Made by a program: the position numbers and the translations under genes
Shown: piece by piece, positions 1 to 64,000 of the stretch
How the letters are laid out: the number at the start of each line of letters is the position of its first letter
Position numbering within the stretch: position 1 is the stretch's first letter
Origin: Candidatus Iainarchaeum sp.
GTDB lineage: Archaea > Iainarchaeota > Iainarchaeia > Iainarchaeales > GCA-2688035
Length of the DNA: 64,000 nucleotides
Assembly: GCA_017610175.1 (NCBI GenBank)
Contig: JAFCCO010000006.1
Coordinates: 2,778-66,777 of the forward strand
Reading direction: 5' to 3'
The notes under the pieces: model-generated
What the model was told of the DNA's origin: nothing
Databases searched by the model: none
The model's input: the letters and a program-made list of their open reading frames with translations, nothing else

Positions 1-96
1 TTGGGCTGAGGGAAAACTACTTGAATGGTTTTGGGGGGGGTGTTTGAAAAGAATTGATGAAACTGCTGGTTTCTTGGAAAAAATACGTTCTGTTGT

Positions 97-531
97 TCAC
101 AGGCATTTTTCCATGAAACAGTAATTTGTGTTCTCGAATCCAAATTTTTCATATGTCTTGTATGCTTTTTCATTTACATTAGCTGCAAGGTACAATACAT
201 TAAATCCTTTTTCCTTGCCAAGTTTTTCCATAAATTGCAGGGTTTTTACCCCGAATCCTTTGCCTTGGTTTTCGGCTTCTATTGCAAATTCTGAAATCCA
301 AAGATACTCACCTTTAATGTAAGTGAACCGTTCTGCAAAAGCGAAACCGATTATTTTTTTATCAATCTCAAGGCAGAAACAAAGGTTTGGGTTGTCTTTT
401 ATAAGTTCTGCAAGCCTTTTTTCCGCTGAATCTTGAGTCCAGTTCTCACCTTGCTTTCTGAATTCTTTTGTAAGGATTTTTGCACACGTTGTCAAATCAA
501 TTTTTTTAGCTGTTCTTATTTTAAAAGACAA
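97..531 (-). CDS. GNAT-family N-acetyltransferase
   Basis: Acetyl-CoA-binding core (…AIEAENQGKGFGVKTLQFMEKLGKEKGF…YKTYEKFGFE). The ORF is open up to ATG 660, but that Lys/Arg-rich extension overlaps the upstream MazG-like gene by 80 nt. TTG at 531 (MSFKIRTAKK…) with AGAGG upstream is the more plausible start. Confidence 0.7.
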   Translation of the reverse strand: MSFKIRTAKKIDLTTCAKILTKEFRKQGENWTQDSAEKRLAELIKDNPNLCFCLEIDKKIIGFAFAERFTYIKGEYLWISEFAIEAENQGKGFGVKTLQFMEKLGKEKGFNVLYLAANVNEKAYKTYEKFGFENTNYCFMEKCL

Positions 532-580
532 TTTAAAAACCTCTTGCAATCGCTTTCTAGATATTATCGGTTTTTCTCCT

Positions 581-973
581 TTAATAATTCTTGTTTTTGT
601 CTTCCTTTTCCTTTCTCTTAATTTTCTGCCACTGTTCCCTTGCCTCTTCCTTTGTTTCAATTTTCACGTCGCCGAAGACGTGCGGGTTTCTTCTGTGGAT
701 TTTTTCCTCAAGCAGTTCAAGCACTTCTTGTGTTGTGAACAGGCCGCGCTTTTCGGACAGGTGGCAGATGTGAATCCAGTCCCACAGTACGTCCCCCAAT
801 TCCTCTTTGAGGTTTTCCCAGTCTTTTTTTTCAACCGCTTCAAGAACCTCGTTTGCTTCGCTTATGAGTTCGTGCGGGTGGCTTTCCAGCGTAAATTCTT
901 TTGCGATTGGGTCCTTGGCCTGGATTTCCAGAATAAGTTCAGCCAGTTTGTCAACCAGCTTGTGGTTTTCCAT
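581..973 (-). CDS. MazG-like nucleoside-triphosphate pyrophosphohydrolase
   Basis: Single MazG-type helical domain: EANEVLEAVEKKDWENLKEELGDVLWDW…HRRNPHVFGD. Confidence 0.8.
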   Translation of the reverse strand: MENHKLVDKLAELILEIQAKDPIAKEFTLESHPHELISEANEVLEAVEKKDWENLKEELGDVLWDWIHICHLSEKRGLFTTQEVLELLEEKIHRRNPHVFGDVKIETKEEAREQWQKIKRKEKEDKNKNY

Positions 974-1013
974 ATTGATTCAATGGGGGGAATTAATTTT
1001 AAGAGGGGTTGTT

Positions 1014-2228
1014 TTAGCTGTGCCTCATTGCCTCTACTGGGTCAAGGTGTGATGCAATTACCGCGGGAATTAGCCCTGAGAGAACCCCCACGATTATGCT
1101 GAATCCCAGTCCCAGTAAAATGAGGGACGGTGAGACTGCTGCCTCAAAGCTTGCGCCCATTGTTGCGCCAATGATTAGTGAAGCAAGCTGGCTTATTCCG
1201 ATTCCAAGGCTTACCCCGATTATTCCCCCAATCAATCCAATAAGCGCTGCTTCCATTAAAAATATTGAAACTATGCTGTTGTTTGTTGCTCCAATTGCCT
1301 TTAACACGCCAATTTCGTGCGTTCTCTCGGCAACGGCCATAATCATTGTGTTCATTATTACAACCCCTCCAACCACAAGCGAGATGGCTGCAATTCCCGC
1401 AAGCACCAGCTGGATTATTCCAATCACGCTTCCCGCGGTTTCAGCGGCCTGTGCGGGGCTTGTTATTTGGAAGTCCTTTTTGTCGTGCTCCTTTTCAAGT
1501 GCCTTTTCAATCCTTTCCTTTACCTCATCCAGGTCCTGCCCGTCGGCAACATTTACTATTATCCTAAAGGGAGTCAATTCTTCCCCGGCCAACCTTTCAA
1601 GGTCGTCAAGTGTTGTCATAATGGAGTTGTTGAACATTGCCCCAAAAAAGTGCCTTGCCCTCTCCAGGATTCCAACAACCCTGAGCTTGTCCCCGTTTAC
1701 GTTTATGGTTTCCCTTAGGTGAATTTCCTCTTCAAAGAAATCCTCTGCAAGCCTTGAGCCTATAAGAATGTTTCTACGGTCCTGTGAAACAAGGTCCCGT
1801 CCCTCTCCAACCACAACCATTCCTGCGGCCTCAAGGCTTCCCGCCCTCTCCGGGTCGGCGCCAAAAATGATTGCGGTTTTCTTCTCTCCCTTGAATTCGA
1901 TTTGCACGGCGCTCATGTATATTCCTGCGGCGGACTCAATCCCGCGGACTTTTTCAATTGTTTCAGGGTCGTCTCTTTGCAGTTCTGCTAGAACGCTTTC
2001 CGCAAACCCGCCTCCTGGGAGGATTGTAAGGGTGTTTGTTCCAAGCTGCTGGAATTGTTCCTGCACCGATGCATTCAATCCCTCTCCAAGCGAAATCAGC
2101 GCAATTATTGCCGCAATTCCAATAACTATTCCAAGTATGGAAAGCGTACTTCTAAGCTTCTGGCTTTTGAGGTTTCTGAATGCAACGCTCACAAGCTCTT
2201 TGTCAAAGAAGTTAATTGCACTACTCAT
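1014..2228 (-). CDS. ABC transporter permease, MacB/FtsX type
   Basis: N-terminal TM, large extracytoplasmic domain and C-terminal FtsX bundle (…MNTMIMAVAERTHEIGVLKAIGATN…). Overlaps the upstream paralogous permease gene by 8 nt. Confidence 0.85.
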   Translation of the reverse strand: MSSAINFFDKELVSVAFRNLKSQKLRSTLSILGIVIGIAAIIALISLGEGLNASVQEQFQQLGTNTLTILPGGGFAESVLAELQRDDPETIEKVRGIESAAGIYMSAVQIEFKGEKKTAIIFGADPERAGSLEAAGMVVVGEGRDLVSQDRRNILIGSRLAEDFFEEEIHLRETINVNGDKLRVVGILERARHFFGAMFNNSIMTTLDDLERLAGEELTPFRIIVNVADGQDLDEVKERIEKALEKEHDKKDFQITSPAQAAETAGSVIGIIQLVLAGIAAISLVVGGVVIMNTMIMAVAERTHEIGVLKAIGATNNSIVSIFLMEAALIGLIGGIIGVSLGIGISQLASLIIGATMGASFEAAVSPSLILLGLGFSIIVGVLSGLIPAVIASHLDPVEAMRHS

Positions 2229-3423
2229 AACGCAGCGCCTCCACAGGATCCATCAACGAAGCCCTTCTTGCGGGGACTATTCCCGAAACTATTCCGACCC
2301 CTGCACTGATGCTTACTCCAATTACAACTATTACGGGATCAATCACTATCGGGAGTGTGAAGTTTAGCGAACCCGCAACTGCTGATATTCCGAATGCGAC
2401 AATATATCCCAGCACAACCCCGAGTGCGCCTCCCGTCATTCCAAGAAGGCCCGCTTCTGTTATAAAAATTGCAAGAATCATGTTGTTTGTTGCCCCAATT
2501 GCTTTCATTGCTCCTATTTCCCTTGTTCTCTCAAGGACGGCCATAAGCATTGAGTTCATTATTCCAATTGCCCCGACAACAACCGAGATGCTTGCAAGCA
2601 TTAGTAAAACAATTTGCATTACTCCAAGCACTGTGTTGAAGCTTTCAAGGAGTGATTCGCTTGTCATAACGGAAAAGTCCTTTTCCCCGTGCGCCCGCTC
2701 CAGCCTTGATTCGATTTTTTCAACAACCGAATTCACAAGGTGCTCGTCTGTCACCTTCACCGCAAGCTCTATTGGGTCTTCCGCCCCAAAAAATGTTCTT
2801 GCCGCGTTTTTTGTCACCCAAAACATGTTTGTTATCCCAAAACTGCTGGATGCGAGGTCGCTGTCATCAAGCAGCCCGACAATTTTGAAGTCCTGGCCGT
2901 TTATTTCAATCTTTTTTCTTACATCGAGCTCTTCGCCTTCCAACGCATCTTTTGCAAAGCTTTCACTAATCAGTATGCTGTAGAGGTCGCTTGATTCAAG
3001 AAGCCTTCCCTTGCCTAGTGAAAGATAGCCCATGCCCTGCATGTACTCTTCCTTGTTTGGGTCATACCCTATTATGAACGCACTCATTTCATGCTCTTTG
3101 TATTTGGCTATGGCTGCGGTTTCGTATAAGCCAACCACCTCCTCAACCCCGGGAATTCCCTTGATTATGTCAATGTCGGATTCGTTAATTGTTCTTGAAA
3201 TTGCGGTGGAAAAGCCCATTTCGCCTCCGGGCTCAACAAATATAACATCCAGGCCGAGTGATTCAAACATGCCTTCCACCGCAAGGCTCAGCCCTGTGCT
3301 TAAAGAGAATAGGGTGACGATGGCTGCTATCCCAATAACCATTCCGAGGAGAGTGAGATAAGAGCGCAGCCTCTGCCTTTTAATGTTTGTAAAGGCTACG
3401 CGAACTATTTCAAGGTCAAGCAA
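2221..3423 (-). CDS. ABC transporter permease, MacB/FtsX type (paralog)
   Basis: Same architecture as 1014..2228 (…MNSMLMAVLERTREIGAMKAIGATN…). Confidence 0.85.
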   Translation of the reverse strand: MLDLEIVRVAFTNIKRQRLRSYLTLLGMVIGIAAIVTLFSLSTGLSLAVEGMFESLGLDVIFVEPGGEMGFSTAISRTINESDIDIIKGIPGVEEVVGLYETAAIAKYKEHEMSAFIIGYDPNKEEYMQGMGYLSLGKGRLLESSDLYSILISESFAKDALEGEELDVRKKIEINGQDFKIVGLLDDSDLASSSFGITNMFWVTKNAARTFFGAEDPIELAVKVTDEHLVNSVVEKIESRLERAHGEKDFSVMTSESLLESFNTVLGVMQIVLLMLASISVVVGAIGIMNSMLMAVLERTREIGAMKAIGATNNMILAIFITEAGLLGMTGGALGVVLGYIVAFGISAVAGSLNFTLPIVIDPVIVVIGVSISAGVGIVSGIVPARRASLMDPVEALRYE

Positions 3424-3460
3424 ACCATCACCTTAAGCGAAAGTTGTTGGAAAAAGGCGG

Positions 3461-4702
3461 TTAAGCCTTTTTCACAAACTTCCTGTATCCCCATTTTCCT
3501 GCCACAAAGAGACCGAGCAATTGCAGTACTGTTGCAATGAGTCCTATGGCTATTCCAACAGGGTCCATTCCTGCCTGTGCCGCTGCTGAATTAACCGGCA
3601 GCACAAGTGTTTTCTCAAACTCTTTCTGCTCTCCGTATTGGTTCTTGTAGGTTAGGCGCATGTTGATGGTTTGTTCTTCGCTTATGTCAAGGTCAGGCCT
3701 TAGCTTCACCGTTATCTTAAAGCTGTCAAAATCATCTGCCTCAAGCGTTCCGATGAACGTTTTTTCCTGGATTATGGTTCCTGCGTCTGTTTCGAGTTCG
3801 GCAACAACGTATTTTGCTGTTCCAATCCCTATGTTGAACAAATCAATTGTTACCTCTGACTTTCCTCCAGGGTAAGCCGGAGGCATTACGTCACTTACAA
3901 CCGCGTCCAATTCAGGGTCCTGAATTACCTGCACTCCAATGTATGATGTGATGGAGTACTCCACTGCGTTTGCGTCCTTGAAGTTTATGGTTATTGGAAG
4001 CGTATATGTTTTTTGCTCTGCTTCCGGATTCACTGCAAGGGTTATTGTTGCGTTCCTTTCGCGTCCTGCCCCAAGGTTTTCAATGAAGTCAAAGCTTGCT
4101 CCGAGCGCTGAAAATTCCCTTTCAACAACAACACCGGTGGCTGTAACTGTCCGATCTTCCGTCAATCCGACAAGCACGTCCATTGCTTCACTGTTCCCAA
4201 TGTTTCTTACTGTGAGTGTAAACTCTGCCACTTGTCCGGGTGAAACCTCTATCTGGCTTGTCCTTACAATTTCTAGGTCAGGCCTTCTGCTTTCAATCTT
4301 TATTATGTAAGGGTATTCCTTCTGTGCACCCGCTTCACTATAGCGAAATACCACAGTGTAAGTTCCATCCAGTGCGGACGGGTCCACTTCAACCCTGAAT
4401 TCCACAAGGGCTGTCTTGTACGGCTTGATTGTGCTGATTATTTTTTGGCTGCTTACACCCGTTCCCAGTGAAAAGGGGTATGGTGTGTCGCGTTCTCTGC
4501 CACCGCTTAAATCAAGCTCAAACTGCACGTCCTCTGACATGTATTTGCTGTTGTTCTTTACGTGAACAAACATGTTAAACGCCTGTCCCGGAATTGCCGG
4601 TGCCGGCGAATAGCTCACGGTTTCTACTATGGGATCCCCTGCAAATGCGTCAACTGCAAGAAGCAGAAGGGTCAATACCAACAAAAATTTCTTCATTCTC
4701 AT
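3461..4702 (-). CDS. Secreted repeat protein (CARDB / COG1361 S-layer-like beta-sandwich repeats) with C-terminal TM anchor
   Basis: Signal peptide MRMKKFLLVLTLLLLAVDAFA. Repeated segments of the type 'V.V.N.G...A..V' (e.g. TLTVRNIGNSEAMDV). C-terminal hydrophobic helix plus basic tail (…GLFVAGKWGYRKFVKKA). 4-nt overlap with the ATPase gene. Confidence 0.6.
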   Translation of the reverse strand: MRMKKFLLVLTLLLLAVDAFAGDPIVETVSYSPAPAIPGQAFNMFVHVKNNSKYMSEDVQFELDLSGGRERDTPYPFSLGTGVSSQKIISTIKPYKTALVEFRVEVDPSALDGTYTVVFRYSEAGAQKEYPYIIKIESRRPDLEIVRTSQIEVSPGQVAEFTLTVRNIGNSEAMDVLVGLTEDRTVTATGVVVEREFSALGASFDFIENLGAGRERNATITLAVNPEAEQKTYTLPITINFKDANAVEYSITSYIGVQVIQDPELDAVVSDVMPPAYPGGKSEVTIDLFNIGIGTAKYVVAELETDAGTIIQEKTFIGTLEADDFDSFKITVKLRPDLDISEEQTINMRLTYKNQYGEQKEFEKTLVLPVNSAAAQAGMDPVGIAIGLIATVLQLLGLFVAGKWGYRKFVKKA

Positions 4703-5403
4703 CTCCTCCCAAATTTTTCATTTTTGATTATCTTGCCATCTTTCAGATGGATGATCTTTTGCGCGCGCTTTCCTATATCGCGTTCGTGCGTTACCATAAG
4801 GACTGTTTTGCCCTCTTTGTTTAGCTCATCAAGAAGGTTAAGGATTTGTTCACCTGAAACAGAGTCAAGGTTTCCTGTGGGCTCATCCGCAACAATCACG
4901 TCAGGGTCAACCGCAAGCGCGCGTGCAATTGCAACCCTTTGCCTTTGCCCTCCGCTTAGTTCGGTTGGCTTGTGGTGTGTTCTGTCACCAAGCCCAACCC
5001 TTTCAAGAATTTCCCTTGCCCTCTTTTCGCGCTCCCCCATTGCAATCCCCTGGAACCAGAGCGGAAGCATTACGTTTTCCAAAGCGGTCATTCTTTGAAT
5101 TAGGTTAAATGTCTGGAAAACAAAGCCGATTGTCCTGCCCCTTACCCTTGCAAGCTCGTTGTCGTCCATTTTTGAAACAGGCTTTCCCCCAATGAAAACA
5201 TCTCCTTTGGTTGGCCTAAGCAAGGCGGACATAATGTCAAGCAGTGTTGTTTTTCCTGAACCGCTTGGACCCATAATTGAAATGAATTCCCCCTGGAATA
5301 TTTTGAAGGAAACGTCGCTTAGTGCGTTTACTTTCATTTTGCCCATGTCGTATATTTTGAAAACATTCCTTGCCTCAAGAATCGGTTGTTTCATCTCATT
5401 CAC
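4699..5403 (-). CDS. ABC transporter ATP-binding protein (MacB/LolD-like)
   Basis: Walker A GPSGSGKTT, signature LSGGQRQRVAIARAL, Walker B VIVADEPTGNLD, H-loop VTHE. Confidence 0.95.
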   Translation of the reverse strand: MNEMKQPILEARNVFKIYDMGKMKVNALSDVSFKIFQGEFISIMGPSGSGKTTLLDIMSALLRPTKGDVFIGGKPVSKMDDNELARVRGRTIGFVFQTFNLIQRMTALENVMLPLWFQGIAMGEREKRAREILERVGLGDRTHHKPTELSGGQRQRVAIARALAVDPDVIVADEPTGNLDSVSGEQILNLLDELNKEGKTVLMVTHERDIGKRAQKIIHLKDGKIIKNEKFGRR

Positions 5404-5441
5404 CTTTCCTATAATATATCAATAATATAATAAACTCGGGG

Positions 5442-5789
5442 CTATTTTTTTCCCCTGAGCTTTTTCTCCAAAGCCTTTGTTCCGCCCTCTTCAAGGAACT
5501 GCTTTATTTCAGGCTTGTTTTTGCCTGTAAGCTTCTTCAGGGATTCAGGGCTTCCGTCGCGAAGCAGTTTTTCGGCCTCGAACAGATGGTTAAGCATTCC
5601 AACTACCGCCTCTGACTTCATTAGAATAATCTGGTCAAATCCGCACGCTGTCGAGCCAAGAACCATTAGCTTTTCTCCGGACTCTATCTTGAACTTTTTT
5701 CTTGCCTCAATTGGCAGGGCGATTTGCCCGCGCTCCCCAACTGTGGCGCTTCCGTAGTGGTCAAGCAGGATTTCCTTCTTTTTAGCCAT
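5442..5789 (-). CDS. AbrB/SpoVT-family DNA-binding protein
   Basis: N-terminal swapped-hairpin motif (GERGQIALPIEARKKFKIESGEKLMVLG). First gene of the ABC operon. Confidence 0.6.
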   Translation of the reverse strand: MAKKKEILLDHYGSATVGERGQIALPIEARKKFKIESGEKLMVLGSTACGFDQIILMKSEAVVGMLNHLFEAEKLLRDGSPESLKKLTGKNKPEIKQFLEEGGTKALEKKLRGKK

Positions 5790-5893
5790 AGATGCACCTA
5801 ATTACAATTAATCATATTTATTATACTTATTATAAAAGTATGTTTAACGGCTTTTGCGCTTGCTTTATAGCGTTTTTCGCGCAGGTTCATTGC

Positions 5894-6358
5894 ATGGGGT
5901 ATTATAATGAAATAAGCCAGGGCTATGATGAATTGCATTTGGGGGAGCAGCGCAAAAAAGCGCAGTTGATTAAGCAAAATTGTGCCCTTCACGGTCTGCT
6001 TTTGGATGTCGGAGCCGGAACAGGCTCGGCAACCGAACTTTTTCGGGACAAAGCGGAGTGCATTGCTCTTGACCCAGCCATTGAAATGCTGAAGAAATTT
6101 TCCGGGCTTAAGGTCTGCGCGTGCGCAGAGCACATCCCCCTCAAAGACAACTGCTTTGATTCCATTGTAAGCCTTACCGCATTGCACCACTGCGACCTTG
6201 AAAAGGCATTTTCAGAAATCAAACGGGTTGCAAAGCCAAATGCGGTCATTGCAATAAGCTTTTTCAGGCGGGCCTCAAATTTCCCGCTGGCAGAGAAGCT
6301 TTTTTCAGGGTTCAGAAAACTGGATGCAGGCGTTGACTGCCTTTTCCTAAGCAAATGA
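5894..6358 (+). CDS. Class I SAM-dependent methyltransferase
   Basis: Motif I LLDVGAGTGSATE and post-I/II FDSIVSLTALHH. The track ORF starts at 5792, but its hydrophobic Tyr-rich leader looks spurious. ATG 5894 (MGYYNEISQGYDELH) was chosen. Confidence 0.75.
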   Translation: MGYYNEISQGYDELHLGEQRKKAQLIKQNCALHGLLLDVGAGTGSATELFRDKAECIALDPAIEMLKKFSGLKVCACAEHIPLKDNCFDSIVSLTALHHCDLEKAFSEIKRVAKPNAVIAISFFRRASNFPLAEKLFSGFRKLDAGVDCLFLSK

Positions 6359-6394
6359 TTTGCTTTTTAAAACTTTAGTAGTTCTTTTTATAGT

Positions 6395-7327
6395 ATGGCT
6401 AATAAAAATACGAAGGCGAAAGCCGGGATTAAAACCGATTCAAAAGTAAAGTCTGCTCCGTCTACCGGAACAAGGCTTAGAAGCGGATTGAACAGTGTGC
6501 TTGAAAATGCACTTCACGTTGCAATACTGACACTTATTCTTGGATTAATTATTGGGGGAAGCCTTGCTGCCGCATTTATGGTGCCATCCGCACCGGCAAA
6601 CGGCGCACCGGCATGTCCCGCAGACCTGATTACAGCAGAACAGGTTGCCCTAAAAGTGCAAACTTACATTAACGAAAACCCTTTCCTGCCCGACGGATTT
6701 GAGGCAACGGGTGCAGAGACCGTTGAATTCAACGAAGGCCTTTACAGGGTAAATTTTAGCATTTCAGACGGTGAAATTAACGAAGCACAGAGTGTTATGG
6801 CTACAGCTGACGGAAAAATAATGTTTATGGATGCAAAGAACCAGCTTTGGTTTGCTCTTGACGAGGCAATTCCAGAGCAACAGCCGCCTGAACCGCCAGC
6901 GCCACTGGAAATAGAGGCAAAGCAACCGCTTAATCCTAAAATACACTCTTTTGCCGATAGCAGCCAGGAAATATGCGCGGTGGATGGCAAGCCAATTGTA
7001 AGGATGTTTGCGTCTTCAAACTGCGGTTACTGTATGTGGAACAAGCCAATATTTGAAAAGGTTGTAAGGGAATATATTGACGCCGGCAAAATTGTTGGGC
7101 GCCTTTGGGAAGACGGACTGGATGTTCTCTCCGACTCAGATGAAACAATGTCTGAAGAAGAAATTGCTCTTTCAGTAAAATTCAATTCAGGGGGCGGAGT
7201 GCCGCTTTTTGTAATGGGTTGTAAATATTATAGGGTAGGGGCATCAAACATTAATGCAGAAAATGCAGAAGCGGTTGAAGAAGCCGAATTAAGGGCTGTA
7301 ATTGAGGATTTGCTTTCAGCCCAATAA
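6395..7327 (+). CDS. Membrane-anchored thioredoxin-fold protein (CGYC active site)
   Basis: N-terminal TM (VAILTLILGLIIGGSLAAAFMV), Pro-rich linker, and a C-terminal Trx-like domain (DGKPIVRMFASSNCGYCMWNKPIFEKVVREY…GGVPLFVMG). Paralog of 7698..8195. Confidence 0.55.
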   Translation: MANKNTKAKAGIKTDSKVKSAPSTGTRLRSGLNSVLENALHVAILTLILGLIIGGSLAAAFMVPSAPANGAPACPADLITAEQVALKVQTYINENPFLPDGFEATGAETVEFNEGLYRVNFSISDGEINEAQSVMATADGKIMFMDAKNQLWFALDEAIPEQQPPEPPAPLEIEAKQPLNPKIHSFADSSQEICAVDGKPIVRMFASSNCGYCMWNKPIFEKVVREYIDAGKIVGRLWEDGLDVLSDSDETMSEEEIALSVKFNSGGGVPLFVMGCKYYRVGASNINAENAEAVEEAELRAVIEDLLSAQ

Positions 7328-7341
7328 AAACAGCTCCGGTC

Positions 7342-7400
7342 GGGAACTTATTTCTTTTGAAATTAGTTCCCCCGAAAAGCCTCCTTTTTCTTTCTTTTTT
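7342..7400. terminator. Hairpin plus T-rich tract between convergent genes
   Basis: GGGAACT (7342-7348) pairs with AGTTCCC (7365-7371), followed by T-rich runs. Lies between the 3' ends of 6395..7327(+) and 7405..7587(-). Confidence 0.4.
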
Positions 7401-7404
7401 TTAT

Positions 7405-7587
7405 TTACTCTATGCGAATGCATGAAACAGGGCAGCTGTCGGCAGCCTGCTGGTTGCAGCCAACCTCCGTTACTTCAAGGCTCTTTGCTTTTGCCTTGTC
7501 GCCCTGCATTTCCCAGTTTTCAGGGCAAACAGCGGCGCAGGTTCCGCAGCCAATGCATTTCTCTTCATCGAAAACAATCTTTGCCAT
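7405..7587 (-). CDS. Small single-cluster ferredoxin
   Basis: CIGCGTCAAVCP … CPVSCI. 60-aa Pyrococcus-type ferredoxin pattern. Confidence 0.85.
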   Translation of the reverse strand: MAKIVFDEEKCIGCGTCAAVCPENWEMQGDKAKAKSLEVTEVGCNQQAADSCPVSCIRIE

Positions 7588-7697
7588 TTCAATTCCTCCT
7601 AAAAAAATAATTCTAACATAGAGTGGGTATTACCTTATTTATTAGCTTTCCTAAGCAAAACGCGAGGTTTAAAAAAGAGTGTTGGCAAAATTAAATT

Positions 7698-8195
7698 ATG
7701 GTTGATACAAAGATTGCAGCGATAGCTGCATCGGTTGTTTTGATTGCAGTGGTTGGAATGTTCTTGTTTCCGGGAACGGGAATGGCTACAATGTATGGGA
7801 GCATAGCCGGATTTCAGGATCAGGGTGGGAATCTTGAGCTCGAAGATGGAAAACCGGTGATAAGAATGTTCTCAACAACCCGGTGTCCGCACTGCCACTG
7901 GGTTGGCTCGGGCTTTGAAGAAGTTGCAAGGGAATATGAGGGCAGAATTGTTGCAAAACACTGGGAAATCGACATAGGGGACGATACCCTTACATCAGGA
8001 TATGAAGGCGGAGTTCCGCAGTCGGAAATAGATATTTTCAGGAAAGCAAACCCAAGGGGAAGTGTCCCGGCATTTATCTTTGCAGGAAAGTATGTTAGAA
8101 CAGGCACTTTGCACGAGTTTGAAGATGATCTCGAAGCAGAAAAAGATGAATTCAGAGCGATGATTGACGCAATTCTTGAAAAGACAGAAGCCTGA
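7698..8195 (+). CDS. Membrane-anchored thioredoxin-fold protein (CPHC active site)
   Basis: N-terminal TM, then DGKPVIRMFSTTRCPHCHWVGSGFEEVAREY…GSVPAFIFAG. Clear paralogy with 6395..7327. Confidence 0.6.
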   Translation: MVDTKIAAIAASVVLIAVVGMFLFPGTGMATMYGSIAGFQDQGGNLELEDGKPVIRMFSTTRCPHCHWVGSGFEEVAREYEGRIVAKHWEIDIGDDTLTSGYEGGVPQSEIDIFRKANPRGSVPAFIFAGKYVRTGTLHEFEDDLEAEKDEFRAMIDAILEKTEA

Positions 8196-8204
8196 ATTTA
8201 TTTG

Positions 8205-8238
8205 CTGCGCAACAATTGCGCGGCACCCAACTTTTTTT
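8205..8238 (+). terminator. Hairpin plus T-run downstream of 7698..8195
   Basis: CTGCGCAA-CAA-TTGCGCGG stem-loop, followed by CTTTTTTT at 8231-8238. Confidence 0.4.
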
Positions 8239-8485
8239 AACTTTTTTCCAAACTATAAGTTTCACTTTATAGACGAAAAGCAAAGGCACCGCATTTGGCG
8301 AATTAAAAAAACTAACTTCACGCTTCGATTTGCAAGCGCAAGGTTTGAAAAACAAATTTTATGCCTTTTTTTATTTGTTTTCCAAATATAAACTGGAGCA
8401 TAATTAACCTTTAAATACTGCCTTGCCATTATTCAATTCAGATGAGTTAATTTTTCTAATAAAAATTGGGCGGGGAGTTATTTTT

Positions 8486-10501
8486 ATGGTAAAAAAATTT
8501 TTGGAATCAGTTGAGAGGCGAGATGGGAGTTTAGCCCCCTTTGACCTAAAGCGCATTGAAGACGCTATTTTTGCGGCAGCAAAGTCTGTTGGTGGAAGTG
8601 ACCAGGCAACTGCGCACGATATTGCGGAGAGAATTGAACACTCCCTTAAGAAAAAGTTTGGAACAACTCCCCCAAGCGTTGAAAATATTCAGGATGTTGT
8701 TGAAAAAGAGCTTATTGAATTGGGGCACGCAAAAACGGCAAAGGCCTACATTCTCTACAGGAAAAAGAGGGGCGAGATGCGTGACACTGCGGCTTTTTTG
8801 AAAAAAGCGCAGAACATAATTCACGGCTATGTACAGGAGTCCGACTGGAGAGTTGCTGAAAACAGCAATGCATCATACTCCCTTTCAGGGCTTCAGGCCC
8901 ACATAAGCGGTGCGGTAATGGCGGAATACGCCTTGCAGAACATTTACCCGACCGAAATTTCACAAGCGCACAGGTCTGCAGACATGCACATCCACGACCT
9001 TGGAAACGGGACCTTTTCAGGATACTGCGCAGGCTGGAGCCTTCGCGATCTGCTTGAGAAAGGGTTTAACGGGGTTCCTGGGCGGATTTCTGCAAAGCCA
9101 GCAAAGCACTTCAATTCCGCACTAGGCCAGATTGTCAATTTTATGGGAACACTGCAGAACGAGTGGGCCGGAGCACAGGCATTCAACAGCTTTGACACCT
9201 ATCTTGCCCCCCTTGCCAGAAAAGACGGCTTGGACTACAAGAAGATAAAGCAGAGCGTTCAGGAGTTCATTTTTGCAACAAACGCAACAAGCAGGTGGGG
9301 AAACCAGGTTCCGTTCACAAACGTTACCTTTGACTGGGTTGTCCCTGATGACCTGAGGGACCATCCTGTTGTTTATGGGGGTAAGGAACTGAACAACGAG
9401 TATTACGGAGACTTCCAGCGCGAAATGGACATGGTTAACAGGGCATTCATTGAGGTAATGAATGACGGGGACATGAACGGCCGCGTTTTTACTTTTCCAA
9501 TTCCCACATACAATATCACAAAGGAATTTGACTGGGATTCTGAGAACGCACAAAAACTCTTTGAGATGACCGCAAAGTATGGGATTCCGTACTTCCAGAA
9601 CTTTATCAACAGCAGCCTCAAGCCCAGCGATGTAAGAAGCATGTGCTGCAGACTGCAGCTTGATTTGAGGGAGCTTAAATCCAAAACAGGCGGCTTGTTT
9701 GGAAGCGGTGACAAGACCGGAAGCATTGGTGTTGTAACCCTAAACATGCCAAAGATTGGTTATCTTGCAAAGGACGAAACCGATTTCTTTGAGAGAATTG
9801 ACCAGTTAATATATCTTGGAAAGGAAAGTCTTGAAATCAAGAGAAAGGAAGTTAACAAGCATATGAACGCCGGGCTTCTTCCGTGGAGCAAGCGCTTTTT
9901 AGGGGGCTTTGACAACCATTTCTCCACAATTGGGCTTATTGGAATGCACGAGTGCCTGCTGAATTTCATGGAGGTAGGGATTGAAACGGCTGAGGGAAGA
10001 AAGTTTGCACTAAAAACGCTTGACTTTTTCAGGGACAGGCTCTCCGACTTCCAGGAGGAAACAGGCCACATCTACAATCTTGAGGCAACCCCTGCGGAGG
10101 GGGCATCCTACAGGCTTGCAAGAACCGACCGCAAGCATTACACAGACATTAAGACATCCGGAAAGGCGGAGCCGTTTTACACAAACAGCACAAACCTCCC
10201 GGTAAATCACACAGATGACATCTTTGAGGCGCTCCAGCACCAGGATGAGCTGCAGTGCAAGTACACAGGCGGGACAGTGCTGCACGGCTTTTTGGGGGAG
10301 GCAATTTCAAGCGGCGAAAGCTGTTCAAAGCTTGTCAAAAAAATTGCTTACAACTTCAAGATGCCGTACTACACAATAACGCCAACGTTTAGCATTTGCC
10401 CGGTGCACGGTTACATTAAGGGCAAGCATGAGACGTGCCCGACCGAGGTCAAGAGCAATTCCCTGAACGGTGCAAAAGAGGAGGTGAAACTAAATGTCTA
10501 A
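8486..10501 (+). CDS. nrdD: Anaerobic ribonucleoside-triphosphate reductase (class III), large chain lacking the glycyl-radical tail
   Basis: ATP-cone-like N-terminus (VERRDGSLAPFDLKRIEDAI) and the thiyl-loop motif SMCCRLQLD. The C-terminus reads TPTFSICPVHGYIKGKHETCP, then stops after a short non-conserved tail. The start was moved from 8423 to ATG 8486 (MVKKFLES…). Confidence 0.95.
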   Translation: MVKKFLESVERRDGSLAPFDLKRIEDAIFAAAKSVGGSDQATAHDIAERIEHSLKKKFGTTPPSVENIQDVVEKELIELGHAKTAKAYILYRKKRGEMRDTAAFLKKAQNIIHGYVQESDWRVAENSNASYSLSGLQAHISGAVMAEYALQNIYPTEISQAHRSADMHIHDLGNGTFSGYCAGWSLRDLLEKGFNGVPGRISAKPAKHFNSALGQIVNFMGTLQNEWAGAQAFNSFDTYLAPLARKDGLDYKKIKQSVQEFIFATNATSRWGNQVPFTNVTFDWVVPDDLRDHPVVYGGKELNNEYYGDFQREMDMVNRAFIEVMNDGDMNGRVFTFPIPTYNITKEFDWDSENAQKLFEMTAKYGIPYFQNFINSSLKPSDVRSMCCRLQLDLRELKSKTGGLFGSGDKTGSIGVVTLNMPKIGYLAKDETDFFERIDQLIYLGKESLEIKRKEVNKHMNAGLLPWSKRFLGGFDNHFSTIGLIGMHECLLNFMEVGIETAEGRKFALKTLDFFRDRLSDFQEETGHIYNLEATPAEGASYRLARTDRKHYTDIKTSGKAEPFYTNSTNLPVNHTDDIFEALQHQDELQCKYTGGTVLHGFLGEAISSGESCSKLVKKIAYNFKMPYYTITPTFSICPVHGYIKGKHETCPTEVKSNSLNGAKEEVKLNV

Positions 10502-10640
10502 ATGCGGAGAAAAATGCGAGGTTTACAGTCGTGTTGTCGGCTACCTGCGCCCGGTAAACAACTGGAATGCGGGAAAAAAAGAGGAATTTGCTTTGAGAAA
10601 AACATACAGCGAAGAAAAAGCCCTTGCAAAGGAACTGTAG
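10494..10640 (+). CDS. NrdD glycyl-radical domain encoded as a separate 48-aa ORF
   Basis: Own translation: MSKCGEKCEVYSRVVGYLRPVNNWNAGKKEEFALRKTYSEEKALAKEL. It carries the RVVGY glycyl-radical motif. GGAGG at 10480-10484 lies 9 nt before the ATG. TAA sits immediately upstream in this frame, and the ORF overlaps the nrdD stop by 8 nt. It is below the 60-aa ORF-track cutoff. Confidence 0.8.
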   Translation: MSKCGEKCEVYSRVVGYLRPVNNWNAGKKEEFALRKTYSEEKALAKEL

Positions 10641-10713
10641 GGCTTTCTTTTATTTTTTTTGTTTCAAATAATTTTTATCAATGTAGTGGGGCTCAGTGTA
10701 CAGGGGGAATTTT

Positions 10714-11415
10714 ATGTTAGTGTTCGGAGGAATCCAGAAAACAACTTTGGTTGATTACCCGGGGGAAGTTGCATGCACGCTTTTTCTTCCAAAATGCAAT
10801 TTTCGCTGCCCGTACTGCTATAACAGCAAGCTTGTTTTTAATGAATCAACTGGGGTAAAAATTCCTGAATCCGAGGTCTTTGAATTTCTTGAGGAAAGAA
10901 AGGGTTTTCTGGATGGGGTTTGCATTACAGGGGGCGAGCCAACTCTCCATTCTGAACTGCCTAACTTTTGTGCCAAATTGAAAAAGTTTGGGTTAAAAGT
11001 GAAACTTGACACCAACGGCACAAACCCTGAAATGCTGAAAAAACTTGTTTCAAAAAAGCTTGTTGACTACATTGCAATGGACATTAAGGCGGATCCCGAA
11101 AATTATGATATGGTCTGCCACTCACCCGTTAACATGGATGCAATCAATGAAAGCATCGGAATAATCAGGGACAGCAAGCTCAAATATGAGTTTAGAACAA
11201 CTGTTCTGCCAAAATTCCACACCAAAGAATCGCTTTTAAAGATAGGGGGATGGCTTAAGGGGGCTGACTTTTATGCCCTGCAACAATTCTCCCCTGCCCC
11301 TGAAATGATTGACCAAAGCCTTGAAGAGGCCTCAAAATACGCCAAGGAAGAGCTTGAAAGCTTTGCAAAAGCGCTAAAACCGTTCTTTAATCGAATTGAG
11401 GTCAGAAACGTTTAA
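10714..11415 (+). CDS. nrdG: Anaerobic RNR activating protein (radical SAM)
   Basis: CNFRCPYCYN (CX3CX2C) and GGEPTL. ATG 10714 is preceded by a GGGGG run. The track start at 10696 is a GTG. Confidence 0.9.
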   Translation: MLVFGGIQKTTLVDYPGEVACTLFLPKCNFRCPYCYNSKLVFNESTGVKIPESEVFEFLEERKGFLDGVCITGGEPTLHSELPNFCAKLKKFGLKVKLDTNGTNPEMLKKLVSKKLVDYIAMDIKADPENYDMVCHSPVNMDAINESIGIIRDSKLKYEFRTTVLPKFHTKESLLKIGGWLKGADFYALQQFSPAPEMIDQSLEEASKYAKEELESFAKALKPFFNRIEVRNV

Positions 11416-11445
11416 TTTTAAAGCTTAGTGCCGCTTTTCTTAATT

Positions 11446-11679
11446 ATGGTGGATAAGGTAAACAAAGAAATGACTTTGGGGGACATAATCACAAAACACC
11501 CTGAGGTCGCAGGCGTTATAATGAACTATGGCCTGCACTGCATTGGCTGCCATGTTGCGGCTTGGGAAACGCTTGAGCAGGGCTCAAAAGCACACGGTTT
11601 GAGCGATGAAAAGATTGAAGAAATGGTTAACATGATTAACAAGGTAATTGAAGAGAAGAAAGGTGAAAAAAAGGAGTGA
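11446..11679 (+). CDS. DUF1858 / hybrid-cluster-protein-associated redox-disulfide protein
   Basis: MTLGDIITKHPEVAGVIMNYGLHCIGCHVAAWETLEQGSKAHGL. Characteristic GLHCxGC motif. Confidence 0.75.
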   Translation: MVDKVNKEMTLGDIITKHPEVAGVIMNYGLHCIGCHVAAWETLEQGSKAHGLSDEKIEEMVNMINKVIEEKKGEKKE

Positions 11680-11684
11680 TTTTG

Positions 11685-11864
11685 GTGGAGAGACCATATA
11701 TTGATTATGATAAATGTACAGTAACAGGCACATGCATTGATGTTTGCCCTGTCGGAGTATTTGCAAAGAACGGAGACAAGGTTGAAGTAGTTAACCCGGA
11801 CGCATGCATTCAGTGCAGGGCGTGCGAAGTAAGCTGCCCCGCAAAAGCCATTCAGGTAAAATAA
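11685..11864 (+). CDS. Dicluster-type ferredoxin (first motif lacks its second Cys)
   Basis: CTVTGTCIDVCP (C-x2-T-x2-C-x3-CP) plus the canonical CIQCRACEVSCP. AGGAG lies 8 nt upstream of GTG 11685. The track start is 11676. Confidence 0.8.
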   Translation: MERPYIDYDKCTVTGTCIDVCPVGVFAKNGDKVEVVNPDACIQCRACEVSCPAKAIQVK

Positions 11865-11894
11865 CCTGCTCCCTTTTTTTGTTGGTGAATTTGA

Positions 11895-13166
11895 ATGAGT
11901 GAAGCATATTTAACAGGCCTTGGCGGTTGCCAGGAAGTTGGAAGAAGCAGTTTCCTCCTTGACTTTGGGGGAAAGGTTCTGTTCGACAACGGCGTTAAGC
12001 TTTCGCCTGACGGAATACAGTACCCGCTTCCTGTTGACACAAACCTTGACGGCGTAGTGATTTCACACGCACACCTTGACCACTCTGGAAACTTGCCGCA
12101 TCTTTTTGTTGAATCAAGTTTCAACTGTTACATGACTCCTCCAACCCTTGACATTGCAAAAATCCTTTGGTTTGACACCCTCAAAATCGCGGGCTACGAG
12201 GGAATAGACACTGAGTGGAGCGAGGAAGAGATTAAGAAAACGGAAAGGTTTACCTTTCCCCTTCATTACCGCAGACGAGTTGACATCACAAAAAACAGCC
12301 AGCTTGAGCTCTTTGATGCCGGGCACATAATCGGAAGCTCAATGGCAAAACTTTCCTTTGGCGACAAAAGTTTCCTTTATACAGGGGACTTTAAGAAAGA
12401 TGAAACAAGGCTGTTCAAGGGAGCAGACCTTGACGTTGGGGAAGTTGATTACGTTGCGATTGAATCAACCTACGGTGACCGCGAGCACCCTCCAAGAAAA
12501 GAGGTTGAAAAGCTTTTTGTGGAGGAAGTGCAGGACACAATTGATCGGGGCGGAACGGCTTTGGTTCCGGCCTTTGCGGTTGGGCGAAGCCAGGAAATAA
12601 TTGAGATTCTAAAAGACTACACTGTTAATGCCCCCATTTACTTGGATGGGATGGGTCAGAAGGTTGCAAGGGTAATGCTTTCATACCCAAGATACCTAAA
12701 GGACCACAAGGCATTGAAGAAGGCCCTTGAAACCACCAACTGGGTGCGAAGGGCAAGCATGAGAAAAAAGGCATTAAAGGAGCCCTCGGTTATAGTGACC
12801 ACGGCGGGAATGCTGCAGGGCGGCCCTGCAATGGCTTACCTTAAGGAGATTGCAGGCGACAAAAACAGTTCCGTTCTATTAACAGGGTATCAGGTGGAGG
12901 AAACTGCCGGAAGAAAGTTAATGGAGACAAAGAGGATTGAAATAGACGATCGGGAATATGAGGTCAGGGGAAAGGTTGAGAAATTTGACTTCTCGGCGCA
13001 TGCCTCAAAGGAAGAAATGATTGCCTCACTAAAGCACTGGTCACCGTCCAAAATTCTTCTAGTGCACGGGGACAAGGATGTAATGCCTGTGTTTAAGGGC
13101 GTAATAGAGGACGAGCTTGGGATCGAAACAGTGATTCCGGAACTTGGCAAGAAACTAAAACTCTAG
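11895..13166 (+). CDS. Beta-CASP / metallo-beta-lactamase-fold ribonuclease (aCPSF2-like size)
   Basis: HAHLDHSG motif, ESTYG (beta-CASP motif A), and C-terminal FSAHAS … VHGD. Confidence 0.85.
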   Translation: MSEAYLTGLGGCQEVGRSSFLLDFGGKVLFDNGVKLSPDGIQYPLPVDTNLDGVVISHAHLDHSGNLPHLFVESSFNCYMTPPTLDIAKILWFDTLKIAGYEGIDTEWSEEEIKKTERFTFPLHYRRRVDITKNSQLELFDAGHIIGSSMAKLSFGDKSFLYTGDFKKDETRLFKGADLDVGEVDYVAIESTYGDREHPPRKEVEKLFVEEVQDTIDRGGTALVPAFAVGRSQEIIEILKDYTVNAPIYLDGMGQKVARVMLSYPRYLKDHKALKKALETTNWVRRASMRKKALKEPSVIVTTAGMLQGGPAMAYLKEIAGDKNSSVLLTGYQVEETAGRKLMETKRIEIDDREYEVRGKVEKFDFSAHASKEEMIASLKHWSPSKILLVHGDKDVMPVFKGVIEDELGIETVIPELGKKLKL

Positions 13167-13173
13167 GATTGAA

Positions 13174-13959
13174 ATGGATCTTATAAACGTTTTTAGGGAA
13201 AGTTTCATTATTCTGAGAAAAGAGCCAAAGCTGTTTATTCCAAAACTTATTCTTGCATTCCTGTACGGAATTGGCATGATAATAATTGCATCACTTGCCC
13301 TCGAAACAATTCTCCCGCTTGCACTTCAGCAGTTTGACCTGGAAACGGCAAGGGCAATGGTTGAAAAGCTCCCCCTCGTAATGGTGCTGTTCTTCTACCT
13401 GATTGCACTTCTTGTGGTTGATGTTCTTGTAAACGCAATGTACCCTTTGATGGTTTCCGACTTCAAGCAGGGGAAGAAAATTTCATTCCGCAGAGCGCTT
13501 GGGGTGGCTGCAACAAAATTCACAACCGTTTTTCCGGCGGTTTTCATAACCGAAATTCTGATTGCCGTTCCATTTGCGCTTGTTTCAACATTTTTCATCC
13601 TCAGCGGCAATATGGCGGCATTAATTGGCGCAGTGCTTGCATTCTTTGCACTAAGCTTTGTGCTGATAGTTTTGTTCTACGTTATTTACCCGTTCTCTGT
13701 GCTCAACGAAAAGAAGAGTTTCATCGAAGCCCTGACGGGCTCGTTTAAAATAGGCAGAAAAAACATAAAAGAGCTTTCAATCCCGTCAACAGTCCCCTAC
13801 TTTCTTTCGCTTGTAAACTTTGTTGTGGCATTTAAGGCAAACGACCCGACATTCCTTATCGTTTTTGTTGTGCTAAGATTCCTCATTGCAATGCTTTACA
13901 CTTACCACATGATTCTCAATCCAAATGTATACCTTGCGCTTGAGGGGCGGTCAAAATGA
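13174..13959 (+). CDS. Polytopic membrane protein, unknown function
   Basis: About six hydrophobic helices. No catalytic motif recognised. Confidence 0.5.
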   Translation: MDLINVFRESFIILRKEPKLFIPKLILAFLYGIGMIIIASLALETILPLALQQFDLETARAMVEKLPLVMVLFFYLIALLVVDVLVNAMYPLMVSDFKQGKKISFRRALGVAATKFTTVFPAVFITEILIAVPFALVSTFFILSGNMAALIGAVLAFFALSFVLIVLFYVIYPFSVLNEKKSFIEALTGSFKIGRKNIKELSIPSTVPYFLSLVNFVVAFKANDPTFLIVFVVLRFLIAMLYTYHMILNPNVYLALEGRSK

Positions 13960-14657
13960 AGGGCGCGTTTTGCCCGGGTTGCGGGTCAACCAAGGGGCCG
14001 TTTTACAGGGGACTCTGCAAAGACTGCTTTCTCCACAAAAAAAAAGTGATTCTGCTTCCTGAAGAAATAAAGATTGACCACTGCAAGTTCTGCAACAAAA
14101 TCAGGCTAAGCGGCAAGTGGCTTGGGCAAAGTGAATTGGTTCTGAAACGTTTTCTTAAAAAAAAGGCAAAAATATCCGGGTTGGTCGATGCAAAACTTTC
14201 CGTCTCACTTGAACCGATGAAAGACCACACTTTTGCAATTGTAAAGGCAAGCGGGCAAATTGACTCCAACAAAATAACCATTGAGGCAAAAACAATTTTG
14301 AAGCCAATTGAAACACAGTGTGACCCGTGCATGCGTGTTCGCTCTGATTACTCTGAGGCAACAATTCAAATGAGGTTTTCTGAAAGCACAGGCCTTGCGG
14401 AAAGGGAAAAGGCTCTTGCTTTGCTAATGGGGCAGATTGAGGGAATGCAGGGCAGGGACCCGCTTTCAAAAGTCGTGCACGCCCTTGAAAACAAAAAGGG
14501 ATTTGATGTGCTGGTGGGCTCAAACAAGGCAGCCCAAAGTGTGGTGAGAAAATTTGAGGCGAAGTTTGGGGTCAAGGCAATAAAATCGTTCAAGCTTGCC
14601 GGAACAGACCACAATGGCCAAAGGCAAAGGAAATTCACCTACTGCATTCGCTTTTAG
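13956..14657 (+). CDS. NMD3-family (ribosomal large-subunit export/maturation factor-like) protein
   Basis: N-terminal Cys clusters CPGCGS…CKDC…CKFC typical of the archaeal NMD3/COG1499 family. 4-nt overlap with the upstream gene. Confidence 0.65.
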   Translation: MKGAFCPGCGSTKGPFYRGLCKDCFLHKKKVILLPEEIKIDHCKFCNKIRLSGKWLGQSELVLKRFLKKKAKISGLVDAKLSVSLEPMKDHTFAIVKASGQIDSNKITIEAKTILKPIETQCDPCMRVRSDYSEATIQMRFSESTGLAEREKALALLMGQIEGMQGRDPLSKVVHALENKKGFDVLVGSNKAAQSVVRKFEAKFGVKAIKSFKLAGTDHNGQRQRKFTYCIRF

Positions 14658-15364
14658 GCTTCAAACTTGGCAAGTTCATTCATTAATTCATTCATTGGCT
14701 TGTTTGTCACAAGCAGGGGAATCTTTTCGCTTTCCGCTATCTTAATGGCAATGGGGTCAACCTTTTTTGGATCAAAGTCACCGTGAAGCACAACAATTGC
14801 AGGTTTCATGTCTGTGGAGAACCGTCCAATCTTAACGGCAATCATCGGGCTTCTTCCGTTTTCAACAAACCTAAAAATCAATGCCCTGTCAGGGGTTTTT
14901 CCATAAAGCTGCATATATTCGTGAACAGGCACCTCGAGAATAACCTTCAGCGAATCGATTACGGTGAAGCCAAAAACCTTGGTTTCCTTCAGGCGCGAGG
15001 GGTTTGCAACGCATTCTGCCCCGATTTTTTTCATGAAGTCAATTCCCTTTACCGCGGAATAAAATTCATGCGTGTCAAAAATGTCTTCCTTTGCGCGAAA
15101 GTCCTTCTCAAGCTGCTTTGCAACCTTGCCCCCGCGGTTTTTGTCAATATCAATCAATGCATAAACAAGCCTTTTGATTACGCCAATTCCGGGGCTTTTT
15201 CTTCTGCCCCCCTCATAATCCGAGAGAGTTGAACTGCTTACTTTAAGGAAATTGGCAAGCTCTGTTTGGGTAATTCCGAAAATTTCGCGCCACTTCTTCA
15301 TGCTGCCGCCTGGATCTTTGCTCAGGCAAATTTCCCCTGCGATTGTAGCCGGAAGTTTCTCCAC
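14654..15364 (-). CDS. XRE-type HTH transcriptional regulator with C-terminal domain (archaeal COG1395-like)
   Basis: WREIFGITQTELANFLKVSSSTLSDYEGGRRKSPGIGVIKRL helix-turn-helix, followed by a C-terminal domain of about 150 aa. Confidence 0.7.
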   Translation of the reverse strand: MEKLPATIAGEICLSKDPGGSMKKWREIFGITQTELANFLKVSSSTLSDYEGGRRKSPGIGVIKRLVYALIDIDKNRGGKVAKQLEKDFRAKEDIFDTHEFYSAVKGIDFMKKIGAECVANPSRLKETKVFGFTVIDSLKVILEVPVHEYMQLYGKTPDRALIFRFVENGRSPMIAVKIGRFSTDMKPAIVVLHGDFDPKKVDPIAIKIAESEKIPLLVTNKPMNELMNELAKFEA

Positions 15365-15534
15365 AAAAAGTCCCCCCTATTTGATGAAAATATATAGTGA
15401 AAGCCACTTTAAAAGGGTTTCGTCAATTGCCATTTGAGTTTCCAGAATTTAAGTCCTTTGACGAAACCGGGTTTTTTGCCCTGCAAAAACTACCATGCAA
15501 AAACTATTTAAATTTATGAAACAATTAGGTTAGC

Positions 15535-16581
15535 ATGAAAAAGAAAAAGGTTGTTTCATTGCTTGGCGCATCAATGATTGTTGCGCTTGCATTTGCAATG
15601 CTTTTGATAAGCGGCTGCGTTGAACCCATTTTGCCAGGCCCGCAGGATGTGGTAAAGCCTGTTAATTTTGTGCCGATTGTAACGGGTTGCGCCGAAACCC
15701 TTGTTGGGACAGCCGTACGTGGCGCGGAATTTGAGTCCCGCGAAATAACACTCAAAGTGGGGGGCAACGGAATAGTTTACGACCGGGCTTTATCACACCT
15801 CTGCTGTAGGAAAGTGGATGTTTCATTTGAACGAAATGACAAAGAAATTACGATTTATGAAACCTGGCAGGGGGCGGGATGCAGATGCAGCTGTTTTTCG
15901 GAAACAGGGGCATCAATTGAGAATCTTCCCAACGGGGATTATGATGTGAAGGTAATTGAAAGGGGAACCAATCCAAACGGAACCCCCAGGCGGGAAAACA
16001 TTATTTTGAATGTAAGTGTTAATGTGCCGGGCGGCAAAATAACAAGCAATAAACCGAAATTAACTCTTGAACAGATGCAGTGGTGTGAAACTGACGCAGA
16101 CTGTGTTGCGGTTGATGAGGGCTGCTGCCCCTGTGCTGTTGGTGGAACAAGGCTTGCAGTAAACCAGAATTTACTTGAAAAATACAACGAGCAATTTCTT
16201 GGATGGTGCACTTACGCAGATGTTGCGTGTGACGAACAGCCAAGCAATGATGTAAGCTGCGGGGCGGAAAACTTTCCCGTTTGCAGGGCAGAAAAGTGTG
16301 AATTTTCTATTCGCTCCGACGAACCGATAGTTAAGGTTTTCTTCCAGCCAATGCAGTGCCAAAAAATCCCCTGGGCTGAAGCAAAAACGCCCGGAAAAAT
16401 AATTAATTTTGTTGATGCGGAATATGGGGTAACGCTTATTTCAATTAAGGAACTTTGTCCCGAAAGGGAAGTTTGTGCGGCCTGTGACACCTGCCCAACC
16501 GTTTGCTATTTTGAGGCAGAGGTGGGGGGTATTAATGCCTCAAGGCTGGTTGAAATAGGCTGGCTTGAAAAACTGGAGTAA
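15535..16581 (+). CDS. Cys-rich secreted/lipoprotein-like protein, unknown function
   Basis: Signal/lipobox-like N-terminus MKKKKVV…AMLLISGC. More than 20 Cys residues in clusters (GCRCSC, CETDADCVAVDEGCCPC, CAACDTCPTVC). Confidence 0.5.
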   Translation: MKKKKVVSLLGASMIVALAFAMLLISGCVEPILPGPQDVVKPVNFVPIVTGCAETLVGTAVRGAEFESREITLKVGGNGIVYDRALSHLCCRKVDVSFERNDKEITIYETWQGAGCRCSCFSETGASIENLPNGDYDVKVIERGTNPNGTPRRENIILNVSVNVPGGKITSNKPKLTLEQMQWCETDADCVAVDEGCCPCAVGGTRLAVNQNLLEKYNEQFLGWCTYADVACDEQPSNDVSCGAENFPVCRAEKCEFSIRSDEPIVKVFFQPMQCQKIPWAEAKTPGKIINFVDAEYGVTLISIKELCPEREVCAACDTCPTVCYFEAEVGGINASRLVEIGWLEKLE

Positions 16582-16587
16582 TTAAAG

Positions 16588-16662
16588 CGAGCCCGGAGGG
16601 ATTCGAACCCTCGACTTCTTCCTTAGGAGGGAAGCGCTCTATCCAAGCTGAGCTACGGGCCC
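16588..16662 (-). tRNA. tRNA-Arg (anticodon CCT)
   Basis: Reverse complement GGGCCCGTAGCTCAGCTTGGATAGAGCGCTTCCCTCCTAAGGAAGAAGTCGAGGGTTCGAATCCCTCCGGGCTCG folds as a cloverleaf. Anticodon loop CTCCTAA. No encoded CCA. Confidence 0.9.
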
Positions 16663-16689
16663 TCTGTTTAAATAATTGGATTCAGAAAG

Positions 16690-17244
16690 TTATAAAAGCG
16701 TTAAGACTATGGCTGTTGCAAGCGGAATGCTTATGCTGTCGTCCATTGGGAGGAGTTCTGCTGCCATTCCGGCAATTGCCGCCGCAATTGCAATCCACAA
16801 TTCAAAAAGCACTCCGAGAAAGAGTGCGGAAACTATTATTCCTCCAATTGTCCCTTCAAGGGTTTTTTTGCCTGCAATCCTGTGTTTTCCAAACTTTATC
16901 CCAAAAAGCGTTGATGCGGCATCACCGAAAACCGCAACAGTCAATGCACCTGCAACAATTGCCTGTTCGCGGAACAAAAGCATCAGAACAATTGCTCCCA
17001 TAAAGAAAATAAGCGCTCCTTTTCCAGGAATTCCTGTTTCATGCCCCCTTTCAACCCGTTGTACGATTGGAATAAGCAAGGGCAGTTCAAAACCGCGTCC
17101 TATAAAATAACTTGAAATAACCCCTATCAAAAGCCCGAGCCCCAGTACTGTTAAAGTGTGCTGCGTTCCAACAAGCACAACAAGCGCAATAAAAATAGAT
17201 CCGAAGAGAACGTGCAAAAACTGACGTCTAACTTCCTGTTTCAT
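16690..17244 (-). CDS. Polyprenol (dolichol/phytol) kinase / CTP-transferase-1 superfamily membrane protein
   Basis: FGDAASTLFGIKFGKHRIAGKKTLEGTIGG motif in a multi-TM protein. 4-nt overlap with the fibrillarin gene. Confidence 0.6.
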   Translation of the reverse strand: MKQEVRRQFLHVLFGSIFIALVVLVGTQHTLTVLGLGLLIGVISSYFIGRGFELPLLIPIVQRVERGHETGIPGKGALIFFMGAIVLMLLFREQAIVAGALTVAVFGDAASTLFGIKFGKHRIAGKKTLEGTIGGIIVSALFLGVLFELWIAIAAAIAGMAAELLPMDDSISIPLATAIVLTLL

Positions 17245-17903
17245 TTTTTCTCACCAAATACCATTGCGTGGTCTTTTTCAAAAGGCCCGAGTGAAAGAAC
17301 CTGCAGTATTTTGAATTCGTTCTCAAGAACCTTAATTTCTTTTCTGAAAACCTGTTCAGGGCTCTCTTTCTGTGAAATGCTTTTTGCCTTTAGTGCAATT
17401 AATCCCGGCTTTCCACTTTTAAGGAAAAGCTTTGCATTTTTGTTGAATATTTCCGCCTGGTTCTTTTGCGAAATATCCTGGAATAGCAGGTCAACGGCTT
17501 GCCCTTCAAGATGCTCAGCGTATTGCTCCGGCTGGTTTGCGTCCGCAAGAATTGGAACAAGGTTTTTTCGCTGTTCGCACAATTGGATGAATTTTCTCAT
17601 AACACGTTCGCTTATGTCAACCCCTAAAAGAAGGCCGTTTTTCCCAATAATGTCGCTCACATGGCTTGGGGTTGTTCCCTCACTGCTTCCAAGGTAAAGA
17701 ACCTTGCTTCCATTTTGCAGCGGGACATGCTTAAGCCCGTTTTTGATTGCCGCACCAAGCTTGCTTCTCCACGGAACCCATTCCCTGAATTCTTTTTTGT
17801 TTACTAAAACAAGCCGTTCGCCGTAAACCTTTTTTCCAGGCACAAGGTTTTTTGTAAAAAGTTTGCCCTCGTTTTCAAAGATTCCTGAAAAAATCTCCTT
17901 CAC
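17241..17903 (-). CDS. flpA: Fibrillarin-like rRNA/tRNA 2'-O-methyltransferase
   Basis: REWVPWRSKLGAAI…VLYLGSSEGTTPSHVSDI…GVDISERVMR…ILADANQPEQY. Confidence 0.95.
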   Translation of the reverse strand: MKEIFSGIFENEGKLFTKNLVPGKKVYGERLVLVNKKEFREWVPWRSKLGAAIKNGLKHVPLQNGSKVLYLGSSEGTTPSHVSDIIGKNGLLLGVDISERVMRKFIQLCEQRKNLVPILADANQPEQYAEHLEGQAVDLLFQDISQKNQAEIFNKNAKLFLKSGKPGLIALKAKSISQKESPEQVFRKEIKVLENEFKILQVLSLGPFEKDHAMVFGEKK

Positions 17904-17925
17904 TCAAACCACACACCGGGTTTTT

Positions 17926-19209
17926 TTACTTGAGTTCTTCAAACCTTTGCTCAAGCCCTTTCAAAAGCCCTTCTGAAATGTCCTTCTCCCCAAAAAAATC
18001 CTCGCGTGCCGCAATTGCAAGCTTTCCTGCGAGGGCTCTTGCCATCTTTCCCTTGTTTTTTCTGGGGGTTTTTTGCACAAGCGGGTGCATAAAAATGAAT
18101 CCGTGTTTTGGCGGCTTTACCTGCCTGTTTTTAAGGTGCCTGAACAAAGCTTTTTCCGCGCCAAACAATTGTATGGTGCTTGAGGGGAGGACGGCAAGCC
18201 TTTTCATTGAACCCGCTTCACCCAACAGCTTGGCTGCAAGAAGCGGTCCCGCAACCGCCGAGAAGTTCTTTGCAACCTCCAACATTTCGCTTTCAATAAA
18301 AGTAATCAGGAAAGCTCTTTCCTCCTTCAACTGCAGGCTGTTTAGTGCAAGCAGCTGAATTTCCTTTAACGCAGGCTCCTGAATGTCACTGCCCATGCTT
18401 TTGGCTGCGGCATTAACTATCTTCTCTGCTTTTTCAGGAAATTGCTCTGTAACGTTTTCATTGGTGAATTTTTCCCGGTTTCCAACAAAATAAATAAGCT
18501 TAAGCATTTTCTCGTTGTCTCTTGCAATTCTTTCCAGTTCAGGAAAATGCATGCTGTACCATTCAATGCAGTGCTCTGCAAGAAGGTTAAAGCAGGAATC
18601 AAGTTCCCCGATCAGGGCGGCTGCGCGAATCGCATGTGCTTCCCTTCCCTCATATTTTGCCCTGACCTGGCTTCTTGCCTTTCCAATAAGTTTTTTCCTA
18701 AGTTCATCAACGCGGTTTTCAGGCCCTTTTGGTTCATAGCTTTCTCTTTTTTTTGGTTCATAGCTTTCCGTTTTTTGCAGGGCGTAGCTTTCTGCTTTAT
18801 CTACTTTATAGCTTTCTGTTTTTTTTGCTTTATGGCTTTCTGGCTTTTGCCTTGCTGGCTTTTCCGATTTTTTGCTTGTTCGCATTTCAGGTTTCTTAAA
18901 TACATGTCCTTCAGGCCTTTTTGAAACAACCAGCGGCTTATCCCTTGGTCTTACTGAGTATTTTGATTTTGTTGAGCGTCCTGATCTTTTTGAGCGTCCT
19001 GAGCGGTCAGGCCTTTTTGAGCGCCCTGTTGAGCGTCCTGGTCTTGTTGAGCGGTCAGGCCTTTCTGAGCGGTCTGATCTTGAAGAACGTTTTGACCCTG
19101 AACTTGGCTTAGAGAATCCTCTTGCAGTGTCCTTTTTCTTGCCCTTTCCATATTTTTGCGATGCGGATTTTCTGATTGACCCGAATTTTCCGCCTGTTTT
19201 GCGTCTCAT
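17926..19209 (-). CDS. nop5: Nop5 (Nop56/58) C/D-box sRNP core protein with a non-canonical low-complexity N-terminus
   Basis: Coiled-coil plus Nop domain (…IEWYSMHFPELERI…AGPLLAAKLLGEAGSMKRLAVLPSSTIQLFGAEKALFRHL…PKHGFIFMHPLV). Residues 1 to about 165 are Arg/Ser/Lys-rich repeats instead of the usual N-terminal domain. Confidence 0.9.
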   Translation of the reverse strand: MRRKTGGKFGSIRKSASQKYGKGKKKDTARGFSKPSSGSKRSSRSDRSERPDRSTRPGRSTGRSKRPDRSGRSKRSGRSTKSKYSVRPRDKPLVVSKRPEGHVFKKPEMRTSKKSEKPARQKPESHKAKKTESYKVDKAESYALQKTESYEPKKRESYEPKGPENRVDELRKKLIGKARSQVRAKYEGREAHAIRAAALIGELDSCFNLLAEHCIEWYSMHFPELERIARDNEKMLKLIYFVGNREKFTNENVTEQFPEKAEKIVNAAAKSMGSDIQEPALKEIQLLALNSLQLKEERAFLITFIESEMLEVAKNFSAVAGPLLAAKLLGEAGSMKRLAVLPSSTIQLFGAEKALFRHLKNRQVKPPKHGFIFMHPLVQKTPRKNKGKMARALAGKLAIAAREDFFGEKDISEGLLKGLEQRFEELK

Positions 19210-19276
19210 GCTAACTTATTTTTAGGGAACAATCATTTAAAAAGTCTATGAAATCTAAGTTTATTGAAGTGTTTTT

Positions 19277-20764
19277 ATGCCAAAAGAGGAAGTTAACAAT
19301 CTTGCATTGAGGAGAGCGCTTTTCTTTCCAAGCGCGGAAATTTATGCAAACGCACCATCCGGGTTCTGGGAATTCGGGCCGATTGGGCATGCAATAAGGC
19401 GGCGCATAATTGAAGCCTGGAGAAAGGAGCTTGTTGAAAAAGAGGGCATGATTGAGATAAGCGGTGCCCAAATTTTGCCGGAGGATGTGTTTAAGGCTTC
19501 GGGGCATCTTGAAAATTTCAACGACCCTATTGTGCAGTGCAAAAAATGCCATTCCCTTGCCAGGGCAGACAAGCTCATTGCCGATAAAATTGACGACATT
19601 GTTCCTGAGAGCCTTGCAACAAACGAGCTTGATGCAATGATAAAGGACCATCAAGTTTCATGCCCAAAATGCAAGGGCAAGGATTTTGACAAGGTCAAGA
19701 AATTTAACATGATGATGGGCCTTGCAATTGGTGCAACCGGTGACCAGCCGGCCTATTTGCGCCCTGAAACCTGCCAAAGTATTTTCCTTGACTTCAAGCG
19801 CCTTTACAAGAATTGGCGTGGGGATTTGCCGCTTGGAATTGCCCAGGCCGGAAAAAGCTTCAGGAACGAAATTGCCCCGAGAAATACTTTGCTGCGGCAA
19901 CGTGAATTTGGGCAGATGGAAATTGAGCTTTTCTTTGATCCTGAGCGCATTGATGAGGTTCCTGCATTTGATTCGGTTTCGGACTACGAGCTTAACCTTA
20001 TGCTTGTCAATTCAGGCAAGGTTCAGAAAATTTCATGCAAGGACGCCGCATCCAAAAAAATTGTTTCAGGAAAGTTCATTGCATATTACATCGCGTGCGT
20101 ACAGCAGTTTTACAACAAACTTGGGGTTCCGCTTGAAAAGATGCGTTTCCGCGGGCTTGACAAGGACGAGAAAGCATTTTATGCAAAGGAAACATGGGAT
20201 TTTGAGATTGAAACAGATCTTGGTTGGATTGAGCTTATGGCCTGCAACTACCGAACAGATCACGATCTTAAAGGGCATGCTGAGCAGAGCAAGCAGGATT
20301 TAAGCGTTAATGAAAACGGAAGAAAGTTTATCCCCCACGTGTTTGAGCTTTCGGCAGGAATTGACAGGACACTTTACACACTTCTTGACCTTTCGTTCCG
20401 AAAGGAAAAGCGCGGCAAGGAAGAGCGAAATTACCTTAAGCTTCCCCCAAGGGTTGCTCCCTTCCTTTGTGCGGTATTCCCTCTTGTGAAGAAGGACGGC
20501 TTGCTTGAGAAAGCAAAAGAGATTTACAAAAGCCTTATTGACTACGGTTTTGATGTGTTCTTTGATGAGAAGGGTAGCATTGGAAAGAGATATGCCCGTG
20601 TTGACGAGGTTGGGATTCCGTTTGCAGTAACGGTTGATTACGACACCATGGAAGACGGGACTGTAACATTGCGGTCCAGGGATTCAATGGAACAGAAGCG
20701 TGTTAAGGTTGAGGAATTATCTGGGTTGCTTTGGGATTTAAAGTCGGCCCAAAAGAGTTTTTAG
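19277..20764 (+). CDS. glyS: Glycyl-tRNA synthetase (archaeal/eukaryal alpha2 type)
   Basis: LRRALFFPSAEIYANAPSGFWEFGPIGHAIRRRI…FRNEIAPRNTLLRQREFGQMEIE…ELSAGIDR, and a C-terminal anticodon-binding domain. Confidence 0.9.
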   Translation: MPKEEVNNLALRRALFFPSAEIYANAPSGFWEFGPIGHAIRRRIIEAWRKELVEKEGMIEISGAQILPEDVFKASGHLENFNDPIVQCKKCHSLARADKLIADKIDDIVPESLATNELDAMIKDHQVSCPKCKGKDFDKVKKFNMMMGLAIGATGDQPAYLRPETCQSIFLDFKRLYKNWRGDLPLGIAQAGKSFRNEIAPRNTLLRQREFGQMEIELFFDPERIDEVPAFDSVSDYELNLMLVNSGKVQKISCKDAASKKIVSGKFIAYYIACVQQFYNKLGVPLEKMRFRGLDKDEKAFYAKETWDFEIETDLGWIELMACNYRTDHDLKGHAEQSKQDLSVNENGRKFIPHVFELSAGIDRTLYTLLDLSFRKEKRGKEERNYLKLPPRVAPFLCAVFPLVKKDGLLEKAKEIYKSLIDYGFDVFFDEKGSIGKRYARVDEVGIPFAVTVDYDTMEDGTVTLRSRDSMEQKRVKVEELSGLLWDLKSAQKSF

Positions 20765-21685
20765 CACAATTGCGGTGTTTGTTGCGTAAATTATTCTGAA
20801 TGCGTTTGCACAGAACGCAACAGCCTCAGCCCTGTTTCCCTTAAAGCCGTTTTTCTTTGCATCTATTGCCCGCTTTATGAAATCCATCTTCTGCCTTTTC
20901 AATAACCCAAATTTTAGCTCAAGGTAAAATCTCAGTCCATCCAGCAACTTATCGTCAAATTTTGTCGCCTCAACAAAGTGCCTTGCCTGCTTTTTTCGAG
21001 GGGTGGCTTTTCCATGCAGTGCGATGCTTGATGATTCAATTTCGTAGAACATTGCCTTTGTTGCATAGCCAACTGCCTTGTTTGGAAGCAGTGGCGAAAG
21101 AAGAATGGCTGCAAATGCAATGCTTTGCGGAACCCAAACGCTTTTCAGTTTCTCCCAAAGGGTAAACCTTGGATGGATTTCTTTCCTAATGTCTTGTCCA
21201 AAGAGAATCTTTCCCTCTTTTTTCATTTTGTACAGCAGGGTCAGTTGGCTTGCCACAAGAATTGCCCCAGGCATTAAATCAAGCCGTTTAATCATTCCCC
21301 TGTTCCAGTCAATGTCCTTTGGCCCAAACACTTCAAACGGCTTGTACAGCCTTGTCTGTTTCTCCACCGCTTTAAGCAGGTTTTCCAGGATGCTTTTTCC
21401 GACCCCTGTTGAGCACACTTTTTTTAGTTGTGTGCTATGCTTTGAGTCAAGTTTCCAAAACAGCTGTTCTGCAAAGGTTTCAACTTCAGCAATCTTTGAA
21501 TTGTCTTTGACCTGAATTATCAGGTCAACGTCGCTTTTTCCAAGCACAAATTCCCCGCGTGCCGCGCTTCCAAAAAGCAAAATAAAGTCAATTTCTTTGC
21601 CGTGCTTTGCCGCCAACTTTTCGGAAAACTCTTTCAGGAAAGCGTCTGCTTTATCCTGCCCTTTGCTAATTATTTTTTTTGCCAT
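20738..21685 (-). CDS. Pol-beta-superfamily nucleotidyltransferase-domain protein
   Basis: LLFGSAARGEFVLGKSDVDLII (GS-x9-D-x-D) plus a helical C-terminal region of about 200 aa. The 3' end overlaps glyS convergently by 27 nt. Confidence 0.7.
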   Translation of the reverse strand: MAKKIISKGQDKADAFLKEFSEKLAAKHGKEIDFILLFGSAARGEFVLGKSDVDLIIQVKDNSKIAEVETFAEQLFWKLDSKHSTQLKKVCSTGVGKSILENLLKAVEKQTRLYKPFEVFGPKDIDWNRGMIKRLDLMPGAILVASQLTLLYKMKKEGKILFGQDIRKEIHPRFTLWEKLKSVWVPQSIAFAAILLSPLLPNKAVGYATKAMFYEIESSSIALHGKATPRKKQARHFVEATKFDDKLLDGLRFYLELKFGLLKRQKMDFIKRAIDAKKNGFKGNRAEAVAFCANAFRIIYATNTAIVLKTLLGRL

Positions 21686-21749
21686 TTCATGTTACTTAAG
21701 GAAATGGGGTTAAAAAGCGTTTGCCGAAACAATTCTTTAACAGTTAATT

Positions 21750-21821
21750 GCCCCGGTAGCTCAGTGGTAGAGCACCTGCCTCGTAAGCAGGGGGTCGAGG
21801 GTTCAACTCCCTCTCGGGGCT
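21750..21821 (+). tRNA. tRNA-Thr (anticodon CGT)
   Basis: GCCCCGGTAGCTCAGTGGTAGAGCACCTGCCTCGTAAGCAGGGGGTCGAGGGTTCAACTCCCTCTCGGGGCT. Anticodon loop CTCGTAA. No CCA. Confidence 0.9.
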
Positions 21822-21826
21822 TTTTG

Positions 21827-22411
21827 GTGATTTTTTTGGTTTTGGACAGATTTGGTGAATTCAGAAGAAATGAAATCCTTTCAATGCTTGGCTCCTTTAT
21901 TGGGAACGAGAAAACAGCCCTTGATGTTGGCTGTGGTTCAGGGGAGATTTCAGCTGCAATCTCAAAGGGGTTTGGTTTGCGGGTTAAGGGTATTGATTTG
22001 TGTGTTTCAAAGAATTCCCTGATTGATTTTACCCTTTTTGACGGGAAGACGATTCCCTTTGAATCAAATTCCTTTGATATTGTTTTCTTGTTCGATGTTT
22101 TGCATCATGTGAACGGAAAGCCTGCAAGAGACGGGCTTTTGTTCGAGTGCTTCAGGGTTGCGAGAAAATCGGTAATAATCAAGGACCATTACTACTCAAA
22201 CTTTTTCCAGAAGCAGTACCTTAAGCTTGTCGACTTTGCAACAAACTTTTTTCCGGCTGTTCCAACCCCGTTTGAGTTTATTAAGAAAAGCGAGTGGGCG
22301 GAATTTAACTTTTGCAAAATAGCTTATTGGAGGTCAATGGGCGTTCCAAATGTTTTGCTGAAAATTAAAAAAGAGGAGGGGGTTAAGCTTTTCCCCTGTC
22401 CTCAAAAATGA
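21827..22411 (+). CDS. Class I SAM-dependent methyltransferase
   Basis: [15 protein letters not shown] (motif I) and [13 protein letters not shown]. The track ORF (21602) runs through the tRNA-Thr gene, so the start must lie after 21821. GTG 21827 or ATG 21884 are the candidates, and the choice is uncertain. Confidence 0.65.
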
Positions 22412-22589
22412 AGAGTTCGTCTATTTTTGCATCCAGTGCCTTTGCGATTTCGTGCGCCAGCTTAAGTGACGGGTTGTACTTTCCCTTCTCGAGGAAGAGA
22501 ATGGTTTCGCGCCGCACTCCTGTTTTCTTTGCAAGGTCTTCCTGTGTCAGGTTGTGCCTAGCACGAAACTCCTTTATTCTTGTTTTCAT
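22383..22589 (-). CDS. Small XRE/Cro-type HTH transcriptional regulator
   Basis: [55 protein letters not shown] 22589 forms an ATGA overlap with the upstream membrane-protein gene. The track start at 22736 is an out-of-context extension. Confidence 0.85.
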
Positions 22590-22912
22590 TTTCCCGCCTT
22601 CTGGTAGTAGAACAGGGAAAGCATGAATACCAGCAAACTTCCTCCGAATTGCATCACAAACACTGCTCCAAGCAGGGGAATCCCTTGTGTTATGTAAAGG
22701 TAGCCAAGTGAAACAGACCCAAATAACATCGCGCACACGAAAGCGTTCCTTGAGGCCCTGCCAATGTTTGCATCCAACATTTCGTCGCTTATTTTATACA
22801 CTGAAAAAAAGGAAACGAATCCAAGAAAACCGAGGAATCCAATTTTTCCCTCAACGAAGAATAGTAGGCTCAATAGGGACAGAAAACCAAGATACCAGAG
22901 AATGTTTTTCAC
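22586..22912 (-). CDS. Small multi-TM membrane protein co-transcribed with the XRE regulator
   Basis: Three to four hydrophobic helices. GTG start. This arrangement (membrane protein plus YozG-like HTH) recurs in prokaryotes. Confidence 0.55.
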
Positions 22913-23043
22913 AGCATATCACCTATTCCGCGTTTCCCTTGCCTTTGAAGTGCAGAGCCGGGGCAAAGAACACAAAGCCCGGAACTCATTGCAATTGTTA
23001 GTTTGTCAGTCATTTTTATAACCTCCGTTTGTTATATTTTCAC

Positions 23044-23075
23044 AACATATTGTTATACATTTCTAACAATATGTT
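23044..23075. promoter_or_regulatory. 12-bp inverted repeat (candidate operator) upstream of the XRE operon
   Basis: AACATATTGTTA (23044-23055) and its exact reverse complement TAACAATATGTT (23064-23075). GTTATAT/GTTATAC half-sites recur at 23031, 23052 and 23072. An A/T-rich TATA-like TATTTAA sits at 23093-23099. Confidence 0.35.
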
Positions 23076-23134
23076 ATATTTACATAACAACTTGTATTTA
23101 AGGCTTTCGGTTATTCTTTAAAAAATAGCTTGAT

Positions 23135-24706
23135 TTACTCTGGCTCAGGCTCTATCGATATCCAGTTTTCCATTTCGCCTGTTATAAAGTCCGGTTGCCC
23201 TGATGACCCGGCAAGTGGGTTGTCAAACTTGTATTTGAGTTTGCAGAGCATCGGTTTTTCGTTGTTGTGCTGTGAAATTGGGGCCGATGCCTGCATTGTA
23301 ATTTCCCTTGTTTCGCCGCCCTCTAAAACGTTGATATGCGTTCCAAGGAGCTGCAGCCAGTCCGTTGTGCATACCTGGTAATTGCTTACTGAAATATCCA
23401 CCCCGCGTATTGCCAGTTCCCCATCGTTCTTTACTTTCAGAATCTCAGACACGTTTTCGTAGTATTCAAAACCTGGGCCGCTAAGCCATTCAATGCCTAT
23501 ATTGTCCTTTGCGGTTAATTCAAGCTTAACTTCCGCTTCCTTTTCAATAATTATGTTAAATGATTTTCTCATTGGCTGCGGCAGGAAACTTGCACTGAGA
23601 ATGACTTCCCCGGTTATTGTTTCCTTTTTTGCTGTGAGGGGTATGTCAATTCTCACCTGCTTTTCAACCTTGTTTTCCAAATCCTCTTCCTCAATGCGGG
23701 GTATGTTTATTTTCCATGGCTCCGGCTCGTTTGCCTTTTCCTGGAACTTGAACCAGTTTATTACGCGTGAAGCCCCGCCGTTCGTTGGCGCGCTTTTGAT
23801 TTCAATCAAAATCTCTAAGTCTTCAATGGGAAAATCGCTTTCGTTCTCAATTGTAACCAATGCATTAGTGATTACTTCCCCTGCATCCACTTTCTTCCCT
23901 CTCTTTTCACCTAAGTTCTTTATGGAGAAATCTATCTCAGGGGCCGGCGAAACCGTAAACTCCTTTGTTTGCTTTTCAAGAGTATACTTTACCCTTGCGC
24001 TTGCCTTGAATTCTTTTGCGCCATCCTTCTTTCCGCCCAAATCCAGATCCTTGGGGACCGTTACTTCCAGCGCCACTGTTTTTGTTCCGCCTGCAGAAAT
24101 TCCGGGCACGCTTTTGTCGCTTACGCCCCATTCATCAAGCTCTCCCCCAAACACAATTTCCACATTTTGTGAAACATTGTCATTGTTCTTCACCTCAAAC
24201 ATTACAGTCCTATTCTGGCCGGCAATCCACTGCCCTGGGAAAACATCCTTAAAATCAACTATTTCAACGTCAATATCTTTTTCTACGATAAACTCTACCG
24301 GGCCCGATTCGGATATTGTAAGATCTCCTTTTTTTGCTTTGTGGTCCGGAACCCGCAAATCAAATTGGTAGGTGCCTGCCTTTAGCTGCAGCGAATACGC
24401 ATCCTCTGCTTGCCCTGCAAAAACCTCGGTTCCTGCATTGTCAAAGATTGTAATCCTGCTTTTTTCAACAGGGTCATTTTCTGCGTCAACAATTGTTATT
24501 GAAACGTTTCTCACGCTTCCAATAAAGAAGTCGTACAGGAAAAATCCAACAACCACAATAAGCAGAACCGCAATAAGGAGCTTGGCATTTTTCTTAAGCA
24601 GGCCAATTACCGGCTTTACCTGCGCCGCAATGCCTTCGTCTTCAAACTCGATGTCATCGTCGCTGTAGGACGGGTTATCAAACTTGTCAAATCCTGAATC
24701 CATCAA
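23135..24706 (-). CDS. Membrane-anchored surface protein with repeated Ig-like/CARDB-type domains
   Basis: Acidic cytoplasmic N-terminus, one TM (LLIAVLLIVVVGFFLYDFFIG), then beta-rich repeats with patterns such as 'FEVKNNDNVSQNVEIVF' and 'LVTIENESDFPIEDLEILIEI'. Confidence 0.5.
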   Translation of the reverse strand: MMDSGFDKFDNPSYSDDDIEFEDEGIAAQVKPVIGLLKKNAKLLIAVLLIVVVGFFLYDFFIGSVRNVSITIVDAENDPVEKSRITIFDNAGTEVFAGQAEDAYSLQLKAGTYQFDLRVPDHKAKKGDLTISESGPVEFIVEKDIDVEIVDFKDVFPGQWIAGQNRTVMFEVKNNDNVSQNVEIVFGGELDEWGVSDKSVPGISAGGTKTVALEVTVPKDLDLGGKKDGAKEFKASARVKYTLEKQTKEFTVSPAPEIDFSIKNLGEKRGKKVDAGEVITNALVTIENESDFPIEDLEILIEIKSAPTNGGASRVINWFKFQEKANEPEPWKINIPRIEEEDLENKVEKQVRIDIPLTAKKETITGEVILSASFLPQPMRKSFNIIIEKEAEVKLELTAKDNIGIEWLSGPGFEYYENVSEILKVKNDGELAIRGVDISVSNYQVCTTDWLQLLGTHINVLEGGETREITMQASAPISQHNNEKPMLCKLKYKFDNPLAGSSGQPDFITGEMENWISIEPEPE

Positions 24707-24774
24707 ATCACTTTGCGTAAGTGTTTTAATTAAATAACTGATTTATATATATAAATCTTTGGGGGGGAACTCAA

Positions 24775-25185
24775 TTGTTGGAATTTTCCAAAAGAGAGCA
24801 AAAACAGTTTTTCATAATGGTTGCTGCAGCAATAATTCTTTCAGTTGCATTTATCGTGTTTATTTTGCTTCCAAAAACAGCCGGGTCGTACACCGAGTTT
24901 TACTTTGTTCAGCCAATGCCTGCAACCGCCGCAATTGATGAAACAGTTTCGTTTTCCTTTGTGGTCAGGAATATGGAGGGCGAACAGGCAAGCTATTCCT
25001 ATGGCCTGTTTTTGGACGGTGAACTGGAAAGTGAGGGAAGCTTATTGCTTGAGAACAATCAATTAAGCGGGGTTGAAACAGAGGTTAAGTTTGCTGCATC
25101 TGGCCGGCACGAGATTGAGGTGCGGCTTAAAAAACCATTAGAGGCTGAATTAATCATATCCAAGTGGATTGAGGTGAATGAGTGA
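24775..25185 (+). CDS. Small membrane-anchored beta-sandwich protein, unknown function
   Basis: TM (FFIMVAAAIILSVAFIVFILL), then VSFSFVVRNMEGEQASYSY…HEIEVRL. Confidence 0.45.
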   Translation: MLEFSKREQKQFFIMVAAAIILSVAFIVFILLPKTAGSYTEFYFVQPMPATAAIDETVSFSFVVRNMEGEQASYSYGLFLDGELESEGSLLLENNQLSGVETEVKFAASGRHEIEVRLKKPLEAELIISKWIEVNE

Positions 25186-25619
25186 AAATTGCGCTGTTGG
25201 GTGAATCGGAATCCGGAATAAATATTTTTCCAAAGCTTACCGAAAAGCTTGTCAAAAAAATAGTCGATGCAGAGGTAAGCGAGCATTTTGTCCGCTCGCT
25301 TGAGGACATTCCCCTAAAAGCAAAGCAGCTTACAAAGTCCAACTCCCTTGTTTTTGTTTTTGCCCTTTACGGTGAAAAAACTGAGGCAGTGGACATGGTT
25401 ATTGAAAAGCTTGTTTCCGTTGAGCTTGAAACAGGCAAGAAAATCATCAAGGCAATTGAGGCATCTGACGCACAGAATCTTGTGCTTGAGGACCAGTTTG
25501 CTGAGGAGAAGGAAGAGCTTGCTTCAAAGTGGAGCAAGGTAATTGTCAACGAGCTCTTTAGCCCGGCAAAGTTTGCGCCCAAGGAAGACATTGTTCCGAA
25601 TGAGGACGGTTTTATTTGA
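25182..25619 (+). CDS. Hypothetical protein, possibly lumazine-synthase / archaeal riboflavin-synthase-like fold (divergent)
   Basis: GTGA-coupled to the upstream gene. The stretch VRSLEDIPLKAKQLTK…LVFVFALYGEKTEAVDMV resembles (from memory) the VPGxxDLPVAxKKL…ALGxPG region of archaeal RibC/RibH. The substrate-binding N-terminus is not conserved. Confidence 0.3.
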   Translation: MKIALLGESESGINIFPKLTEKLVKKIVDAEVSEHFVRSLEDIPLKAKQLTKSNSLVFVFALYGEKTEAVDMVIEKLVSVELETGKKIIKAIEASDAQNLVLEDQFAEEKEELASKWSKVIVNELFSPAKFAPKEDIVPNEDGFI

Positions 25620-26241
25620 ACCGGCCCGTTAGCTCCCCGTTTCTGAAATCCTTTAGCCAGATTAAAGGCATTCCAATAAGTGATTCCACCGCAAGTCTCA
25701 CTATGTCACCCCAGTCAAGCTCGTTCTGTGTTTTTTTTGCTTGAAACTGCGATTTCACAATTTTTGTAAATTTTGGGTGCCCGCGCCTTGGCTTTTTGCA
25801 GGTACGCAGCACACAGCCCCCGATATCCTTTGCTATTCTAACATATCCCTTGTCAACTCCGTTTTGCGACTCAAGGATTTTAATCACTTTCCTAAACGGG
25901 AGCCAGTCATAGTAGAATTTGACGTGAAAGCTTTCCTTGCCCGATTTGTAGATGTATGCGCTGCCAAGTTTCCAGTTCTTCTGCATTTCCCTTGTTTCCT
26001 GCTCAACCTTTTTCAAAGTAGTCCAGTCAAAGTCCGCAAAAAGCGGGTGCAATCCATTTGCCCCCTTAATCGCCGTAAACAGCCCGCCTGTAAAAGCACG
26101 TTCGGTTTGCGGCCTGCACTGGTGTTCCCTTGCCCAGTAGAATTTAATTGGCAGAATGAAATCAGCCGTCAGATCTATTTTTGGAAGCTTTCCCATTTGC
26201 TCGAGTCCTCTGCTTCCCCCGGCTGTATAGCTTATGCCCAA
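25612..26241 (-). CDS. Hypothetical protein with AEP (PrimPol-like) motif pattern
   Basis: LFADFDW (hhxDhD), then KSGKESFHVKFY (sGxxxhHh) about 30 residues later, then VDKGYVRIAKD…LRTCKKPRRGH. See findings. Confidence 0.4.
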   Translation of the reverse strand: MGISYTAGGSRGLEQMGKLPKIDLTADFILPIKFYWAREHQCRPQTERAFTGGLFTAIKGANGLHPLFADFDWTTLKKVEQETREMQKNWKLGSAYIYKSGKESFHVKFYYDWLPFRKVIKILESQNGVDKGYVRIAKDIGGCVLRTCKKPRRGHPKFTKIVKSQFQAKKTQNELDWGDIVRLAVESLIGMPLIWLKDFRNGELTGRFK

Positions 26242-26264
26242 ACTAATATTTAAGTTAGTAAGGA

Positions 26265-27164
26265 TTACTCAAGGCCCTGAATTGCTTTTTCAATCTGAAC
26301 GGCGCTTTCCTGTGTAACATCCACAAGCGGCAGGCGCGGGACACCGGCTTTTATGCCCATCTTGCGCAGTGCATAGTGGCAGGGGCAGGGGTTTGTTTCG
26401 ATGAACAGTGCCTTGAAAACAGGCTTTAGCTTTTCCTCAATTGCCATCGCCTCATCAAACTTGCCTTCGAGCGCAAGGTGGATATATTCTGAGGTCATTT
26501 TTGGCGCCACATTTGCGGCAACGCTTATGCATCCTGTTCCGCCTGACTTGATTATTTCAAGCGTCAGCCCGTCATCACCTGAGATTACATCAAATTCGTA
26601 ATCCTTTGTAAGCTCTATTGCCTTTCTAATCTGCTCGATGTTTCCCGAGGCTTCCTTTACTGCGATTATGTTTGAGAATTCCTTTGCAAGCCTTTCAACC
26701 GTTTCGGGCTCAATGTTTCTTCCCGTTCTTCCCGGAACGTTGTAAACTATTATGTTTTCACTGAGCGCGTTTGCAAGTGCCGCGTAGTGCTGGTAAAGCC
26801 CTTCCTGAGTCGGCTTGTTTTGGTACGGGGAAATCTGCAAATGGGTCTTTACCCCGATTTCCTCCATTTTCTTTGCAAGGGAAATCGCCTCCCTTGTGCA
26901 GTTGCTTCCGTCGCCCGCAATTACACTTACCTTGTCCTTAACGTGCTCCATTGCAAAGCCAACCATCTTTACCTGTTCTTCTCTCGTTAATGATGCCGCG
27001 TGCCCTGTGCAGCCCGCCGGCAAAACCCCTGTAACCCCGCCCTTTACAACGTGGTCAAGAAGCTGTTCAAATCCCCCGAAATCTATTTCGTGGTTAAGCC
27101 TGTTTCCGTCTTCCTTCATTGGTGTGATTAATGCGGGAAAGCATCCCGAAAGTTTTCTAGCCAT
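26265..27164 (-). CDS. dapA: 4-hydroxy-tetrahydrodipicolinate synthase
   Basis: FPALITPM…GVLPAGCTGHAASLT…YNVPGRTG…IIAVKEASGN (catalytic Lys). Confidence 0.95.
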   Translation of the reverse strand: MARKLSGCFPALITPMKEDGNRLNHEIDFGGFEQLLDHVVKGGVTGVLPAGCTGHAASLTREEQVKMVGFAMEHVKDKVSVIAGDGSNCTREAISLAKKMEEIGVKTHLQISPYQNKPTQEGLYQHYAALANALSENIIVYNVPGRTGRNIEPETVERLAKEFSNIIAVKEASGNIEQIRKAIELTKDYEFDVISGDDGLTLEIIKSGGTGCISVAANVAPKMTSEYIHLALEGKFDEAMAIEEKLKPVFKALFIETNPCPCHYALRKMGIKAGVPRLPLVDVTQESAVQIEKAIQGLE

Positions 27165-27917
27165 TCATTTCCCTCCAATTATTTCATCCATCAGGTCGTC
27201 AATTGTGAAAAAACCCTTTTTTCCGTTAACAAATTCCGCTGCCTTAAGTGCGCCAAGCGCAAAGCCTTTTCTGCTTCTTGCGGTGTGCTTCAATTCAATT
27301 GTGTCCGCTTCCGAATCAAACATCACGCAGTGTGTTCCCGGAATTTCACCGCCCCTCACCGAAGCAAAATGAAGCTCATTTTCCCCAATCTTGCGCCCAA
27401 GCTTCTCTTCCTGAATTTTTTCCTTGCGTTTGAGGTTTTCGAGCAGAATTTTCCCAATGCTTTTTGCGGTGCCGCTTGGTGAATCCTTTTTCCTGTGGTG
27501 GTGCAGTTCAAACGCAAGCGCGTCATATTCCGGAATTCCGTCCATTAGCTTTGCAGTGCTTTCAACAATCCTGAAAAAAGCGTTTACACCAACCGAAAAG
27601 TTGCTTGCGTAAATCAATCCAATCCCGCAGTCCTCAACCTTTTTCTTCACCTTTTCAGCCGAGTCATACCAGCCGGTTGTTCCAACAACCGCATTTTTCC
27701 CAAGCGAACAGTATTTGTCAATGTTTTCGAGCGCAACGGCCGGCGCTGTAAAATCAATGCATACATCAATTCCCTTTACACTCTCTTCATTGATTTCCTT
27801 GTGTGTTGCGCCCTCGGCAACAGGGTCAATTATGGAGGCAACGCTTAAATCAGTGCCTTTGGACAGTTCCAAAAGAATCTGGCCCATTCCCCCAAATCCA
27901 ACTATAGCAATTTGCAT
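27165..27917 (-). CDS. dapB: 4-hydroxy-tetrahydrodipicolinate reductase
   Basis: MQIAIVGFGGMGQ Rossmann N-terminus, and ELHHHRKKDSPSGTA (dapB signature E-x-HH-x-K-x-D-APSGTA-like). Start moved to ATG 27917. Confidence 0.9.
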   Translation of the reverse strand: MQIAIVGFGGMGQILLELSKGTDLSVASIIDPVAEGATHKEINEESVKGIDVCIDFTAPAVALENIDKYCSLGKNAVVGTTGWYDSAEKVKKKVEDCGIGLIYASNFSVGVNAFFRIVESTAKLMDGIPEYDALAFELHHHRKKDSPSGTAKSIGKILLENLKRKEKIQEEKLGRKIGENELHFASVRGGEIPGTHCVMFDSEADTIELKHTARSRKGFALGALKAAEFVNGKKGFFTIDDLMDEIIGGK

Positions 27918-28023
27918 GTAAATCAAATTATTTTGGGTCGAAAACCTATAAAAAAACTGTTTTTTTGAGCGAAATTCGCACAAGGGGGATTTGTTCTTAA
28001 TTGTTTTCCACAGGCTTTATTTT

Positions 28024-29223
28024 ATGCCATTCAGTGTGGAAGTTAATGAAAATTTGAGGGGAATTCTTTCACAGCCTTACGCTTTTGATGTTGTTGATTC
28101 AAACAAGAAAAAGGCAATTGAAAAGTTTGGATCTGACTTTATAATTGACTTTGGAATCGGGGACCCAACAGACCCGACCCCTGAAATTGTCCGGGAAAGA
28201 TGCAAGGCAGCAGTTGACGAAAGAAAATCAAGCGGTTACCCTGCATCTGTTGGGCACGCGCAATTCAAGGAAGCGGTTTCGTCATACCTGAAAAGCCGCT
28301 TTAACGTTTCCGTTTCAGAAAACGAAGTTGTTTCAACTTACGGCGCCAAATATGCATGCTTTCACATTCCTCTTTATTTTTTAACCCCCAATAAGGGACA
28401 GACTGCGCTTATTCCAAACCCAGGCTATCCCCCCTACTCTGAGGGAACACTTTTGGCGGGGGGAAAACCGCATTACCTGAACATTCTTGAGGAAAACAAT
28501 TTCGAGCCGGATTTTGCTTCGCTTGAAGCAAAGACTGTTAAAGATTCAAAAATTCTTTTCCTGAACAGCCCGCACAGCCCGACAGGCAGGGTTTACGGGC
28601 GGGAAAAACTAAAGGAAGCGGTTGACTTCTGCGCAGACAACAATATTCTGCTTGTAAGTGATGAATGCTATTCGGAACTTTACTTTGACCAACCTCCAAA
28701 AAGCATTCTTGAGATTAAAGGGAGCGAGGAATGCAGCATTGTTTTAAATTCCCTCTCCAAAAGAAGCATGATGACAGGTTACGCTGTAGGCTTTGCCGCA
28801 AGCAAGAACCCCGGGCTCTTAAAGCCGTTTGAGTCAATGACCCGAAAGAGCGTGCAGGGAATTGCTTCATTCATTCAGGATGCTGCGGTAACGGCTTGGA
28901 ATGACTTTGGGCACACTGAAAAGATGCGCGCCGTTTACAAAAAACGCCTTGAGGCACTTCTTCCCGGCCTGGAGCAAATTGGCTGCAAGCCGATTAAGCC
29001 ACAGGGGACATTTTTCATGTGGGCGCACGTTCCGGATGGCTTTTCACCAATCTCATTTTCGGAAAAGCTTTTGCTTGAATACGGCATAAATTGCGTGCCC
29101 GGGAATTTAATAAGCCGCGAGTTCAACAAAGTCAATCCGGGAGACGGCTTTGCCAGATTTGCGCTTGTTGCGCCGCTTGAAAAAACCGAGGAAGCAGTAA
29201 AGAGGTTGCGGGAATGGAAATAG
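28024..29223 (+). CDS. dapL: Class I/II PLP aminotransferase, probable LL-diaminopimelate aminotransferase
   Basis: NPGYPPY, NSPHSPTG, SLSKRSMMTGYAVGF (PLP Lys). The DapL role is inferred from its position directly upstream of dapF-lysA and from the absence of dapD/dapE-type genes in the cluster. Confidence 0.6.
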   Translation: MPFSVEVNENLRGILSQPYAFDVVDSNKKKAIEKFGSDFIIDFGIGDPTDPTPEIVRERCKAAVDERKSSGYPASVGHAQFKEAVSSYLKSRFNVSVSENEVVSTYGAKYACFHIPLYFLTPNKGQTALIPNPGYPPYSEGTLLAGGKPHYLNILEENNFEPDFASLEAKTVKDSKILFLNSPHSPTGRVYGREKLKEAVDFCADNNILLVSDECYSELYFDQPPKSILEIKGSEECSIVLNSLSKRSMMTGYAVGFAASKNPGLLKPFESMTRKSVQGIASFIQDAAVTAWNDFGHTEKMRAVYKKRLEALLPGLEQIGCKPIKPQGTFFMWAHVPDGFSPISFSEKLLLEYGINCVPGNLISREFNKVNPGDGFARFALVAPLEKTEEAVKRLREWK

Positions 29224-30035
29224 CCTTTTCAAAAATTCATGGACTTGGAAACGATTTTTTAGTAATCAACGAGCTTGAAAGAGAAGTTGTAAAAAACAAG
29301 GCTGATTTTGCCAAAAAATTCTGCTCAAGGCACACGTCGGTTGGGGCGGACGGAATTTTGTTTCTCTGCAAAAGCGACAAAACCGATTTTAAAATGCGGA
29401 TTTTCAATTCAGACGGAAGTGAGGCAGAAAACTGCGTCAACGGCCTAAGGTGTGTTGCACTGCAAAAATACATTTTTGACGGGAAGCAAAATGAGTCTTA
29501 CAGCATTGAGGCGCTTGCCGGAATGGTTAACGCAAAAATTTCCTCCTTTGAAAACGGCCTTGCGGTTGTTGAAATAGAGTTCCTTGGAAAAAGGGAATTT
29601 AAGGGAAAGGATTCAATTGATGTATCGGGAAAAAAATTTGATTATTTCTTTGTTGATGTGGGAAATCCGCATGCGGTAATTTTTACTGGCGAAAAGGTTG
29701 GCTCATTCCCTGTTGAGGAAGTGGGGCACAAAATTGAGTACAGTGAAAAGTTTGCGTCTGCGCGCACAAACACGGAATTTGTAAACATTGTTTCAAAAGC
29801 AGAGGTAAACATGAGGGTTCACGAGAGGGGGGCGTGCGAAACAATGGCCTGCGGCTCAGGGAGCATTGCAATAGTTATTGCGGGAACCGAAGCAGGACTT
29901 CTTGAAAAGGACTCCTGGGTTAAGGTAAACCAGCCCGGCGGTACAATTGAGGTAAGGGTGGAGAGCGAAAGAATTTTGCTCAAAGCAAATGCAGAAAAAG
30001 TTTTTGAAGGAAAAGTTGAATGGGGTGATTTTTAG
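29214..30035 (+). CDS. dapF: Diaminopimelate epimerase
   Basis: FSKIHGLGNDFLVI…FNSDGSEAENCVNG…ERGACETMACGSG (two catalytic Cys). Confidence 0.9.
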   Translation: MEIAFSKIHGLGNDFLVINELEREVVKNKADFAKKFCSRHTSVGADGILFLCKSDKTDFKMRIFNSDGSEAENCVNGLRCVALQKYIFDGKQNESYSIEALAGMVNAKISSFENGLAVVEIEFLGKREFKGKDSIDVSGKKFDYFFVDVGNPHAVIFTGEKVGSFPVEEVGHKIEYSEKFASARTNTEFVNIVSKAEVNMRVHERGACETMACGSGSIAIVIAGTEAGLLEKDSWVKVNQPGGTIEVRVESERILLKANAEKVFEGKVEWGDF

Positions 30036-31319
30036 ATGTGGTGGGAAATTCCAGGACACATAGATGTTAGAAACAATTCGCTTTTTATTGCGGGAATTGA
30101 GGCAAGCGGGCTTGCGGAAAAATACGGCGCTCCGCTTTACGTTTACAACGGAAATCGGATTTTGGACAACCTTTCAAGAATTAAGGCAGCGTTTGATTCC
30201 GCAAAGCTCAAGCCAAGAATCCACTATGCATTGAAGGCAAATTCACACATTGCCATTCTGCAGCTTCTTGCAGACCAAAACATTTGGATTGATGCGGTTT
30301 CGGTCGATGAAGTCAGACTTGCAATCAAAGCCGGCTTTCCCCAGGAGAAAATTCTTTTTACAGGCACAAGCGTAAGCAACGCTGAAATTGAGCAGCTTAT
30401 TAAACTAAATGTCCGCGTGAACATAGACAGTTTTTCCCAGATGAGGCGCATGCGTGCCCTTGGCTTTAAGGGCGAGGCAAGCATTAGGTGGAATCCGGGT
30501 GAAGGGGCAGGGCATCACGAACACACGATTACCGCTGGAAAGTACATAAAGTTTGGGATTCCGGAGCACCGCATTGAGGAAGCTTTCAGAATGGCGAAAG
30601 CGATTGGAATAAACGTTGTTGGATTGCACCAGCACATTGGTTCAGGCTGGCTTGGGAAAGATGTGAATGTTTTTCTTGAAACCGTTTCAAAAACAATTGC
30701 GGTTGCGGAAAAGGCTGAAGAGCTTCTTGGGAAAAAACTTGAGTTTGTTGATTTTGGGGGCGGGCCCGGAATTCCGTACTCAAACGGACAGCTTTCTTTT
30801 CCGCTTGAAAAGTACGCAAAGGGAATTGCTGACAAAATGAATGCAAGCTCGCTTGACGTTGATGTTGCAATTGAGCCGGGACGCTACATTGTGGGGGATT
30901 CGGGAATTTTCCTTGTTGAAATAAATACTGTTGAGGAAAAGAACATTCAGGTAATTGGGGTGAACTCAGGGTTCACCCATCTGGTGAGGCCTGCATTTTA
31001 CGGCTCATACCATGAGATTGTTCTCTGCAACAACATTGGCGGGAGAAAAACCGACAAGTTTATGGTTGCGGGAAACCTCTGTGAAAGCAGCGATGTTTTT
31101 ACAGAAGGGAAAAAGGAATTGCGCGAGCTTCCGGTCCCTAACGAGGGGGATTTTCTTGCAATGCTTAATGCAGGAGCCTACGGCTATTCAATGGCAAGCA
31201 ATTACAACAGCAGGCTTAAGCCTGCGTGTGTGCTGTTGCTGAATGGTAAAGAGCAGGTTATTGCAGAGCGGGATTCGTTCGAGGACTTGCTTGACAAGGA
31301 GAAGGCGCTTCAGATATAG
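30036..31319 (+). CDS. lysA: Diaminopimelate decarboxylase
   Basis: YALKANSH (PLP Lys), HQHIGSG, DFGGGPGIPY, EPGRYIVG, CESSD. Confidence 0.95.
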   Translation: MWWEIPGHIDVRNNSLFIAGIEASGLAEKYGAPLYVYNGNRILDNLSRIKAAFDSAKLKPRIHYALKANSHIAILQLLADQNIWIDAVSVDEVRLAIKAGFPQEKILFTGTSVSNAEIEQLIKLNVRVNIDSFSQMRRMRALGFKGEASIRWNPGEGAGHHEHTITAGKYIKFGIPEHRIEEAFRMAKAIGINVVGLHQHIGSGWLGKDVNVFLETVSKTIAVAEKAEELLGKKLEFVDFGGGPGIPYSNGQLSFPLEKYAKGIADKMNASSLDVDVAIEPGRYIVGDSGIFLVEINTVEEKNIQVIGVNSGFTHLVRPAFYGSYHEIVLCNNIGGRKTDKFMVAGNLCESSDVFTEGKKELRELPVPNEGDFLAMLNAGAYGYSMASNYNSRLKPACVLLLNGKEQVIAERDSFEDLLDKEKALQI

Positions 31320-32456
31320 CTACTTCTTCTTTTTCCTTTTAATTTTTGCAGCAGTTTTTTTCTTGAAGTGCTTTTTTACTGCGTCGTGCTTTTCTTTTGT
31401 CTTCAAAAGCAGGGTGAGCTTCTTTACCTTTTCCTCAAGCTCTTTTTCTTTCTCGTGCTTGTCTTCGGACATCTTTCTAAAGTGGGCTGCAAGCTCTTCC
31501 TTTTCCTTAAGCCTTTTCTTGAGCTCGTCAAGCTCTTTTCTGAACTTTGATTCGCCCTCTTTTCTTGCCCTAAGCTTGTTTTCCTGCAGTGAAAGCATTT
31601 CGTTTGTGTACCTGTTCCTCAACTGCAGGGTTTCGTGTTCAACATCCAGGACAACCTTTTTGGCGTAGTCCCGTTCCTTCTTAAGCATTGAAATAAGTTC
31701 CATGCTTTTTTCAACATATGAACTGAATATTTCCTCAAGCGAGTCAAGCCTTTGCCTGAGCTGTGCATAACTGTTTTCAATGTATTCAATCTGGCTTTTG
31801 TGCAGTGAAATTTCCTTCCTCAATTCGGCCGCACTTTCCCCCATCTTCATTGAAAGGCTTCCAAGGTCGTGCTCCAAATCAACGGAGGTTCCCTCCTGCA
31901 CATAGCCAAGGTAACTTTTCTTCCTGATGTTTTCGTACTTTTCCTTTACTTCCTCAATTTCCTTTTCCTTCACCTGCAGCAAGTCAAGCATTTGCTTTGC
32001 GGTGCTCTTGCCTTCAAGCGGGCTGGAGCCCTGTTTTGCGCCAAAGACATTTATTCTCTCGGCGTTGTATCTTGCGCGAAGCAGCAGGGTCTGGATTTTT
32101 TCAGCCAAATCGCTGTAGAGTTCGCCATTTTCCTCCTGCTCAAAAACGTTTGATTCCTTTGCGGTGCTTTTCTTTGTTTTCTCCAGTTTGAGGTTGTTTT
32201 CGAGAACAGGCATAATTGCATCAAATTCTCTTCTCAAGTCGTTAAGGGAGGGGGCTCCCATTTCCGTTCCGCTTTCAAGTTCGGTTGCGGCTTTTTCAAA
32301 ATGCGATTCAAGTTTTTTCAGGTTGGAAATTGTGCTATCCAAAAAACCGACAAACGAAAGCCTTTTCGCATTTCCCCAGTCCTGTGTGGAAATGTCTGAG
32401 TGAAGCTGGTTTATGCCTTCCACAATTTTTGCAGTCTCAACGCGCAAATCCATCAA
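31320..32456 (-). CDS. Long coiled-coil protein with poly-Lys C-terminus, unknown function
   Basis: Heptad-rich, Glu/Lys/Leu-rich sequence over more than 300 aa. The tail is …KKHFKKKTAAKIKRKKKK. Confidence 0.5.
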   Translation of the reverse strand: MMDLRVETAKIVEGINQLHSDISTQDWGNAKRLSFVGFLDSTISNLKKLESHFEKAATELESGTEMGAPSLNDLRREFDAIMPVLENNLKLEKTKKSTAKESNVFEQEENGELYSDLAEKIQTLLLRARYNAERINVFGAKQGSSPLEGKSTAKQMLDLLQVKEKEIEEVKEKYENIRKKSYLGYVQEGTSVDLEHDLGSLSMKMGESAAELRKEISLHKSQIEYIENSYAQLRQRLDSLEEIFSSYVEKSMELISMLKKERDYAKKVVLDVEHETLQLRNRYTNEMLSLQENKLRARKEGESKFRKELDELKKRLKEKEELAAHFRKMSEDKHEKEKELEEKVKKLTLLLKTKEKHDAVKKHFKKKTAAKIKRKKKK

Positions 32457-32552
32457 AACACCTATTTATCTTTCTGATATTAAAGACTGCAACCTTATTT
32501 ATATTCCTTTGGCGGGCAAAGTCTTTTAATTTTCCAGCAGTATATCATACAT

Positions 32553-33533
32553 ATGATTAATGCAGGCAACGGAATTCTAATTGGAGAAAAGCTTGCAATA
32601 GACCCCCGCAGGAAAAGCGCCTGCAGCAACGTAATAATAAGCCACGCCCACGCCGACCACGTAAAACTGAACAAGGAAAGCCAATTCTTCTTTTCAGAGG
32701 GCACAATGGCAATAATTGAGTCAAGGTACTCCAAAGTGGTAAAGCCAAACACAATTGCCTTTGGAAAAAAGCAGGAAATTGGGGGCGTTGGGGTAACTGC
32801 CGTTAACAGCGGGCACATTTTGGGGGGAGTGTCGCTTCACATCGACACTGAAAAAACAATCGGAATAACAACCGATTTCAAAACACAGGACTCGCTAATC
32901 CAGAAGGGCGCAAAGCCAATAGACTGCGACGTGCTTATTATTGAGAGCACTTTTGGGCTTCCGTCATTTACGTTTCCCGACAGGCAGGACGTTTACGAGG
33001 AAATGGGCTCCTGGATAAAGGAAAAGAGCAAGCAAGGCTTTGTTGTGCTTGCGGGTTATGCCCTTGGAAAGGCACAGGAATTAACCGCTGTCTGCAATGA
33101 ATACGCCGGCATTGAGCCTCTTGTGCACGAACGCGTTTTTGACAACAACAGGGTTTATGAAAAAATGGGGACAAAACTGGGCGGTTACATAAAACTTGAC
33201 CACAACTTAAGCGACAGCCCTGTTCTGATAATGCCCCCCTCCCTTGTAAACCACAACATAAAGCAGGTTCTTGAGTACAGCCTTGAAAAAAGGGTTTTTT
33301 CTGCGTTTGCAACAGGCTGGGGTTTCAGAAGCTCTTACGACAAAGTGTTCTCCCTTTCAGACCACGCGGACTTTCCGCAGCTAATGGATTATGTAAAACA
33401 ATGCAATCCAAAGCTTGTGTTAACGGAACACGGCTATGACAACGAGCTTGCAAACTACATTCAGCGAAGGCTTGGAATTCCGGCAAAACCGCTTGACATG
33501 AAGGGGCAAAAGGTATTGAGCGAATTTTTTTAG
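32553..33533 (+). CDS. Short beta-CASP / MBL-fold nuclease
   Basis: SHAHADHV, ESTFG (motif A), LSDHAD (motif B), TEHG (motif C). Confidence 0.75.
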   Translation: MINAGNGILIGEKLAIDPRRKSACSNVIISHAHADHVKLNKESQFFFSEGTMAIIESRYSKVVKPNTIAFGKKQEIGGVGVTAVNSGHILGGVSLHIDTEKTIGITTDFKTQDSLIQKGAKPIDCDVLIIESTFGLPSFTFPDRQDVYEEMGSWIKEKSKQGFVVLAGYALGKAQELTAVCNEYAGIEPLVHERVFDNNRVYEKMGTKLGGYIKLDHNLSDSPVLIMPPSLVNHNIKQVLEYSLEKRVFSAFATGWGFRSSYDKVFSLSDHADFPQLMDYVKQCNPKLVLTEHGYDNELANYIQRRLGIPAKPLDMKGQKVLSEFF

Positions 33534-33638
33534 AAACGGTTGATTAAGCCAGTTTATCCCACCAATTTTCCCGTTTTCGCCTTTGAAAGGTAGATTTATA
33601 ACCGTTTTTTAACCAATTTTGTTCATTCCGGTGATAAA

Positions 33639-35423
33639 ATGAAGAGAACTCATACTTGCGGGCAGCTTAACGAAAAGGATGTTGGCAAAAAGGCCATTTT
33701 GCAGGGCTGGGTCTCAAAGAGGCGAGATCACGGAAACCTTATTTTTATCGATTTAAGGGACAGGTATGGAATAACACAGGTTGTTTTCAACCCCCAAGAA
33801 AGCAAGGAATCCCACGCTGAGGCTGAAAAGCTTGGAAAAGAGTTTGTGGTGCAGATTGAGGGAAAGGTTTCAAAGCGCCCGAAGGGAACTGAAAACAAGG
33901 AAATTCCAACAGGCAAAATTGAATTGAACGCCTCAAGCCTTGAAATATTAAACAAGGCAGAAATTCCCCTTCCAATAGAGCTTGACAAGCACCTTCTGGC
34001 TGGAGAAGACCAGAGGCTTAAGTTCAGGTTCCTTGATTTGCGAAGGCCCGAGCTGCAGAAAAACATTATCCTAAGGCACAGGCTTGTGAAGTCCTTCAGG
34101 GACTACTTTGACAGGCACGATTTTGTTGAAATAGAAACGCCGATTCTTGCAAAGAGCACGCCTGAGGGCGCACGCGATTACCTTGTTCCAAGCAGGGTGC
34201 AGCCGGGAAAATTCTTTGCACTTCCCCAAAGCCCACAGCTCTTCAAGCAAATTCTCATGGTTTCAGGTTTTGACCGGTACATGCAAATCGTAAAATGCTT
34301 CAGGGACGAGGACTTAAGGGCGGACAGGCAGCCTGAATTTACTCAGGTGGACTTGGAAATGTCATTTGTTGAACCGGAGGACATTTTTGAGCTTTTGGAG
34401 GGCGCAATGAAGCAGGTTTTCAAGGACACGCTTAACGTTGCAGTCAAAACACCTTTCCCAAGGCTTTCCTTCGAGGACGCACTGAACACTTACGGTTCCG
34501 ACAAGCCGGACACACGCTTTGAAATGCATTTAACTGATGTTACAAACGAAATGAAGGGCACTGAATTCGGAATTTTCAACAGCACAATTGAATCAGGCGG
34601 GGCAATAAAGGCCCTGAAGGTTGAGAAAGGCGGTGAAAAGCTCAACAAAAAGGACGTTGACAAGTTAACAGAAATTGCAAAGCTCTACAAGGCAAAAGGC
34701 CTTATGAGTGTCTGGGTCAAGGGAAAGGGGATTGAAAGCCAGATAGCAAAATTCCTGCCCGAGAAAACCGTAAAGGCATTGCTTGACAAGACCAAGGCAA
34801 AGGACTCCGATTTAATCCTGCTTGTTGCAGACAAGTGGGAAACGGCATGCAATTCAATCGGCTACGTAAGGCTTGCTGTTGCAGAAAAGCTTGAACTAAT
34901 TGACAAAAACAAGTACAACTTCCTGTGGGTTGTTGACTTCCCGCTGCTTGAGTGGAACGACGACGAGCAAAGGTATACCGCAATGCACCACCCGTTCACT
35001 TCCCCCCTGGACTCAGACCTTGAGTTTTTGGACTCCGCCCCCGAAAAGGCAAAGGCAAAAGCTTACGACATTGTACTAAACGGTTCTGAGATAGGCGGGG
35101 GAAGCATTAGGATTTACAGGGGAGATATTCAGGAAAAAATGTTCAACGCACTTGGAATCGGCAAAGCAGAAGCGGAATCCAAATTTGGATTTTTGCTTTC
35201 CGCATTCAAATACGGTGCGCCGCCACACGGCGGCATTGCGCTTGGGCTTGACAGAATAGCAACAATAATGTGCAACGCAGAAAGCATAAGGGAAGTAATC
35301 GCTTTTCCCAAGAACAAGGCAAGCGTTTCGCTAATGGACAATGCCCCAAGCGAAGTTACTGAAAAGCAGCTCAAGGACCTTTTCCTGAAGCTTGACATTG
35401 AGAAGCTGCCGGAGCAGCCTTAA
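33639..35423 (+). CDS. aspS: Aspartyl-tRNA synthetase, bacterial type (with GAD insertion domain)
   Basis: 594 aa. LQGWVSKRRDHGNLIFIDLRDRYGITQVV, FRDEDLRADRQPEFTQVD, HHPFTSP, GGGSIRI, PPHGGIALGLDR. The insertion of about 130 aa between motifs 2 and 3 is typical of bacterial AspRS. Confidence 0.95.
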   Translation: MKRTHTCGQLNEKDVGKKAILQGWVSKRRDHGNLIFIDLRDRYGITQVVFNPQESKESHAEAEKLGKEFVVQIEGKVSKRPKGTENKEIPTGKIELNASSLEILNKAEIPLPIELDKHLLAGEDQRLKFRFLDLRRPELQKNIILRHRLVKSFRDYFDRHDFVEIETPILAKSTPEGARDYLVPSRVQPGKFFALPQSPQLFKQILMVSGFDRYMQIVKCFRDEDLRADRQPEFTQVDLEMSFVEPEDIFELLEGAMKQVFKDTLNVAVKTPFPRLSFEDALNTYGSDKPDTRFEMHLTDVTNEMKGTEFGIFNSTIESGGAIKALKVEKGGEKLNKKDVDKLTEIAKLYKAKGLMSVWVKGKGIESQIAKFLPEKTVKALLDKTKAKDSDLILLVADKWETACNSIGYVRLAVAEKLELIDKNKYNFLWVVDFPLLEWNDDEQRYTAMHHPFTSPLDSDLEFLDSAPEKAKAKAYDIVLNGSEIGGGSIRIYRGDIQEKMFNALGIGKAEAESKFGFLLSAFKYGAPPHGGIALGLDRIATIMCNAESIREVIAFPKNKASVSLMDNAPSEVTEKQLKDLFLKLDIEKLPEQP

Positions 35424-35491
35424 TTTCTTCTTTAAAAAGAAGCAATACTTTCCTTTAAATTTCTTTTACTCTTTTATATTGTGGGGATTAA

Positions 35492-35785
35492 ATGGCAAAA
35501 CAGGCTATTGACAAAAAGCTTCTTTTGGGGGTTGCAAAAAATGCAAGGCTGAACCTCTCTGAAAAAGAAATAACCGAATTTTTGCCCCAATTGTCCGAAA
35601 TACTTGAGTCATTCGGAAAGCTGGATGAGCTTGACGTTTCAAAGGAAAAGCCATCATTCCAGCCTATTGCGACAAAAAACGTTTTTAGGGAGGACAAGGT
35701 TGAAAAATGCCTCAGCCAAAAGGACGCGCTCTCAAACACAAAACACAAAAAGGACGGCTATTTCCTTGGTCCAAAAGTGGTGTAA
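35492..35785 (+). CDS. gatC: Asp/Glu-tRNA amidotransferase subunit C
   Basis: 97 aa. VAKNARLNLSEKEITEFLPQLSEILESFGKLDELDV…FREDK. Confidence 0.85.
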   Translation: MAKQAIDKKLLLGVAKNARLNLSEKEITEFLPQLSEILESFGKLDELDVSKEKPSFQPIATKNVFREDKVEKCLSQKDALSNTKHKKDGYFLGPKVV

Positions 35786-35788
35786 CAA

Positions 35789-37198
35789 ATGGTTTCAAGC
35801 ATAGCCGAATTTGTAAAACAGGTGCGAATGGAAAAAATGGACGTCCTGGAACACACCGCACAAATTTTTGACGAGATTGAATCAAACAGCGAGCTCAACC
35901 ACTTCAATGTGGTGGCAAAGGAGCAGGCAATGCAACAGGCAAACGAGATTGCAGCCGGAATAAAAATAGGGCGTCACGAAGGCAAACTGCTTGGGGTGCC
36001 AATAAGCGTAAAAGACTGCGTCTGTGTAAAGGGGATGGAGAGCAGGGCAGGAAGCAAAATTCTCTCAGGCTACAAGCCAACGTTCAATGCAACAGTTATT
36101 GAAAAAGTTTTGGTTGAGGGGGCGATAATAATCGGAAAAACAGCCCAGGACGAATTTGGTTTTGGAACATTCGGCACAAACGCAAACATAGGCTTTGAAG
36201 CCCCAAAAAACCCGCTTGACCAGGACAGGGCATGCGGCGGAAGCTCTGCGGGAAGTGCGGGCTTTACTGCATTAACAAAGTTCACCCACGCAAGCATTGC
36301 GCAGTCAACAGGAGGCAGCATAGCAAGCCCGGCATCATTCTGCGGAGTAGCCGGTTTTACACCAACATACGGCCTTGTTTCAAGATACGGGCTCATTGAT
36401 TACGGAAACAGCCTTGACAAAATTGGGACAATTGGAAAGACTGTTGAGGACGCATCACTTTTGCTTGGCATAATTTCAGGGCACGACCCGCAGGACAGCA
36501 CATCCCTTGAGGAACGCTTTGAGGAAAAAGGCGAAGCCAAAAAAATCGGAATAGTGAAAGAGCTTTTTGAAAAAAGCGATGACAAGGTTTCAAAAGAGTG
36601 CAAAAAGGCACTTGGCAAACTTGAAGCAAAGGGTTTTGAACTAAAGGAAATTTCCCTGCCCCTGAATTCAGAGTACGGCATTGCAGCATATTACCTAATT
36701 TCAATGACTGAGGCAAGCACAAACCTTGCAAGGTTCTGCGGAATGAGATATGGCCTGCACAAGGAACTTGAGGGCCACTTTGATGAATACTTTTCATCGG
36801 TTAGAAGCGATGGTTTTGGAACGGAAGCCAAAAGGCGTGTTTTGCTTGGGACATTTGCAAGAATGTCCGGCTTCAGGGATGCCTACTATTTAAGGGCAAT
36901 GAAAACAAGAACAAAGCTCATTAATGAATTTAAGAACGCATTCAAAGAGGTTGACGTGCTTGCGCACCCCACAATGCCTGTTATTGCCCCCAAGTTTTCC
37001 GAAATAGAAAAGCTTACGCCAATGCAAAACTATGCCATGGACTTATGCACGGTTCCGGCAAACCTTGCAGGCTTGCCGCACATTTCGGTTCGTGCGGGCG
37101 AAGTAAACAAAATGCCTGTCGGGCTGATGTTAACTGCCGGGCACTTGCGTGAAAACATACTTTCATCGATTGCACTTGAAGTGGAGGGGGCGCAGTGA
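35789..37198 (+). CDS. gatA: Asp/Glu-tRNA amidotransferase subunit A (amidase)
   Basis: Amidase signature GGSSAGSAG…STGGSIASPASFCGVAGFTPTYG. Confidence 0.95.
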   Translation: MVSSIAEFVKQVRMEKMDVLEHTAQIFDEIESNSELNHFNVVAKEQAMQQANEIAAGIKIGRHEGKLLGVPISVKDCVCVKGMESRAGSKILSGYKPTFNATVIEKVLVEGAIIIGKTAQDEFGFGTFGTNANIGFEAPKNPLDQDRACGGSSAGSAGFTALTKFTHASIAQSTGGSIASPASFCGVAGFTPTYGLVSRYGLIDYGNSLDKIGTIGKTVEDASLLLGIISGHDPQDSTSLEERFEEKGEAKKIGIVKELFEKSDDKVSKECKKALGKLEAKGFELKEISLPLNSEYGIAAYYLISMTEASTNLARFCGMRYGLHKELEGHFDEYFSSVRSDGFGTEAKRRVLLGTFARMSGFRDAYYLRAMKTRTKLINEFKNAFKEVDVLAHPTMPVIAPKFSEIEKLTPMQNYAMDLCTVPANLAGLPHISVRAGEVNKMPVGLMLTAGHLRENILSSIALEVEGAQ

Positions 37199-37974
37199 AA
37201 AAAAGCAAAGAGCTCTCTGTTGCAATAAAAGCTGCGAAAGCCGCGGCAAAGGTCATAATGAAATACTACGGGCACGTTACCAACGTGCGTAAGAAAAGTG
37301 ACAGTCTTGGAATAGTTACTGATGCGGACTTTGAAGCCCAGGAAGTAATCAAGAAGGAAATTCTCAGTGCATTTCCAAAAGCAAGCTTTTATGCAGAGGA
37401 AGACGAGTCACACGAGATTGACGATTCAATGTGGATTGTTGATCCAATAGACGGGACACTCAACTTTTCGCGCGGAATAAAGTGCTTTTCAGTTTCAATT
37501 GCGTTCATGCGAAAGAACAAGCTGATTGTCGGGCTAATTTTCAACCCCGCAACAGACGAAATGTTTTACGCGGAAAAGGGAAAGGGCGCATTCTTAAACG
37601 GGAAAAAAATAAAGGTCTCAAAAATTAAGGCACTTGATGAAATGATTTTTGACATCGGCCTGCCAAAAAGAAACGGGGTCAAGAAAAGAAACAGGGCCAT
37701 TTTTAAAAGGCAGTTTGGCAAACTTGGCCACTTCAGGCACTTTGGCTCTGCGGCACTGCAGCTTGTATTCATCGCGGCAGGCTGGATTGACGCATTTACT
37801 GAAACAGGGCTCTTTGCCTGGGATTTGGCTGCAGGGGTGCTTATTCTGCAGGAAGCGGGCGGAAAGGTTACCGATGAACGCGGGGCAAAAATTGACATAT
37901 TTGAGCGCGGAATAACGGTTGCAAGCAACAATATGGCTCACAAAGAAATCCTAAGGGGGCTTAGAGGAGTATGA
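37195..37974 (+). CDS. Inositol monophosphatase / FBPase-family phosphatase
   Basis: AEEDES…WIVDPIDGTLNF…WDLAAG. GTGA overlap with gatA and ATGA overlap with gatB. Confidence 0.9.
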   Translation: MKKSKELSVAIKAAKAAAKVIMKYYGHVTNVRKKSDSLGIVTDADFEAQEVIKKEILSAFPKASFYAEEDESHEIDDSMWIVDPIDGTLNFSRGIKCFSVSIAFMRKNKLIVGLIFNPATDEMFYAEKGKGAFLNGKKIKVSKIKALDEMIFDIGLPKRNGVKKRNRAIFKRQFGKLGHFRHFGSAALQLVFIAAGWIDAFTETGLFAWDLAAGVLILQEAGGKVTDERGAKIDIFERGITVASNNMAHKEILRGLRGV

Positions 37975-39389
37975 GTGAAGAGAACAAAGGTCCTGGCAAA
38001 ACAATAATCGGGCTTGAGTGCCATGTGCAGCTTGACACCAAAAGCAAACTCTTCTGCGGCTGCCCAACAACCGCGGAGGAGCCAAACAGCGCATGCTGTG
38101 AAATTTGCCTGGGTTTTCCCGGAAGCAAGCCGGTGCTTAACAGAAAGGCACTGGATTATGCGCTGCGTGTTGCGCTTGCACTGAATTGTGAAATAAACCG
38201 CGAGTTTTTCTTCAGCAGAAAAACATATTTCTATCCCGACATGTCAAAGAACTTTCAGATAACTCAGTATGAAATACCGGTGGGCAAGGGCGGGCACATT
38301 ATACTTTCATCCGGCAAAAAAATACGCATAGACCGTGTCCACATTGAAGAAGATCCGGCTGCGCTTGTTCACAGTGAGGGGCTTGATGCATCAAGGTACA
38401 CAAAAGTCGATTATAACCGAAGTGGGATACCTTTGATTGAGGTTGTAACAGCACCCGACCTTTCAAGTCCGCAGGAAGCGCGAGACTTCCTTGACCAGCT
38501 TACAACAGTGCTTCACTACCTTGGGGTGTTTGATTTGCAGAACGGAACCCTTAAGGTAGACAGCAATCTTTCAATCGAGGGTAATGAAAGGGCTGAAGTT
38601 AAGAACATTACAGGAAAAAGGTCTGTTGAAAAGGCCCTTGCTTATGAGGAAGTGCGGCAAAAGGGTTTGGTCAAAAAGGGAGTGCATATGAAGCGCGAAA
38701 CCCGTGCTTTCAACGAGCAGACATCAACCACAAGGTCAATGCGCTCGAAGGAAAGTGAAGCAGATTACGGTTACATTTTTGACCCTGATCTCCCCACATT
38801 TGAACTGAGCGATTCGCACCTGGAGGAAATAAGGGGAAACCTTCCGGAATTGCATGGTATAAAAGCGGAGCGTTTCATGAAGCAGTATGCAATTGATGAA
38901 TACACCGCACAGGTGCTTTCAGCAAACCCTGTTTTGGGGGACTTGTTTGAGGATGTTTCCAAAAAGGTTGACGCAAGATTTGCGGCAAAATTTTTGAGCC
39001 GAGAGCTTCTTGCAATAATCAACTACAACAACCTTTCTCTCGCCACTGCCGGACTTGACCCTGCTGAAATTTCAGCTCTTCTTGAAATGCTTTTGAAGGG
39101 CGAGGTCAGCGAAAGAAATGCAAAGCAGGCGCTAATAAAGTACGCGCTTGAGAAAATACCTCCTGCGAAGTATATTGAGGAGCAGGGCCTTAAGAAGGAT
39201 CTTGATACAGATCAGATTGAGGATGCAGTTGATGTGGTTTTGAAGGAGCAGGAAAAGGCTGTTGCCGACTTTAAGGCAGGGGGGCAAAAGGCCCTTAATT
39301 TCCTGGTTGGGCAGGTAATGCGAAAGACCAAGGGGAAGGTTGAAGCCCGCGAAATTCAAAGCATTCTTGAAAAAAAGCTGGGTGCGTGA
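37971..39389 (+). CDS. gatB: Asp/Glu-tRNA amidotransferase subunit B
   Basis: IGLECHVQLDTKSKLFCGC…YFYPDMSKNFQITQ…HIEEDPA…C-terminal YqeY-like tail. Confidence 0.95.
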   Translation: MSEENKGPGKTIIGLECHVQLDTKSKLFCGCPTTAEEPNSACCEICLGFPGSKPVLNRKALDYALRVALALNCEINREFFFSRKTYFYPDMSKNFQITQYEIPVGKGGHIILSSGKKIRIDRVHIEEDPAALVHSEGLDASRYTKVDYNRSGIPLIEVVTAPDLSSPQEARDFLDQLTTVLHYLGVFDLQNGTLKVDSNLSIEGNERAEVKNITGKRSVEKALAYEEVRQKGLVKKGVHMKRETRAFNEQTSTTRSMRSKESEADYGYIFDPDLPTFELSDSHLEEIRGNLPELHGIKAERFMKQYAIDEYTAQVLSANPVLGDLFEDVSKKVDARFAAKFLSRELLAIINYNNLSLATAGLDPAEISALLEMLLKGEVSERNAKQALIKYALEKIPPAKYIEEQGLKKDLDTDQIEDAVDVVLKEQEKAVADFKAGGQKALNFLVGQVMRKTKGKVEAREIQSILEKKLGA

Positions 39390-39390
39390 A

Positions 39391-39786
39391 ATGAAGGAGC
39401 TTTCGATAAAAACTAAGTCAAGGGACGAATTGGTGGACATTACTTACTCTGTTCAGAAAACGGTTGGTGAAGAAAAAATTAATGGGGGGCTTTGCATAAT
39501 TTACTGCCCCCACTCAACGGCTGCTGTAACCATTAATGAAAACGCTGACCCAAGCGTTAAGGACGACATACTGAAATTTTTGAGAAGAATTGTTCCCGCG
39601 GATGCGGGCTATGCCCATGCAGAGGGGAATTCGGACGCGCACATTAAGGCCTCGCTTATGGGCAACAGCCGAATTGTTCCAATTTCAAATGGAAAGCTTG
39701 TTTTGGGAACATGGGAAGGGATTTTTTTCTGTGAATTTGACGGGCCCAGAAGCAGAAAGCTTCTTGTGTCGGTTTTGGGCAAGTAA
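39391..39786 (+). CDS. YjbQ/UPF0047-family protein (secondary thiamine-phosphate synthase-like)
   Basis: HSTAAVTINENADPSVKDD…EGNSDAHIKASLMG…GTWEGIFFCEFDGPR. Confidence 0.85.
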   Translation: MKELSIKTKSRDELVDITYSVQKTVGEEKINGGLCIIYCPHSTAAVTINENADPSVKDDILKFLRRIVPADAGYAHAEGNSDAHIKASLMGNSRIVPISNGKLVLGTWEGIFFCEFDGPRSRKLLVSVLGK

Positions 39787-40013
39787 TTGCCTTAATTCGA
39801 TGACCGTACTAGTTTTGCGATTGTACCAAAAATCATTTATAAATGGCAAACAGCTATTAGTACATAGGAGTTGATTCAGTTCCTATATGATTACATCCCC
39901 TGGTATGGACTGCGAGAAAGAGTACTTGTTTCACCTCACGTTTTTTTTCCTCGCTCCCTTCCTATTTTTCTTATTTTTGGTCCAAAATAGATTACTTTTA
40001 TGGAGGTTGTTGA

Positions 40014-40316
40014 ATGAGCTTATGGGAAATTCTTAGACCGGTTACCAATATTGCGGTGGAATTCAATTTTGCGGCAGAATCGCTTGCAATGATTTTATCA
40101 ATTGCAATCCTTGCGATTTCCTTGCTTGCATACCGCAAAGCAAAAACCAGGAGGCTTTTGCTTGTAACGGCTGCATTTTTCTTCTTTGCATTGAAGTGGG
40201 TTCTGAGAATAGCTGATCAGTTCATTAGTCCAGGATTTTTCTTTAGCAGGGCTTCTGACGCGATTGCAGACCTTTTGATTCTTGCGATCCTTTTCTATGC
40301 AATATTCAAAAAGTAG
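40014..40316 (+). CDS. Small membrane protein
   Basis: Three hydrophobic helices. GGAGG lies 8 nt upstream of the ATG. Confidence 0.4.
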   Translation: MSLWEILRPVTNIAVEFNFAAESLAMILSIAILAISLLAYRKAKTRRLLLVTAAFFFFALKWVLRIADQFISPGFFFSRASDAIADLLILAILFYAIFKK

Positions 40317-40326
40317 GTGCTTTTAG

Positions 40327-40863
40327 TTGGTTGATTTGGATGACGCGCTGGCCCTTGGTGCAAGGGAAAAGATTTACAGAACAATAAGCAAAAACCCTGG
40401 ACTCCATTTCCGGGAGCTTCAGAGAAGAACGGATCTTGCCACCGGCAGTCTCCAATACCATCTTGAATATCTTACAAAAAAGCATTTTGTGAAAATCGCA
40501 AAACAGGGAAAGTTTGTTCGCTACTACAACACAAGGGGGGAGCAGTTTGGAGAAGACGAAACACTGATGAACCTGCTTCGCCAGGAGAGCCTCAGAAAAA
40601 TAGTGCTTTTCCTTTTCACTAAAAAGAGCGCAACCAATCCAACAATTGCCGCGGCAATTGGCTTAAGCCCAAGTACAATTTCTTGGCACTTAAATAAGCT
40701 TGTTTCAAACGATGTTGTCAGTGTGCGAAAGAGGCTTAGAAAAAAATACTTTTTCTTAACTAATCCTGAAAAAACCAGGTTAATGCTAACTCAGCACAAA
40801 ACAAGTTTCCTTGATTCCCTTGTAGACCACTTTGTTGAGATTTGGGAAGAAATGGAAGCCTGA
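40327..40863 (+). CDS. Winged-helix (ArsR-like) transcriptional regulator, two wHTH modules
   Basis: KIYRTISKNPGLHFRELQRRTDLATGSLQYHLEYL, and a second module IAAAIGLSPSTISWHLNKLVSNDVV. TTG start. Confidence 0.65.
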   Translation: MVDLDDALALGAREKIYRTISKNPGLHFRELQRRTDLATGSLQYHLEYLTKKHFVKIAKQGKFVRYYNTRGEQFGEDETLMNLLRQESLRKIVLFLFTKKSATNPTIAAAIGLSPSTISWHLNKLVSNDVVSVRKRLRKKYFFLTNPEKTRLMLTQHKTSFLDSLVDHFVEIWEEMEA

Positions 40864-40864
40864 T

Positions 40865-41170
40865 TCAAAAGAATTCAAATCCAAACACAAACCCAACAAA
40901 CCCGAAGAAAACATCGCTTAGTTTATTTAATGGGTCTTCCTTGAATTGACTGCTTCTCTGGCTAACGAGAACCATTTCAATGAATTCCCATACGACAATT
41001 AGTGCAATTGCTATTTCAAAATCCTTGATAAATGCCCCAACCACAAGGCCCCCAATAAAGTGGGTCAGCATGTCAACCCTTGGAAACCTGTAATACCAGC
41101 CCTTGGTGTGTGCCACGCTGTGAACTATGATAAAAAGCGCAGCCAAAGCAACTTTCAGTTCTAAAGCCAT
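40865..41170 (-). CDS. Small membrane protein
   Basis: Three hydrophobic helices. No recognised motif. Confidence 0.4.
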   Translation of the reverse strand: MALELKVALAALFIIVHSVAHTKGWYYRFPRVDMLTHFIGGLVVGAFIKDFEIAIALIVVWEFIEMVLVSQRSSQFKEDPLNKLSDVFFGFVGFVFGFEFF

Positions 41171-41209
41171 AAATAATTAGTGATTTGAGTCTTTTTTAAG
41201 TTAACGGTA

Positions 41210-41285
41210 TGGGAGTGCCCGGATTCGAACCGGAGACCTCTCGGTTATCAGCCGAGTGCTCTAGACCAGACTAAGCTACACTCCC
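41210..41285 (-). tRNA. tRNA-Ile (anticodon GAT)
   Basis: Reverse complement GGGAGTGTAGCTTAGTCTGGTCTAGAGCACTCGGCTGATAACCGAGAGGTCTCCGGTTCGAATCCGGGCACTCCCA. Anticodon loop CTGATAA. No CCA. Confidence 0.9.
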
Positions 41286-41370
41286 GTAGATAAAAACAGA
41301 GTAAATAAACGGTTTTAAAGCTATTGAATTAATAACTTTCTATAGGCTAAACTTTTTAAATTCAAGCAAT

Positions 41371-41442
41371 AGCCCCGTCGTCTAGTGGCCAAGGATTCAG
41401 GCCTTTGGAGCCTGGGACGCGAGTTCGAATCTCGCCGGGGCT
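41371..41442 (+). tRNA. tRNA-Gln (anticodon TTG)
   Basis: AGCCCCGTCGTCTAGTGGCCAAGGATTCAGGCCTTTGGAGCCTGGGACGCGAGTTCGAATCTCGCCGGGGCTA. Anticodon loop CTTTGGA. No CCA. Confidence 0.9.
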
Positions 41443-41445
41443 ATT

Positions 41446-42015
41446 ATGCCTATTAAAGGATTGAGAAAACGGCTGAAATCATTCAGAAACAGGGCAAAAG
41501 CCTTTGCTGCCGATGTGGAAAAGGGCAAGGGGGCAAAGATGGTTTTGCGCCAGGGCAAATCCATGGAGGTTGGTTTGGGAAAGCACAAAAGGCTTGTTTT
41601 GAAAAGAAAGCTGGGCCACATGCGCCGCGCAAAAATTGACCAATCCAGATTCATAAAGTTCCTTGCAGCAAACGGGATTAAGCCAAAACACTATTCATTT
41701 GTAAGAATAAATTCCAATTCAAAGCTTGGGGTCCAGGAATATTTCCACCGCCCCTCGATTGCATCCCTTGTTGATTACTTGGAGCACAAGGCAGCAAAAA
41801 GCACAAGATATTTTAAGGGAAAAGAAGATGCTGTTTTGTGCAAGCAATTTGCAAACCAGCACAAGAACGTTACGGTTGAAAGTCTTGAGCGGGCCAGCGA
41901 TGAAATATTAAAGCATCTGCGGGAGGCAGACGTACTTTTTCAGATTCCATCCAACATAATTGTGGTTGGCACAGCAAGGGATGGAAAGCTAAGGTTTGCA
42001 ATGGTTGATGTTTAA
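41446..42015 (+). CDS. Hypothetical basic protein (possible degenerate Bud32/RIO-like kinase fold)
   Basis: Starts 4 nt after tRNA-Gln. VQEYFHRPSIASLVDYL and LKHLREADVLFQIPSNIIVVG…FAMVDV resemble a kinase hinge and catalytic-loop layout, but the HxD and DFG residues are missing. Confidence 0.3.
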   Translation: MPIKGLRKRLKSFRNRAKAFAADVEKGKGAKMVLRQGKSMEVGLGKHKRLVLKRKLGHMRRAKIDQSRFIKFLAANGIKPKHYSFVRINSNSKLGVQEYFHRPSIASLVDYLEHKAAKSTRYFKGKEDAVLCKQFANQHKNVTVESLERASDEILKHLREADVLFQIPSNIIVVGTARDGKLRFAMVDV

Positions 42016-42060
42016 ACCGCAAACGAAAGTTTTTTTTACTGCAAGCACATTATTGCATTA

Positions 42061-42651
42061 ATGACCCCCAAACTTTCAGGCATTGTGATTCGCGGTGAAC
42101 TTGCAAAGCCAAGCCTCCTGCTTTTTGTAGTTACTTTCTTTCCCCCGTTCCTTCTGGAAATTCCTTTTGGAAAGTACAATCTCTTCACGCAATTCTGGAC
42201 CTTTCCCGCGATTCCGTTCCACGAAATTGGGCATGTGCTAATGGGCTGGTTTTTTTCACCGCTTCTTGTCGGGATTGTTCCGCAGCTTTGGCTTGATGTT
42301 GCAACCTATTTGGAGGGATATCTTTTCAATGGAATTTCAGGGCTTGTGCTTTTGTTCTTTTCGCTTTCACTGCTTTCCAAAATAGACGAAGGCAAACTTG
42401 CCAAAAAATTCAGCAAACACGCGTATTCATTCATGTTTATTGCATACCTCAATCTTTTCATGATGCCCTACACCGTAACCCATTTGCGGCATGTAAGTGG
42501 TCCAGGGCTTGATTTTACCACTGCGGCAGGTTTGCTTGCAATTCCGGAAGCAGAGGTTGTTTTTTCAATGTGGATTGTGAACTGGATAACGCTTGCCCTT
42601 GCGCTTGTAGTGAATGCACTGCATATTTTGAGGTTTTCAAGGGAAGGGTAA
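42061..42651 (+). CDS. Polytopic membrane protein with HExxH motif (putative intramembrane metalloprotease)
   Basis: FHEIGHVLMGW lies inside a TM-rich 196-aa protein. Confidence 0.5.
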   Translation: MTPKLSGIVIRGELAKPSLLLFVVTFFPPFLLEIPFGKYNLFTQFWTFPAIPFHEIGHVLMGWFFSPLLVGIVPQLWLDVATYLEGYLFNGISGLVLLFFSLSLLSKIDEGKLAKKFSKHAYSFMFIAYLNLFMMPYTVTHLRHVSGPGLDFTTAAGLLAIPEAEVVFSMWIVNWITLALALVVNALHILRFSREG

Positions 42652-42712
42652 TGCTTTAATACCACAAAGGACTAAATTCTGAGGAAGAGTATTATTTAAT
42701 GGGGAACTAAAA

Positions 42713-43426
42713 ATGCCACCAAAACCAGTGCCAAAACCAAATCCTGCCAAAGCAGCGCCTAAAAAGGCAGTTAAAAGCAAGGATGCAAGCATAATTGCAA
42801 TAATTCAGGAAATGGTGCAAAAGGGCGAAAGCGAAGAAATGATTGTCAGCACTTTGCATGATTTGGGAATTGATCCAAAAAAGGCAAAGCGGCTTCTGCT
42901 TTTGGGCCAGGCAGACACTTTTGCGTTACTGCGCGGTGAAATAAGCAAAATTGTTCAGGAAAATGTTGAGCTTGAAAAGCCAAAACTTGCCGAATACATT
43001 CGCGTTGAGGCAAAGAAGGCAGAGAATGAAATGACCAAAAAGGTTGAACAGCGTGCGCTCAATGCATTCAAGGAAGACCAGGCGTTTATTGAAAACCAGG
43101 CCACAATGTTTCAGTCCAGAATAAATCAGGGCGTAAAGAACATAATGCAACTTAATGAGGAAACAAAGAAGCACATTGGAGAGCTTTCCGGAAGGCTTTC
43201 AAATATTGAGCGCGACGTGTGGTCGCTGAAGCACAGGGTTTTTGGAAGCAAGCTTACAAAGGGAGCGAGCGTAATTTTGATTGGCCTGCAAATTGGTTTG
43301 GTGCTTGCAAGCGGTTATCTTTTGCTGACTTCTTTTGCGGGAATTTCAACCCAGGTAATAATTCTTGGAGCAATTATTGGCTCCATTATTGCTGCGATGA
43401 TTTTCATTGTTGCACTTAGTGGATGA
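42713..43426 (+). CDS. Tail-anchored coiled-coil protein, unknown function
   Basis: Pro/Lys-rich N-terminus (PPKPVPKPNPAKAAPKK), a central coiled coil and two C-terminal TM helices. Confidence 0.4.
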   Translation: MPPKPVPKPNPAKAAPKKAVKSKDASIIAIIQEMVQKGESEEMIVSTLHDLGIDPKKAKRLLLLGQADTFALLRGEISKIVQENVELEKPKLAEYIRVEAKKAENEMTKKVEQRALNAFKEDQAFIENQATMFQSRINQGVKNIMQLNEETKKHIGELSGRLSNIERDVWSLKHRVFGSKLTKGASVILIGLQIGLVLASGYLLLTSFAGISTQVIILGAIIGSIIAAMIFIVALSG

Positions 43427-43432
43427 GGTTGA

Positions 43433-43636
43433 TTGAAAATGGGCCTGCTTGACAGATTCAGAAAAAAGAAAGAGCCTGAGGAAAAAGAGGAAGAGCCGCA
43501 GCCTGCGGCTTTGGGAAAATATGATGAGCCCTGTGCAATGTGCGGCAAGCTTGCCACTGAAAAAAAGTGGATGGGTCAGTACTGGCACAAGAAATGCGTG
43601 CGAAAAGGAAGAAAAATGGCCAAGGGAATGCTTTAA
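43433..43636 (+). CDS. Small zinc-knuckle protein
   Basis: CAMCGK…HKKC (C-x2-C…H-x2-C) with basic and acidic tails. Confidence 0.35.
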   Translation: MKMGLLDRFRKKKEPEEKEEEPQPAALGKYDEPCAMCGKLATEKKWMGQYWHKKCVRKGRKMAKGML

Positions 43637-44919
43637 GGCCAGGCAAGAACCAATTGGAAATCCATTACATTTGTTTCAGTATAGCCTGTAACTATTTCCC
43701 CATTAAGCTTTCTGAAAAATCCGTTTGAATCGTTTCTTGCAAGAAACTTCTTCACGTCCATTCTTTTGCTTTTTGCCTCTTTTAATGTTGCAGAAGTTGC
43801 AATTGCTCCTGCAGCCCTGCTATCTCCGTCTATTCCATCTGAGCCGATTGAAGCAAACACTGCATTTTTCATACGGCTTAAGTCCGCAACCGAACCAAGA
43901 ACCATTTCCTGGTTCCTGCCGCCCTTTCCCCGCTCTCTAAGCGTAACGGTTGTTTCCCCGCCTGCAATCAGTGCAATCGGTTTCCTGTGCTTGTGTGCAA
44001 GAACCTCGGCTTTTCGCACCAGAAACCTTCCAACATGGCTTGCTTCACCCTCAAGCTCGCTGGATTGCACAACGGCTTTGAATCCAAGGGAGCGGGCTTT
44101 CTTTTGCATTGCATTAAGCGAAACCATGTTGTCAAGAACGATTTTGTTTTCGCAACCCCGCGTTCTCTTAGGGGTTTCGTTCTTTGCAGAACGCAAGTGT
44201 TTCAAAACAGGTTTTGGAATTTTTTCCAACAACCTGTGCCTTTTTAGAACATTCCTTGCAACCCTCAAAGTGCTTTTGTCCGCACTCGTTGCCCCTGACG
44301 CAATCACACTTAAATCGTTTCCAACCACATCTGAAACAATTAGTGCGTGAAGCTTTGCTGGTTCTGCCTTTTCAGCAAGTTTTCCGCCCTTAACCTGGCT
44401 TAAGTGCTTTCTCACTGCATTGATTTCGCCAATAGTTGCCTTTGACCTAATCAGCAGGCTGGTTGTTTTCTTAAGGTCTGAAAGCGTTATTCCCTCAGCG
44501 GGGAGCGTAAGCAGTGCGGAGCCGCCTCCGCTTACAAGCGCAATCACCAAATCTTTTCTTGTTCCCTTTTCGCAGATTGCAGCAATTTCCTTTGCGGCCC
44601 TTACGTTTGCCGTGCTTGGGATGGGGTGCGTTCCCTTAAAGCCCTTGATTCTCTTCGTTTTTGCCTTTCTTGTTGAAACAACTGCCCCTTTGCTTATTTT
44701 TGCACCAAGCCTTTTTTCAAGCTCCTCCGCCATTAGTGCGGAGGCCTTTCCATAACCAATCACATAAATGTTGTTGAATTTTCCAAGCGCAGGCAGTTTT
44801 GCCTTTTTTACGGCTGCTGCAACATTTGCTGCTTCAAGCCCTGCCTCAATTATTTGCAGTGCCTTTCTTTTTTCTGCAGATAATTTTCCTGAAACAAGTT
44901 TTTTCCTGTGTTTTATCAT
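43633..44919 (-). CDS. Glycerate 2-kinase (DUF4147 + MOFRL family)
   Basis: VIGYGKAS…ALVSGGGSALL…IAGGETTVTLRERGKGGRNQEMVLG…SIGSDGIDG. Confidence 0.85.
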   Translation of the reverse strand: MIKHRKKLVSGKLSAEKRKALQIIEAGLEAANVAAAVKKAKLPALGKFNNIYVIGYGKASALMAEELEKRLGAKISKGAVVSTRKAKTKRIKGFKGTHPIPSTANVRAAKEIAAICEKGTRKDLVIALVSGGGSALLTLPAEGITLSDLKKTTSLLIRSKATIGEINAVRKHLSQVKGGKLAEKAEPAKLHALIVSDVVGNDLSVIASGATSADKSTLRVARNVLKRHRLLEKIPKPVLKHLRSAKNETPKRTRGCENKIVLDNMVSLNAMQKKARSLGFKAVVQSSELEGEASHVGRFLVRKAEVLAHKHRKPIALIAGGETTVTLRERGKGGRNQEMVLGSVADLSRMKNAVFASIGSDGIDGDSRAAGAIATSATLKEAKSKRMDVKKFLARNDSNGFFRKLNGEIVTGYTETNVMDFQLVLAWP

Positions 44920-45743
44920 GCAAGCACCTTTGGAAGCTCACTCCATTTTCGCAGAATCGCATCCGGCTTAACGCGCTTTCCCTTCAGTTCTTTTTTTCTC
45001 CATTTGACACAGTCTGATGCAAAGAGAATCGCTTTCATTTCCGGAACATTTTTCTTTGCTCCGAAAACGTCGCTTAGCATGTCATTTCCCATGTAAACGG
45101 TTTCATCCGGAGTGAGTCCTTTTCGCTTAAGCTTTGCCACTGCTTTGCTGAATATTTTTGGGTTTGGTTTGCTAAAGCCCTCTTCGTAAGAACGAACAAA
45201 GAGTTCCTCTGAAAAAATCTTCCTGTAATCACTTGCCCCAAAGAGTTCTTTGAGCTGCGGCACCGTGTAAAATTGGGAATTGGAAACTATTCCAATCCAA
45301 ACTCCGCGTTTTTTTATTTTAAGCAGGGCATTCTTGCAGCCGGGATAAAGTTTCATTTGTTTGTGCAGTGAGTTGTAGTAGTTTACTATGGATGCGCCCT
45401 TTTTTTCAAGCAAAGCCATACTCCCTCTTAAGCCAAGCCTTTTAAGAGTCCTTGCCCAAATTTTTTCAATTCTTACCTCCGGCCACTTTATGCCGCGGGC
45501 CTTGCTTTTGGCGTGGCTCTTTACAATTTCTTCCTCCATCATATCAAAGAGTGCTCTTTCGGGTTTTTTTCTGGAAGCTTTTTTAAGTGGCTGCCCTAAT
45601 CCAAATTTTTTCACTGTTTTTGCCATGTAGGGCTTCATTTTTTTGAACGAGTCCTGCTTTGGCCCGTCGTTGGATGAAGCCGTACTGGTGATTATTGTGC
45701 CGTAAACGTCAAGCAGCAAGGCGCTTGTTTTTATCTTGTTCAT
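44916..45743 (-). CDS. HAD-superfamily hydrolase, subfamily IA with DxYGT motif I
   Basis: LLLDVYGTI (the second Asp is replaced by Tyr), IVSNS, SKPNPKIF, GNDMLSDV. ATGA overlaps on both sides. Confidence 0.8.
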   Translation of the reverse strand: MNKIKTSALLLDVYGTIITSTASSNDGPKQDSFKKMKPYMAKTVKKFGLGQPLKKASRKKPERALFDMMEEEIVKSHAKSKARGIKWPEVRIEKIWARTLKRLGLRGSMALLEKKGASIVNYYNSLHKQMKLYPGCKNALLKIKKRGVWIGIVSNSQFYTVPQLKELFGASDYRKIFSEELFVRSYEEGFSKPNPKIFSKAVAKLKRKGLTPDETVYMGNDMLSDVFGAKKNVPEMKAILFASDCVKWRKKELKGKRVKPDAILRKWSELPKVLA

Positions 45744-47560
45744 GTTCCGTCAACCGTAAGCGGGTGAATGTAATCAAGGTCCAAATACTTTGCAACAACT
45801 TTTTTGTTGTTTACTTTTGGCTGCTTTAATTTGTTTAGGTATGTGCGGTTTCCTATGAGAAAAAGGCTTTTCAGTCGTGCAGCTTTTGCTTTCAGGCTGT
45901 ATTGTTCAATTATTCTTTTCCTGTTCTTTGCAATTAGTTTTGACGGCTTTTTTTTGACCATTCTGTAAATTTTTCTTATTACAGGATTTATTTTCACAAA
46001 CTCTCTGATCCTCTTCTTTTCCTCAAATATTGCGTCAATTGCCTCAAGCTGCATCTCAAGGTTTAGGTCCTTGAAATCGATGCATTTGATTCCATTCACA
46101 TTGAAAAATTTAATGCTTGAAACATATCTTTTCACGCTCTTTTTTGAGATTCTTTTCAGGCCCTGTTTTTTCCTAAGCGAATTTACGTCGTGGTAGTAAA
46201 GGCTTGTTATTCTTTTTTCCGCATCCTTAATCCATTCAAGTTTAATCCACATCTTTTTGTACATGTGCCTAAAGTCCATGCCGTTTCTTTCAAAGTCGTT
46301 GCATACATAGGGTAGTTTCCTTCCCATTATCGCTTTTCCTGTTAACCATCCCTCGTGGAAACAGAAGCCGAATCCCTCAATTATACTTGTTGTTAATATT
46401 CCATCACTTACTGCAAACACATCAATAAGGCTGAATTCCTCGATTCGCCTTCCTTTTCTTTTTCTCTTTTCGCTTGGGCTCACAAAGTCGTTTCCAAGCC
46501 CTATTACCACCGGAAGCCTGTTAATCCTGCAGAATTCCTTCAAAGCATTTGAGTACTCAACGTCCTTTCCGCTGCCTGGTTCAAGGGTTATAAGGAGTTG
46601 GAATTTGTCTTCAATGCTGTTCAAAGCCATAAGCAGGAGAATTGTTTCCGCATTGTTTTTCCTTCGCATTACCTTAAGTGGACTCAGCAGAATTTTTCTC
46701 TTCTCCTCGAAAAAGTAGCGGTTTTTGTCGCTGTATTCCTTAATTCTGTCCAAGAGCTGTTTCTTGAACTGTTTTTCCTTTGTGATTGGCTTTGCTGTAA
46801 AGAAACCCGTGTCTATGCTGTTGGGCAAAAAGAAAATTCTTGAGTTTGAAATCCCAATAAGCTTCAGGTTTTCCGCGTCCCTGCTGTTGATTGTTGCGTA
46901 AAACATGTTTGGCGTGTTTGGGTACATTATTTTTGCGGCAAATTCCGGATCATACTTCCCAGTGCAGTTCTGCATTCTCTGAAGCATTTCGGGCCTTGAA
47001 TTTTCCGCAAAATCGTGCACCTGATTCAGGAACCACACCGGCTTGCGTTGTTGGTAATATTCTTCCGCCAGCATCCAGATTGCTGCACAAAGAGAGGGGT
47101 TTTTTCCGAGTGGAACGCCGTGGCAGTGGAAAATGAACGGTGAGTCCAAACTGCATTTTTCCAGATTAATGTTGCACTTCCCGGTGTCAATGTTGTGGGC
47201 GATTTTTTCCTTCAGCGCGCTTGCCTTTCGTATAAATTCTTCTTTATTTTTTCCAGGTCCGGCGTCATAGTTTAGTTCGGTTATGTCCACATTGTGCACG
47301 CGAATGTTTTCCTTGTGGTCCTGCCTTATTTTGAGGTCGCTTACACTAAAGATGTTTTCAAAATCCGAAAACACAAAAATGTCGATTTCCTTTGCCTTTA
47401 AGTGGTTCATTATTGCGTCTATTGTATTTTCTATAACAACGCGAACCCCTGCCGGCCTTAGGTGGTAGTGTTCTTCGGCAACCTTTAGTTCGGCGGGCAG
47501 TTTTCCCTCTTCCTTTATTTCAAGCAGGTCTTTTTTGATTGACTGCAACTGCCCTGCCAT
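45740..47560 (-). CDS. GT-B-fold (GT4-like) glycosyltransferase with extended N- and C-terminal regions
   Basis: …QVHDFAENSRPE…LLSPLKVMRRKNNAETI…SIIEGFGFCFHEGW. Shares these blocks with the GT at 60979..62364 (HHDFFWER / LLQPTRIMERKRIERSI / SDIEGFGNVVIEAA). Confidence 0.7.
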   Translation of the reverse strand: MAGQLQSIKKDLLEIKEEGKLPAELKVAEEHYHLRPAGVRVVIENTIDAIMNHLKAKEIDIFVFSDFENIFSVSDLKIRQDHKENIRVHNVDITELNYDAGPGKNKEEFIRKASALKEKIAHNIDTGKCNINLEKCSLDSPFIFHCHGVPLGKNPSLCAAIWMLAEEYYQQRKPVWFLNQVHDFAENSRPEMLQRMQNCTGKYDPEFAAKIMYPNTPNMFYATINSRDAENLKLIGISNSRIFFLPNSIDTGFFTAKPITKEKQFKKQLLDRIKEYSDKNRYFFEEKRKILLSPLKVMRRKNNAETILLLMALNSIEDKFQLLITLEPGSGKDVEYSNALKEFCRINRLPVVIGLGNDFVSPSEKRKRKGRRIEEFSLIDVFAVSDGILTTSIIEGFGFCFHEGWLTGKAIMGRKLPYVCNDFERNGMDFRHMYKKMWIKLEWIKDAEKRITSLYYHDVNSLRKKQGLKRISKKSVKRYVSSIKFFNVNGIKCIDFKDLNLEMQLEAIDAIFEEKKRIREFVKINPVIRKIYRMVKKKPSKLIAKNRKRIIEQYSLKAKAARLKSLFLIGNRTYLNKLKQPKVNNKKVVAKYLDLDYIHPLTVDGT

Positions 47561-47566
47561 GTTAAA

Positions 47567-48574
47567 TCACGTGTTCTTTTTCAGGTATGCCTTCATTGAT
47601 TCAATGAGGTTTACAGGGGTTGGGTCAATTCTGTGCAGCATTGACAGGTAAAATGCGGTGAGCGAACCAAGGTAGTTTGCATACCAAATCTGTGCAAGAA
47701 TTCCTTTTCCCTTTGCCTCAATGTCAGTAGAGTTGTACCCGATTGAGCGCACCCTTTTTTTCATGTACTGGATTCGTGCATTCATCTTCTTGCTTTCCTT
47801 TGTTCGCTTCAGGAAAATGAAGTGTGCCTTTCCCAGTCCAAGGTATGCGTTTATTTCGTTGTGCTGCAGTTCGGGCAAAAGGTTCCAGTGCAGGAAAACT
47901 TTTGCAATCTCGTTGTGTTCGGTCTGCCACCTTATTGCGCTTGCATTGAGCGCCTCTGTGGCATAGATTACCGGCAGCTTTTTGTGCAGTGTTTTTGCAA
48001 GGCTCCCTGCCTTCGCCATAATCTGCTTTTGGTTCGTTTCCATCACTTTAATGGCTTCAAAAATATCGCTTTGCTTTAGCGGGCTAAGCCCTGCCTTTGC
48101 AAGCATTGCAAGAGTTGAAAATAGCAAATAACCTGTTGCCTGCCTTGGCTGCATTCCCCCTGGCACAATAACGCATTTCTTGCATGCCTTTGCAAGCTTT
48201 CCGTTTGAGCTTATTCCAACCGAGGGAATCTTTCTTTTATTCAGTTCCCTGAATATTGTAAGTGCCTCATCAGTGTTTCCGCTGTAGCTCACCACTATGC
48301 AGAAAGTTTTATTATCAACAAATTTCGGGAGGATGTATCCGTGCTCAATGAAAACAGGGACTTTGCCTGTTTGGAAAAATGACTTTTGGATTACCTCTCC
48401 AACGTATCCACTGCCGCCCATGCCTGTAATGAAAATCTTGTCAATCCCCTTTGCTTTTGCAACCTTTACTTTCTTTCCAATCTTCCATCCTTCTCTGCAC
48501 TGTTCGGGAAAAGAAACGAGCTTGCCCAAATAATCGTTTTTGTCATATTTTGAAATTAGTTTTCCAAAGCTCAT
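47567..48574 (-). CDS. Bifunctional phosphoglucose/phosphomannose isomerase (SIS domains)
   Basis: ITGMGGSGYVGEV…VVSYSGNTDEAL… and a second SIS half. Start moved to ATG 48574 to remove the overlap with gatE. Confidence 0.8.
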   Translation of the reverse strand: MSFGKLISKYDKNDYLGKLVSFPEQCREGWKIGKKVKVAKAKGIDKIFITGMGGSGYVGEVIQKSFFQTGKVPVFIEHGYILPKFVDNKTFCIVVSYSGNTDEALTIFRELNKRKIPSVGISSNGKLAKACKKCVIVPGGMQPRQATGYLLFSTLAMLAKAGLSPLKQSDIFEAIKVMETNQKQIMAKAGSLAKTLHKKLPVIYATEALNASAIRWQTEHNEIAKVFLHWNLLPELQHNEINAYLGLGKAHFIFLKRTKESKKMNARIQYMKKRVRSIGYNSTDIEAKGKGILAQIWYANYLGSLTAFYLSMLHRIDPTPVNLIESMKAYLKKNT

Positions 48575-48641
48575 AGAACTCACTCTAATAGAATGGGCTT
48601 CAGATTTAATAAGGCTAACTTTTCGAGCTTTGTATGCAAAA

Positions 48642-50516
48642 CTACTTCTTCGCTCTCTTGGCAATTTCTTCTTTCAGTGCGGCACTTATTGCACTGCCGT
48701 CCGCCTTTCCCTTAAGTTCCCTCATTGCGTCTCCCATGAGGGCTCCGATTGCGTGCATTCCCTTGCTTTCAACAAGCGCTGAATTCTTTTCAACAATCTT
48801 GCTGATTACACCTGAAATGTCCTCTGATTTTGCCTTGCCCATTCCAAGCCCCTTCACGATTTCTTCCAAATTCTTTTTCGGATTTTTTGCAAGTGCAAGC
48901 AAAACATCTTGGTAAACGTCCTTGCTGATCTTTCCCTTATTTCCTGCGACGAGAACAGCCTCAACCATTTCGTTTGAAACAAAAACAGCGTGCTGCCTTT
49001 TCAGCTGGACTGTGGTTTCAAGCAAAAGCGTGGCTGCGGCAGTAGCATTCAGTCCCTTCTTCAAAAGCGTTTCGAAGAAGCATGCCTTGTTGCTCAGAAC
49101 CATTTTCTGCACAAGTTTTTCACTCAAACCTTGTTTTTTGTAAAGCTTGCTTCTTTCACCTACGGTAAGCGGCAATTCTTTTTTCAGCCTTTCAAGCGTT
49201 TCGGTTGAAGCGGTTACCGGCTCAAGATCTGTTTCAGGATACATTCTCGCTGCGCCCGGCAATGGCCTGCTGTACTCTGTGTTGCCGCCCTCAAGCGCGT
49301 TCCTTGTTTCCTCGGGAACTCCTTTAAACGCCTGTTCAATTCTTTCCTGCAGGACAGCAAATGCCTTTCCCGCTTTTGCTTTTTCTGCTTGCACAAGGAT
49401 GAATGCGTCTCCCTTTCCGCACCCAAGTTTTTCCATTGTGTTTGAAACTTCCTTATCGCTAATGCCATATGCGGGCAGTTCATCGCTGTGCAGAATCCCC
49501 TTAAGCCCTGCTTTTGATTTTACATAGCCTGCGAGCTCTGTCCCAAAGCGCCTCCCTTGCTGAAGTTCCTTCCCCAACAGCCCTGAAAATCCCTTAACGC
49601 ACGAGCCAAATACAATTTTGCCCTTTATGAATTTGCATTCACTTCCCTTAAACAGTTCACTGACTTCCATTGGCTCCAGTTTTATGTCCGCAGGTTTAAG
49701 GCCTCTGTTTTTCAGTTCGGCTCTTAATTCGACAAGCGCAATTTGCCTCTGCACTTCCCTTCTTGCAAATTCGTCAATCAGCTCAAGTTCCTGCACTCCC
49801 TTTATTTCAACCCTTGCTCCCTCGGCAATTGAAATGTTAACATCCTGCCTGATGGTTCCAAGGCCGCGCTTTGTGCTGCATGTTCTCCTAAAAAGCTCGC
49901 CAATCTTTTTTGCGCACTCTTTTACCTCTTCAGGTGTTTTTAGGTCAGGATCTGTTGCAAGTTCAATTAACGGGATTCCCAAGCGGTCAAGCCTGTAAAC
50001 AACTTCGCGCTCCCTTCTTTCAATTGGGCGGCAAGCGTCCTCTTCAATAGCCATGCTTTGAATTCCAACTTCCTTGTTTTTAAGCTTCAGTTTTCCTCCG
50101 ACTGAAACAAGCATTGTTCTTTGGAACCCGCTTGTGTTCGAACCGTCAATAACGGCTTTTCTCATTACAACCAGCCTGTCCATGATTGTTGCATCAGCCA
50201 TAAGCGATACTTTAAGCGTAACATCAAGTGCGTCCTTGTCGCACGGCAATGGAGGCGCTTCGTCTGCTTCAATTAAGCAGGTGGTGTCACTGTATCCTTG
50301 GTATTCGAATGTAAACCCTTTTTTGAATGCTTCAAGTGCAGCCCTGTCAAATTCGCCCATTTCGGATGCGACAGCCCTAAGCCTTCTTTTGAATACAATA
50401 TTTGGCTTGTCTTCCCTCAGAGTGGATGGGCATCTGCAGAACAGTTTTCCGGTATCAAGCTGTTGGTGAACCTCAAGTCCGGCTTTGAACCCTATTTTTG
50501 CAAAATTAGTTTCCAT
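48642..50516 (-). CDS. gatE: Glu-tRNA(Gln) amidotransferase subunit E (archaeal)
   Basis: GFKAGLEVHQQLDTGKLFCRCPS…, AspRS-like insertion domain, C-terminal YqeY-like domain, 624 aa. Confidence 0.95.
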   Translation of the reverse strand: METNFAKIGFKAGLEVHQQLDTGKLFCRCPSTLREDKPNIVFKRRLRAVASEMGEFDRAALEAFKKGFTFEYQGYSDTTCLIEADEAPPLPCDKDALDVTLKVSLMADATIMDRLVVMRKAVIDGSNTSGFQRTMLVSVGGKLKLKNKEVGIQSMAIEEDACRPIERREREVVYRLDRLGIPLIELATDPDLKTPEEVKECAKKIGELFRRTCSTKRGLGTIRQDVNISIAEGARVEIKGVQELELIDEFARREVQRQIALVELRAELKNRGLKPADIKLEPMEVSELFKGSECKFIKGKIVFGSCVKGFSGLLGKELQQGRRFGTELAGYVKSKAGLKGILHSDELPAYGISDKEVSNTMEKLGCGKGDAFILVQAEKAKAGKAFAVLQERIEQAFKGVPEETRNALEGGNTEYSRPLPGAARMYPETDLEPVTASTETLERLKKELPLTVGERSKLYKKQGLSEKLVQKMVLSNKACFFETLLKKGLNATAAATLLLETTVQLKRQHAVFVSNEMVEAVLVAGNKGKISKDVYQDVLLALAKNPKKNLEEIVKGLGMGKAKSEDISGVISKIVEKNSALVESKGMHAIGALMGDAMRELKGKADGSAISAALKEEIAKRAKK

Positions 50517-50555
50517 TCAAATCACTATAAGTTGGAGTAAAAAACGTTTTAATAG

Positions 50556-51098
50556 CTACTTTTTTGGGGAAATTTTGTGTCCCAATTCAAGGCATGCTGC
50601 CATAACCTCTTTATTTTCTGCAACTTCCCCTGCTTCCTCTGCACTGGCTTTTACACTTCCCACAACATTCATTTTGTGGTCTTTTGCAAATTCAGCCAGC
50701 GCGTTTTCGCAGAATTGCACATTTTTAAGGTCTTGCCCGCCAACAGCAATTGTTGCTGCCTGTTTTTCCTCAAGCTTGCCGGTTCCGCACAGTCCGTTTG
50801 TTCTGTCCATAAAATTCTTCATTATTCCTGAAACGTTTTTGAAGTAGTCTGGACTTCCGAATACAATTGCATCTGCACTAACAAGCTTTTCAATCAGTTT
50901 AGGCATATCGTCTTTGAGTGGGCACTCCGAATCTGTTTCAAAGCAGTCGCACACTGCCCTGCAGGGCTCTATTTTCTTGTCCGCAAGCCTTACAAGCTCT
51001 GTTTCGGCCCCGTTTTCTGCTGCGCCCTTTAGAACCTGCTTGAGCATTGAATCGGTATTTCCCTTTCGGGGAGAGCCTGAGATTGCAAGTACTTTCAT
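50556..51098 (-). CDS. NADPH-dependent FMN reductase / iron-sulfur flavoprotein-like
   Basis: MKVLAISGSPRKGNT, compact Cys cluster CRAVCDCFETDSEC, and DAIVFGSPDYF. Confidence 0.8.
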   Translation of the reverse strand: MKVLAISGSPRKGNTDSMLKQVLKGAAENGAETELVRLADKKIEPCRAVCDCFETDSECPLKDDMPKLIEKLVSADAIVFGSPDYFKNVSGIMKNFMDRTNGLCGTGKLEEKQAATIAVGGQDLKNVQFCENALAEFAKDHKMNVVGSVKASAEEAGEVAENKEVMAACLELGHKISPKK

Positions 51099-51137
51099 AA
51101 GAATAAGTGAATGCAAAAAGTGATTTAAATCAATATA

Positions 51138-51452
51138 TTACTTTTTTTTCTGTTTTGGTTTGAATGAAACAAAACCGGCTTCGTGGAGTTCGTTTGAAAT
51201 CCTTTTTTTAACTGTCCCTACACTTTCGTGGGTACGGGCAGCTTCAGCCTCTACAACCGTCTGTACGATGCCTGCATTTATGGGTTTGCGTTGCCCGCCA
51301 TGTCCTGGCGTTTTAGCTCCGCTCAGAATAACAATTTGTTGTGCGCTGGATGTAAGTTTTGAGAACGGTTTTGGTTTTTCTATATGGCTTCTTGGCAGGC
51401 CTGGTGCTTTGCCATGTCTGTTCTGTCCAATGCGTGGTCTTTTAGGGGCCAT
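51138..51452 (-). CDS. Small basic protein, possible HTH DNA-binding
   Basis: Basic N-terminus (MAPKRPRIGQNRHGK). EAEAARTHESVGTVKKRISNELHEAG resembles a sigma-r4/DUF134-type HTH. Weak call. Confidence 0.3.
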   Translation of the reverse strand: MAPKRPRIGQNRHGKAPGLPRSHIEKPKPFSKLTSSAQQIVILSGAKTPGHGGQRKPINAGIVQTVVEAEAARTHESVGTVKKRISNELHEAGFVSFKPKQKKK

Positions 51453-51481
51453 TTAAACCATATTCTTTTGGTGCGTTTCAG

Positions 51482-52024
51482 CTATTTATTCCTTTGCAAT
51501 TTGAATTTTTCGCCCACTGCCACAAAATCTTCCCCTCCAATGTGCAGCACTATTTCATTGTCATCGAGTGAGGGGTCTTTTTTTGCGGAAACGATTTCTG
51601 CAGTTACAACGAAGTGGTCTGCCTTCTTTGGCTCAAGAATTTCAACAACCTTGCATTCAAGAACAATCTTTGCTTTCTTCACATAGGGGGCATCAATCTT
51701 TTCACAGTTTTCCTTTTTCAGGCCAACAACCACAAGTTTGTCTGCGTCCTGTTCAAATGATTTTCCACAATCCACTGCCTTTTGCGCCCAGTTTCTTGAA
51801 ACAACGTTCAAAGCAAATTCTCCCTTGTTGCGGAGATTTTTTATGGTGCGTGTTTCCTTTCCCTGAACTCCAATCATAATCATTGGCGGCTTGAATGAAA
51901 CAGGGCAGCACCAGCTGTATGGCGCGGCATTGGCAATTCCCTTTTCGTCTTTTGTGGTTGCAAGCACAGTAATGCGGGGATAAATAAGCCTTGCCCCCTG
52001 TGCAAGCGGAATTTTCTCTAACAT
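51482..52024 (-). CDS. Flavin-reductase-like (flavoredoxin) FMN-binding protein
   Basis: PRITVLATTKDEKGIANAAPYSW…MIMIGVQ…TIKNLRNKGEFALNV. Confidence 0.8.
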   Translation of the reverse strand: MLEKIPLAQGARLIYPRITVLATTKDEKGIANAAPYSWCCPVSFKPPMIMIGVQGKETRTIKNLRNKGEFALNVVSRNWAQKAVDCGKSFEQDADKLVVVGLKKENCEKIDAPYVKKAKIVLECKVVEILEPKKADHFVVTAEIVSAKKDPSLDDNEIVLHIGGEDFVAVGEKFKLQRNK

Positions 52025-52078
52025 AGTAATATATCTTGTTGAAAAAGGTTTAAATTCTTCCTTTTACCCAATAATATT

Positions 52079-52945
52079 ATGAAAAGGAAACCATATGTTA
52101 AAAGGATTCCTCCCGTTAAGGCGACCGGCCGAAGAAAAGGGGCAAGGCCGAAAAGTCCGCAGCAAATCACAATTGATTTTAATACACGGGACAGGCAGAT
52201 GCGCGGAATGATGCGTGACTTCCATGTGCTTAAAGTACAGCTCGGATTAAAGAATACTTCTGATGCGCACTTGAAAAAACTGGGGTCAGTCTGGAAACAA
52301 GGCAATAATGCAAATCTTGGTTTGCTTAAAAAACTTATCAGGCTCAAACCCAAGTATGTTGCTGCATTGAAGCGCAGTGTGATTGCAAGAAGGTTAATCA
52401 AAATGCGTCTTGTTCGCGATCCCAAATTTATGCAGATTGAAAACATTGAAGCATTTACCCATCGTGCGTTCCAGTTGATTAAGGCAAGGGAAAAGGCGGG
52501 CAAAGGCTATTCAATGGCCATAGTTGATTTGGACAAGTTTAAGGCCGTCAACGATACATTTGGACATGCGGCAGGTGACGTTGTGATTGGAAAGATTGCT
52601 GACATTTTAAGCCGTTTTGCGCAGGAGCACGGGGGCGCGGCTGCCCGTGTCGGTGGTGAGGAATTTAGGTTGTTTGTCCCAATGGGTGAGAGAACACTTT
52701 CTGTTGCACTAAAGCAGCTTGCCCCTGTTTTCTCCGCAGAGCTTACAAATCCGCGAAGCTTCGGTGTTTCACCAATTAAGTCCTGGGCTGGCTGGAAGGC
52801 CCCCACCTTTAGTGCCGGGGTTGCCGGAAAGAAGGGCTCGGGGTTAATTGCCGGATTTAACAATTTAATTTCAAGCCTTGCAACCAAATCTGATGCCGCG
52901 CTCTACAAAGCAAAGGAAACAAGAAACACAGTAAAAATAGCTTGA
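52079..52945 (+). CDS. GGDEF-domain protein (putative diguanylate cyclase) with basic N-terminal region
   Basis: SMAIVDLDKFKAVNDTFGHAAGDVVIGKIADIL…AARVGGEEFRLFVP…SAGVA…KSDAALYKAKETRNTV. GGEEF is encoded at 52652-52666. Confidence 0.85.
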   Translation: MKRKPYVKRIPPVKATGRRKGARPKSPQQITIDFNTRDRQMRGMMRDFHVLKVQLGLKNTSDAHLKKLGSVWKQGNNANLGLLKKLIRLKPKYVAALKRSVIARRLIKMRLVRDPKFMQIENIEAFTHRAFQLIKAREKAGKGYSMAIVDLDKFKAVNDTFGHAAGDVVIGKIADILSRFAQEHGGAAARVGGEEFRLFVPMGERTLSVALKQLAPVFSAELTNPRSFGVSPIKSWAGWKAPTFSAGVAGKKGSGLIAGFNNLISSLATKSDAALYKAKETRNTVKIA

Positions 52946-52949
52946 TAAC

Positions 52950-54269
52950 TTATTCTTCTTTGGGCGGGAACGAATCCATTGAAATCCGCTCATTAATTTC
53001 CCCGCGCAAATTTTGGCCCATAAGCTCTGCAACCTCGGACTTTTTGTAATTTGCCAAAAGCCAAGCAAGCTTAACAAAAGCGGTTTCAGGAAGCAGGTCC
53101 TTGCAGTAAACCACTCCAATCTCTGAAAGCTTTCTGATATTTGTGTAAATGGACGGATGCACACTGCCAAACAGGCACTGTGATGTCATGCATACCACAC
53201 ACCCGCTTTTTATGAGATTTTTTATTGCCTTAATGTTGTCCTCGAATTTTTTTATTGTAACAGTTGTGTGCCCCAACCCGGTTCCTTCAATCACAAGTCC
53301 TTTGTACTTGTTTTTTCTGAAAAAATCAATTTCTATAAGTTTCATTGAAGGATGGGATTTTAGAAGCCCCACTTTTTCCTCGAACTTTGGCATTGCCTTA
53401 AATGTGCCGCGCTTTTTTGCATAATTCTTTTTCAGGAAATTTATTTTTCCCGATTTGTAATCAACAAGGGCTATTGGACTATCATTCACTGCCTTGAACG
53501 CATCCCTTCTGCTTGTGTGCATTTTTCTTGTTTTGCAGGCTGGCAGTACAGCGCATATTTCATCGTCTGTTGAATGGTGCATGCATATTGCGACCCCTGC
53601 AAAATCAGTTTTTGCAATAAACTTTGCCGCACAAATAAGGTTCATTGCAGCATCACTGCTTCCCCTGTCCGAGCTTCTCTGCGCCCCAACAAGCATTACC
53701 GGAACCGGGCAATTCTCAAGTGCAAAGGAAAGTGCTGCGGCTGTGTAACCAAGTGTATCGGTTCCGTGCCCTAAAATAATTCCCTTTGCCCCTTTTTTTA
53801 TTTCCTTTTCAATGGCATTAACAAGTTTCCCGTAATATGCAAAATTCATGTCTTCTGACATTATGTTGCTTACAAGTGTGCTTTCAAAGTTTGCTATCTC
53901 CTCCAACTCAGGGAACATTGTGAGCAAATCATCTGCACTGAATGCAGCAATGACTCCGCCTGTTTTATAATTGACTCTGCTTGCAATTGTGCCGCCTGTG
54001 TGGAGAATACTAATTGAGGGCAGGCCTTTTTTCTCCTCAACTTTTGCTGTTTTTGGTTTCCCCACCGTTTTGCCCTTACTTTTCTTCTTAACAGATTTTA
54101 TTTTTTTGATGTCAATTTCGGTGTTGTATCCACTGTTAAGCTTTAGCGCAATTAATGAGTCTGATTTGGAGGGCACAATGGTGCCAATGAGCAGGTCATT
54201 GCCCACTGAGAGCTCTATAATGTCTCCTTCTGCAATTTTGTGTTTATTTAGAAAAGCACTTTTCTTCAT
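52950..54269 (-). CDS. gatD: Glu-tRNA(Gln) amidotransferase subunit D (asparaginase-like)
   Basis: ILHTGGTIASRV…ILGHGTDTLGYTAAALSF…, 439 aa with an N-terminal extra domain. Confidence 0.95.
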   Translation of the reverse strand: MKKSAFLNKHKIAEGDIIELSVGNDLLIGTIVPSKSDSLIALKLNSGYNTEIDIKKIKSVKKKSKGKTVGKPKTAKVEEKKGLPSISILHTGGTIASRVNYKTGGVIAAFSADDLLTMFPELEEIANFESTLVSNIMSEDMNFAYYGKLVNAIEKEIKKGAKGIILGHGTDTLGYTAAALSFALENCPVPVMLVGAQRSSDRGSSDAAMNLICAAKFIAKTDFAGVAICMHHSTDDEICAVLPACKTRKMHTSRRDAFKAVNDSPIALVDYKSGKINFLKKNYAKKRGTFKAMPKFEEKVGLLKSHPSMKLIEIDFFRKNKYKGLVIEGTGLGHTTVTIKKFEDNIKAIKNLIKSGCVVCMTSQCLFGSVHPSIYTNIRKLSEIGVVYCKDLLPETAFVKLAWLLANYKKSEVAELMGQNLRGEINERISMDSFPPKEE

Positions 54270-54447
54270 GAGTATTCACTTAAAAGCAGGGCACAAATTA
54301 ATTTTAACCTATCGTACTTCGTTAAGTGCGATTGTTGTTTAGATTTTTTAAAACCCGTTTGCATTTCTTGGGTTTTTTTGCCGCAAATAATTACAAAATA
54401 GGGCATTTTAAATATTCAAATGTTCTATATTACTGTAGAGTGATATC

Positions 54448-55347
54448 ATGTTTTCTCCCGCAAAATCTCTTTTGAGGAAGGCTTCCAGAAAGGGTTATGC
54501 TGTGCCTGCGTTTAATACCTCCAATTTGGAGGTTACTGCTGCATTGTTTGAGGCTGCTGAGAAGGCAAAGTCTCCCTTAATGATTCAGACAACAGAGTCA
54601 AGCATTAGGTATGCCGGCTTTGAGAATTTGTTTTCAATTATTTCAACTTTTGAAAAGCGGGCGGGAATTCCTGTTTGCATTCACCTTGATCACGGCAAGG
54701 ACATGAACATAATTAAGAAGTCACTTAAGTTCGGCTACAAGAGCATAATGATTGACGCTTCAAAGTATTCATTCAAGAAAAACATTGCAATCACCAAGAG
54801 GGTTGTTGCTATGGCGAAGAGAAAGGGGTGCAGTGTTGAGGCTGAAATCGGGACTTTGGGGCGGCCTGGCAAAGGGGATTTTACGGTGCCTGATGAAGCC
54901 TGTGAGTTTGTTGAGCGCACCGGGTGCGATTCCCTTGCTGTTGCGATTGGAACAAGCCACGGGGCGCACAAGTTTAAGGGAACCCCAAAACTTGACCTCC
55001 AGCGGTTGAAGCAAATTAATGAGGTTGTAAGTATCCCGCTTGTTCTTCATGGCGCAAGTTCAGTTCCAAAAGGGATTGTTAACAACGCAAACAGGTATGG
55101 CGCGGCAATAAAACGTGCAAAGGGAGTGCCTGAGGGGCAAATAAAGAAAGCAATAAAGCTTGGAATCGCAAAGATAAACCTTGACACTGACTTGAGGTTG
55201 GCATTTACGGCATCGCTTCGCGAATTCCTTAAGAAAAACCCTTCACAATTTGATCCAAGAAAGTATCTTGCAAGTTCGGAGGACGCAGTCAAAGAGCTTG
55301 CTTTGGGGAAAATGGCTTTGTTTGGAAGTAGGGGCAAGGCAAGATGA
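54448..55347 (+). CDS. fba: Class II fructose/tagatose-bisphosphate aldolase
   Basis: YAVPAFNTSNLE…IHLDHG…MIDAS…VEAEIG…AVAIGTSHG…LVLHGASS. Confidence 0.9.
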   Translation: MFSPAKSLLRKASRKGYAVPAFNTSNLEVTAALFEAAEKAKSPLMIQTTESSIRYAGFENLFSIISTFEKRAGIPVCIHLDHGKDMNIIKKSLKFGYKSIMIDASKYSFKKNIAITKRVVAMAKRKGCSVEAEIGTLGRPGKGDFTVPDEACEFVERTGCDSLAVAIGTSHGAHKFKGTPKLDLQRLKQINEVVSIPLVLHGASSVPKGIVNNANRYGAAIKRAKGVPEGQIKKAIKLGIAKINLDTDLRLAFTASLREFLKKNPSQFDPRKYLASSEDAVKELALGKMALFGSRGKAR

Positions 55348-56042
55348 AGGTTGTCGCACTTTTCTCTGGCGGAAAGGACAGTGTCTATGCATTGTTTAAC
55401 GCAATTAATACCAATCACTCAGTTGTTGCATTGCTTACGGTGAAGTCTTCAAACAAAGAGTCTTTCATCTACCATCTGCCTGCGGTTGGCTTAACCGAAT
55501 ATTCTGCGGAGGCAATCGGGCTTCCGTTAATTGTCGCTGAAACAAACAAGAAAAAGGGATCTGAACTTGAAGTGCTTGAGCGTGCACTTGCGGATATGAA
55601 GGAGAGCGTGGGTATTGAGGGCGTTGTTTCTGGTACAGTGGCAAACCAAAACCATAAAGAAATTGTTGATTCAATTTGCAAAAAGCTTGGGCTTAATCAC
55701 ATTGCCCCGTTGTGGGGCCGCAATAAGGCTGAACTTCTTGTGGAAATGCTGGGGGTTGGTTTTAAGATTGTGATTGTAGGGGTGGCTGCAAAGGGGCTTG
55801 GAAAGGAATTTCTTGGAAAGATTGTTGATGACACCGTGCTTGACAAGCTGATTGAACTTAAAAGCAAGTTTGATGTTAACGTTGCAGGGGAAAGCGGTGA
55901 GTTTGAAACTCTTGTTGTTGACTGCCCGCTTTTCAAAAAGAAGATTGTAATAACTGAAAGTGAAATAGAGTGGGAAGGTTCCTGTGGGGAACTTATTGCA
56001 AAGAGTGCCAAACTTGTCGAAAAAAGTTCTAATTCATTATAA
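55344..56042 (+). CDS. Dph6-like N-type ATP pyrophosphatase (MJ0570 family, diphthine-ammonia ligase-like)
   Basis: MKVVALFSGGKDS…PLWGR…GESGEFETLVVDCPLF. ATGA overlap with fba. Confidence 0.8.
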   Translation: MKVVALFSGGKDSVYALFNAINTNHSVVALLTVKSSNKESFIYHLPAVGLTEYSAEAIGLPLIVAETNKKKGSELEVLERALADMKESVGIEGVVSGTVANQNHKEIVDSICKKLGLNHIAPLWGRNKAELLVEMLGVGFKIVIVGVAAKGLGKEFLGKIVDDTVLDKLIELKSKFDVNVAGESGEFETLVVDCPLFKKKIVITESEIEWEGSCGELIAKSAKLVEKSSNSL

Positions 56043-57915
56043 TCTGTGCGTAATCGTTTATTACATTGCCAACATCAACGGTGTAATCTGTAAGATCCCT
56101 ATATTGTCCGCCTCCACTTACTGCCATGGATTGCAGGTAAGGTCCCATTGGAACAAGACCCACACGCATTGAGTGCACAACAACCCCGTCTGCGTGAAGT
56201 AGGGCTGCTTCATTGTTGGGGTCAAATGTATTGCCCTCGCTTTCCCCGTCCCCGATTAGTACAATGCATTTTTTTATGGCATCCGGGCTCCATTTGAAGC
56301 TTCCCCGCACCGCATTGAGGACATCGCCCCATCGCTCATCCCATCCGTTGCTGTTTATTGTGCCGATTGTGTAAATAAAGCTTCTGTTGCGTTTTGTTGC
56401 CTCTTTGCCTAGGCGAGTCACAAGGCTGTTTGCAAGATCAAGGTAGGATGTCATGCTGCCGCTGTCGTCTATTATAAAGCGGCATTCAACGGCAGAGCCC
56501 CCATCCGGGTTTACAACTTTCTTTATGAGTGTGCTTGGCGGCATGAGGCCTGGCAGGGTTTCTGTTGGGGGCTTCTTTGGCGGTTCGGGCTTTGGAGGCG
56601 GCAGGTTAATTGTAATTTCAGCTTTGTTGTTTTCATAATTTGTTTCAACAAGCTTTTTGTCTGCGTTGACTATTACGGTTATGCTGTGTGTGCCAAAATC
56701 CAGATCAAGTGCAATTTTTTTCTCAATCTTGCGTTCTGAATCATTTATGTTGTCTGCGTCAATGTTTTCATTAAACAGTTCACGCTGGCTTCCCTGTCCA
56801 TAGTCCTTAAATATCTGGATTGAAAAATCTGACTTTGTTGCGGTTTTGCGTAAATTAACAATGTTGAAGCTAATTATTGCGTCGGCATTGTTTAGGTCTG
56901 TTACTGCAAGGTCGATTGGGCAAAGGCTTTCGTCCAGAAATACTTCCACAAGATTGGTGCCCAGGCCGCTGGTTACTGCAAGTTTGAGGTCAACATCCAC
57001 GGTTTCACTGCCAACCATTATGCTGCTTATGTTTGTGGTTACTTGCTCTTCACATTGGCTGCTTAGAAGGCAGCTTTCGCAGCTGCAATTGGTTTTGCAT
57101 TTTCCAAACTCAGTCCACGGTTGTGTGCATTGAGTTGCAGAGCAGCCTCTTGAACCCGTTGCTTCAAATTCAAGCGTTTGTTTTTCGTAGCCGCCGTTTT
57201 CACCTTTTATGAAGAGGTCAATTTCATATTTGCCTGGGTAGCCCGCATTTATTTCGATTGTTTTTTCAAGTTTTTCCCCTGCATCAAGTTTGTCAAAGCT
57301 CTCTTCCACTAAACCTTTTCCAATATAGCGCCGTTTCCACTGTGTTCCCTCCAAATATCTTTCGTAAAGTTCGGCCTTAATTTCCCCTGAAAGCATTGAT
57401 ACCCGTCCTGAATTTTTAATTTCAAGTTTCAATTTTGCAGGCCCTTCTGCCAGGTTTATTTCCTTTTGTATTTCTGCTTTCTTAACTTCAACTTGTGCGG
57501 GCTTTTTTCCTAAATATATTTTGCAAACAAAAATCGTATTTTCATATGTGCATCTTGTTGTTGTTTCAATGTCAATGCGTTCCTTTACCTCAACGTATCT
57601 TTCGCTCCATGCGACTTTGTTTGTGCAGTTTTCGTCCCTTTGGCCAATATCACAGCACAGCACCCCATCATTGCATTCGAATGCAACACTTCTGTTGTCA
57701 GAATCAAATGTTGCGCCTGTCATAACTATTTCGGGAAAGGTTGCATTTTCAGTAATTCCTGTTCCGCGGCTTGTTTCCGCCACCGCAAGATTTTTGGTTA
57801 GAAGATCAATCGGGTCAGTTGTTCTGAAGAAGAAGGGTTGAATAACCGCGAAGAATACTGCGAGAATTGCAACCGCGGCAAGGGCGTAAACAAGCAGTTT
57901 GAATGGTCCGTCCAT
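56029..57915 (-). CDS. Large Cys-rich surface protein: N-terminal TM, CARDB-like middle, C-terminal vWA domain
   Basis: TM LLVYALAAVAILAVFFAVI, pattern 'KLKLEIKNSGRVSM', Pro-rich linker PPPKPEPPKKPP, and MIDAS-type FIIDDSGSM…VLIGDGES. Confidence 0.7.
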   Translation of the reverse strand: MDGPFKLLVYALAAVAILAVFFAVIQPFFFRTTDPIDLLTKNLAVAETSRGTGITENATFPEIVMTGATFDSDNRSVAFECNDGVLCCDIGQRDENCTNKVAWSERYVEVKERIDIETTTRCTYENTIFVCKIYLGKKPAQVEVKKAEIQKEINLAEGPAKLKLEIKNSGRVSMLSGEIKAELYERYLEGTQWKRRYIGKGLVEESFDKLDAGEKLEKTIEINAGYPGKYEIDLFIKGENGGYEKQTLEFEATGSRGCSATQCTQPWTEFGKCKTNCSCESCLLSSQCEEQVTTNISSIMVGSETVDVDLKLAVTSGLGTNLVEVFLDESLCPIDLAVTDLNNADAIISFNIVNLRKTATKSDFSIQIFKDYGQGSQRELFNENIDADNINDSERKIEKKIALDLDFGTHSITVIVNADKKLVETNYENNKAEITINLPPPKPEPPKKPPTETLPGLMPPSTLIKKVVNPDGGSAVECRFIIDDSGSMTSYLDLANSLVTRLGKEATKRNRSFIYTIGTINSNGWDERWGDVLNAVRGSFKWSPDAIKKCIVLIGDGESEGNTFDPNNEAALLHADGVVVHSMRVGLVPMGPYLQSMAVSGGGQYRDLTDYTVDVGNVINDYAQIIMN

Positions 57916-58167
57916 TTAGCTCCGCCTCCGGCGCGGTTTTGCTTCGGCGTGGAGAGTCCACTGCAATAATTTTGTTAATAGGGCTGCAACAATTGCGCCG
58001 ACCAGGAACAGAATTGCAAGTTCTTCAATGCGGCCCGTTCTCAGGAAAGGCAGGGTAAAGTCACCGCTCCAGTCTGTCCACGCAAGTCTTACAAAAACCA
58101 CTATTGCAAAGGCAACCAGTACGATTACAACGCTTTTGGTGGAGAGCAGAATGTGCTTTAATCCCAT
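57916..58167 (-). CDS. Small two-TM membrane protein abutting the vWA gene
   Basis: Its stop codon abuts the ATG of 56029..57915 (TAAATG). Two hydrophobic helices and a basic tail (KPRRRRS). Confidence 0.4.
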   Translation of the reverse strand: MGLKHILLSTKSVVIVLVAFAIVVFVRLAWTDWSGDFTLPFLRTGRIEELAILFLVGAIVAALLTKLLQWTLHAEAKPRRRRS

Positions 58168-58255
58168 GCAGTTTATAAGGGCAGAACTAGTATAAAAAAA
58201 TTCCTAGGCTCTTTTTGCAAACTTATTTAATCTCGTTTGCCCTATTTTCTTTTAC

Positions 58256-58531
58256 ATGGTGGGTATTAGGGATCTTGAGAATGAAATAGCCCTGATTAAG
58301 GAACGCAATGCATTGGTTGAGTCTGACAAAGCGTGGGAAACAAGTATTTTAAGGAGGGGTTTGCTCACACTTTTTACCTATCTTGCGGGGGGGGGGGGTT
58401 TTTATCTTAATGCAATAAACATTTCACAGGCCTGGCTTAATGCAATTGTGCTGGCTGTTGGATTTATGCTTTCCACTCTTACTTTGCCTTTTTTTAAGTT
58501 CCTTTGGTTAAACCACGTATTCAAAAAATAG
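58256..58531 (+). CDS. Small membrane protein containing a poly-G tract
   Basis: N-terminal amphipathic helix plus two TM helices. A G12 homopolymer at 58387-58398 encodes GGGG. Confidence 0.35.
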   Translation: MVGIRDLENEIALIKERNALVESDKAWETSILRRGLLTLFTYLAGGGGFYLNAINISQAWLNAIVLAVGFMLSTLTLPFFKFLWLNHVFKK

Positions 58532-58537
58532 CCGCTC

Positions 58538-60379
58538 TTACTCTGCTTTCACATGCTTTTGTGCCTTGAACATTGAAACAACTTCTTTTGCTGTTGTGGC
58601 TTGTTCAGGGGTCTTGTCGCTTCTCAGTTTAATCATTCTTGGGAATCTCAATGCAAGCCCTGCCTCTTTTTCCCTTGCGGCTGTGTGCATTGGGCTCTTT
58701 GTTATTTCGTCTGCAATTACCTCTATTACATATTTTGGCAAAACCCAAAAGTCCGGCTTTATTTCACATTCAACGCGTGCCGGTTTTCCCTTGCTTTGAA
58801 TTTTGCTGAGTATTTTTTCAAGTTCAGTCAAATCGTCTTCCTTCATCCCGGTTCCAATCTTTGCAATGCTTTGGAATGAATCGCTTTTCTTGTTGTAAAT
58901 TGCGGTAAGGAGCGCGCCCAGCCCAAACTTTGTTCTCTTTCCCTTTCCCTTAAAGTAGCCGATTATTGCAACGTCCACGCTGTCTGTAAGTTCGCCCTTG
59001 TAGCTTCTCTTTAATTTTATCCATGCAAACTTTCTTGCCCCCGCAATATAGCTTGCGTTTAGGTCCTTTGCAATTATTCCCTCCAGCCCCTTTTCCACAT
59101 TTTCCTCAAAGAACTCGTCTATTTCCTCCGGATTGTCGGTGGTAATTGATTTGGTAAGTTCTATTGCATCCCCCTTTGCAATGAGGCCATCGAGTATTTT
59201 TCGCCTTTCCTTAAAGCTTTCCCCCATTACGTTCTTTCCCTCCAAATACATTACATCGAAAACGAACAGTTTCAGCGGGAATTCCTCTGCCATCTTCTTT
59301 ATTTCATATTTTCTTTTTCTTTGGATTGTTACCTGGAAGGGCTGGAATTCTTCGCTTTGCTCGTTGAACGCAAGTGCTTCTCCCTCTATTATTGCGTCCT
59401 TTGCCCTAACCTGCTTTTTAATTCCCTCAACAACTTCGGGGAACATTGGGGTCATTTCCTCCATTTTTCGGCTGAAAATTCTTATCTTGTCCCCTTTTTT
59501 GTGAATCTGAATACGGAAACCATCATATTTTGCTTCTACAGCGCACTTTCCAAGCTTTTTCACAATCTCTTTGGCTGAGGGAAGCCTTTCTGCAAGTGTT
59601 GGCCTTATGGGAATTCCGGGCTCAATTTTTACATCGTCCAATCCCTTCAATCCCTTTTTCTTCAAAAGCTCTGCGATAAATCCAAGGTCCGGCTTGATGT
59701 TATATTTTTCCTCAATAAGTTCCCTGATTCGCATCTTTGCCTTTCTGGCAAGCTCTTCTTTTCTTTTTTCTTCCTTTTTTTCCTTGAGCTGTTTTTCAAC
59801 CTGTTTGAATTCTTTTGGAAGAAATTTTTCAAAGTTTGAAATCAGGTTTATTGCGAACGCGTCCATAAATGTCGGGTCTCCAACTCCAAGGCGAAGCCTC
59901 TCCATTGGGACACGGGTTATGAATTTTGCCTCAAGTGGTGAGGCACTGTTTAAGAGTTCTGCGAGAAGCTTTATTTTTAGTTCCTGGCTTCCCCTTCCTG
60001 AGGCTTTTGCAATTTTCAATAAGTTTGCGAAAACTTTTTTGAGCGAGAGTTTTTCACTGAACAGGGCGCGCTGCTTTTTTTTGGAGATTAGTTCCTGTGC
60101 AACGAGCCCCAGGTCTCCGAGTTTTTTGTAAGTTGCATTTACTTCTTTGCGGGGGTAGCCGCTTATTTTTGCGATTGATTCCTCAATATAGTTTTCGCCC
60201 ATCCCCACATTTATGGATTCATAGCTTGGGCCAAGCTGCCCCTGAAGCAGGTAAATTAGCCAGGGTATTTCCGATTCAGGTGTTTTTTCAAAAAATTCCG
60301 CCAGCAGTGAGGTCATTTCAAGCCTGGATGAAGCATTTTCCAGGGTTTCAAAGAGCTTTGCGGCCTTTTCAAAATCCAT
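58538..60379 (-). CDS. lig: ATP-dependent DNA ligase (Lig1-type)
   Basis: EAKYDGFRIQIH (adenylation Lys), EGEA, LFVFDVMYL, EGIIAK, WIKLK, and an OB domain, 613 aa. Confidence 0.95.
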   Translation of the reverse strand: MDFEKAAKLFETLENASSRLEMTSLLAEFFEKTPESEIPWLIYLLQGQLGPSYESINVGMGENYIEESIAKISGYPRKEVNATYKKLGDLGLVAQELISKKKQRALFSEKLSLKKVFANLLKIAKASGRGSQELKIKLLAELLNSASPLEAKFITRVPMERLRLGVGDPTFMDAFAINLISNFEKFLPKEFKQVEKQLKEKKEEKRKEELARKAKMRIRELIEEKYNIKPDLGFIAELLKKKGLKGLDDVKIEPGIPIRPTLAERLPSAKEIVKKLGKCAVEAKYDGFRIQIHKKGDKIRIFSRKMEEMTPMFPEVVEGIKKQVRAKDAIIEGEALAFNEQSEEFQPFQVTIQRKRKYEIKKMAEEFPLKLFVFDVMYLEGKNVMGESFKERRKILDGLIAKGDAIELTKSITTDNPEEIDEFFEENVEKGLEGIIAKDLNASYIAGARKFAWIKLKRSYKGELTDSVDVAIIGYFKGKGKRTKFGLGALLTAIYNKKSDSFQSIAKIGTGMKEDDLTELEKILSKIQSKGKPARVECEIKPDFWVLPKYVIEVIADEITKSPMHTAAREKEAGLALRFPRMIKLRSDKTPEQATTAKEVVSMFKAQKHVKAE

Positions 60380-60451
60380 GTATAAAGTAATGAATGAAGT
60401 TATTTAATAGGTTAATTTTGGGAAAAGAAGGGGGTGCTGCGGCAGCATAGT

Positions 60452-60718
60452 CTAGAGTGCCGCCGCAAGCAATTTTTCCCCTTCATGTGCCTCCTTGAGT
60501 GCGAGGTATTCGTAGGCTTTCTGAAGCGTAAGAATTGCTTTGGGTAAATCACTGGTATTTAGCGAGTTGCTTGATTTCCACTCGCCGTCCTTGTCCTTGT
60601 AGCTTCTTTGTATTGAAACTGTATTGAATTTTGCACCTTCCTTTCCGTCATTCTCCCAAATCGCGACCTGAACCGCGCCGGCAGAAAATTTCTTTACTGG
60701 ATTACTCATCTCCCCCAC
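60452..60718 (-). CDS. PC4/YdbC-like putative ssDNA-binding protein
   Basis: VQVAIWENDGKEGAKFNTVSIQRSYKDKDGEWKSSNSLNTSDLPKAILTLQKA matches the PC4 pattern (…IRE-Y-x-D-x-x-G-E-x-K…-L…W..L). Recognised by eye only. Confidence 0.45.
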   Translation of the reverse strand: MGEMSNPVKKFSAGAVQVAIWENDGKEGAKFNTVSIQRSYKDKDGEWKSSNSLNTSDLPKAILTLQKAYEYLALKEAHEGEKLLAAAL

Positions 60719-60978
60719 CTCCTTGTGAGATGAAACTTTGTAAGCCTTAAGCTATGCTAAGAAGCCCGCGTAGGCTTTTAGCAGTCCTTTTTGTTTCCAC
60801 AAACCTGCACAATCTGAATGCAACCATTTTCTATCACCTCTGCAATAGATTGCGCGCGGCGCTATTTAAAGGCCACGAAAGAGAGTGGATTTCCACTAAT
60901 ATTTTCCCTGTAATTGCTTCCGGTGTTTTTCTGCAGCGGCACTAAAACTATTTAAACAACCTTGAACTTTATTTTAAC

Positions 60979-62364
60979 ATGCCTAAGCTCCCACTGCCCT
61001 CTGGAAGACGTGTTGGAATAATCCATTCCCAGCTTTTGTGCATTGACGGGGTCTCACTTGAAACCGCAAAGTGGCTCAAAGCCTATAGGGCACTTGGGGA
61101 CAAGGTTTTTCTTGTTGCGGGAAAGTTCTGCACAGAGCCAAAGGTTCCCTACAAAGTGATTCCGGAGCTTGCGCTTGACCACCCGACTGTTGCGGCAATA
61201 AAGAAAATGGCTTTTGAGGCTCCGCTTGATGACGAGGAAATAAGGGCACTGCGCGGTTTGATTAATTCAACAGCGCGAAAGATAAAGCCCCAGCTCAAGG
61301 AATTCATTCAGCGCAACGGAATCAATGTTTTAAGCATTGAAAATGTTCTTGCAATCCCCGCAAATATTCCGCTTGGTGTTGCGCTCAAGGACATAATTGA
61401 GGAGCTAAACATTCCAACCATTATGAGGCACCACGACTTTTTTTGGGAGAGAAGCTATTACATCAAGTACAACAATGTTCCGGACATTCTTGGAAAGGCC
61501 TTCCCGCCAAAACTGAACAGGATTAGGCATGTTACAATCAGCAAGGTTGCACAGCAGGATTTTTTGAGATGGACAGGGGTTGACAGCATGGTTATTGAGA
61601 ACGCGGTTGACTTTTCAAAAATCGCTTCAATTGACAATTACAACAAGGACTTTAGGAAAGAATTGGGTGTTGAAAAGGCACAGCTGCTTTTGCTTCAGCC
61701 GACAAGAATTATGGAAAGAAAGCGTATTGAACGGAGCATTCAGTTTGCTGCAGAAATCAACAAGGCCTACAAGGACAAAAACAAGTGTGCCCTGCTAATC
61801 ACTGGCCCCACAGCCGGTTCTGAAAGCAAGGATTACTTTGAATTGCTTGTTAAAACGGCAAGGGGGCTTTCTGTTGATGTCATCTTTGGCTCGGACCGAA
61901 TTTACCTGCACCGAATGGAGCGGGATGGAAAAAAGATTTACAGCATTGACGACGCTTACGCCAACTCGGACATGATTTGCTTTCCAAGTGATATTGAGGG
62001 CTTTGGGAATGTTGTTATTGAGGCCGCGGCTTACAAAAAACCACTTTTTGTAAACAATTACCCTGTGCTTCGTGAGATTAAGTCAAAGGGATTTGATTTT
62101 ATTGAAATGAACGGAACTCTTGACAAGCCTGTAATTGACCTCGCTTTGGCAATTCTCAAAAACAAAAAAAAGCGGGAGGAAATGATGGAGAAAAATTTTG
62201 CTGTTGCCCGCGAACACTACTCAATTGAGGCACTTGAGGCCCATCTTGAGCAGATTACCAGTGAAGTTGACAAATGGACCTTTGAAAGGATGGTTTCAGA
62301 AATAAATGCGGCCATTTACCGGATTACACACAGCATGATGGACCTTATTTTTAGGAAAAAATAG
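60979..62364 (+). CDS. GT4-family (GT-B) glycosyltransferase
   Basis: …LLQPTRIMERKRIERSI…FPSDIEGFGNVVIEAAAYKKPLFV… (E-x7-E-type motif region). Confidence 0.8.
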   Translation: MPKLPLPSGRRVGIIHSQLLCIDGVSLETAKWLKAYRALGDKVFLVAGKFCTEPKVPYKVIPELALDHPTVAAIKKMAFEAPLDDEEIRALRGLINSTARKIKPQLKEFIQRNGINVLSIENVLAIPANIPLGVALKDIIEELNIPTIMRHHDFFWERSYYIKYNNVPDILGKAFPPKLNRIRHVTISKVAQQDFLRWTGVDSMVIENAVDFSKIASIDNYNKDFRKELGVEKAQLLLLQPTRIMERKRIERSIQFAAEINKAYKDKNKCALLITGPTAGSESKDYFELLVKTARGLSVDVIFGSDRIYLHRMERDGKKIYSIDDAYANSDMICFPSDIEGFGNVVIEAAAYKKPLFVNNYPVLREIKSKGFDFIEMNGTLDKPVIDLALAILKNKKKREEMMEKNFAVAREHYSIEALEAHLEQITSEVDKWTFERMVSEINAAIYRITHSMMDLIFRKK

Positions 62365-62501
62365 GCCCATGGAATGGTTTAAATAGGTTTCTTAATCCAA
62401 ATCTAATTGATTCAATATGACAGGTGAATGTCTTCCAGTACTCTGATTTTACTTTTGCATATTCACCGGAACGTATTTTAATCCTTAATTCGGTAAAAGC
62501 T

Positions 62502-62576
62502 TATGTATGGGACTGTGGTGTAGCCTGGTCTAGCATTGTGGCTTTGGGAGCCTCCGACTCCGGTTCAAATCCGGGC
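62502..62576 (+). tRNA. tRNA-Pro (anticodon TGG)
   Basis: GGGACTGTGGTGTAGCCTGGTCTAGCATTGTGGCTTTGGGAGCCTCCGACTCCGGTTCAAATCCGGGCAGTCCCA. Anticodon loop TTTGGGA. One U-U mismatch in the anticodon stem. No CCA. Confidence 0.85.
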
Positions 62577-62599
62577 AGTCCCACTCAATTTTACCTGTT

Positions 62600-62674
62600 T
62601 AAAGAGGGGGCTGTAGTCTAGTTTGGTCTAGGATCCCAGCTCGGGGAGCTGGTGACGGGAGTTCGAATCTCCCC
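62600..62674 (+). tRNA. tRNA, probably Pro (loop UCGGGGA; anticodon GGG with C33)
   Basis: GGGGCTGTAGTCTAGTTTGGTCTAGGATCCCAGCTCGGGGAGCTGGTGACGGGAGTTCGAATCTCCCCGGCCCCA. Perfect 5-bp anticodon stem CCAGC/GCTGG enclosing TCGGGGA. No CCA. Confidence 0.75.
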
Positions 62675-62722
62675 GGCCCCAAATCTTAATTAACAAGTTT
62701 GGTGTTATTTGGTTGGATTGAT

Positions 62723-63796
62723 ATGGCAAAAAAGAAGAAAACAAGTGTGCTGAATTGGTTTGGAACGCACACCTTCCACCACAGCAAATTTGAAGACATA
62801 AAGAGACTGGTTAAGCTCAAGGAAGAGCAGGGCAAGAAGATTTCGGTTGGAATTCCAACACTAAACGAGGAAGACAACATAGGCAACGTAATTTCAAACC
62901 TAATGCCCTTGGTTGAAAAAGAATACCTTGTGGACGAGGTTGCAGTAATTGATTCAGGAAGCACGGATGCGACCTGTGACATCGCAAGAGAATTTGGGGC
63001 AAAGGTTTTTGTTGCGGAAAAACACCTCAAGGGCGAAGGGGTTTTCTTTCACAAGGGAGAGAATTTGTGGAAAAGCCTGCACATGCTAAAAGGGGACATT
63101 ATCTGCTGGGTTGACGCAGACATCAAAAACATTCATCCAAAATGGGTTTACGGATTAACAGGCCCGCTTCTTGAAAACGAGGAAATCGGTTATGCAAAAG
63201 CATTCTACGAAAGGCCAATTTGGGCAGCGGACGGAAAGTTGCAGAGCACAGGCGGGGGCAGAACAACGGAAATTTTTTCCAGGCCAATGTTCAACGTTTT
63301 CTTTCCGGAATTGACTGGAATAATCCAGCCGCTCAGCGGAGAATATGCAGGCAAGCGGGAAATTCTAGAAAAGCTTCCTTTCTTTATTGGATACGGGGTT
63401 GAAACAGGTTTGCTTATTGACATTGTTGAAAAATTTGGGCTCAACGCAATCTGCCAGGTTGACCTGGATGCGCGCATTCACCGGAACCAAACAACCAAGG
63501 CGCTTGGAAGGCAGGCGTTCGGGCTGCTGCAGGTCTTTTTGCACCGCGTCCCAGAACTCAAGTCAAAGCTCAAGGACTTTAACGGGGTGTTCAGGTTTCC
63601 TGAAACACAGCTTAACAAAAAAGGCGAGAAAGAGTACTTCCTCAGCGAAAAGGAAATTAATGAAGTTGAAAGGCCGCCGATTCACAAGGTTTCAGAATAC
63701 AATATCAGAAAAGGGTTTGAAAATGATTTGCTTGCAAAGCTTTCCGGGATGCTTTGGAACGTGAAAAAAGGGCTTAAGGAAAAAAAAGAAGAGTGA
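62723..63796 (+). CDS. gpgS: Glucosyl-3-phosphoglycerate synthase (GT81)
   Basis: VGIPTLNEEDNIGNVI…VIDSGSTDAT…HKGENLWKSL…WVDADI…GGGRTTEI…QPLSGEYAGKRE…GYGVETGLLID. These blocks match the GpgS signature as I recall it. Start moved to ATG 62723. Confidence 0.8.
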   Translation: MAKKKKTSVLNWFGTHTFHHSKFEDIKRLVKLKEEQGKKISVGIPTLNEEDNIGNVISNLMPLVEKEYLVDEVAVIDSGSTDATCDIAREFGAKVFVAEKHLKGEGVFFHKGENLWKSLHMLKGDIICWVDADIKNIHPKWVYGLTGPLLENEEIGYAKAFYERPIWAADGKLQSTGGGRTTEIFSRPMFNVFFPELTGIIQPLSGEYAGKREILEKLPFFIGYGVETGLLIDIVEKFGLNAICQVDLDARIHRNQTTKALGRQAFGLLQVFLHRVPELKSKLKDFNGVFRFPETQLNKKGEKEYFLSEKEINEVERPPIHKVSEYNIRKGFENDLLAKLSGMLWNVKKGLKEKKEE

Positions 63797-63801
63797 ATTG
63801 A

Positions 63802-64000
63802 ATTGGATCCAAAAAAAGCGAAAACAATTGTCATAAAGCTTGGGACAAGCAGTGTAATGCACAACAATCGCATAAACACCGCTTTGCTAAACGACATTGC
63901 AAAAGATATTTCAGAACTTGTCCGAGACGGAAAGAATGTAATAATTGTTTCAAGCGGGGCAATAGGCTTAGGGCTTGAGAGAATGCACTTAAACGGGCCA
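63802..64000 (+). CDS. Amino-acid-kinase family protein, probable glutamate 5-kinase (5' fragment, runs off window)
   Basis: Own translation from TTG 63802: LDPKKAKTIVIKLGTSSVMHNNRINTALLNDIAKDISELVRDGKNVIIVSSGAIGLGLERM…. ProB-type N-terminus. Confidence 0.6.

What the first reader, a model, noticed from the sequence alone, without database searches (positions are those of the whole stretch)
52079..52945. Catalytically intact-looking GGDEF diguanylate cyclase embedded between archaea-specific gatE and gatD
Seen in sequence:
- The C-terminal ~150 residues (from ~145) contain every hallmark of an active GGDEF domain. These are the metal Asp in IVDLDKFKAVND, the guanine contacts N…HAAGD, R-V-GGEEF at 52652-52666, and ALYKAKETRNTV.
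- There is no RxxD I-site 5 residues upstream of GGEEF.
- The N-terminal ~140 residues are strongly basic with no recognisable sensor or TM segment.
- The neighbours are flavoredoxin and Isf genes plus gatE on one side and gatD on the other. The gene therefore sits in unambiguously archaeal context, not at a contig edge.

Established knowledge: c-di-GMP turnover domains (GGDEF, EAL, HD-GYP) and PilZ receptors are hallmarks of Bacteria. They are reported as absent or extremely rare in Archaea.

Inference: either this is a horizontally acquired cyclase wired into an unknown archaeal effector pathway, or it is a GGDEF enzyme producing another cyclic or linear dinucleotide. No EAL, HD-GYP or PilZ gene is visible in this window.
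Basis: partly seen in the sequence, partly recalled or inferred. Interest (0 to 1): 0.7.

Follow-up and report, generated by a model that had tools for sequence, protein, structure and literature searches.

The report
Genuine diguanylate cyclase in DPANN archaea
A small archaeon of the Iainarchaeota (DPANN) group carries, as a long-resident gene of its own, an apparently fully functional enzyme for making c-di-GMP, a signalling molecule regarded as bacterial, which gives a clean test case for whether any archaea use this messenger.

Summary
ORF 52079-52945 (+, 288 aa) has a canonical GGDEF domain (Pfam 66.5 bits against a 23.8 cutoff). Every catalytic and guanine-specifying residue is present and there is no RxxD I-site. 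In front of it sit a very basic disordered tail and a helical stalk. It is not contamination or a chimera. Four independent assemblies share the block gatE-FMN_red...GGDEF-gatD...DNA ligase, and the GGDEF protein diverges in step with its neighbours (50-53% against 54-67%). GC and codon usage are native. A BRE/TATA element about 27 nt upstream of the ATG is conserved across relatives. The protein belongs to a very small archaeal family: about 17 clusters among 1.84 billion representatives, with the only two taxonomic labels both Iainarchaeota. All members keep GG[DE]E[FL]. The most likely function is a stalk-dimerised diguanylate cyclase that lacks product inhibition. Its input and effectors are unknown. 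About 70 window ORFs contain no EAL, HD-GYP or PilZ domain, and 127 kb contains no c-di-GMP riboswitch. Novelty is tempered. Databases already label these proteins as GGDEF, and Braun et al. 2021 mentioned more than 300 archaeal GGDEF BLAST hits in passing. c-di-GMP has still never been shown in an archaeon. I rate it a new member of a known kind, of moderate interest.

The parts
52049..52055 (+). TATA-like box TTTAAAT preceded by a purine-rich BRE-like 'gaaaaagg'. It is centred about 27 nt upstream of the ATG and implies a leaderless archaeal transcript.
   Evidence: Sequence read. The same rAAAGTTTAAATT element lies at the same distance in L001, L004, L003 and L005, with variants in L087 and L089. 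Of 52 window genes, 13 have a TATA-like hexamer at -36..-24, against 2.5% per gene expected by chance. The core TTTAAA (52049-52054) is palindromic and lies 25 nt from both divergent start codons.
52079..52945 (+). Whole gene: a 288-aa stand-alone GGDEF protein, predicted to be a diguanylate cyclase.
   Evidence: ORF; Pfam and NCBIfam matches; full-length relatives at 39-54% identity.
52079..52156 (+). aa 1-26: disordered, extremely basic tail (11 K+R, 0 D+E). It carries the conserved motif [GD]RRxxxRPxSPQ, with R18, R19, R23 and P27 invariant or nearly so.
   Evidence: AF2 pLDDT is below 50 for residues 1-23. Charge figures. Conservation.
52157..52414 (+). aa 27-112: helical N-terminal module with helices 27-55, 62-72 and 77-112. 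The last helix is the stalk that leads into the GGDEF domain and is the presumed dimerisation coiled coil.
   Evidence: AF2 pLDDT is 79-91 for residues 31-100 and 70-62 for 101-120. The Foldseek top hits are coiled-coil/stalk + GGDEF cyclases: 3i5c, 7e6g, 6zxb and 6ttr. The partial SiaD model match starts at aa 79. There is a weak profile hit to the MvaT/H-NS oligomerisation domain, E = 0.006.
52415..52432 (+). aa 113-118: the family-specific linker RDPKFM. It replaces the canonical DxLTGLxNRR hinge between stalk and GGDEF domain.
   Evidence: D114, K116 and F117 are invariant, and R113 and P115 are at least 90% conserved. See also the alignment to 8wcn.
52433..52942 (+). aa 119-288: the GGDEF catalytic domain.
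   Evidence: PF00990, aa 119-281. Target-normalised TM-scores of 0.74-0.84 (mostly 0.77-0.84) at 2.5-4.3 A rmsd (one hit, 4wxo, 6.6 A) to isolated GGDEF domain structures.
52526..52579 (+). aa 150-167: DLDKFKAVNDTFGHAAGD, which holds the metal-binding Asp D150 and the guanine contacts N158 and D167.
   Evidence: These columns are invariant in the family. Mapped onto PleD D327, N335 and D344.
52652..52666 (+). The GGEEF active-site hairpin (aa 192-196), preceded by R190. There is no RxxD five residues upstream.
   Evidence: Invariant in 10 of 10 aligned relatives. All 17 wider family members have GG[DE]E[FL].
52913..52924 (+). aa 279-282: KETR, with the phosphate and transition-state contacts K279 and R282.
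   Evidence: K279 is invariant and R282 at least 90% conserved. They map to PleD K442 and R446.
51482..52024 (-). Context: the divergently transcribed flavin reductase (flavoredoxin family), which shares the 54-bp promoter region.
   Evidence: PF01613, 87 bits. The same family also lies next to the GGDEF gene in L089.
50556..51116 (-). Context: an FMN_red/Isf-like flavoprotein, which stays with the GGDEF gene in all four syntenic assemblies.
   Evidence: PF03358, 111 bits. Found in L001, L004 and L089. It is 43-47% identical to the L001 and L004 copies.
48642..50516 (-). Context: gatE, the left anchor of the conserved block.
   Evidence: NF003107, 759 bits. It is 58% identical to the L001 and L004 copies.
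52950..54269 (-). Context: gatD, convergent with the GGDEF gene, with 4 bp between the stop codons. It is the right anchor of the conserved block.
   Evidence: NF003217, 494 bits. It is 67% identical to the L001 copy and 54% to the L004 copy.

Best explanation
This is a genuine, long-resident gene of an Iainarchaeota (DPANN) archaeon. It encodes a small stand-alone diguanylate cyclase. What the data show: (1) The gene has its own archaeal BRE/TATA promoter about 27 nt upstream of the ATG, implying a leaderless mRNA. The promoter region may be shared with the divergent flavin reductase gene. (2) The protein has three parts: a disordered Arg/Lys-rich tail, a helical module ending in a long stalk helix, and a canonical GGDEF domain. 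(3) Every residue needed to bind GTP-Mg2+ and to specify guanine is present and conserved: D150, E194, E195, N158, D167, K279 and R282. (4) The RxxD inhibitory site is absent. What I infer from characterised stalk-GGDEF cyclases (WspR, DgcB, SiaD, DgcR): two stalk helices pair as a parallel coiled coil, bringing two GTP-loaded GGDEF domains together. Each 3'-OH then attacks the other GTP's alpha-phosphate, giving c-di-GMP plus 2 PPi. With no I-site there is no canonical product feedback. Output would therefore be set by expression, by stalk geometry, or by a partner or polyanion that binds the conserved basic tail and helical module. The receptors and the degrading enzyme of the product are unknown.
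For: Domain and residues. Fold: AF2 mean pLDDT 82.7; the Foldseek top hits are coiled-coil/stalk + GGDEF cyclases. Genuinely archaeal and vertically inherited: the block gatE-FMN_red...GGDEF-gatD...DNA ligase occurs in the window, in L001 (GCA_028713935.1), in L004 (GCA_020053055.1) and in L089 (the short 11.9-kb L089 contig lacks gatE). Identities to L001 and L004 are GatE 58%, GatD 54-67%, ligase 64% and GGDEF 50-53%. More distant members lie among TBP and tRNA-splicing endonuclease genes (L003), or among aIF5A, L15e, RNase P, proteasome, exosome and Pcc1 genes (L086). Native composition: GC 46.4% against 44.7 +/- 2.3%, with mid-range codon-usage distance. The archaeal promoter element is conserved across the family. 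The family is distinct: relatives score 157-306 bits against 63 bits or less for any bacterial GGDEF. Only about 17 clusters exist among 1.84 billion representatives. The family forms one clade in an NJ tree with 38 of 50 bootstraps. All members keep GG[DE]E[FL] and the metal and guanine residues at 24-54% identity, which indicates purifying selection on catalysis. Taxonomic labels: Ca. Iainarchaeum sp. and Ca. Diapherotrites archaeon.
Against: There is no biochemical evidence; activity and product are inferred from sequence alone. Dimerisation was not modelled, and the heptad pattern of helix 77-112 is only moderate (best register 0.67 hydrophobic at a/d positions). No EAL, HD-GYP or PilZ domain and no c-di-GMP riboswitch was found in the DNA available, so no complete signalling circuit is visible. 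c-di-GMP has never been detected in any archaeon (PMC10249747). The canonical DxLT hinge is replaced by DPKF, and the effect of that on activation is unknown.
Confidence: 0.68

Rival explanations
1. The enzyme is a GGDEF-type cyclase that makes a different product, such as 3',3'-cGAMP (Hypr-like), c-di-AMP or a linear pppNpN. In that case the archaeon would not use c-di-GMP at all.
For: No c-di-GMP receptor or phosphodiesterase is visible in the window or in related loci. c-di-GMP has never been detected in archaea. The hinge motif (DPKF) and the W236/W239/P242 segment are family-specific, so some functional divergence is possible.
Against: The base-specifying positions are the guanine type and are invariant: N158, and D167 in place of the Hypr Ser. 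The profile matches canonical diguanylate cyclases over the full domain.
Confidence: 0.12
2. The GGDEF domain is no longer used as an enzyme. The protein would act mainly through its basic N-terminal region, as a binder of nucleic acid, ribosomes or polyanions, or as a scaffold. The GGDEF domain would serve only as a GTP sensor or dimerisation module.
For: The N-terminal 118 aa has a pI of about 12 and a conserved Arg-rich motif. There is a weak resemblance to the oligomerisation domain of the nucleoid protein MvaT/H-NS (E = 0.006). No downstream c-di-GMP components were found.
Against: Non-catalytic GGDEF domains normally lose GGDEF, metal or base residues. Here all are retained in 17 of 17 members down to about 24% identity. 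Receptor-type degenerate GGDEFs work through the I-site, which is absent here.
Confidence: 0.1
3. It is an assembly or binning artefact or a very recent transfer: a bacterial GGDEF gene mis-joined into, or newly inserted in, an archaeal contig.
For: Galperin et al. 2018 (PMC5847659) and Romling 2022 (PMC10086821) raised this general concern for GGDEF genes in archaeal MAGs. The gatE-gatD interval is a variable island that also takes up a serpin, a transposase-like HTH gene and other ORFs in relatives.
Against: The same position is found in four independent assemblies, with co-divergence of the flanking genes. GC, GC3 and codon usage are native. The archaeal TATA/BRE is conserved. No close bacterial homologue exists among 5.8 billion and 1.84 billion sequences searched.
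Confidence: 0.03

Closest known systems
DgcB of Caulobacter crescentus (coiled coil + GGDEF; PDB 6ttr/6tts)
   Same: It has an N-terminal helical stalk directly followed by an active GGEEF domain. It is among the best sequence hits (49.7 bits) and best structural hits (target-normalised TM 0.77-0.81).
   Different: DgcB is bacterial and was crystallised with c-di-GMP bound. The window protein lacks RxxD. It has a different hinge (DPKF instead of DxLT) and an extra basic tail plus two more helices.
SiaD of Pseudomonas aeruginosa (PDB 7e6g; NCBIfam NF038266)
   Same: It is a short stand-alone cyclase of about 250 aa with a stalk + GGDEF layout. Among the named NCBIfam cyclase (equivalog) models, its match reaches furthest into the N-terminal region (aa 79-280 = model 65-246 of 252). 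It is the second Foldseek hit. It is a useful model for partner-activated stalk cyclases.
   Different: The score is 67 bits against a cutoff of 290, so the window protein is not a SiaD orthologue. There are no siaABC-like neighbours. SiaD depends on SiaC binding, and no such partner is known here.
WspR / PleD (REC-stalk-GGDEF response regulators; PDB 3bre, 3i5c, 1w25)
   Same: They share the catalytic domain, the residue set and the presumed stalk-mediated dimer mechanism. The GCN4-zipper-WspR fusion is the top Foldseek hit.
   Different: The window protein has no receiver domain and no I-site. Its input module is unrelated and is specific to this archaeal family.
Previously mentioned archaeal GGDEF proteins: Methanocella arvoryzae CAJ37382, and REC + inactivated GGDEF in Ca. 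Micrarchaeum (PMC5847659)
   Same: They are GGDEF domains encoded on archaeal DNA, and the Micrarchaeum case is also DPANN.
   Different: The Micrarchaeum domains are described as inactivated, whereas this one is intact. The relationship to CAJ37382 was not tested here. The present family is short, stand-alone and supported by synteny.
Hypr GGDEF cGAMP synthases (GacA / Bd0367)
   Same: They share the GGDEF fold and GGEEF-type chemistry.
   Different: The Hypr signature is Ser at the PleD-D344 position. The window protein and all its relatives have Asp there.

Membership tests
GGDEF domain family (PF00990 / TIGR00254) | Profile-HMM match above the curated threshold over most of the domain | tested here: met
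   PF00990 scores 66.5 bits against 23.8, covering profile positions 8-157 of 161. TIGR00254 scores 69 bits against 37.4.
GGDEF domain family (PF00990 / TIGR00254) | Palm-like GGDEF fold | tested here: met
   The AF2 model has pLDDT 76-95 (mostly 85-95) per 10-residue block across the domain from residue 121 (the domain's first residues fall in a lower block, 62). Foldseek gives probability 1.00 and target-normalised TM 0.74-0.84 to isolated GGDEF domains. This rests on a predicted structure, not a solved one.
Catalytically active diguanylate cyclase | GG(D/E)EF active-site hairpin intact | tested here: met
   GGEEF is at aa 192-196 (52652-52666) and is invariant in 10 of 10 aligned relatives. 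All 17 wider family members have GG[DE]E[FL].
Catalytically active diguanylate cyclase | Metal-binding Asp (PleD D327) and phosphate contacts (PleD K442, R446) | tested here: met
   D150, K279 and R282 align to these positions. D150 and K279 are invariant, and R282 is at least 90% conserved.
Catalytically active diguanylate cyclase | Guanine-specific contacts (PleD N335, D344) | tested here: met
   N158 and D167 are aligned and invariant.
Catalytically active diguanylate cyclase | Homodimerisation that juxtaposes two GGDEF domains | tested here: inconclusive
   A long stalk helix (aa 77-112) is predicted, and the structural neighbours are coiled-coil cyclases. No dimer model could be made, and the heptad signal is moderate.
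Catalytically active diguanylate cyclase | Conversion of 2 GTP to c-di-GMP | not testable with these tools
   This needs an enzyme assay with LC-MS.
Product-inhibited cyclases (I-site class) | RxxD motif five residues upstream of GGDEF | tested here: not met
   Q182/E183...G186 occupy these positions, and no family member has RxxD.
Hypr GGDEF (cGAMP synthases) | Ser in place of Asp at the PleD-344 position | tested here: not met
   D167 is Asp and is invariant.
SiaD equivalog (NF038266) | Score above the equivalog cutoff, plus siaABC neighbours | tested here: not met
   The score is 67.3 bits against a cutoff of 290. The neighbours are flavoproteins and gatD/gatE.
Complete c-di-GMP signalling module | A phosphodiesterase (EAL or HD-GYP) and a receptor (PilZ, MshEN, riboswitch) in the same genome | tested here: inconclusive
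   None was found in about 70 ORFs of the 64-kb window. No Rfam c-di-GMP riboswitch was found in 127 kb of window plus relatives.
PilZ-type c-di-GMP binding switch | RRxxxR motif together with D/NxSxxG in a beta-barrel | tested here: not met
   The tail has a conserved RRxxxR (R18, R19, R23). There is no PF07238 match and no beta-barrel.
Anti-phage defence signalling cyclases | Match to a known defence-system model or a defence-island context | tested here: not met
   PADLOC gives no hit for the protein or its neighbours.

The most novel reading that the evidence does not exclude
Iainarchaeota may run a native archaeal c-di-GMP system. It would consist of a single vertically inherited cyclase with no I-site. 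Its conserved Arg-rich tail (RRxxxRPxSPQ) and helical module would receive the input or provide product feedback. Its effectors and degrading enzyme would be unrelated to PilZ, EAL and HD-GYP. A variant of this reading, fitting the episymbiotic lifestyle proposed for DPANN archaea, is that the dinucleotide is aimed at neighbouring or host bacteria. Co-expression with flavoproteins of the Isf and flavoredoxin families from a shared promoter would link the signal to redox or oxygen stress.
Probability: 0.3. Interest if true: 0.8.

Novelty: new member of a known kind. Interest (0 to 1): 0.5.

Why it matters
Whether any archaeon makes or uses c-di-GMP is an open question. The messenger has never been detected in archaea (PMC10249747). 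Earlier GGDEF hits in archaeal MAGs were suspected to be contamination or were inactivated (PMC5847659, PMC10086821). This locus offers a small (288 aa), soluble protein with all catalytic residues intact. Its archaeal provenance is backed by synteny, co-divergence, native composition and an archaeal promoter. That makes the question directly testable by expressing one gene. A positive result would extend c-di-GMP signalling to a second domain of life and would start a search for non-bacterial effectors. A negative result would show what an intact GGDEF domain does in a reduced DPANN genome.

Tried and rejected
Only bacterial loci came back (52-56% over short 57-66-residue segments, at most 44% over longer matches), so it says nothing about this clade.
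2. The N-terminal-only profile search returned nothing, not even the family itself. I treat it as a failed search, probably because low-complexity basic words crowded the candidate list. It is not evidence that the module is unique.
3. A look-up of the window's own protein found it not on record, so the source sample could not be identified.
4. The first phylogeny attempt timed out. The rerun is a crude NJ tree with only 30 bacterial outgroup domains and a saturation warning, so I use it as supportive evidence only.
5. The profile search with tier-2 sequences scored only 8000 candidates and added little beyond making P0126 and P0165 available for context look-ups.
6. Rfam found only tRNAs (one search failed on the size limit).
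7. PADLOC found nothing, so I rejected a defence-system reading.
8. I rejected functional coupling to gatD/gatE. The interval between them is a variable island, and more distant family members sit elsewhere.
9. I did not adopt functional coupling to the flavoproteins. The association is limited to the four closely syntenic genomes, and tblastn found no FMN_red gene in L003 or L005. It may simply reflect shared ancestry.
10. The reverse-strand ORFs 52018-52503 and 52507-52887 are shadow ORFs of the GGDEF gene.
Full report
**The observation.**
The ORF at 52079..52945 (+) is real and encodes 288 aa. It matches Pfam PF00990 (GGDEF) at 66.5 bits, E = 3e-18, against a gathering score of 23.8. The match covers profile positions 8-157 of 161 and aa 119-281. 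It also matches TIGR00254 at 69 bits and 47 solved GGDEF structures. No other domain is detected.

I aligned the protein to the PleD GGDEF domain. The mapping is:
- D150 = D327 (metal ligand)
- N158 = N335 and D167 = D344 (guanine contacts)
- R190 = R366
- G192GEEF196 = residues 368-372
- K279 = K442 and R282 = R446 (phosphate contacts)

The RxxD I-site positions are occupied by Q182/E183 and G186, so the inhibitory site is absent. The N-terminal 118 residues hold 33 K+R against 5 D+E, with a pI of about 12.

**The surroundings.**
- GatE, 48642-50516 (NF003107, 759 bits)
- an FMN_red/Isf-like flavoprotein, 50556-51116
- a flavin reductase of the flavoredoxin family, 51482-52024
- GatD, 52950-54269 (NF003217, 494 bits)
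- a class II fructose-bisphosphate aldolase
- a diphthamide synthase

Elsewhere the window carries fibrillarin, Nop56/58 and NMD3, so the DNA is unambiguously archaeal. I scanned about 70 ORFs of the window against Pfam, including small ORFs in intergenic gaps. None has an EAL, HD-GYP or PilZ domain. Rfam finds only tRNAs, and no c-di-GMP riboswitch, in 127 kb of window plus related loci. PADLOC finds no defence-system context.

**Is it really an archaeal gene?**
Yes. Four lines of evidence agree.
- Relatives. Among 5.8 billion clustered proteins, nine score 157-306 bits: eight full-length proteins at 39-54% identity and one 161-aa fragment. The next hits are generic bacterial GGDEFs at 63 bits or less. 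One relative is labelled Ca. Iainarchaeum sp. A cluster-mate of another (MAG22356.1, on a 90.8-kb contig) is labelled Ca. Diapherotrites archaeon, which UniRef lists as Ca. Iainarchaeum sp.. The NCBI lineage is Archaea; Nanobdellati; Iainarchaeota.
- Synteny. Three further independent assemblies place the gene in the same block as the window. They are L001 (GCA_028713935.1), L004 (GCA_020053055.1) and L089 (a Logan assembly). The block is gatE, FMN_red, GGDEF, [flavin reductase], gatD, [FBA], a large ORF and DNA ligase; the 11.9-kb L089 contig starts at FMN_red and so does not include gatE.
- Co-divergence. Against L001 and L004, GatE is 58% identical, GatD 54-67%, DNA ligase 64%, FMN_red 43-47% and the GGDEF protein 50-53%. 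The gene has therefore diverged in step with its housekeeping neighbours.
- Native signals. Gene GC is 46.4% against 44.7 +/- 2.3% for 52 window genes. GC3 is 45.3% against 46.4 +/- 4.5%. Its codon-usage distance is mid-range for genes of its size. A BRE/TATA-like element (rAAAGTTTAAATT) is centred about 27 nt upstream of the ATG. It is conserved at the same distance in the window, L001, L004, L003 and L005, with variants in L087 and L089. The same signature precedes 13 of 52 window genes, where about 2.5% per gene would be expected by chance.

More distant family members sit in other, clearly archaeal contexts. L003 has TBP and tRNA-splicing endonuclease. L086 has aIF5A, L15e, L37ae, RNase P proteins, proteasome, exosome, Pcc1 and prefoldin. 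Chimerism, contamination and recent transfer are therefore effectively excluded.

**The family.**
I ran an exhaustive HMMER profile search of 1.84 billion cluster representatives. It finds only a handful of full-length clusters: P0003, P0008, P0009, P0121 and P0123, plus fragments. A second tier of short proteins (P0124-P0127, and more weakly P0156 and P0165) has the same layout. After these come ordinary, mostly multi-domain GGDEF proteins.

All 17 members keep GG[DE]E[FL]. The metal Asp and the guanine Asn and Asp are invariant in both family alignments, although pairwise identity falls to about 24%. This points to purifying selection on catalysis.

Family-specific features are:
- the tail motif [GD]RRxxxRPxSPQ
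- the hinge RDPKF in place of the canonical DxLTGLxNRR
- a conserved W-x-GW-x-x-P-[TS]-FSAG segment

In a crude NJ tree of GGDEF domains, the 17 members form one clade apart from the 30 closest bacterial domains, with 38 of 50 bootstraps. That tree carries a saturation warning and a limited outgroup, so it is supportive only. No donor lineage can be named.

**Structure and mechanism.**
The AF2 model, built on the 10-sequence alignment, has mean pLDDT 82.7. It shows a disordered tail (aa 1-23), helices at 27-55, 62-72 and 77-112, and then a GGDEF fold. The best Foldseek hits in the PDB are cyclases with a coiled-coil or stalk in front of the GGDEF domain:
- the GCN4-zipper-WspR fusion (3i5c)
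- SiaD (7e6g)
- DgcR (6zxb)
- DgcB coiled coil + GGDEF (6ttr)

Among the named NCBIfam cyclase models, the SiaD match reaches furthest into the N-terminal region, covering aa 79-280, but it scores far below that model's cutoff (67 against 290 bits). A profile of the N-terminal module alone gives only a weak hit to the coiled-coil oligomerisation domain of MvaT/H-NS (E = 0.006).

From established knowledge of GGDEF enzymes, I infer the following. The stalk helices pair to form a homodimer. Each GGDEF domain binds one GTP-Mg2+, and the two condense to c-di-GMP. With no RxxD there is no canonical product inhibition. The conserved basic tail and helical module are the only candidates for input, for example through a partner protein, a polyanion or nucleic acid, or phosphorylation at the RPxSP site. 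None of these steps has been shown biochemically.

**Comparison with what is known.**
Mechanistically the protein works like the stalk-GGDEF cyclases DgcB, SiaD and WspR.

By membership:
- It is a GGDEF-family protein with every catalytic feature met.
- It is not a SiaD orthologue.
- It is not a Hypr cGAMP synthase, because it has Asp rather than Ser at the PleD-344 position.
- It is not an I-site-regulated enzyme.
- It is not a PilZ-type binder.

In the literature:
- Galperin et al. 2018 stated that the only archaeal GGDEF then known was from Methanocella arvoryzae. They mentioned inactivated GGDEFs in Ca. Micrarchaeum and raised a contamination caveat (PMC5847659).
- Romling 2022 said GGDEF presence in archaeal contigs needs confirmation (PMC10086821).
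- The 2023 review says c-di-GMP has not been described in archaea (PMC10249747).
- Braun et al. 2021 noted in passing more than 300 archaeal GGDEF BLAST hits, many from DPANN and Asgard (PMC8646023).
- Full-text searches for archaeal diguanylate cyclases returned nothing more specific.

Databases already auto-annotate these proteins as 'GGDEF domain-containing'.

**Verdict.**

What this analysis adds:
- evidence that the gene is native and vertically inherited in Iainarchaeota
- the finding that it defines a tiny lineage-specific family with a distinctive N-terminal module and no I-site
- the finding that it is under selection for catalysis

It is a new member of a known kind. Interest is moderate (0.5). 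The enzyme class is ordinary, and the existence of such hits was already known. Even so, the locus makes the question 'do any archaea make c-di-GMP?' directly testable with one small protein.

Noticed in passing
window 52025-52078 (TTTAAA at 52049-52054): The 54-bp divergent intergenic region holds a single palindromic TATA core. It lies exactly 25 nt from both start codons (flavin reductase at 52024 on the - strand, GGDEF at 52079 on the + strand) and has purine-rich BRE-like runs on both sides. This could be a compact bidirectional leaderless promoter that co-regulates a flavoprotein and the cyclase.
   Followed up: partly
window 52130-52162 (aa 18-28 of the GGDEF protein): A short motif, [GD]RRxxxRPxSPQ, is conserved inside the otherwise disordered basic tail. 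It matches the RRxxxR half of the PilZ c-di-GMP switch and also an RxxS-P kinase-type site. It could be a partner, feedback or phosphorylation site, but that is purely speculative.
   Followed up: partly
window 33639-39389: A second, bacterial-type amidotransferase set lies in the same window as gatD/gatE. It comprises an AspRS with a GAD insertion (33639-35423), a GatC-like 97-aa ORF (35492-35785, not scanned), GatA (35789-37198), an inositol monophosphatase-family gene inserted between gatA and gatB (37195-37974), and GatB (37971-39389).
   Followed up: partly
window 50516-52950; L001 5404-9905; L004 5599-8822; L089 568-2788: The interval between gatE and gatD behaves as a small variable island. 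Only FMN_red and the GGDEF gene are constant. The relatives additionally carry a serpin (L004), a transposase-like HTH gene and a 552-aa ORF (L001), or a 191-aa ORF (L089).
   Followed up: partly
window 51138-51452 (-): A 104-aa, very basic ORF with no family match lies between the FMN_red and flavin reductase genes. tblastn finds no counterpart in L001 or L004. It may be lineage-specific or spurious.
   Followed up: no
window 45740-47560 (-), 56029-57915 (-), 23135-24706 (-): Three large ORFs (606, 628 and 523 aa) have no Pfam or PADLOC match. The 628-aa ORF, which is Cys-rich with an N-terminal hydrophobic segment, is partly conserved (34% identity over about 250 aa) at the same syntenic position in L001 and L004.
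   Followed up: no
window 8423-11415, 26265-31319, 47567-48664, 54448-55347: The metabolic content is unusually rich for a DPANN genome. It includes the anaerobic ribonucleotide reductase NrdD plus a radical-SAM activase, a complete DapL-type diaminopimelate/lysine pathway (dapA, dapB, aminotransferase, dapF, lysA), a bacterial-type PGI and a class II FBP aldolase.
   Followed up: no
window 62509-62584 and 62607-62681: Two tandem tRNA-Pro genes (anticodons TGG and GGG) lie 22 nt apart.
   Followed up: no
L086 9022-9864 (P0126) and P0124-P0127, P0156, P0165: There is a second tier of short GGDEF proteins (263-305 aa) with the same layout of basic tail, helices, D[PA]KF hinge and W-GWK-P-FSAG segment. 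At least one is archaeal: L086 carries exosome, RNase P, L15e and proteasome genes. Their taxonomy is unlabelled, so the family may extend beyond the labelled Iainarchaeota.
   Followed up: partly
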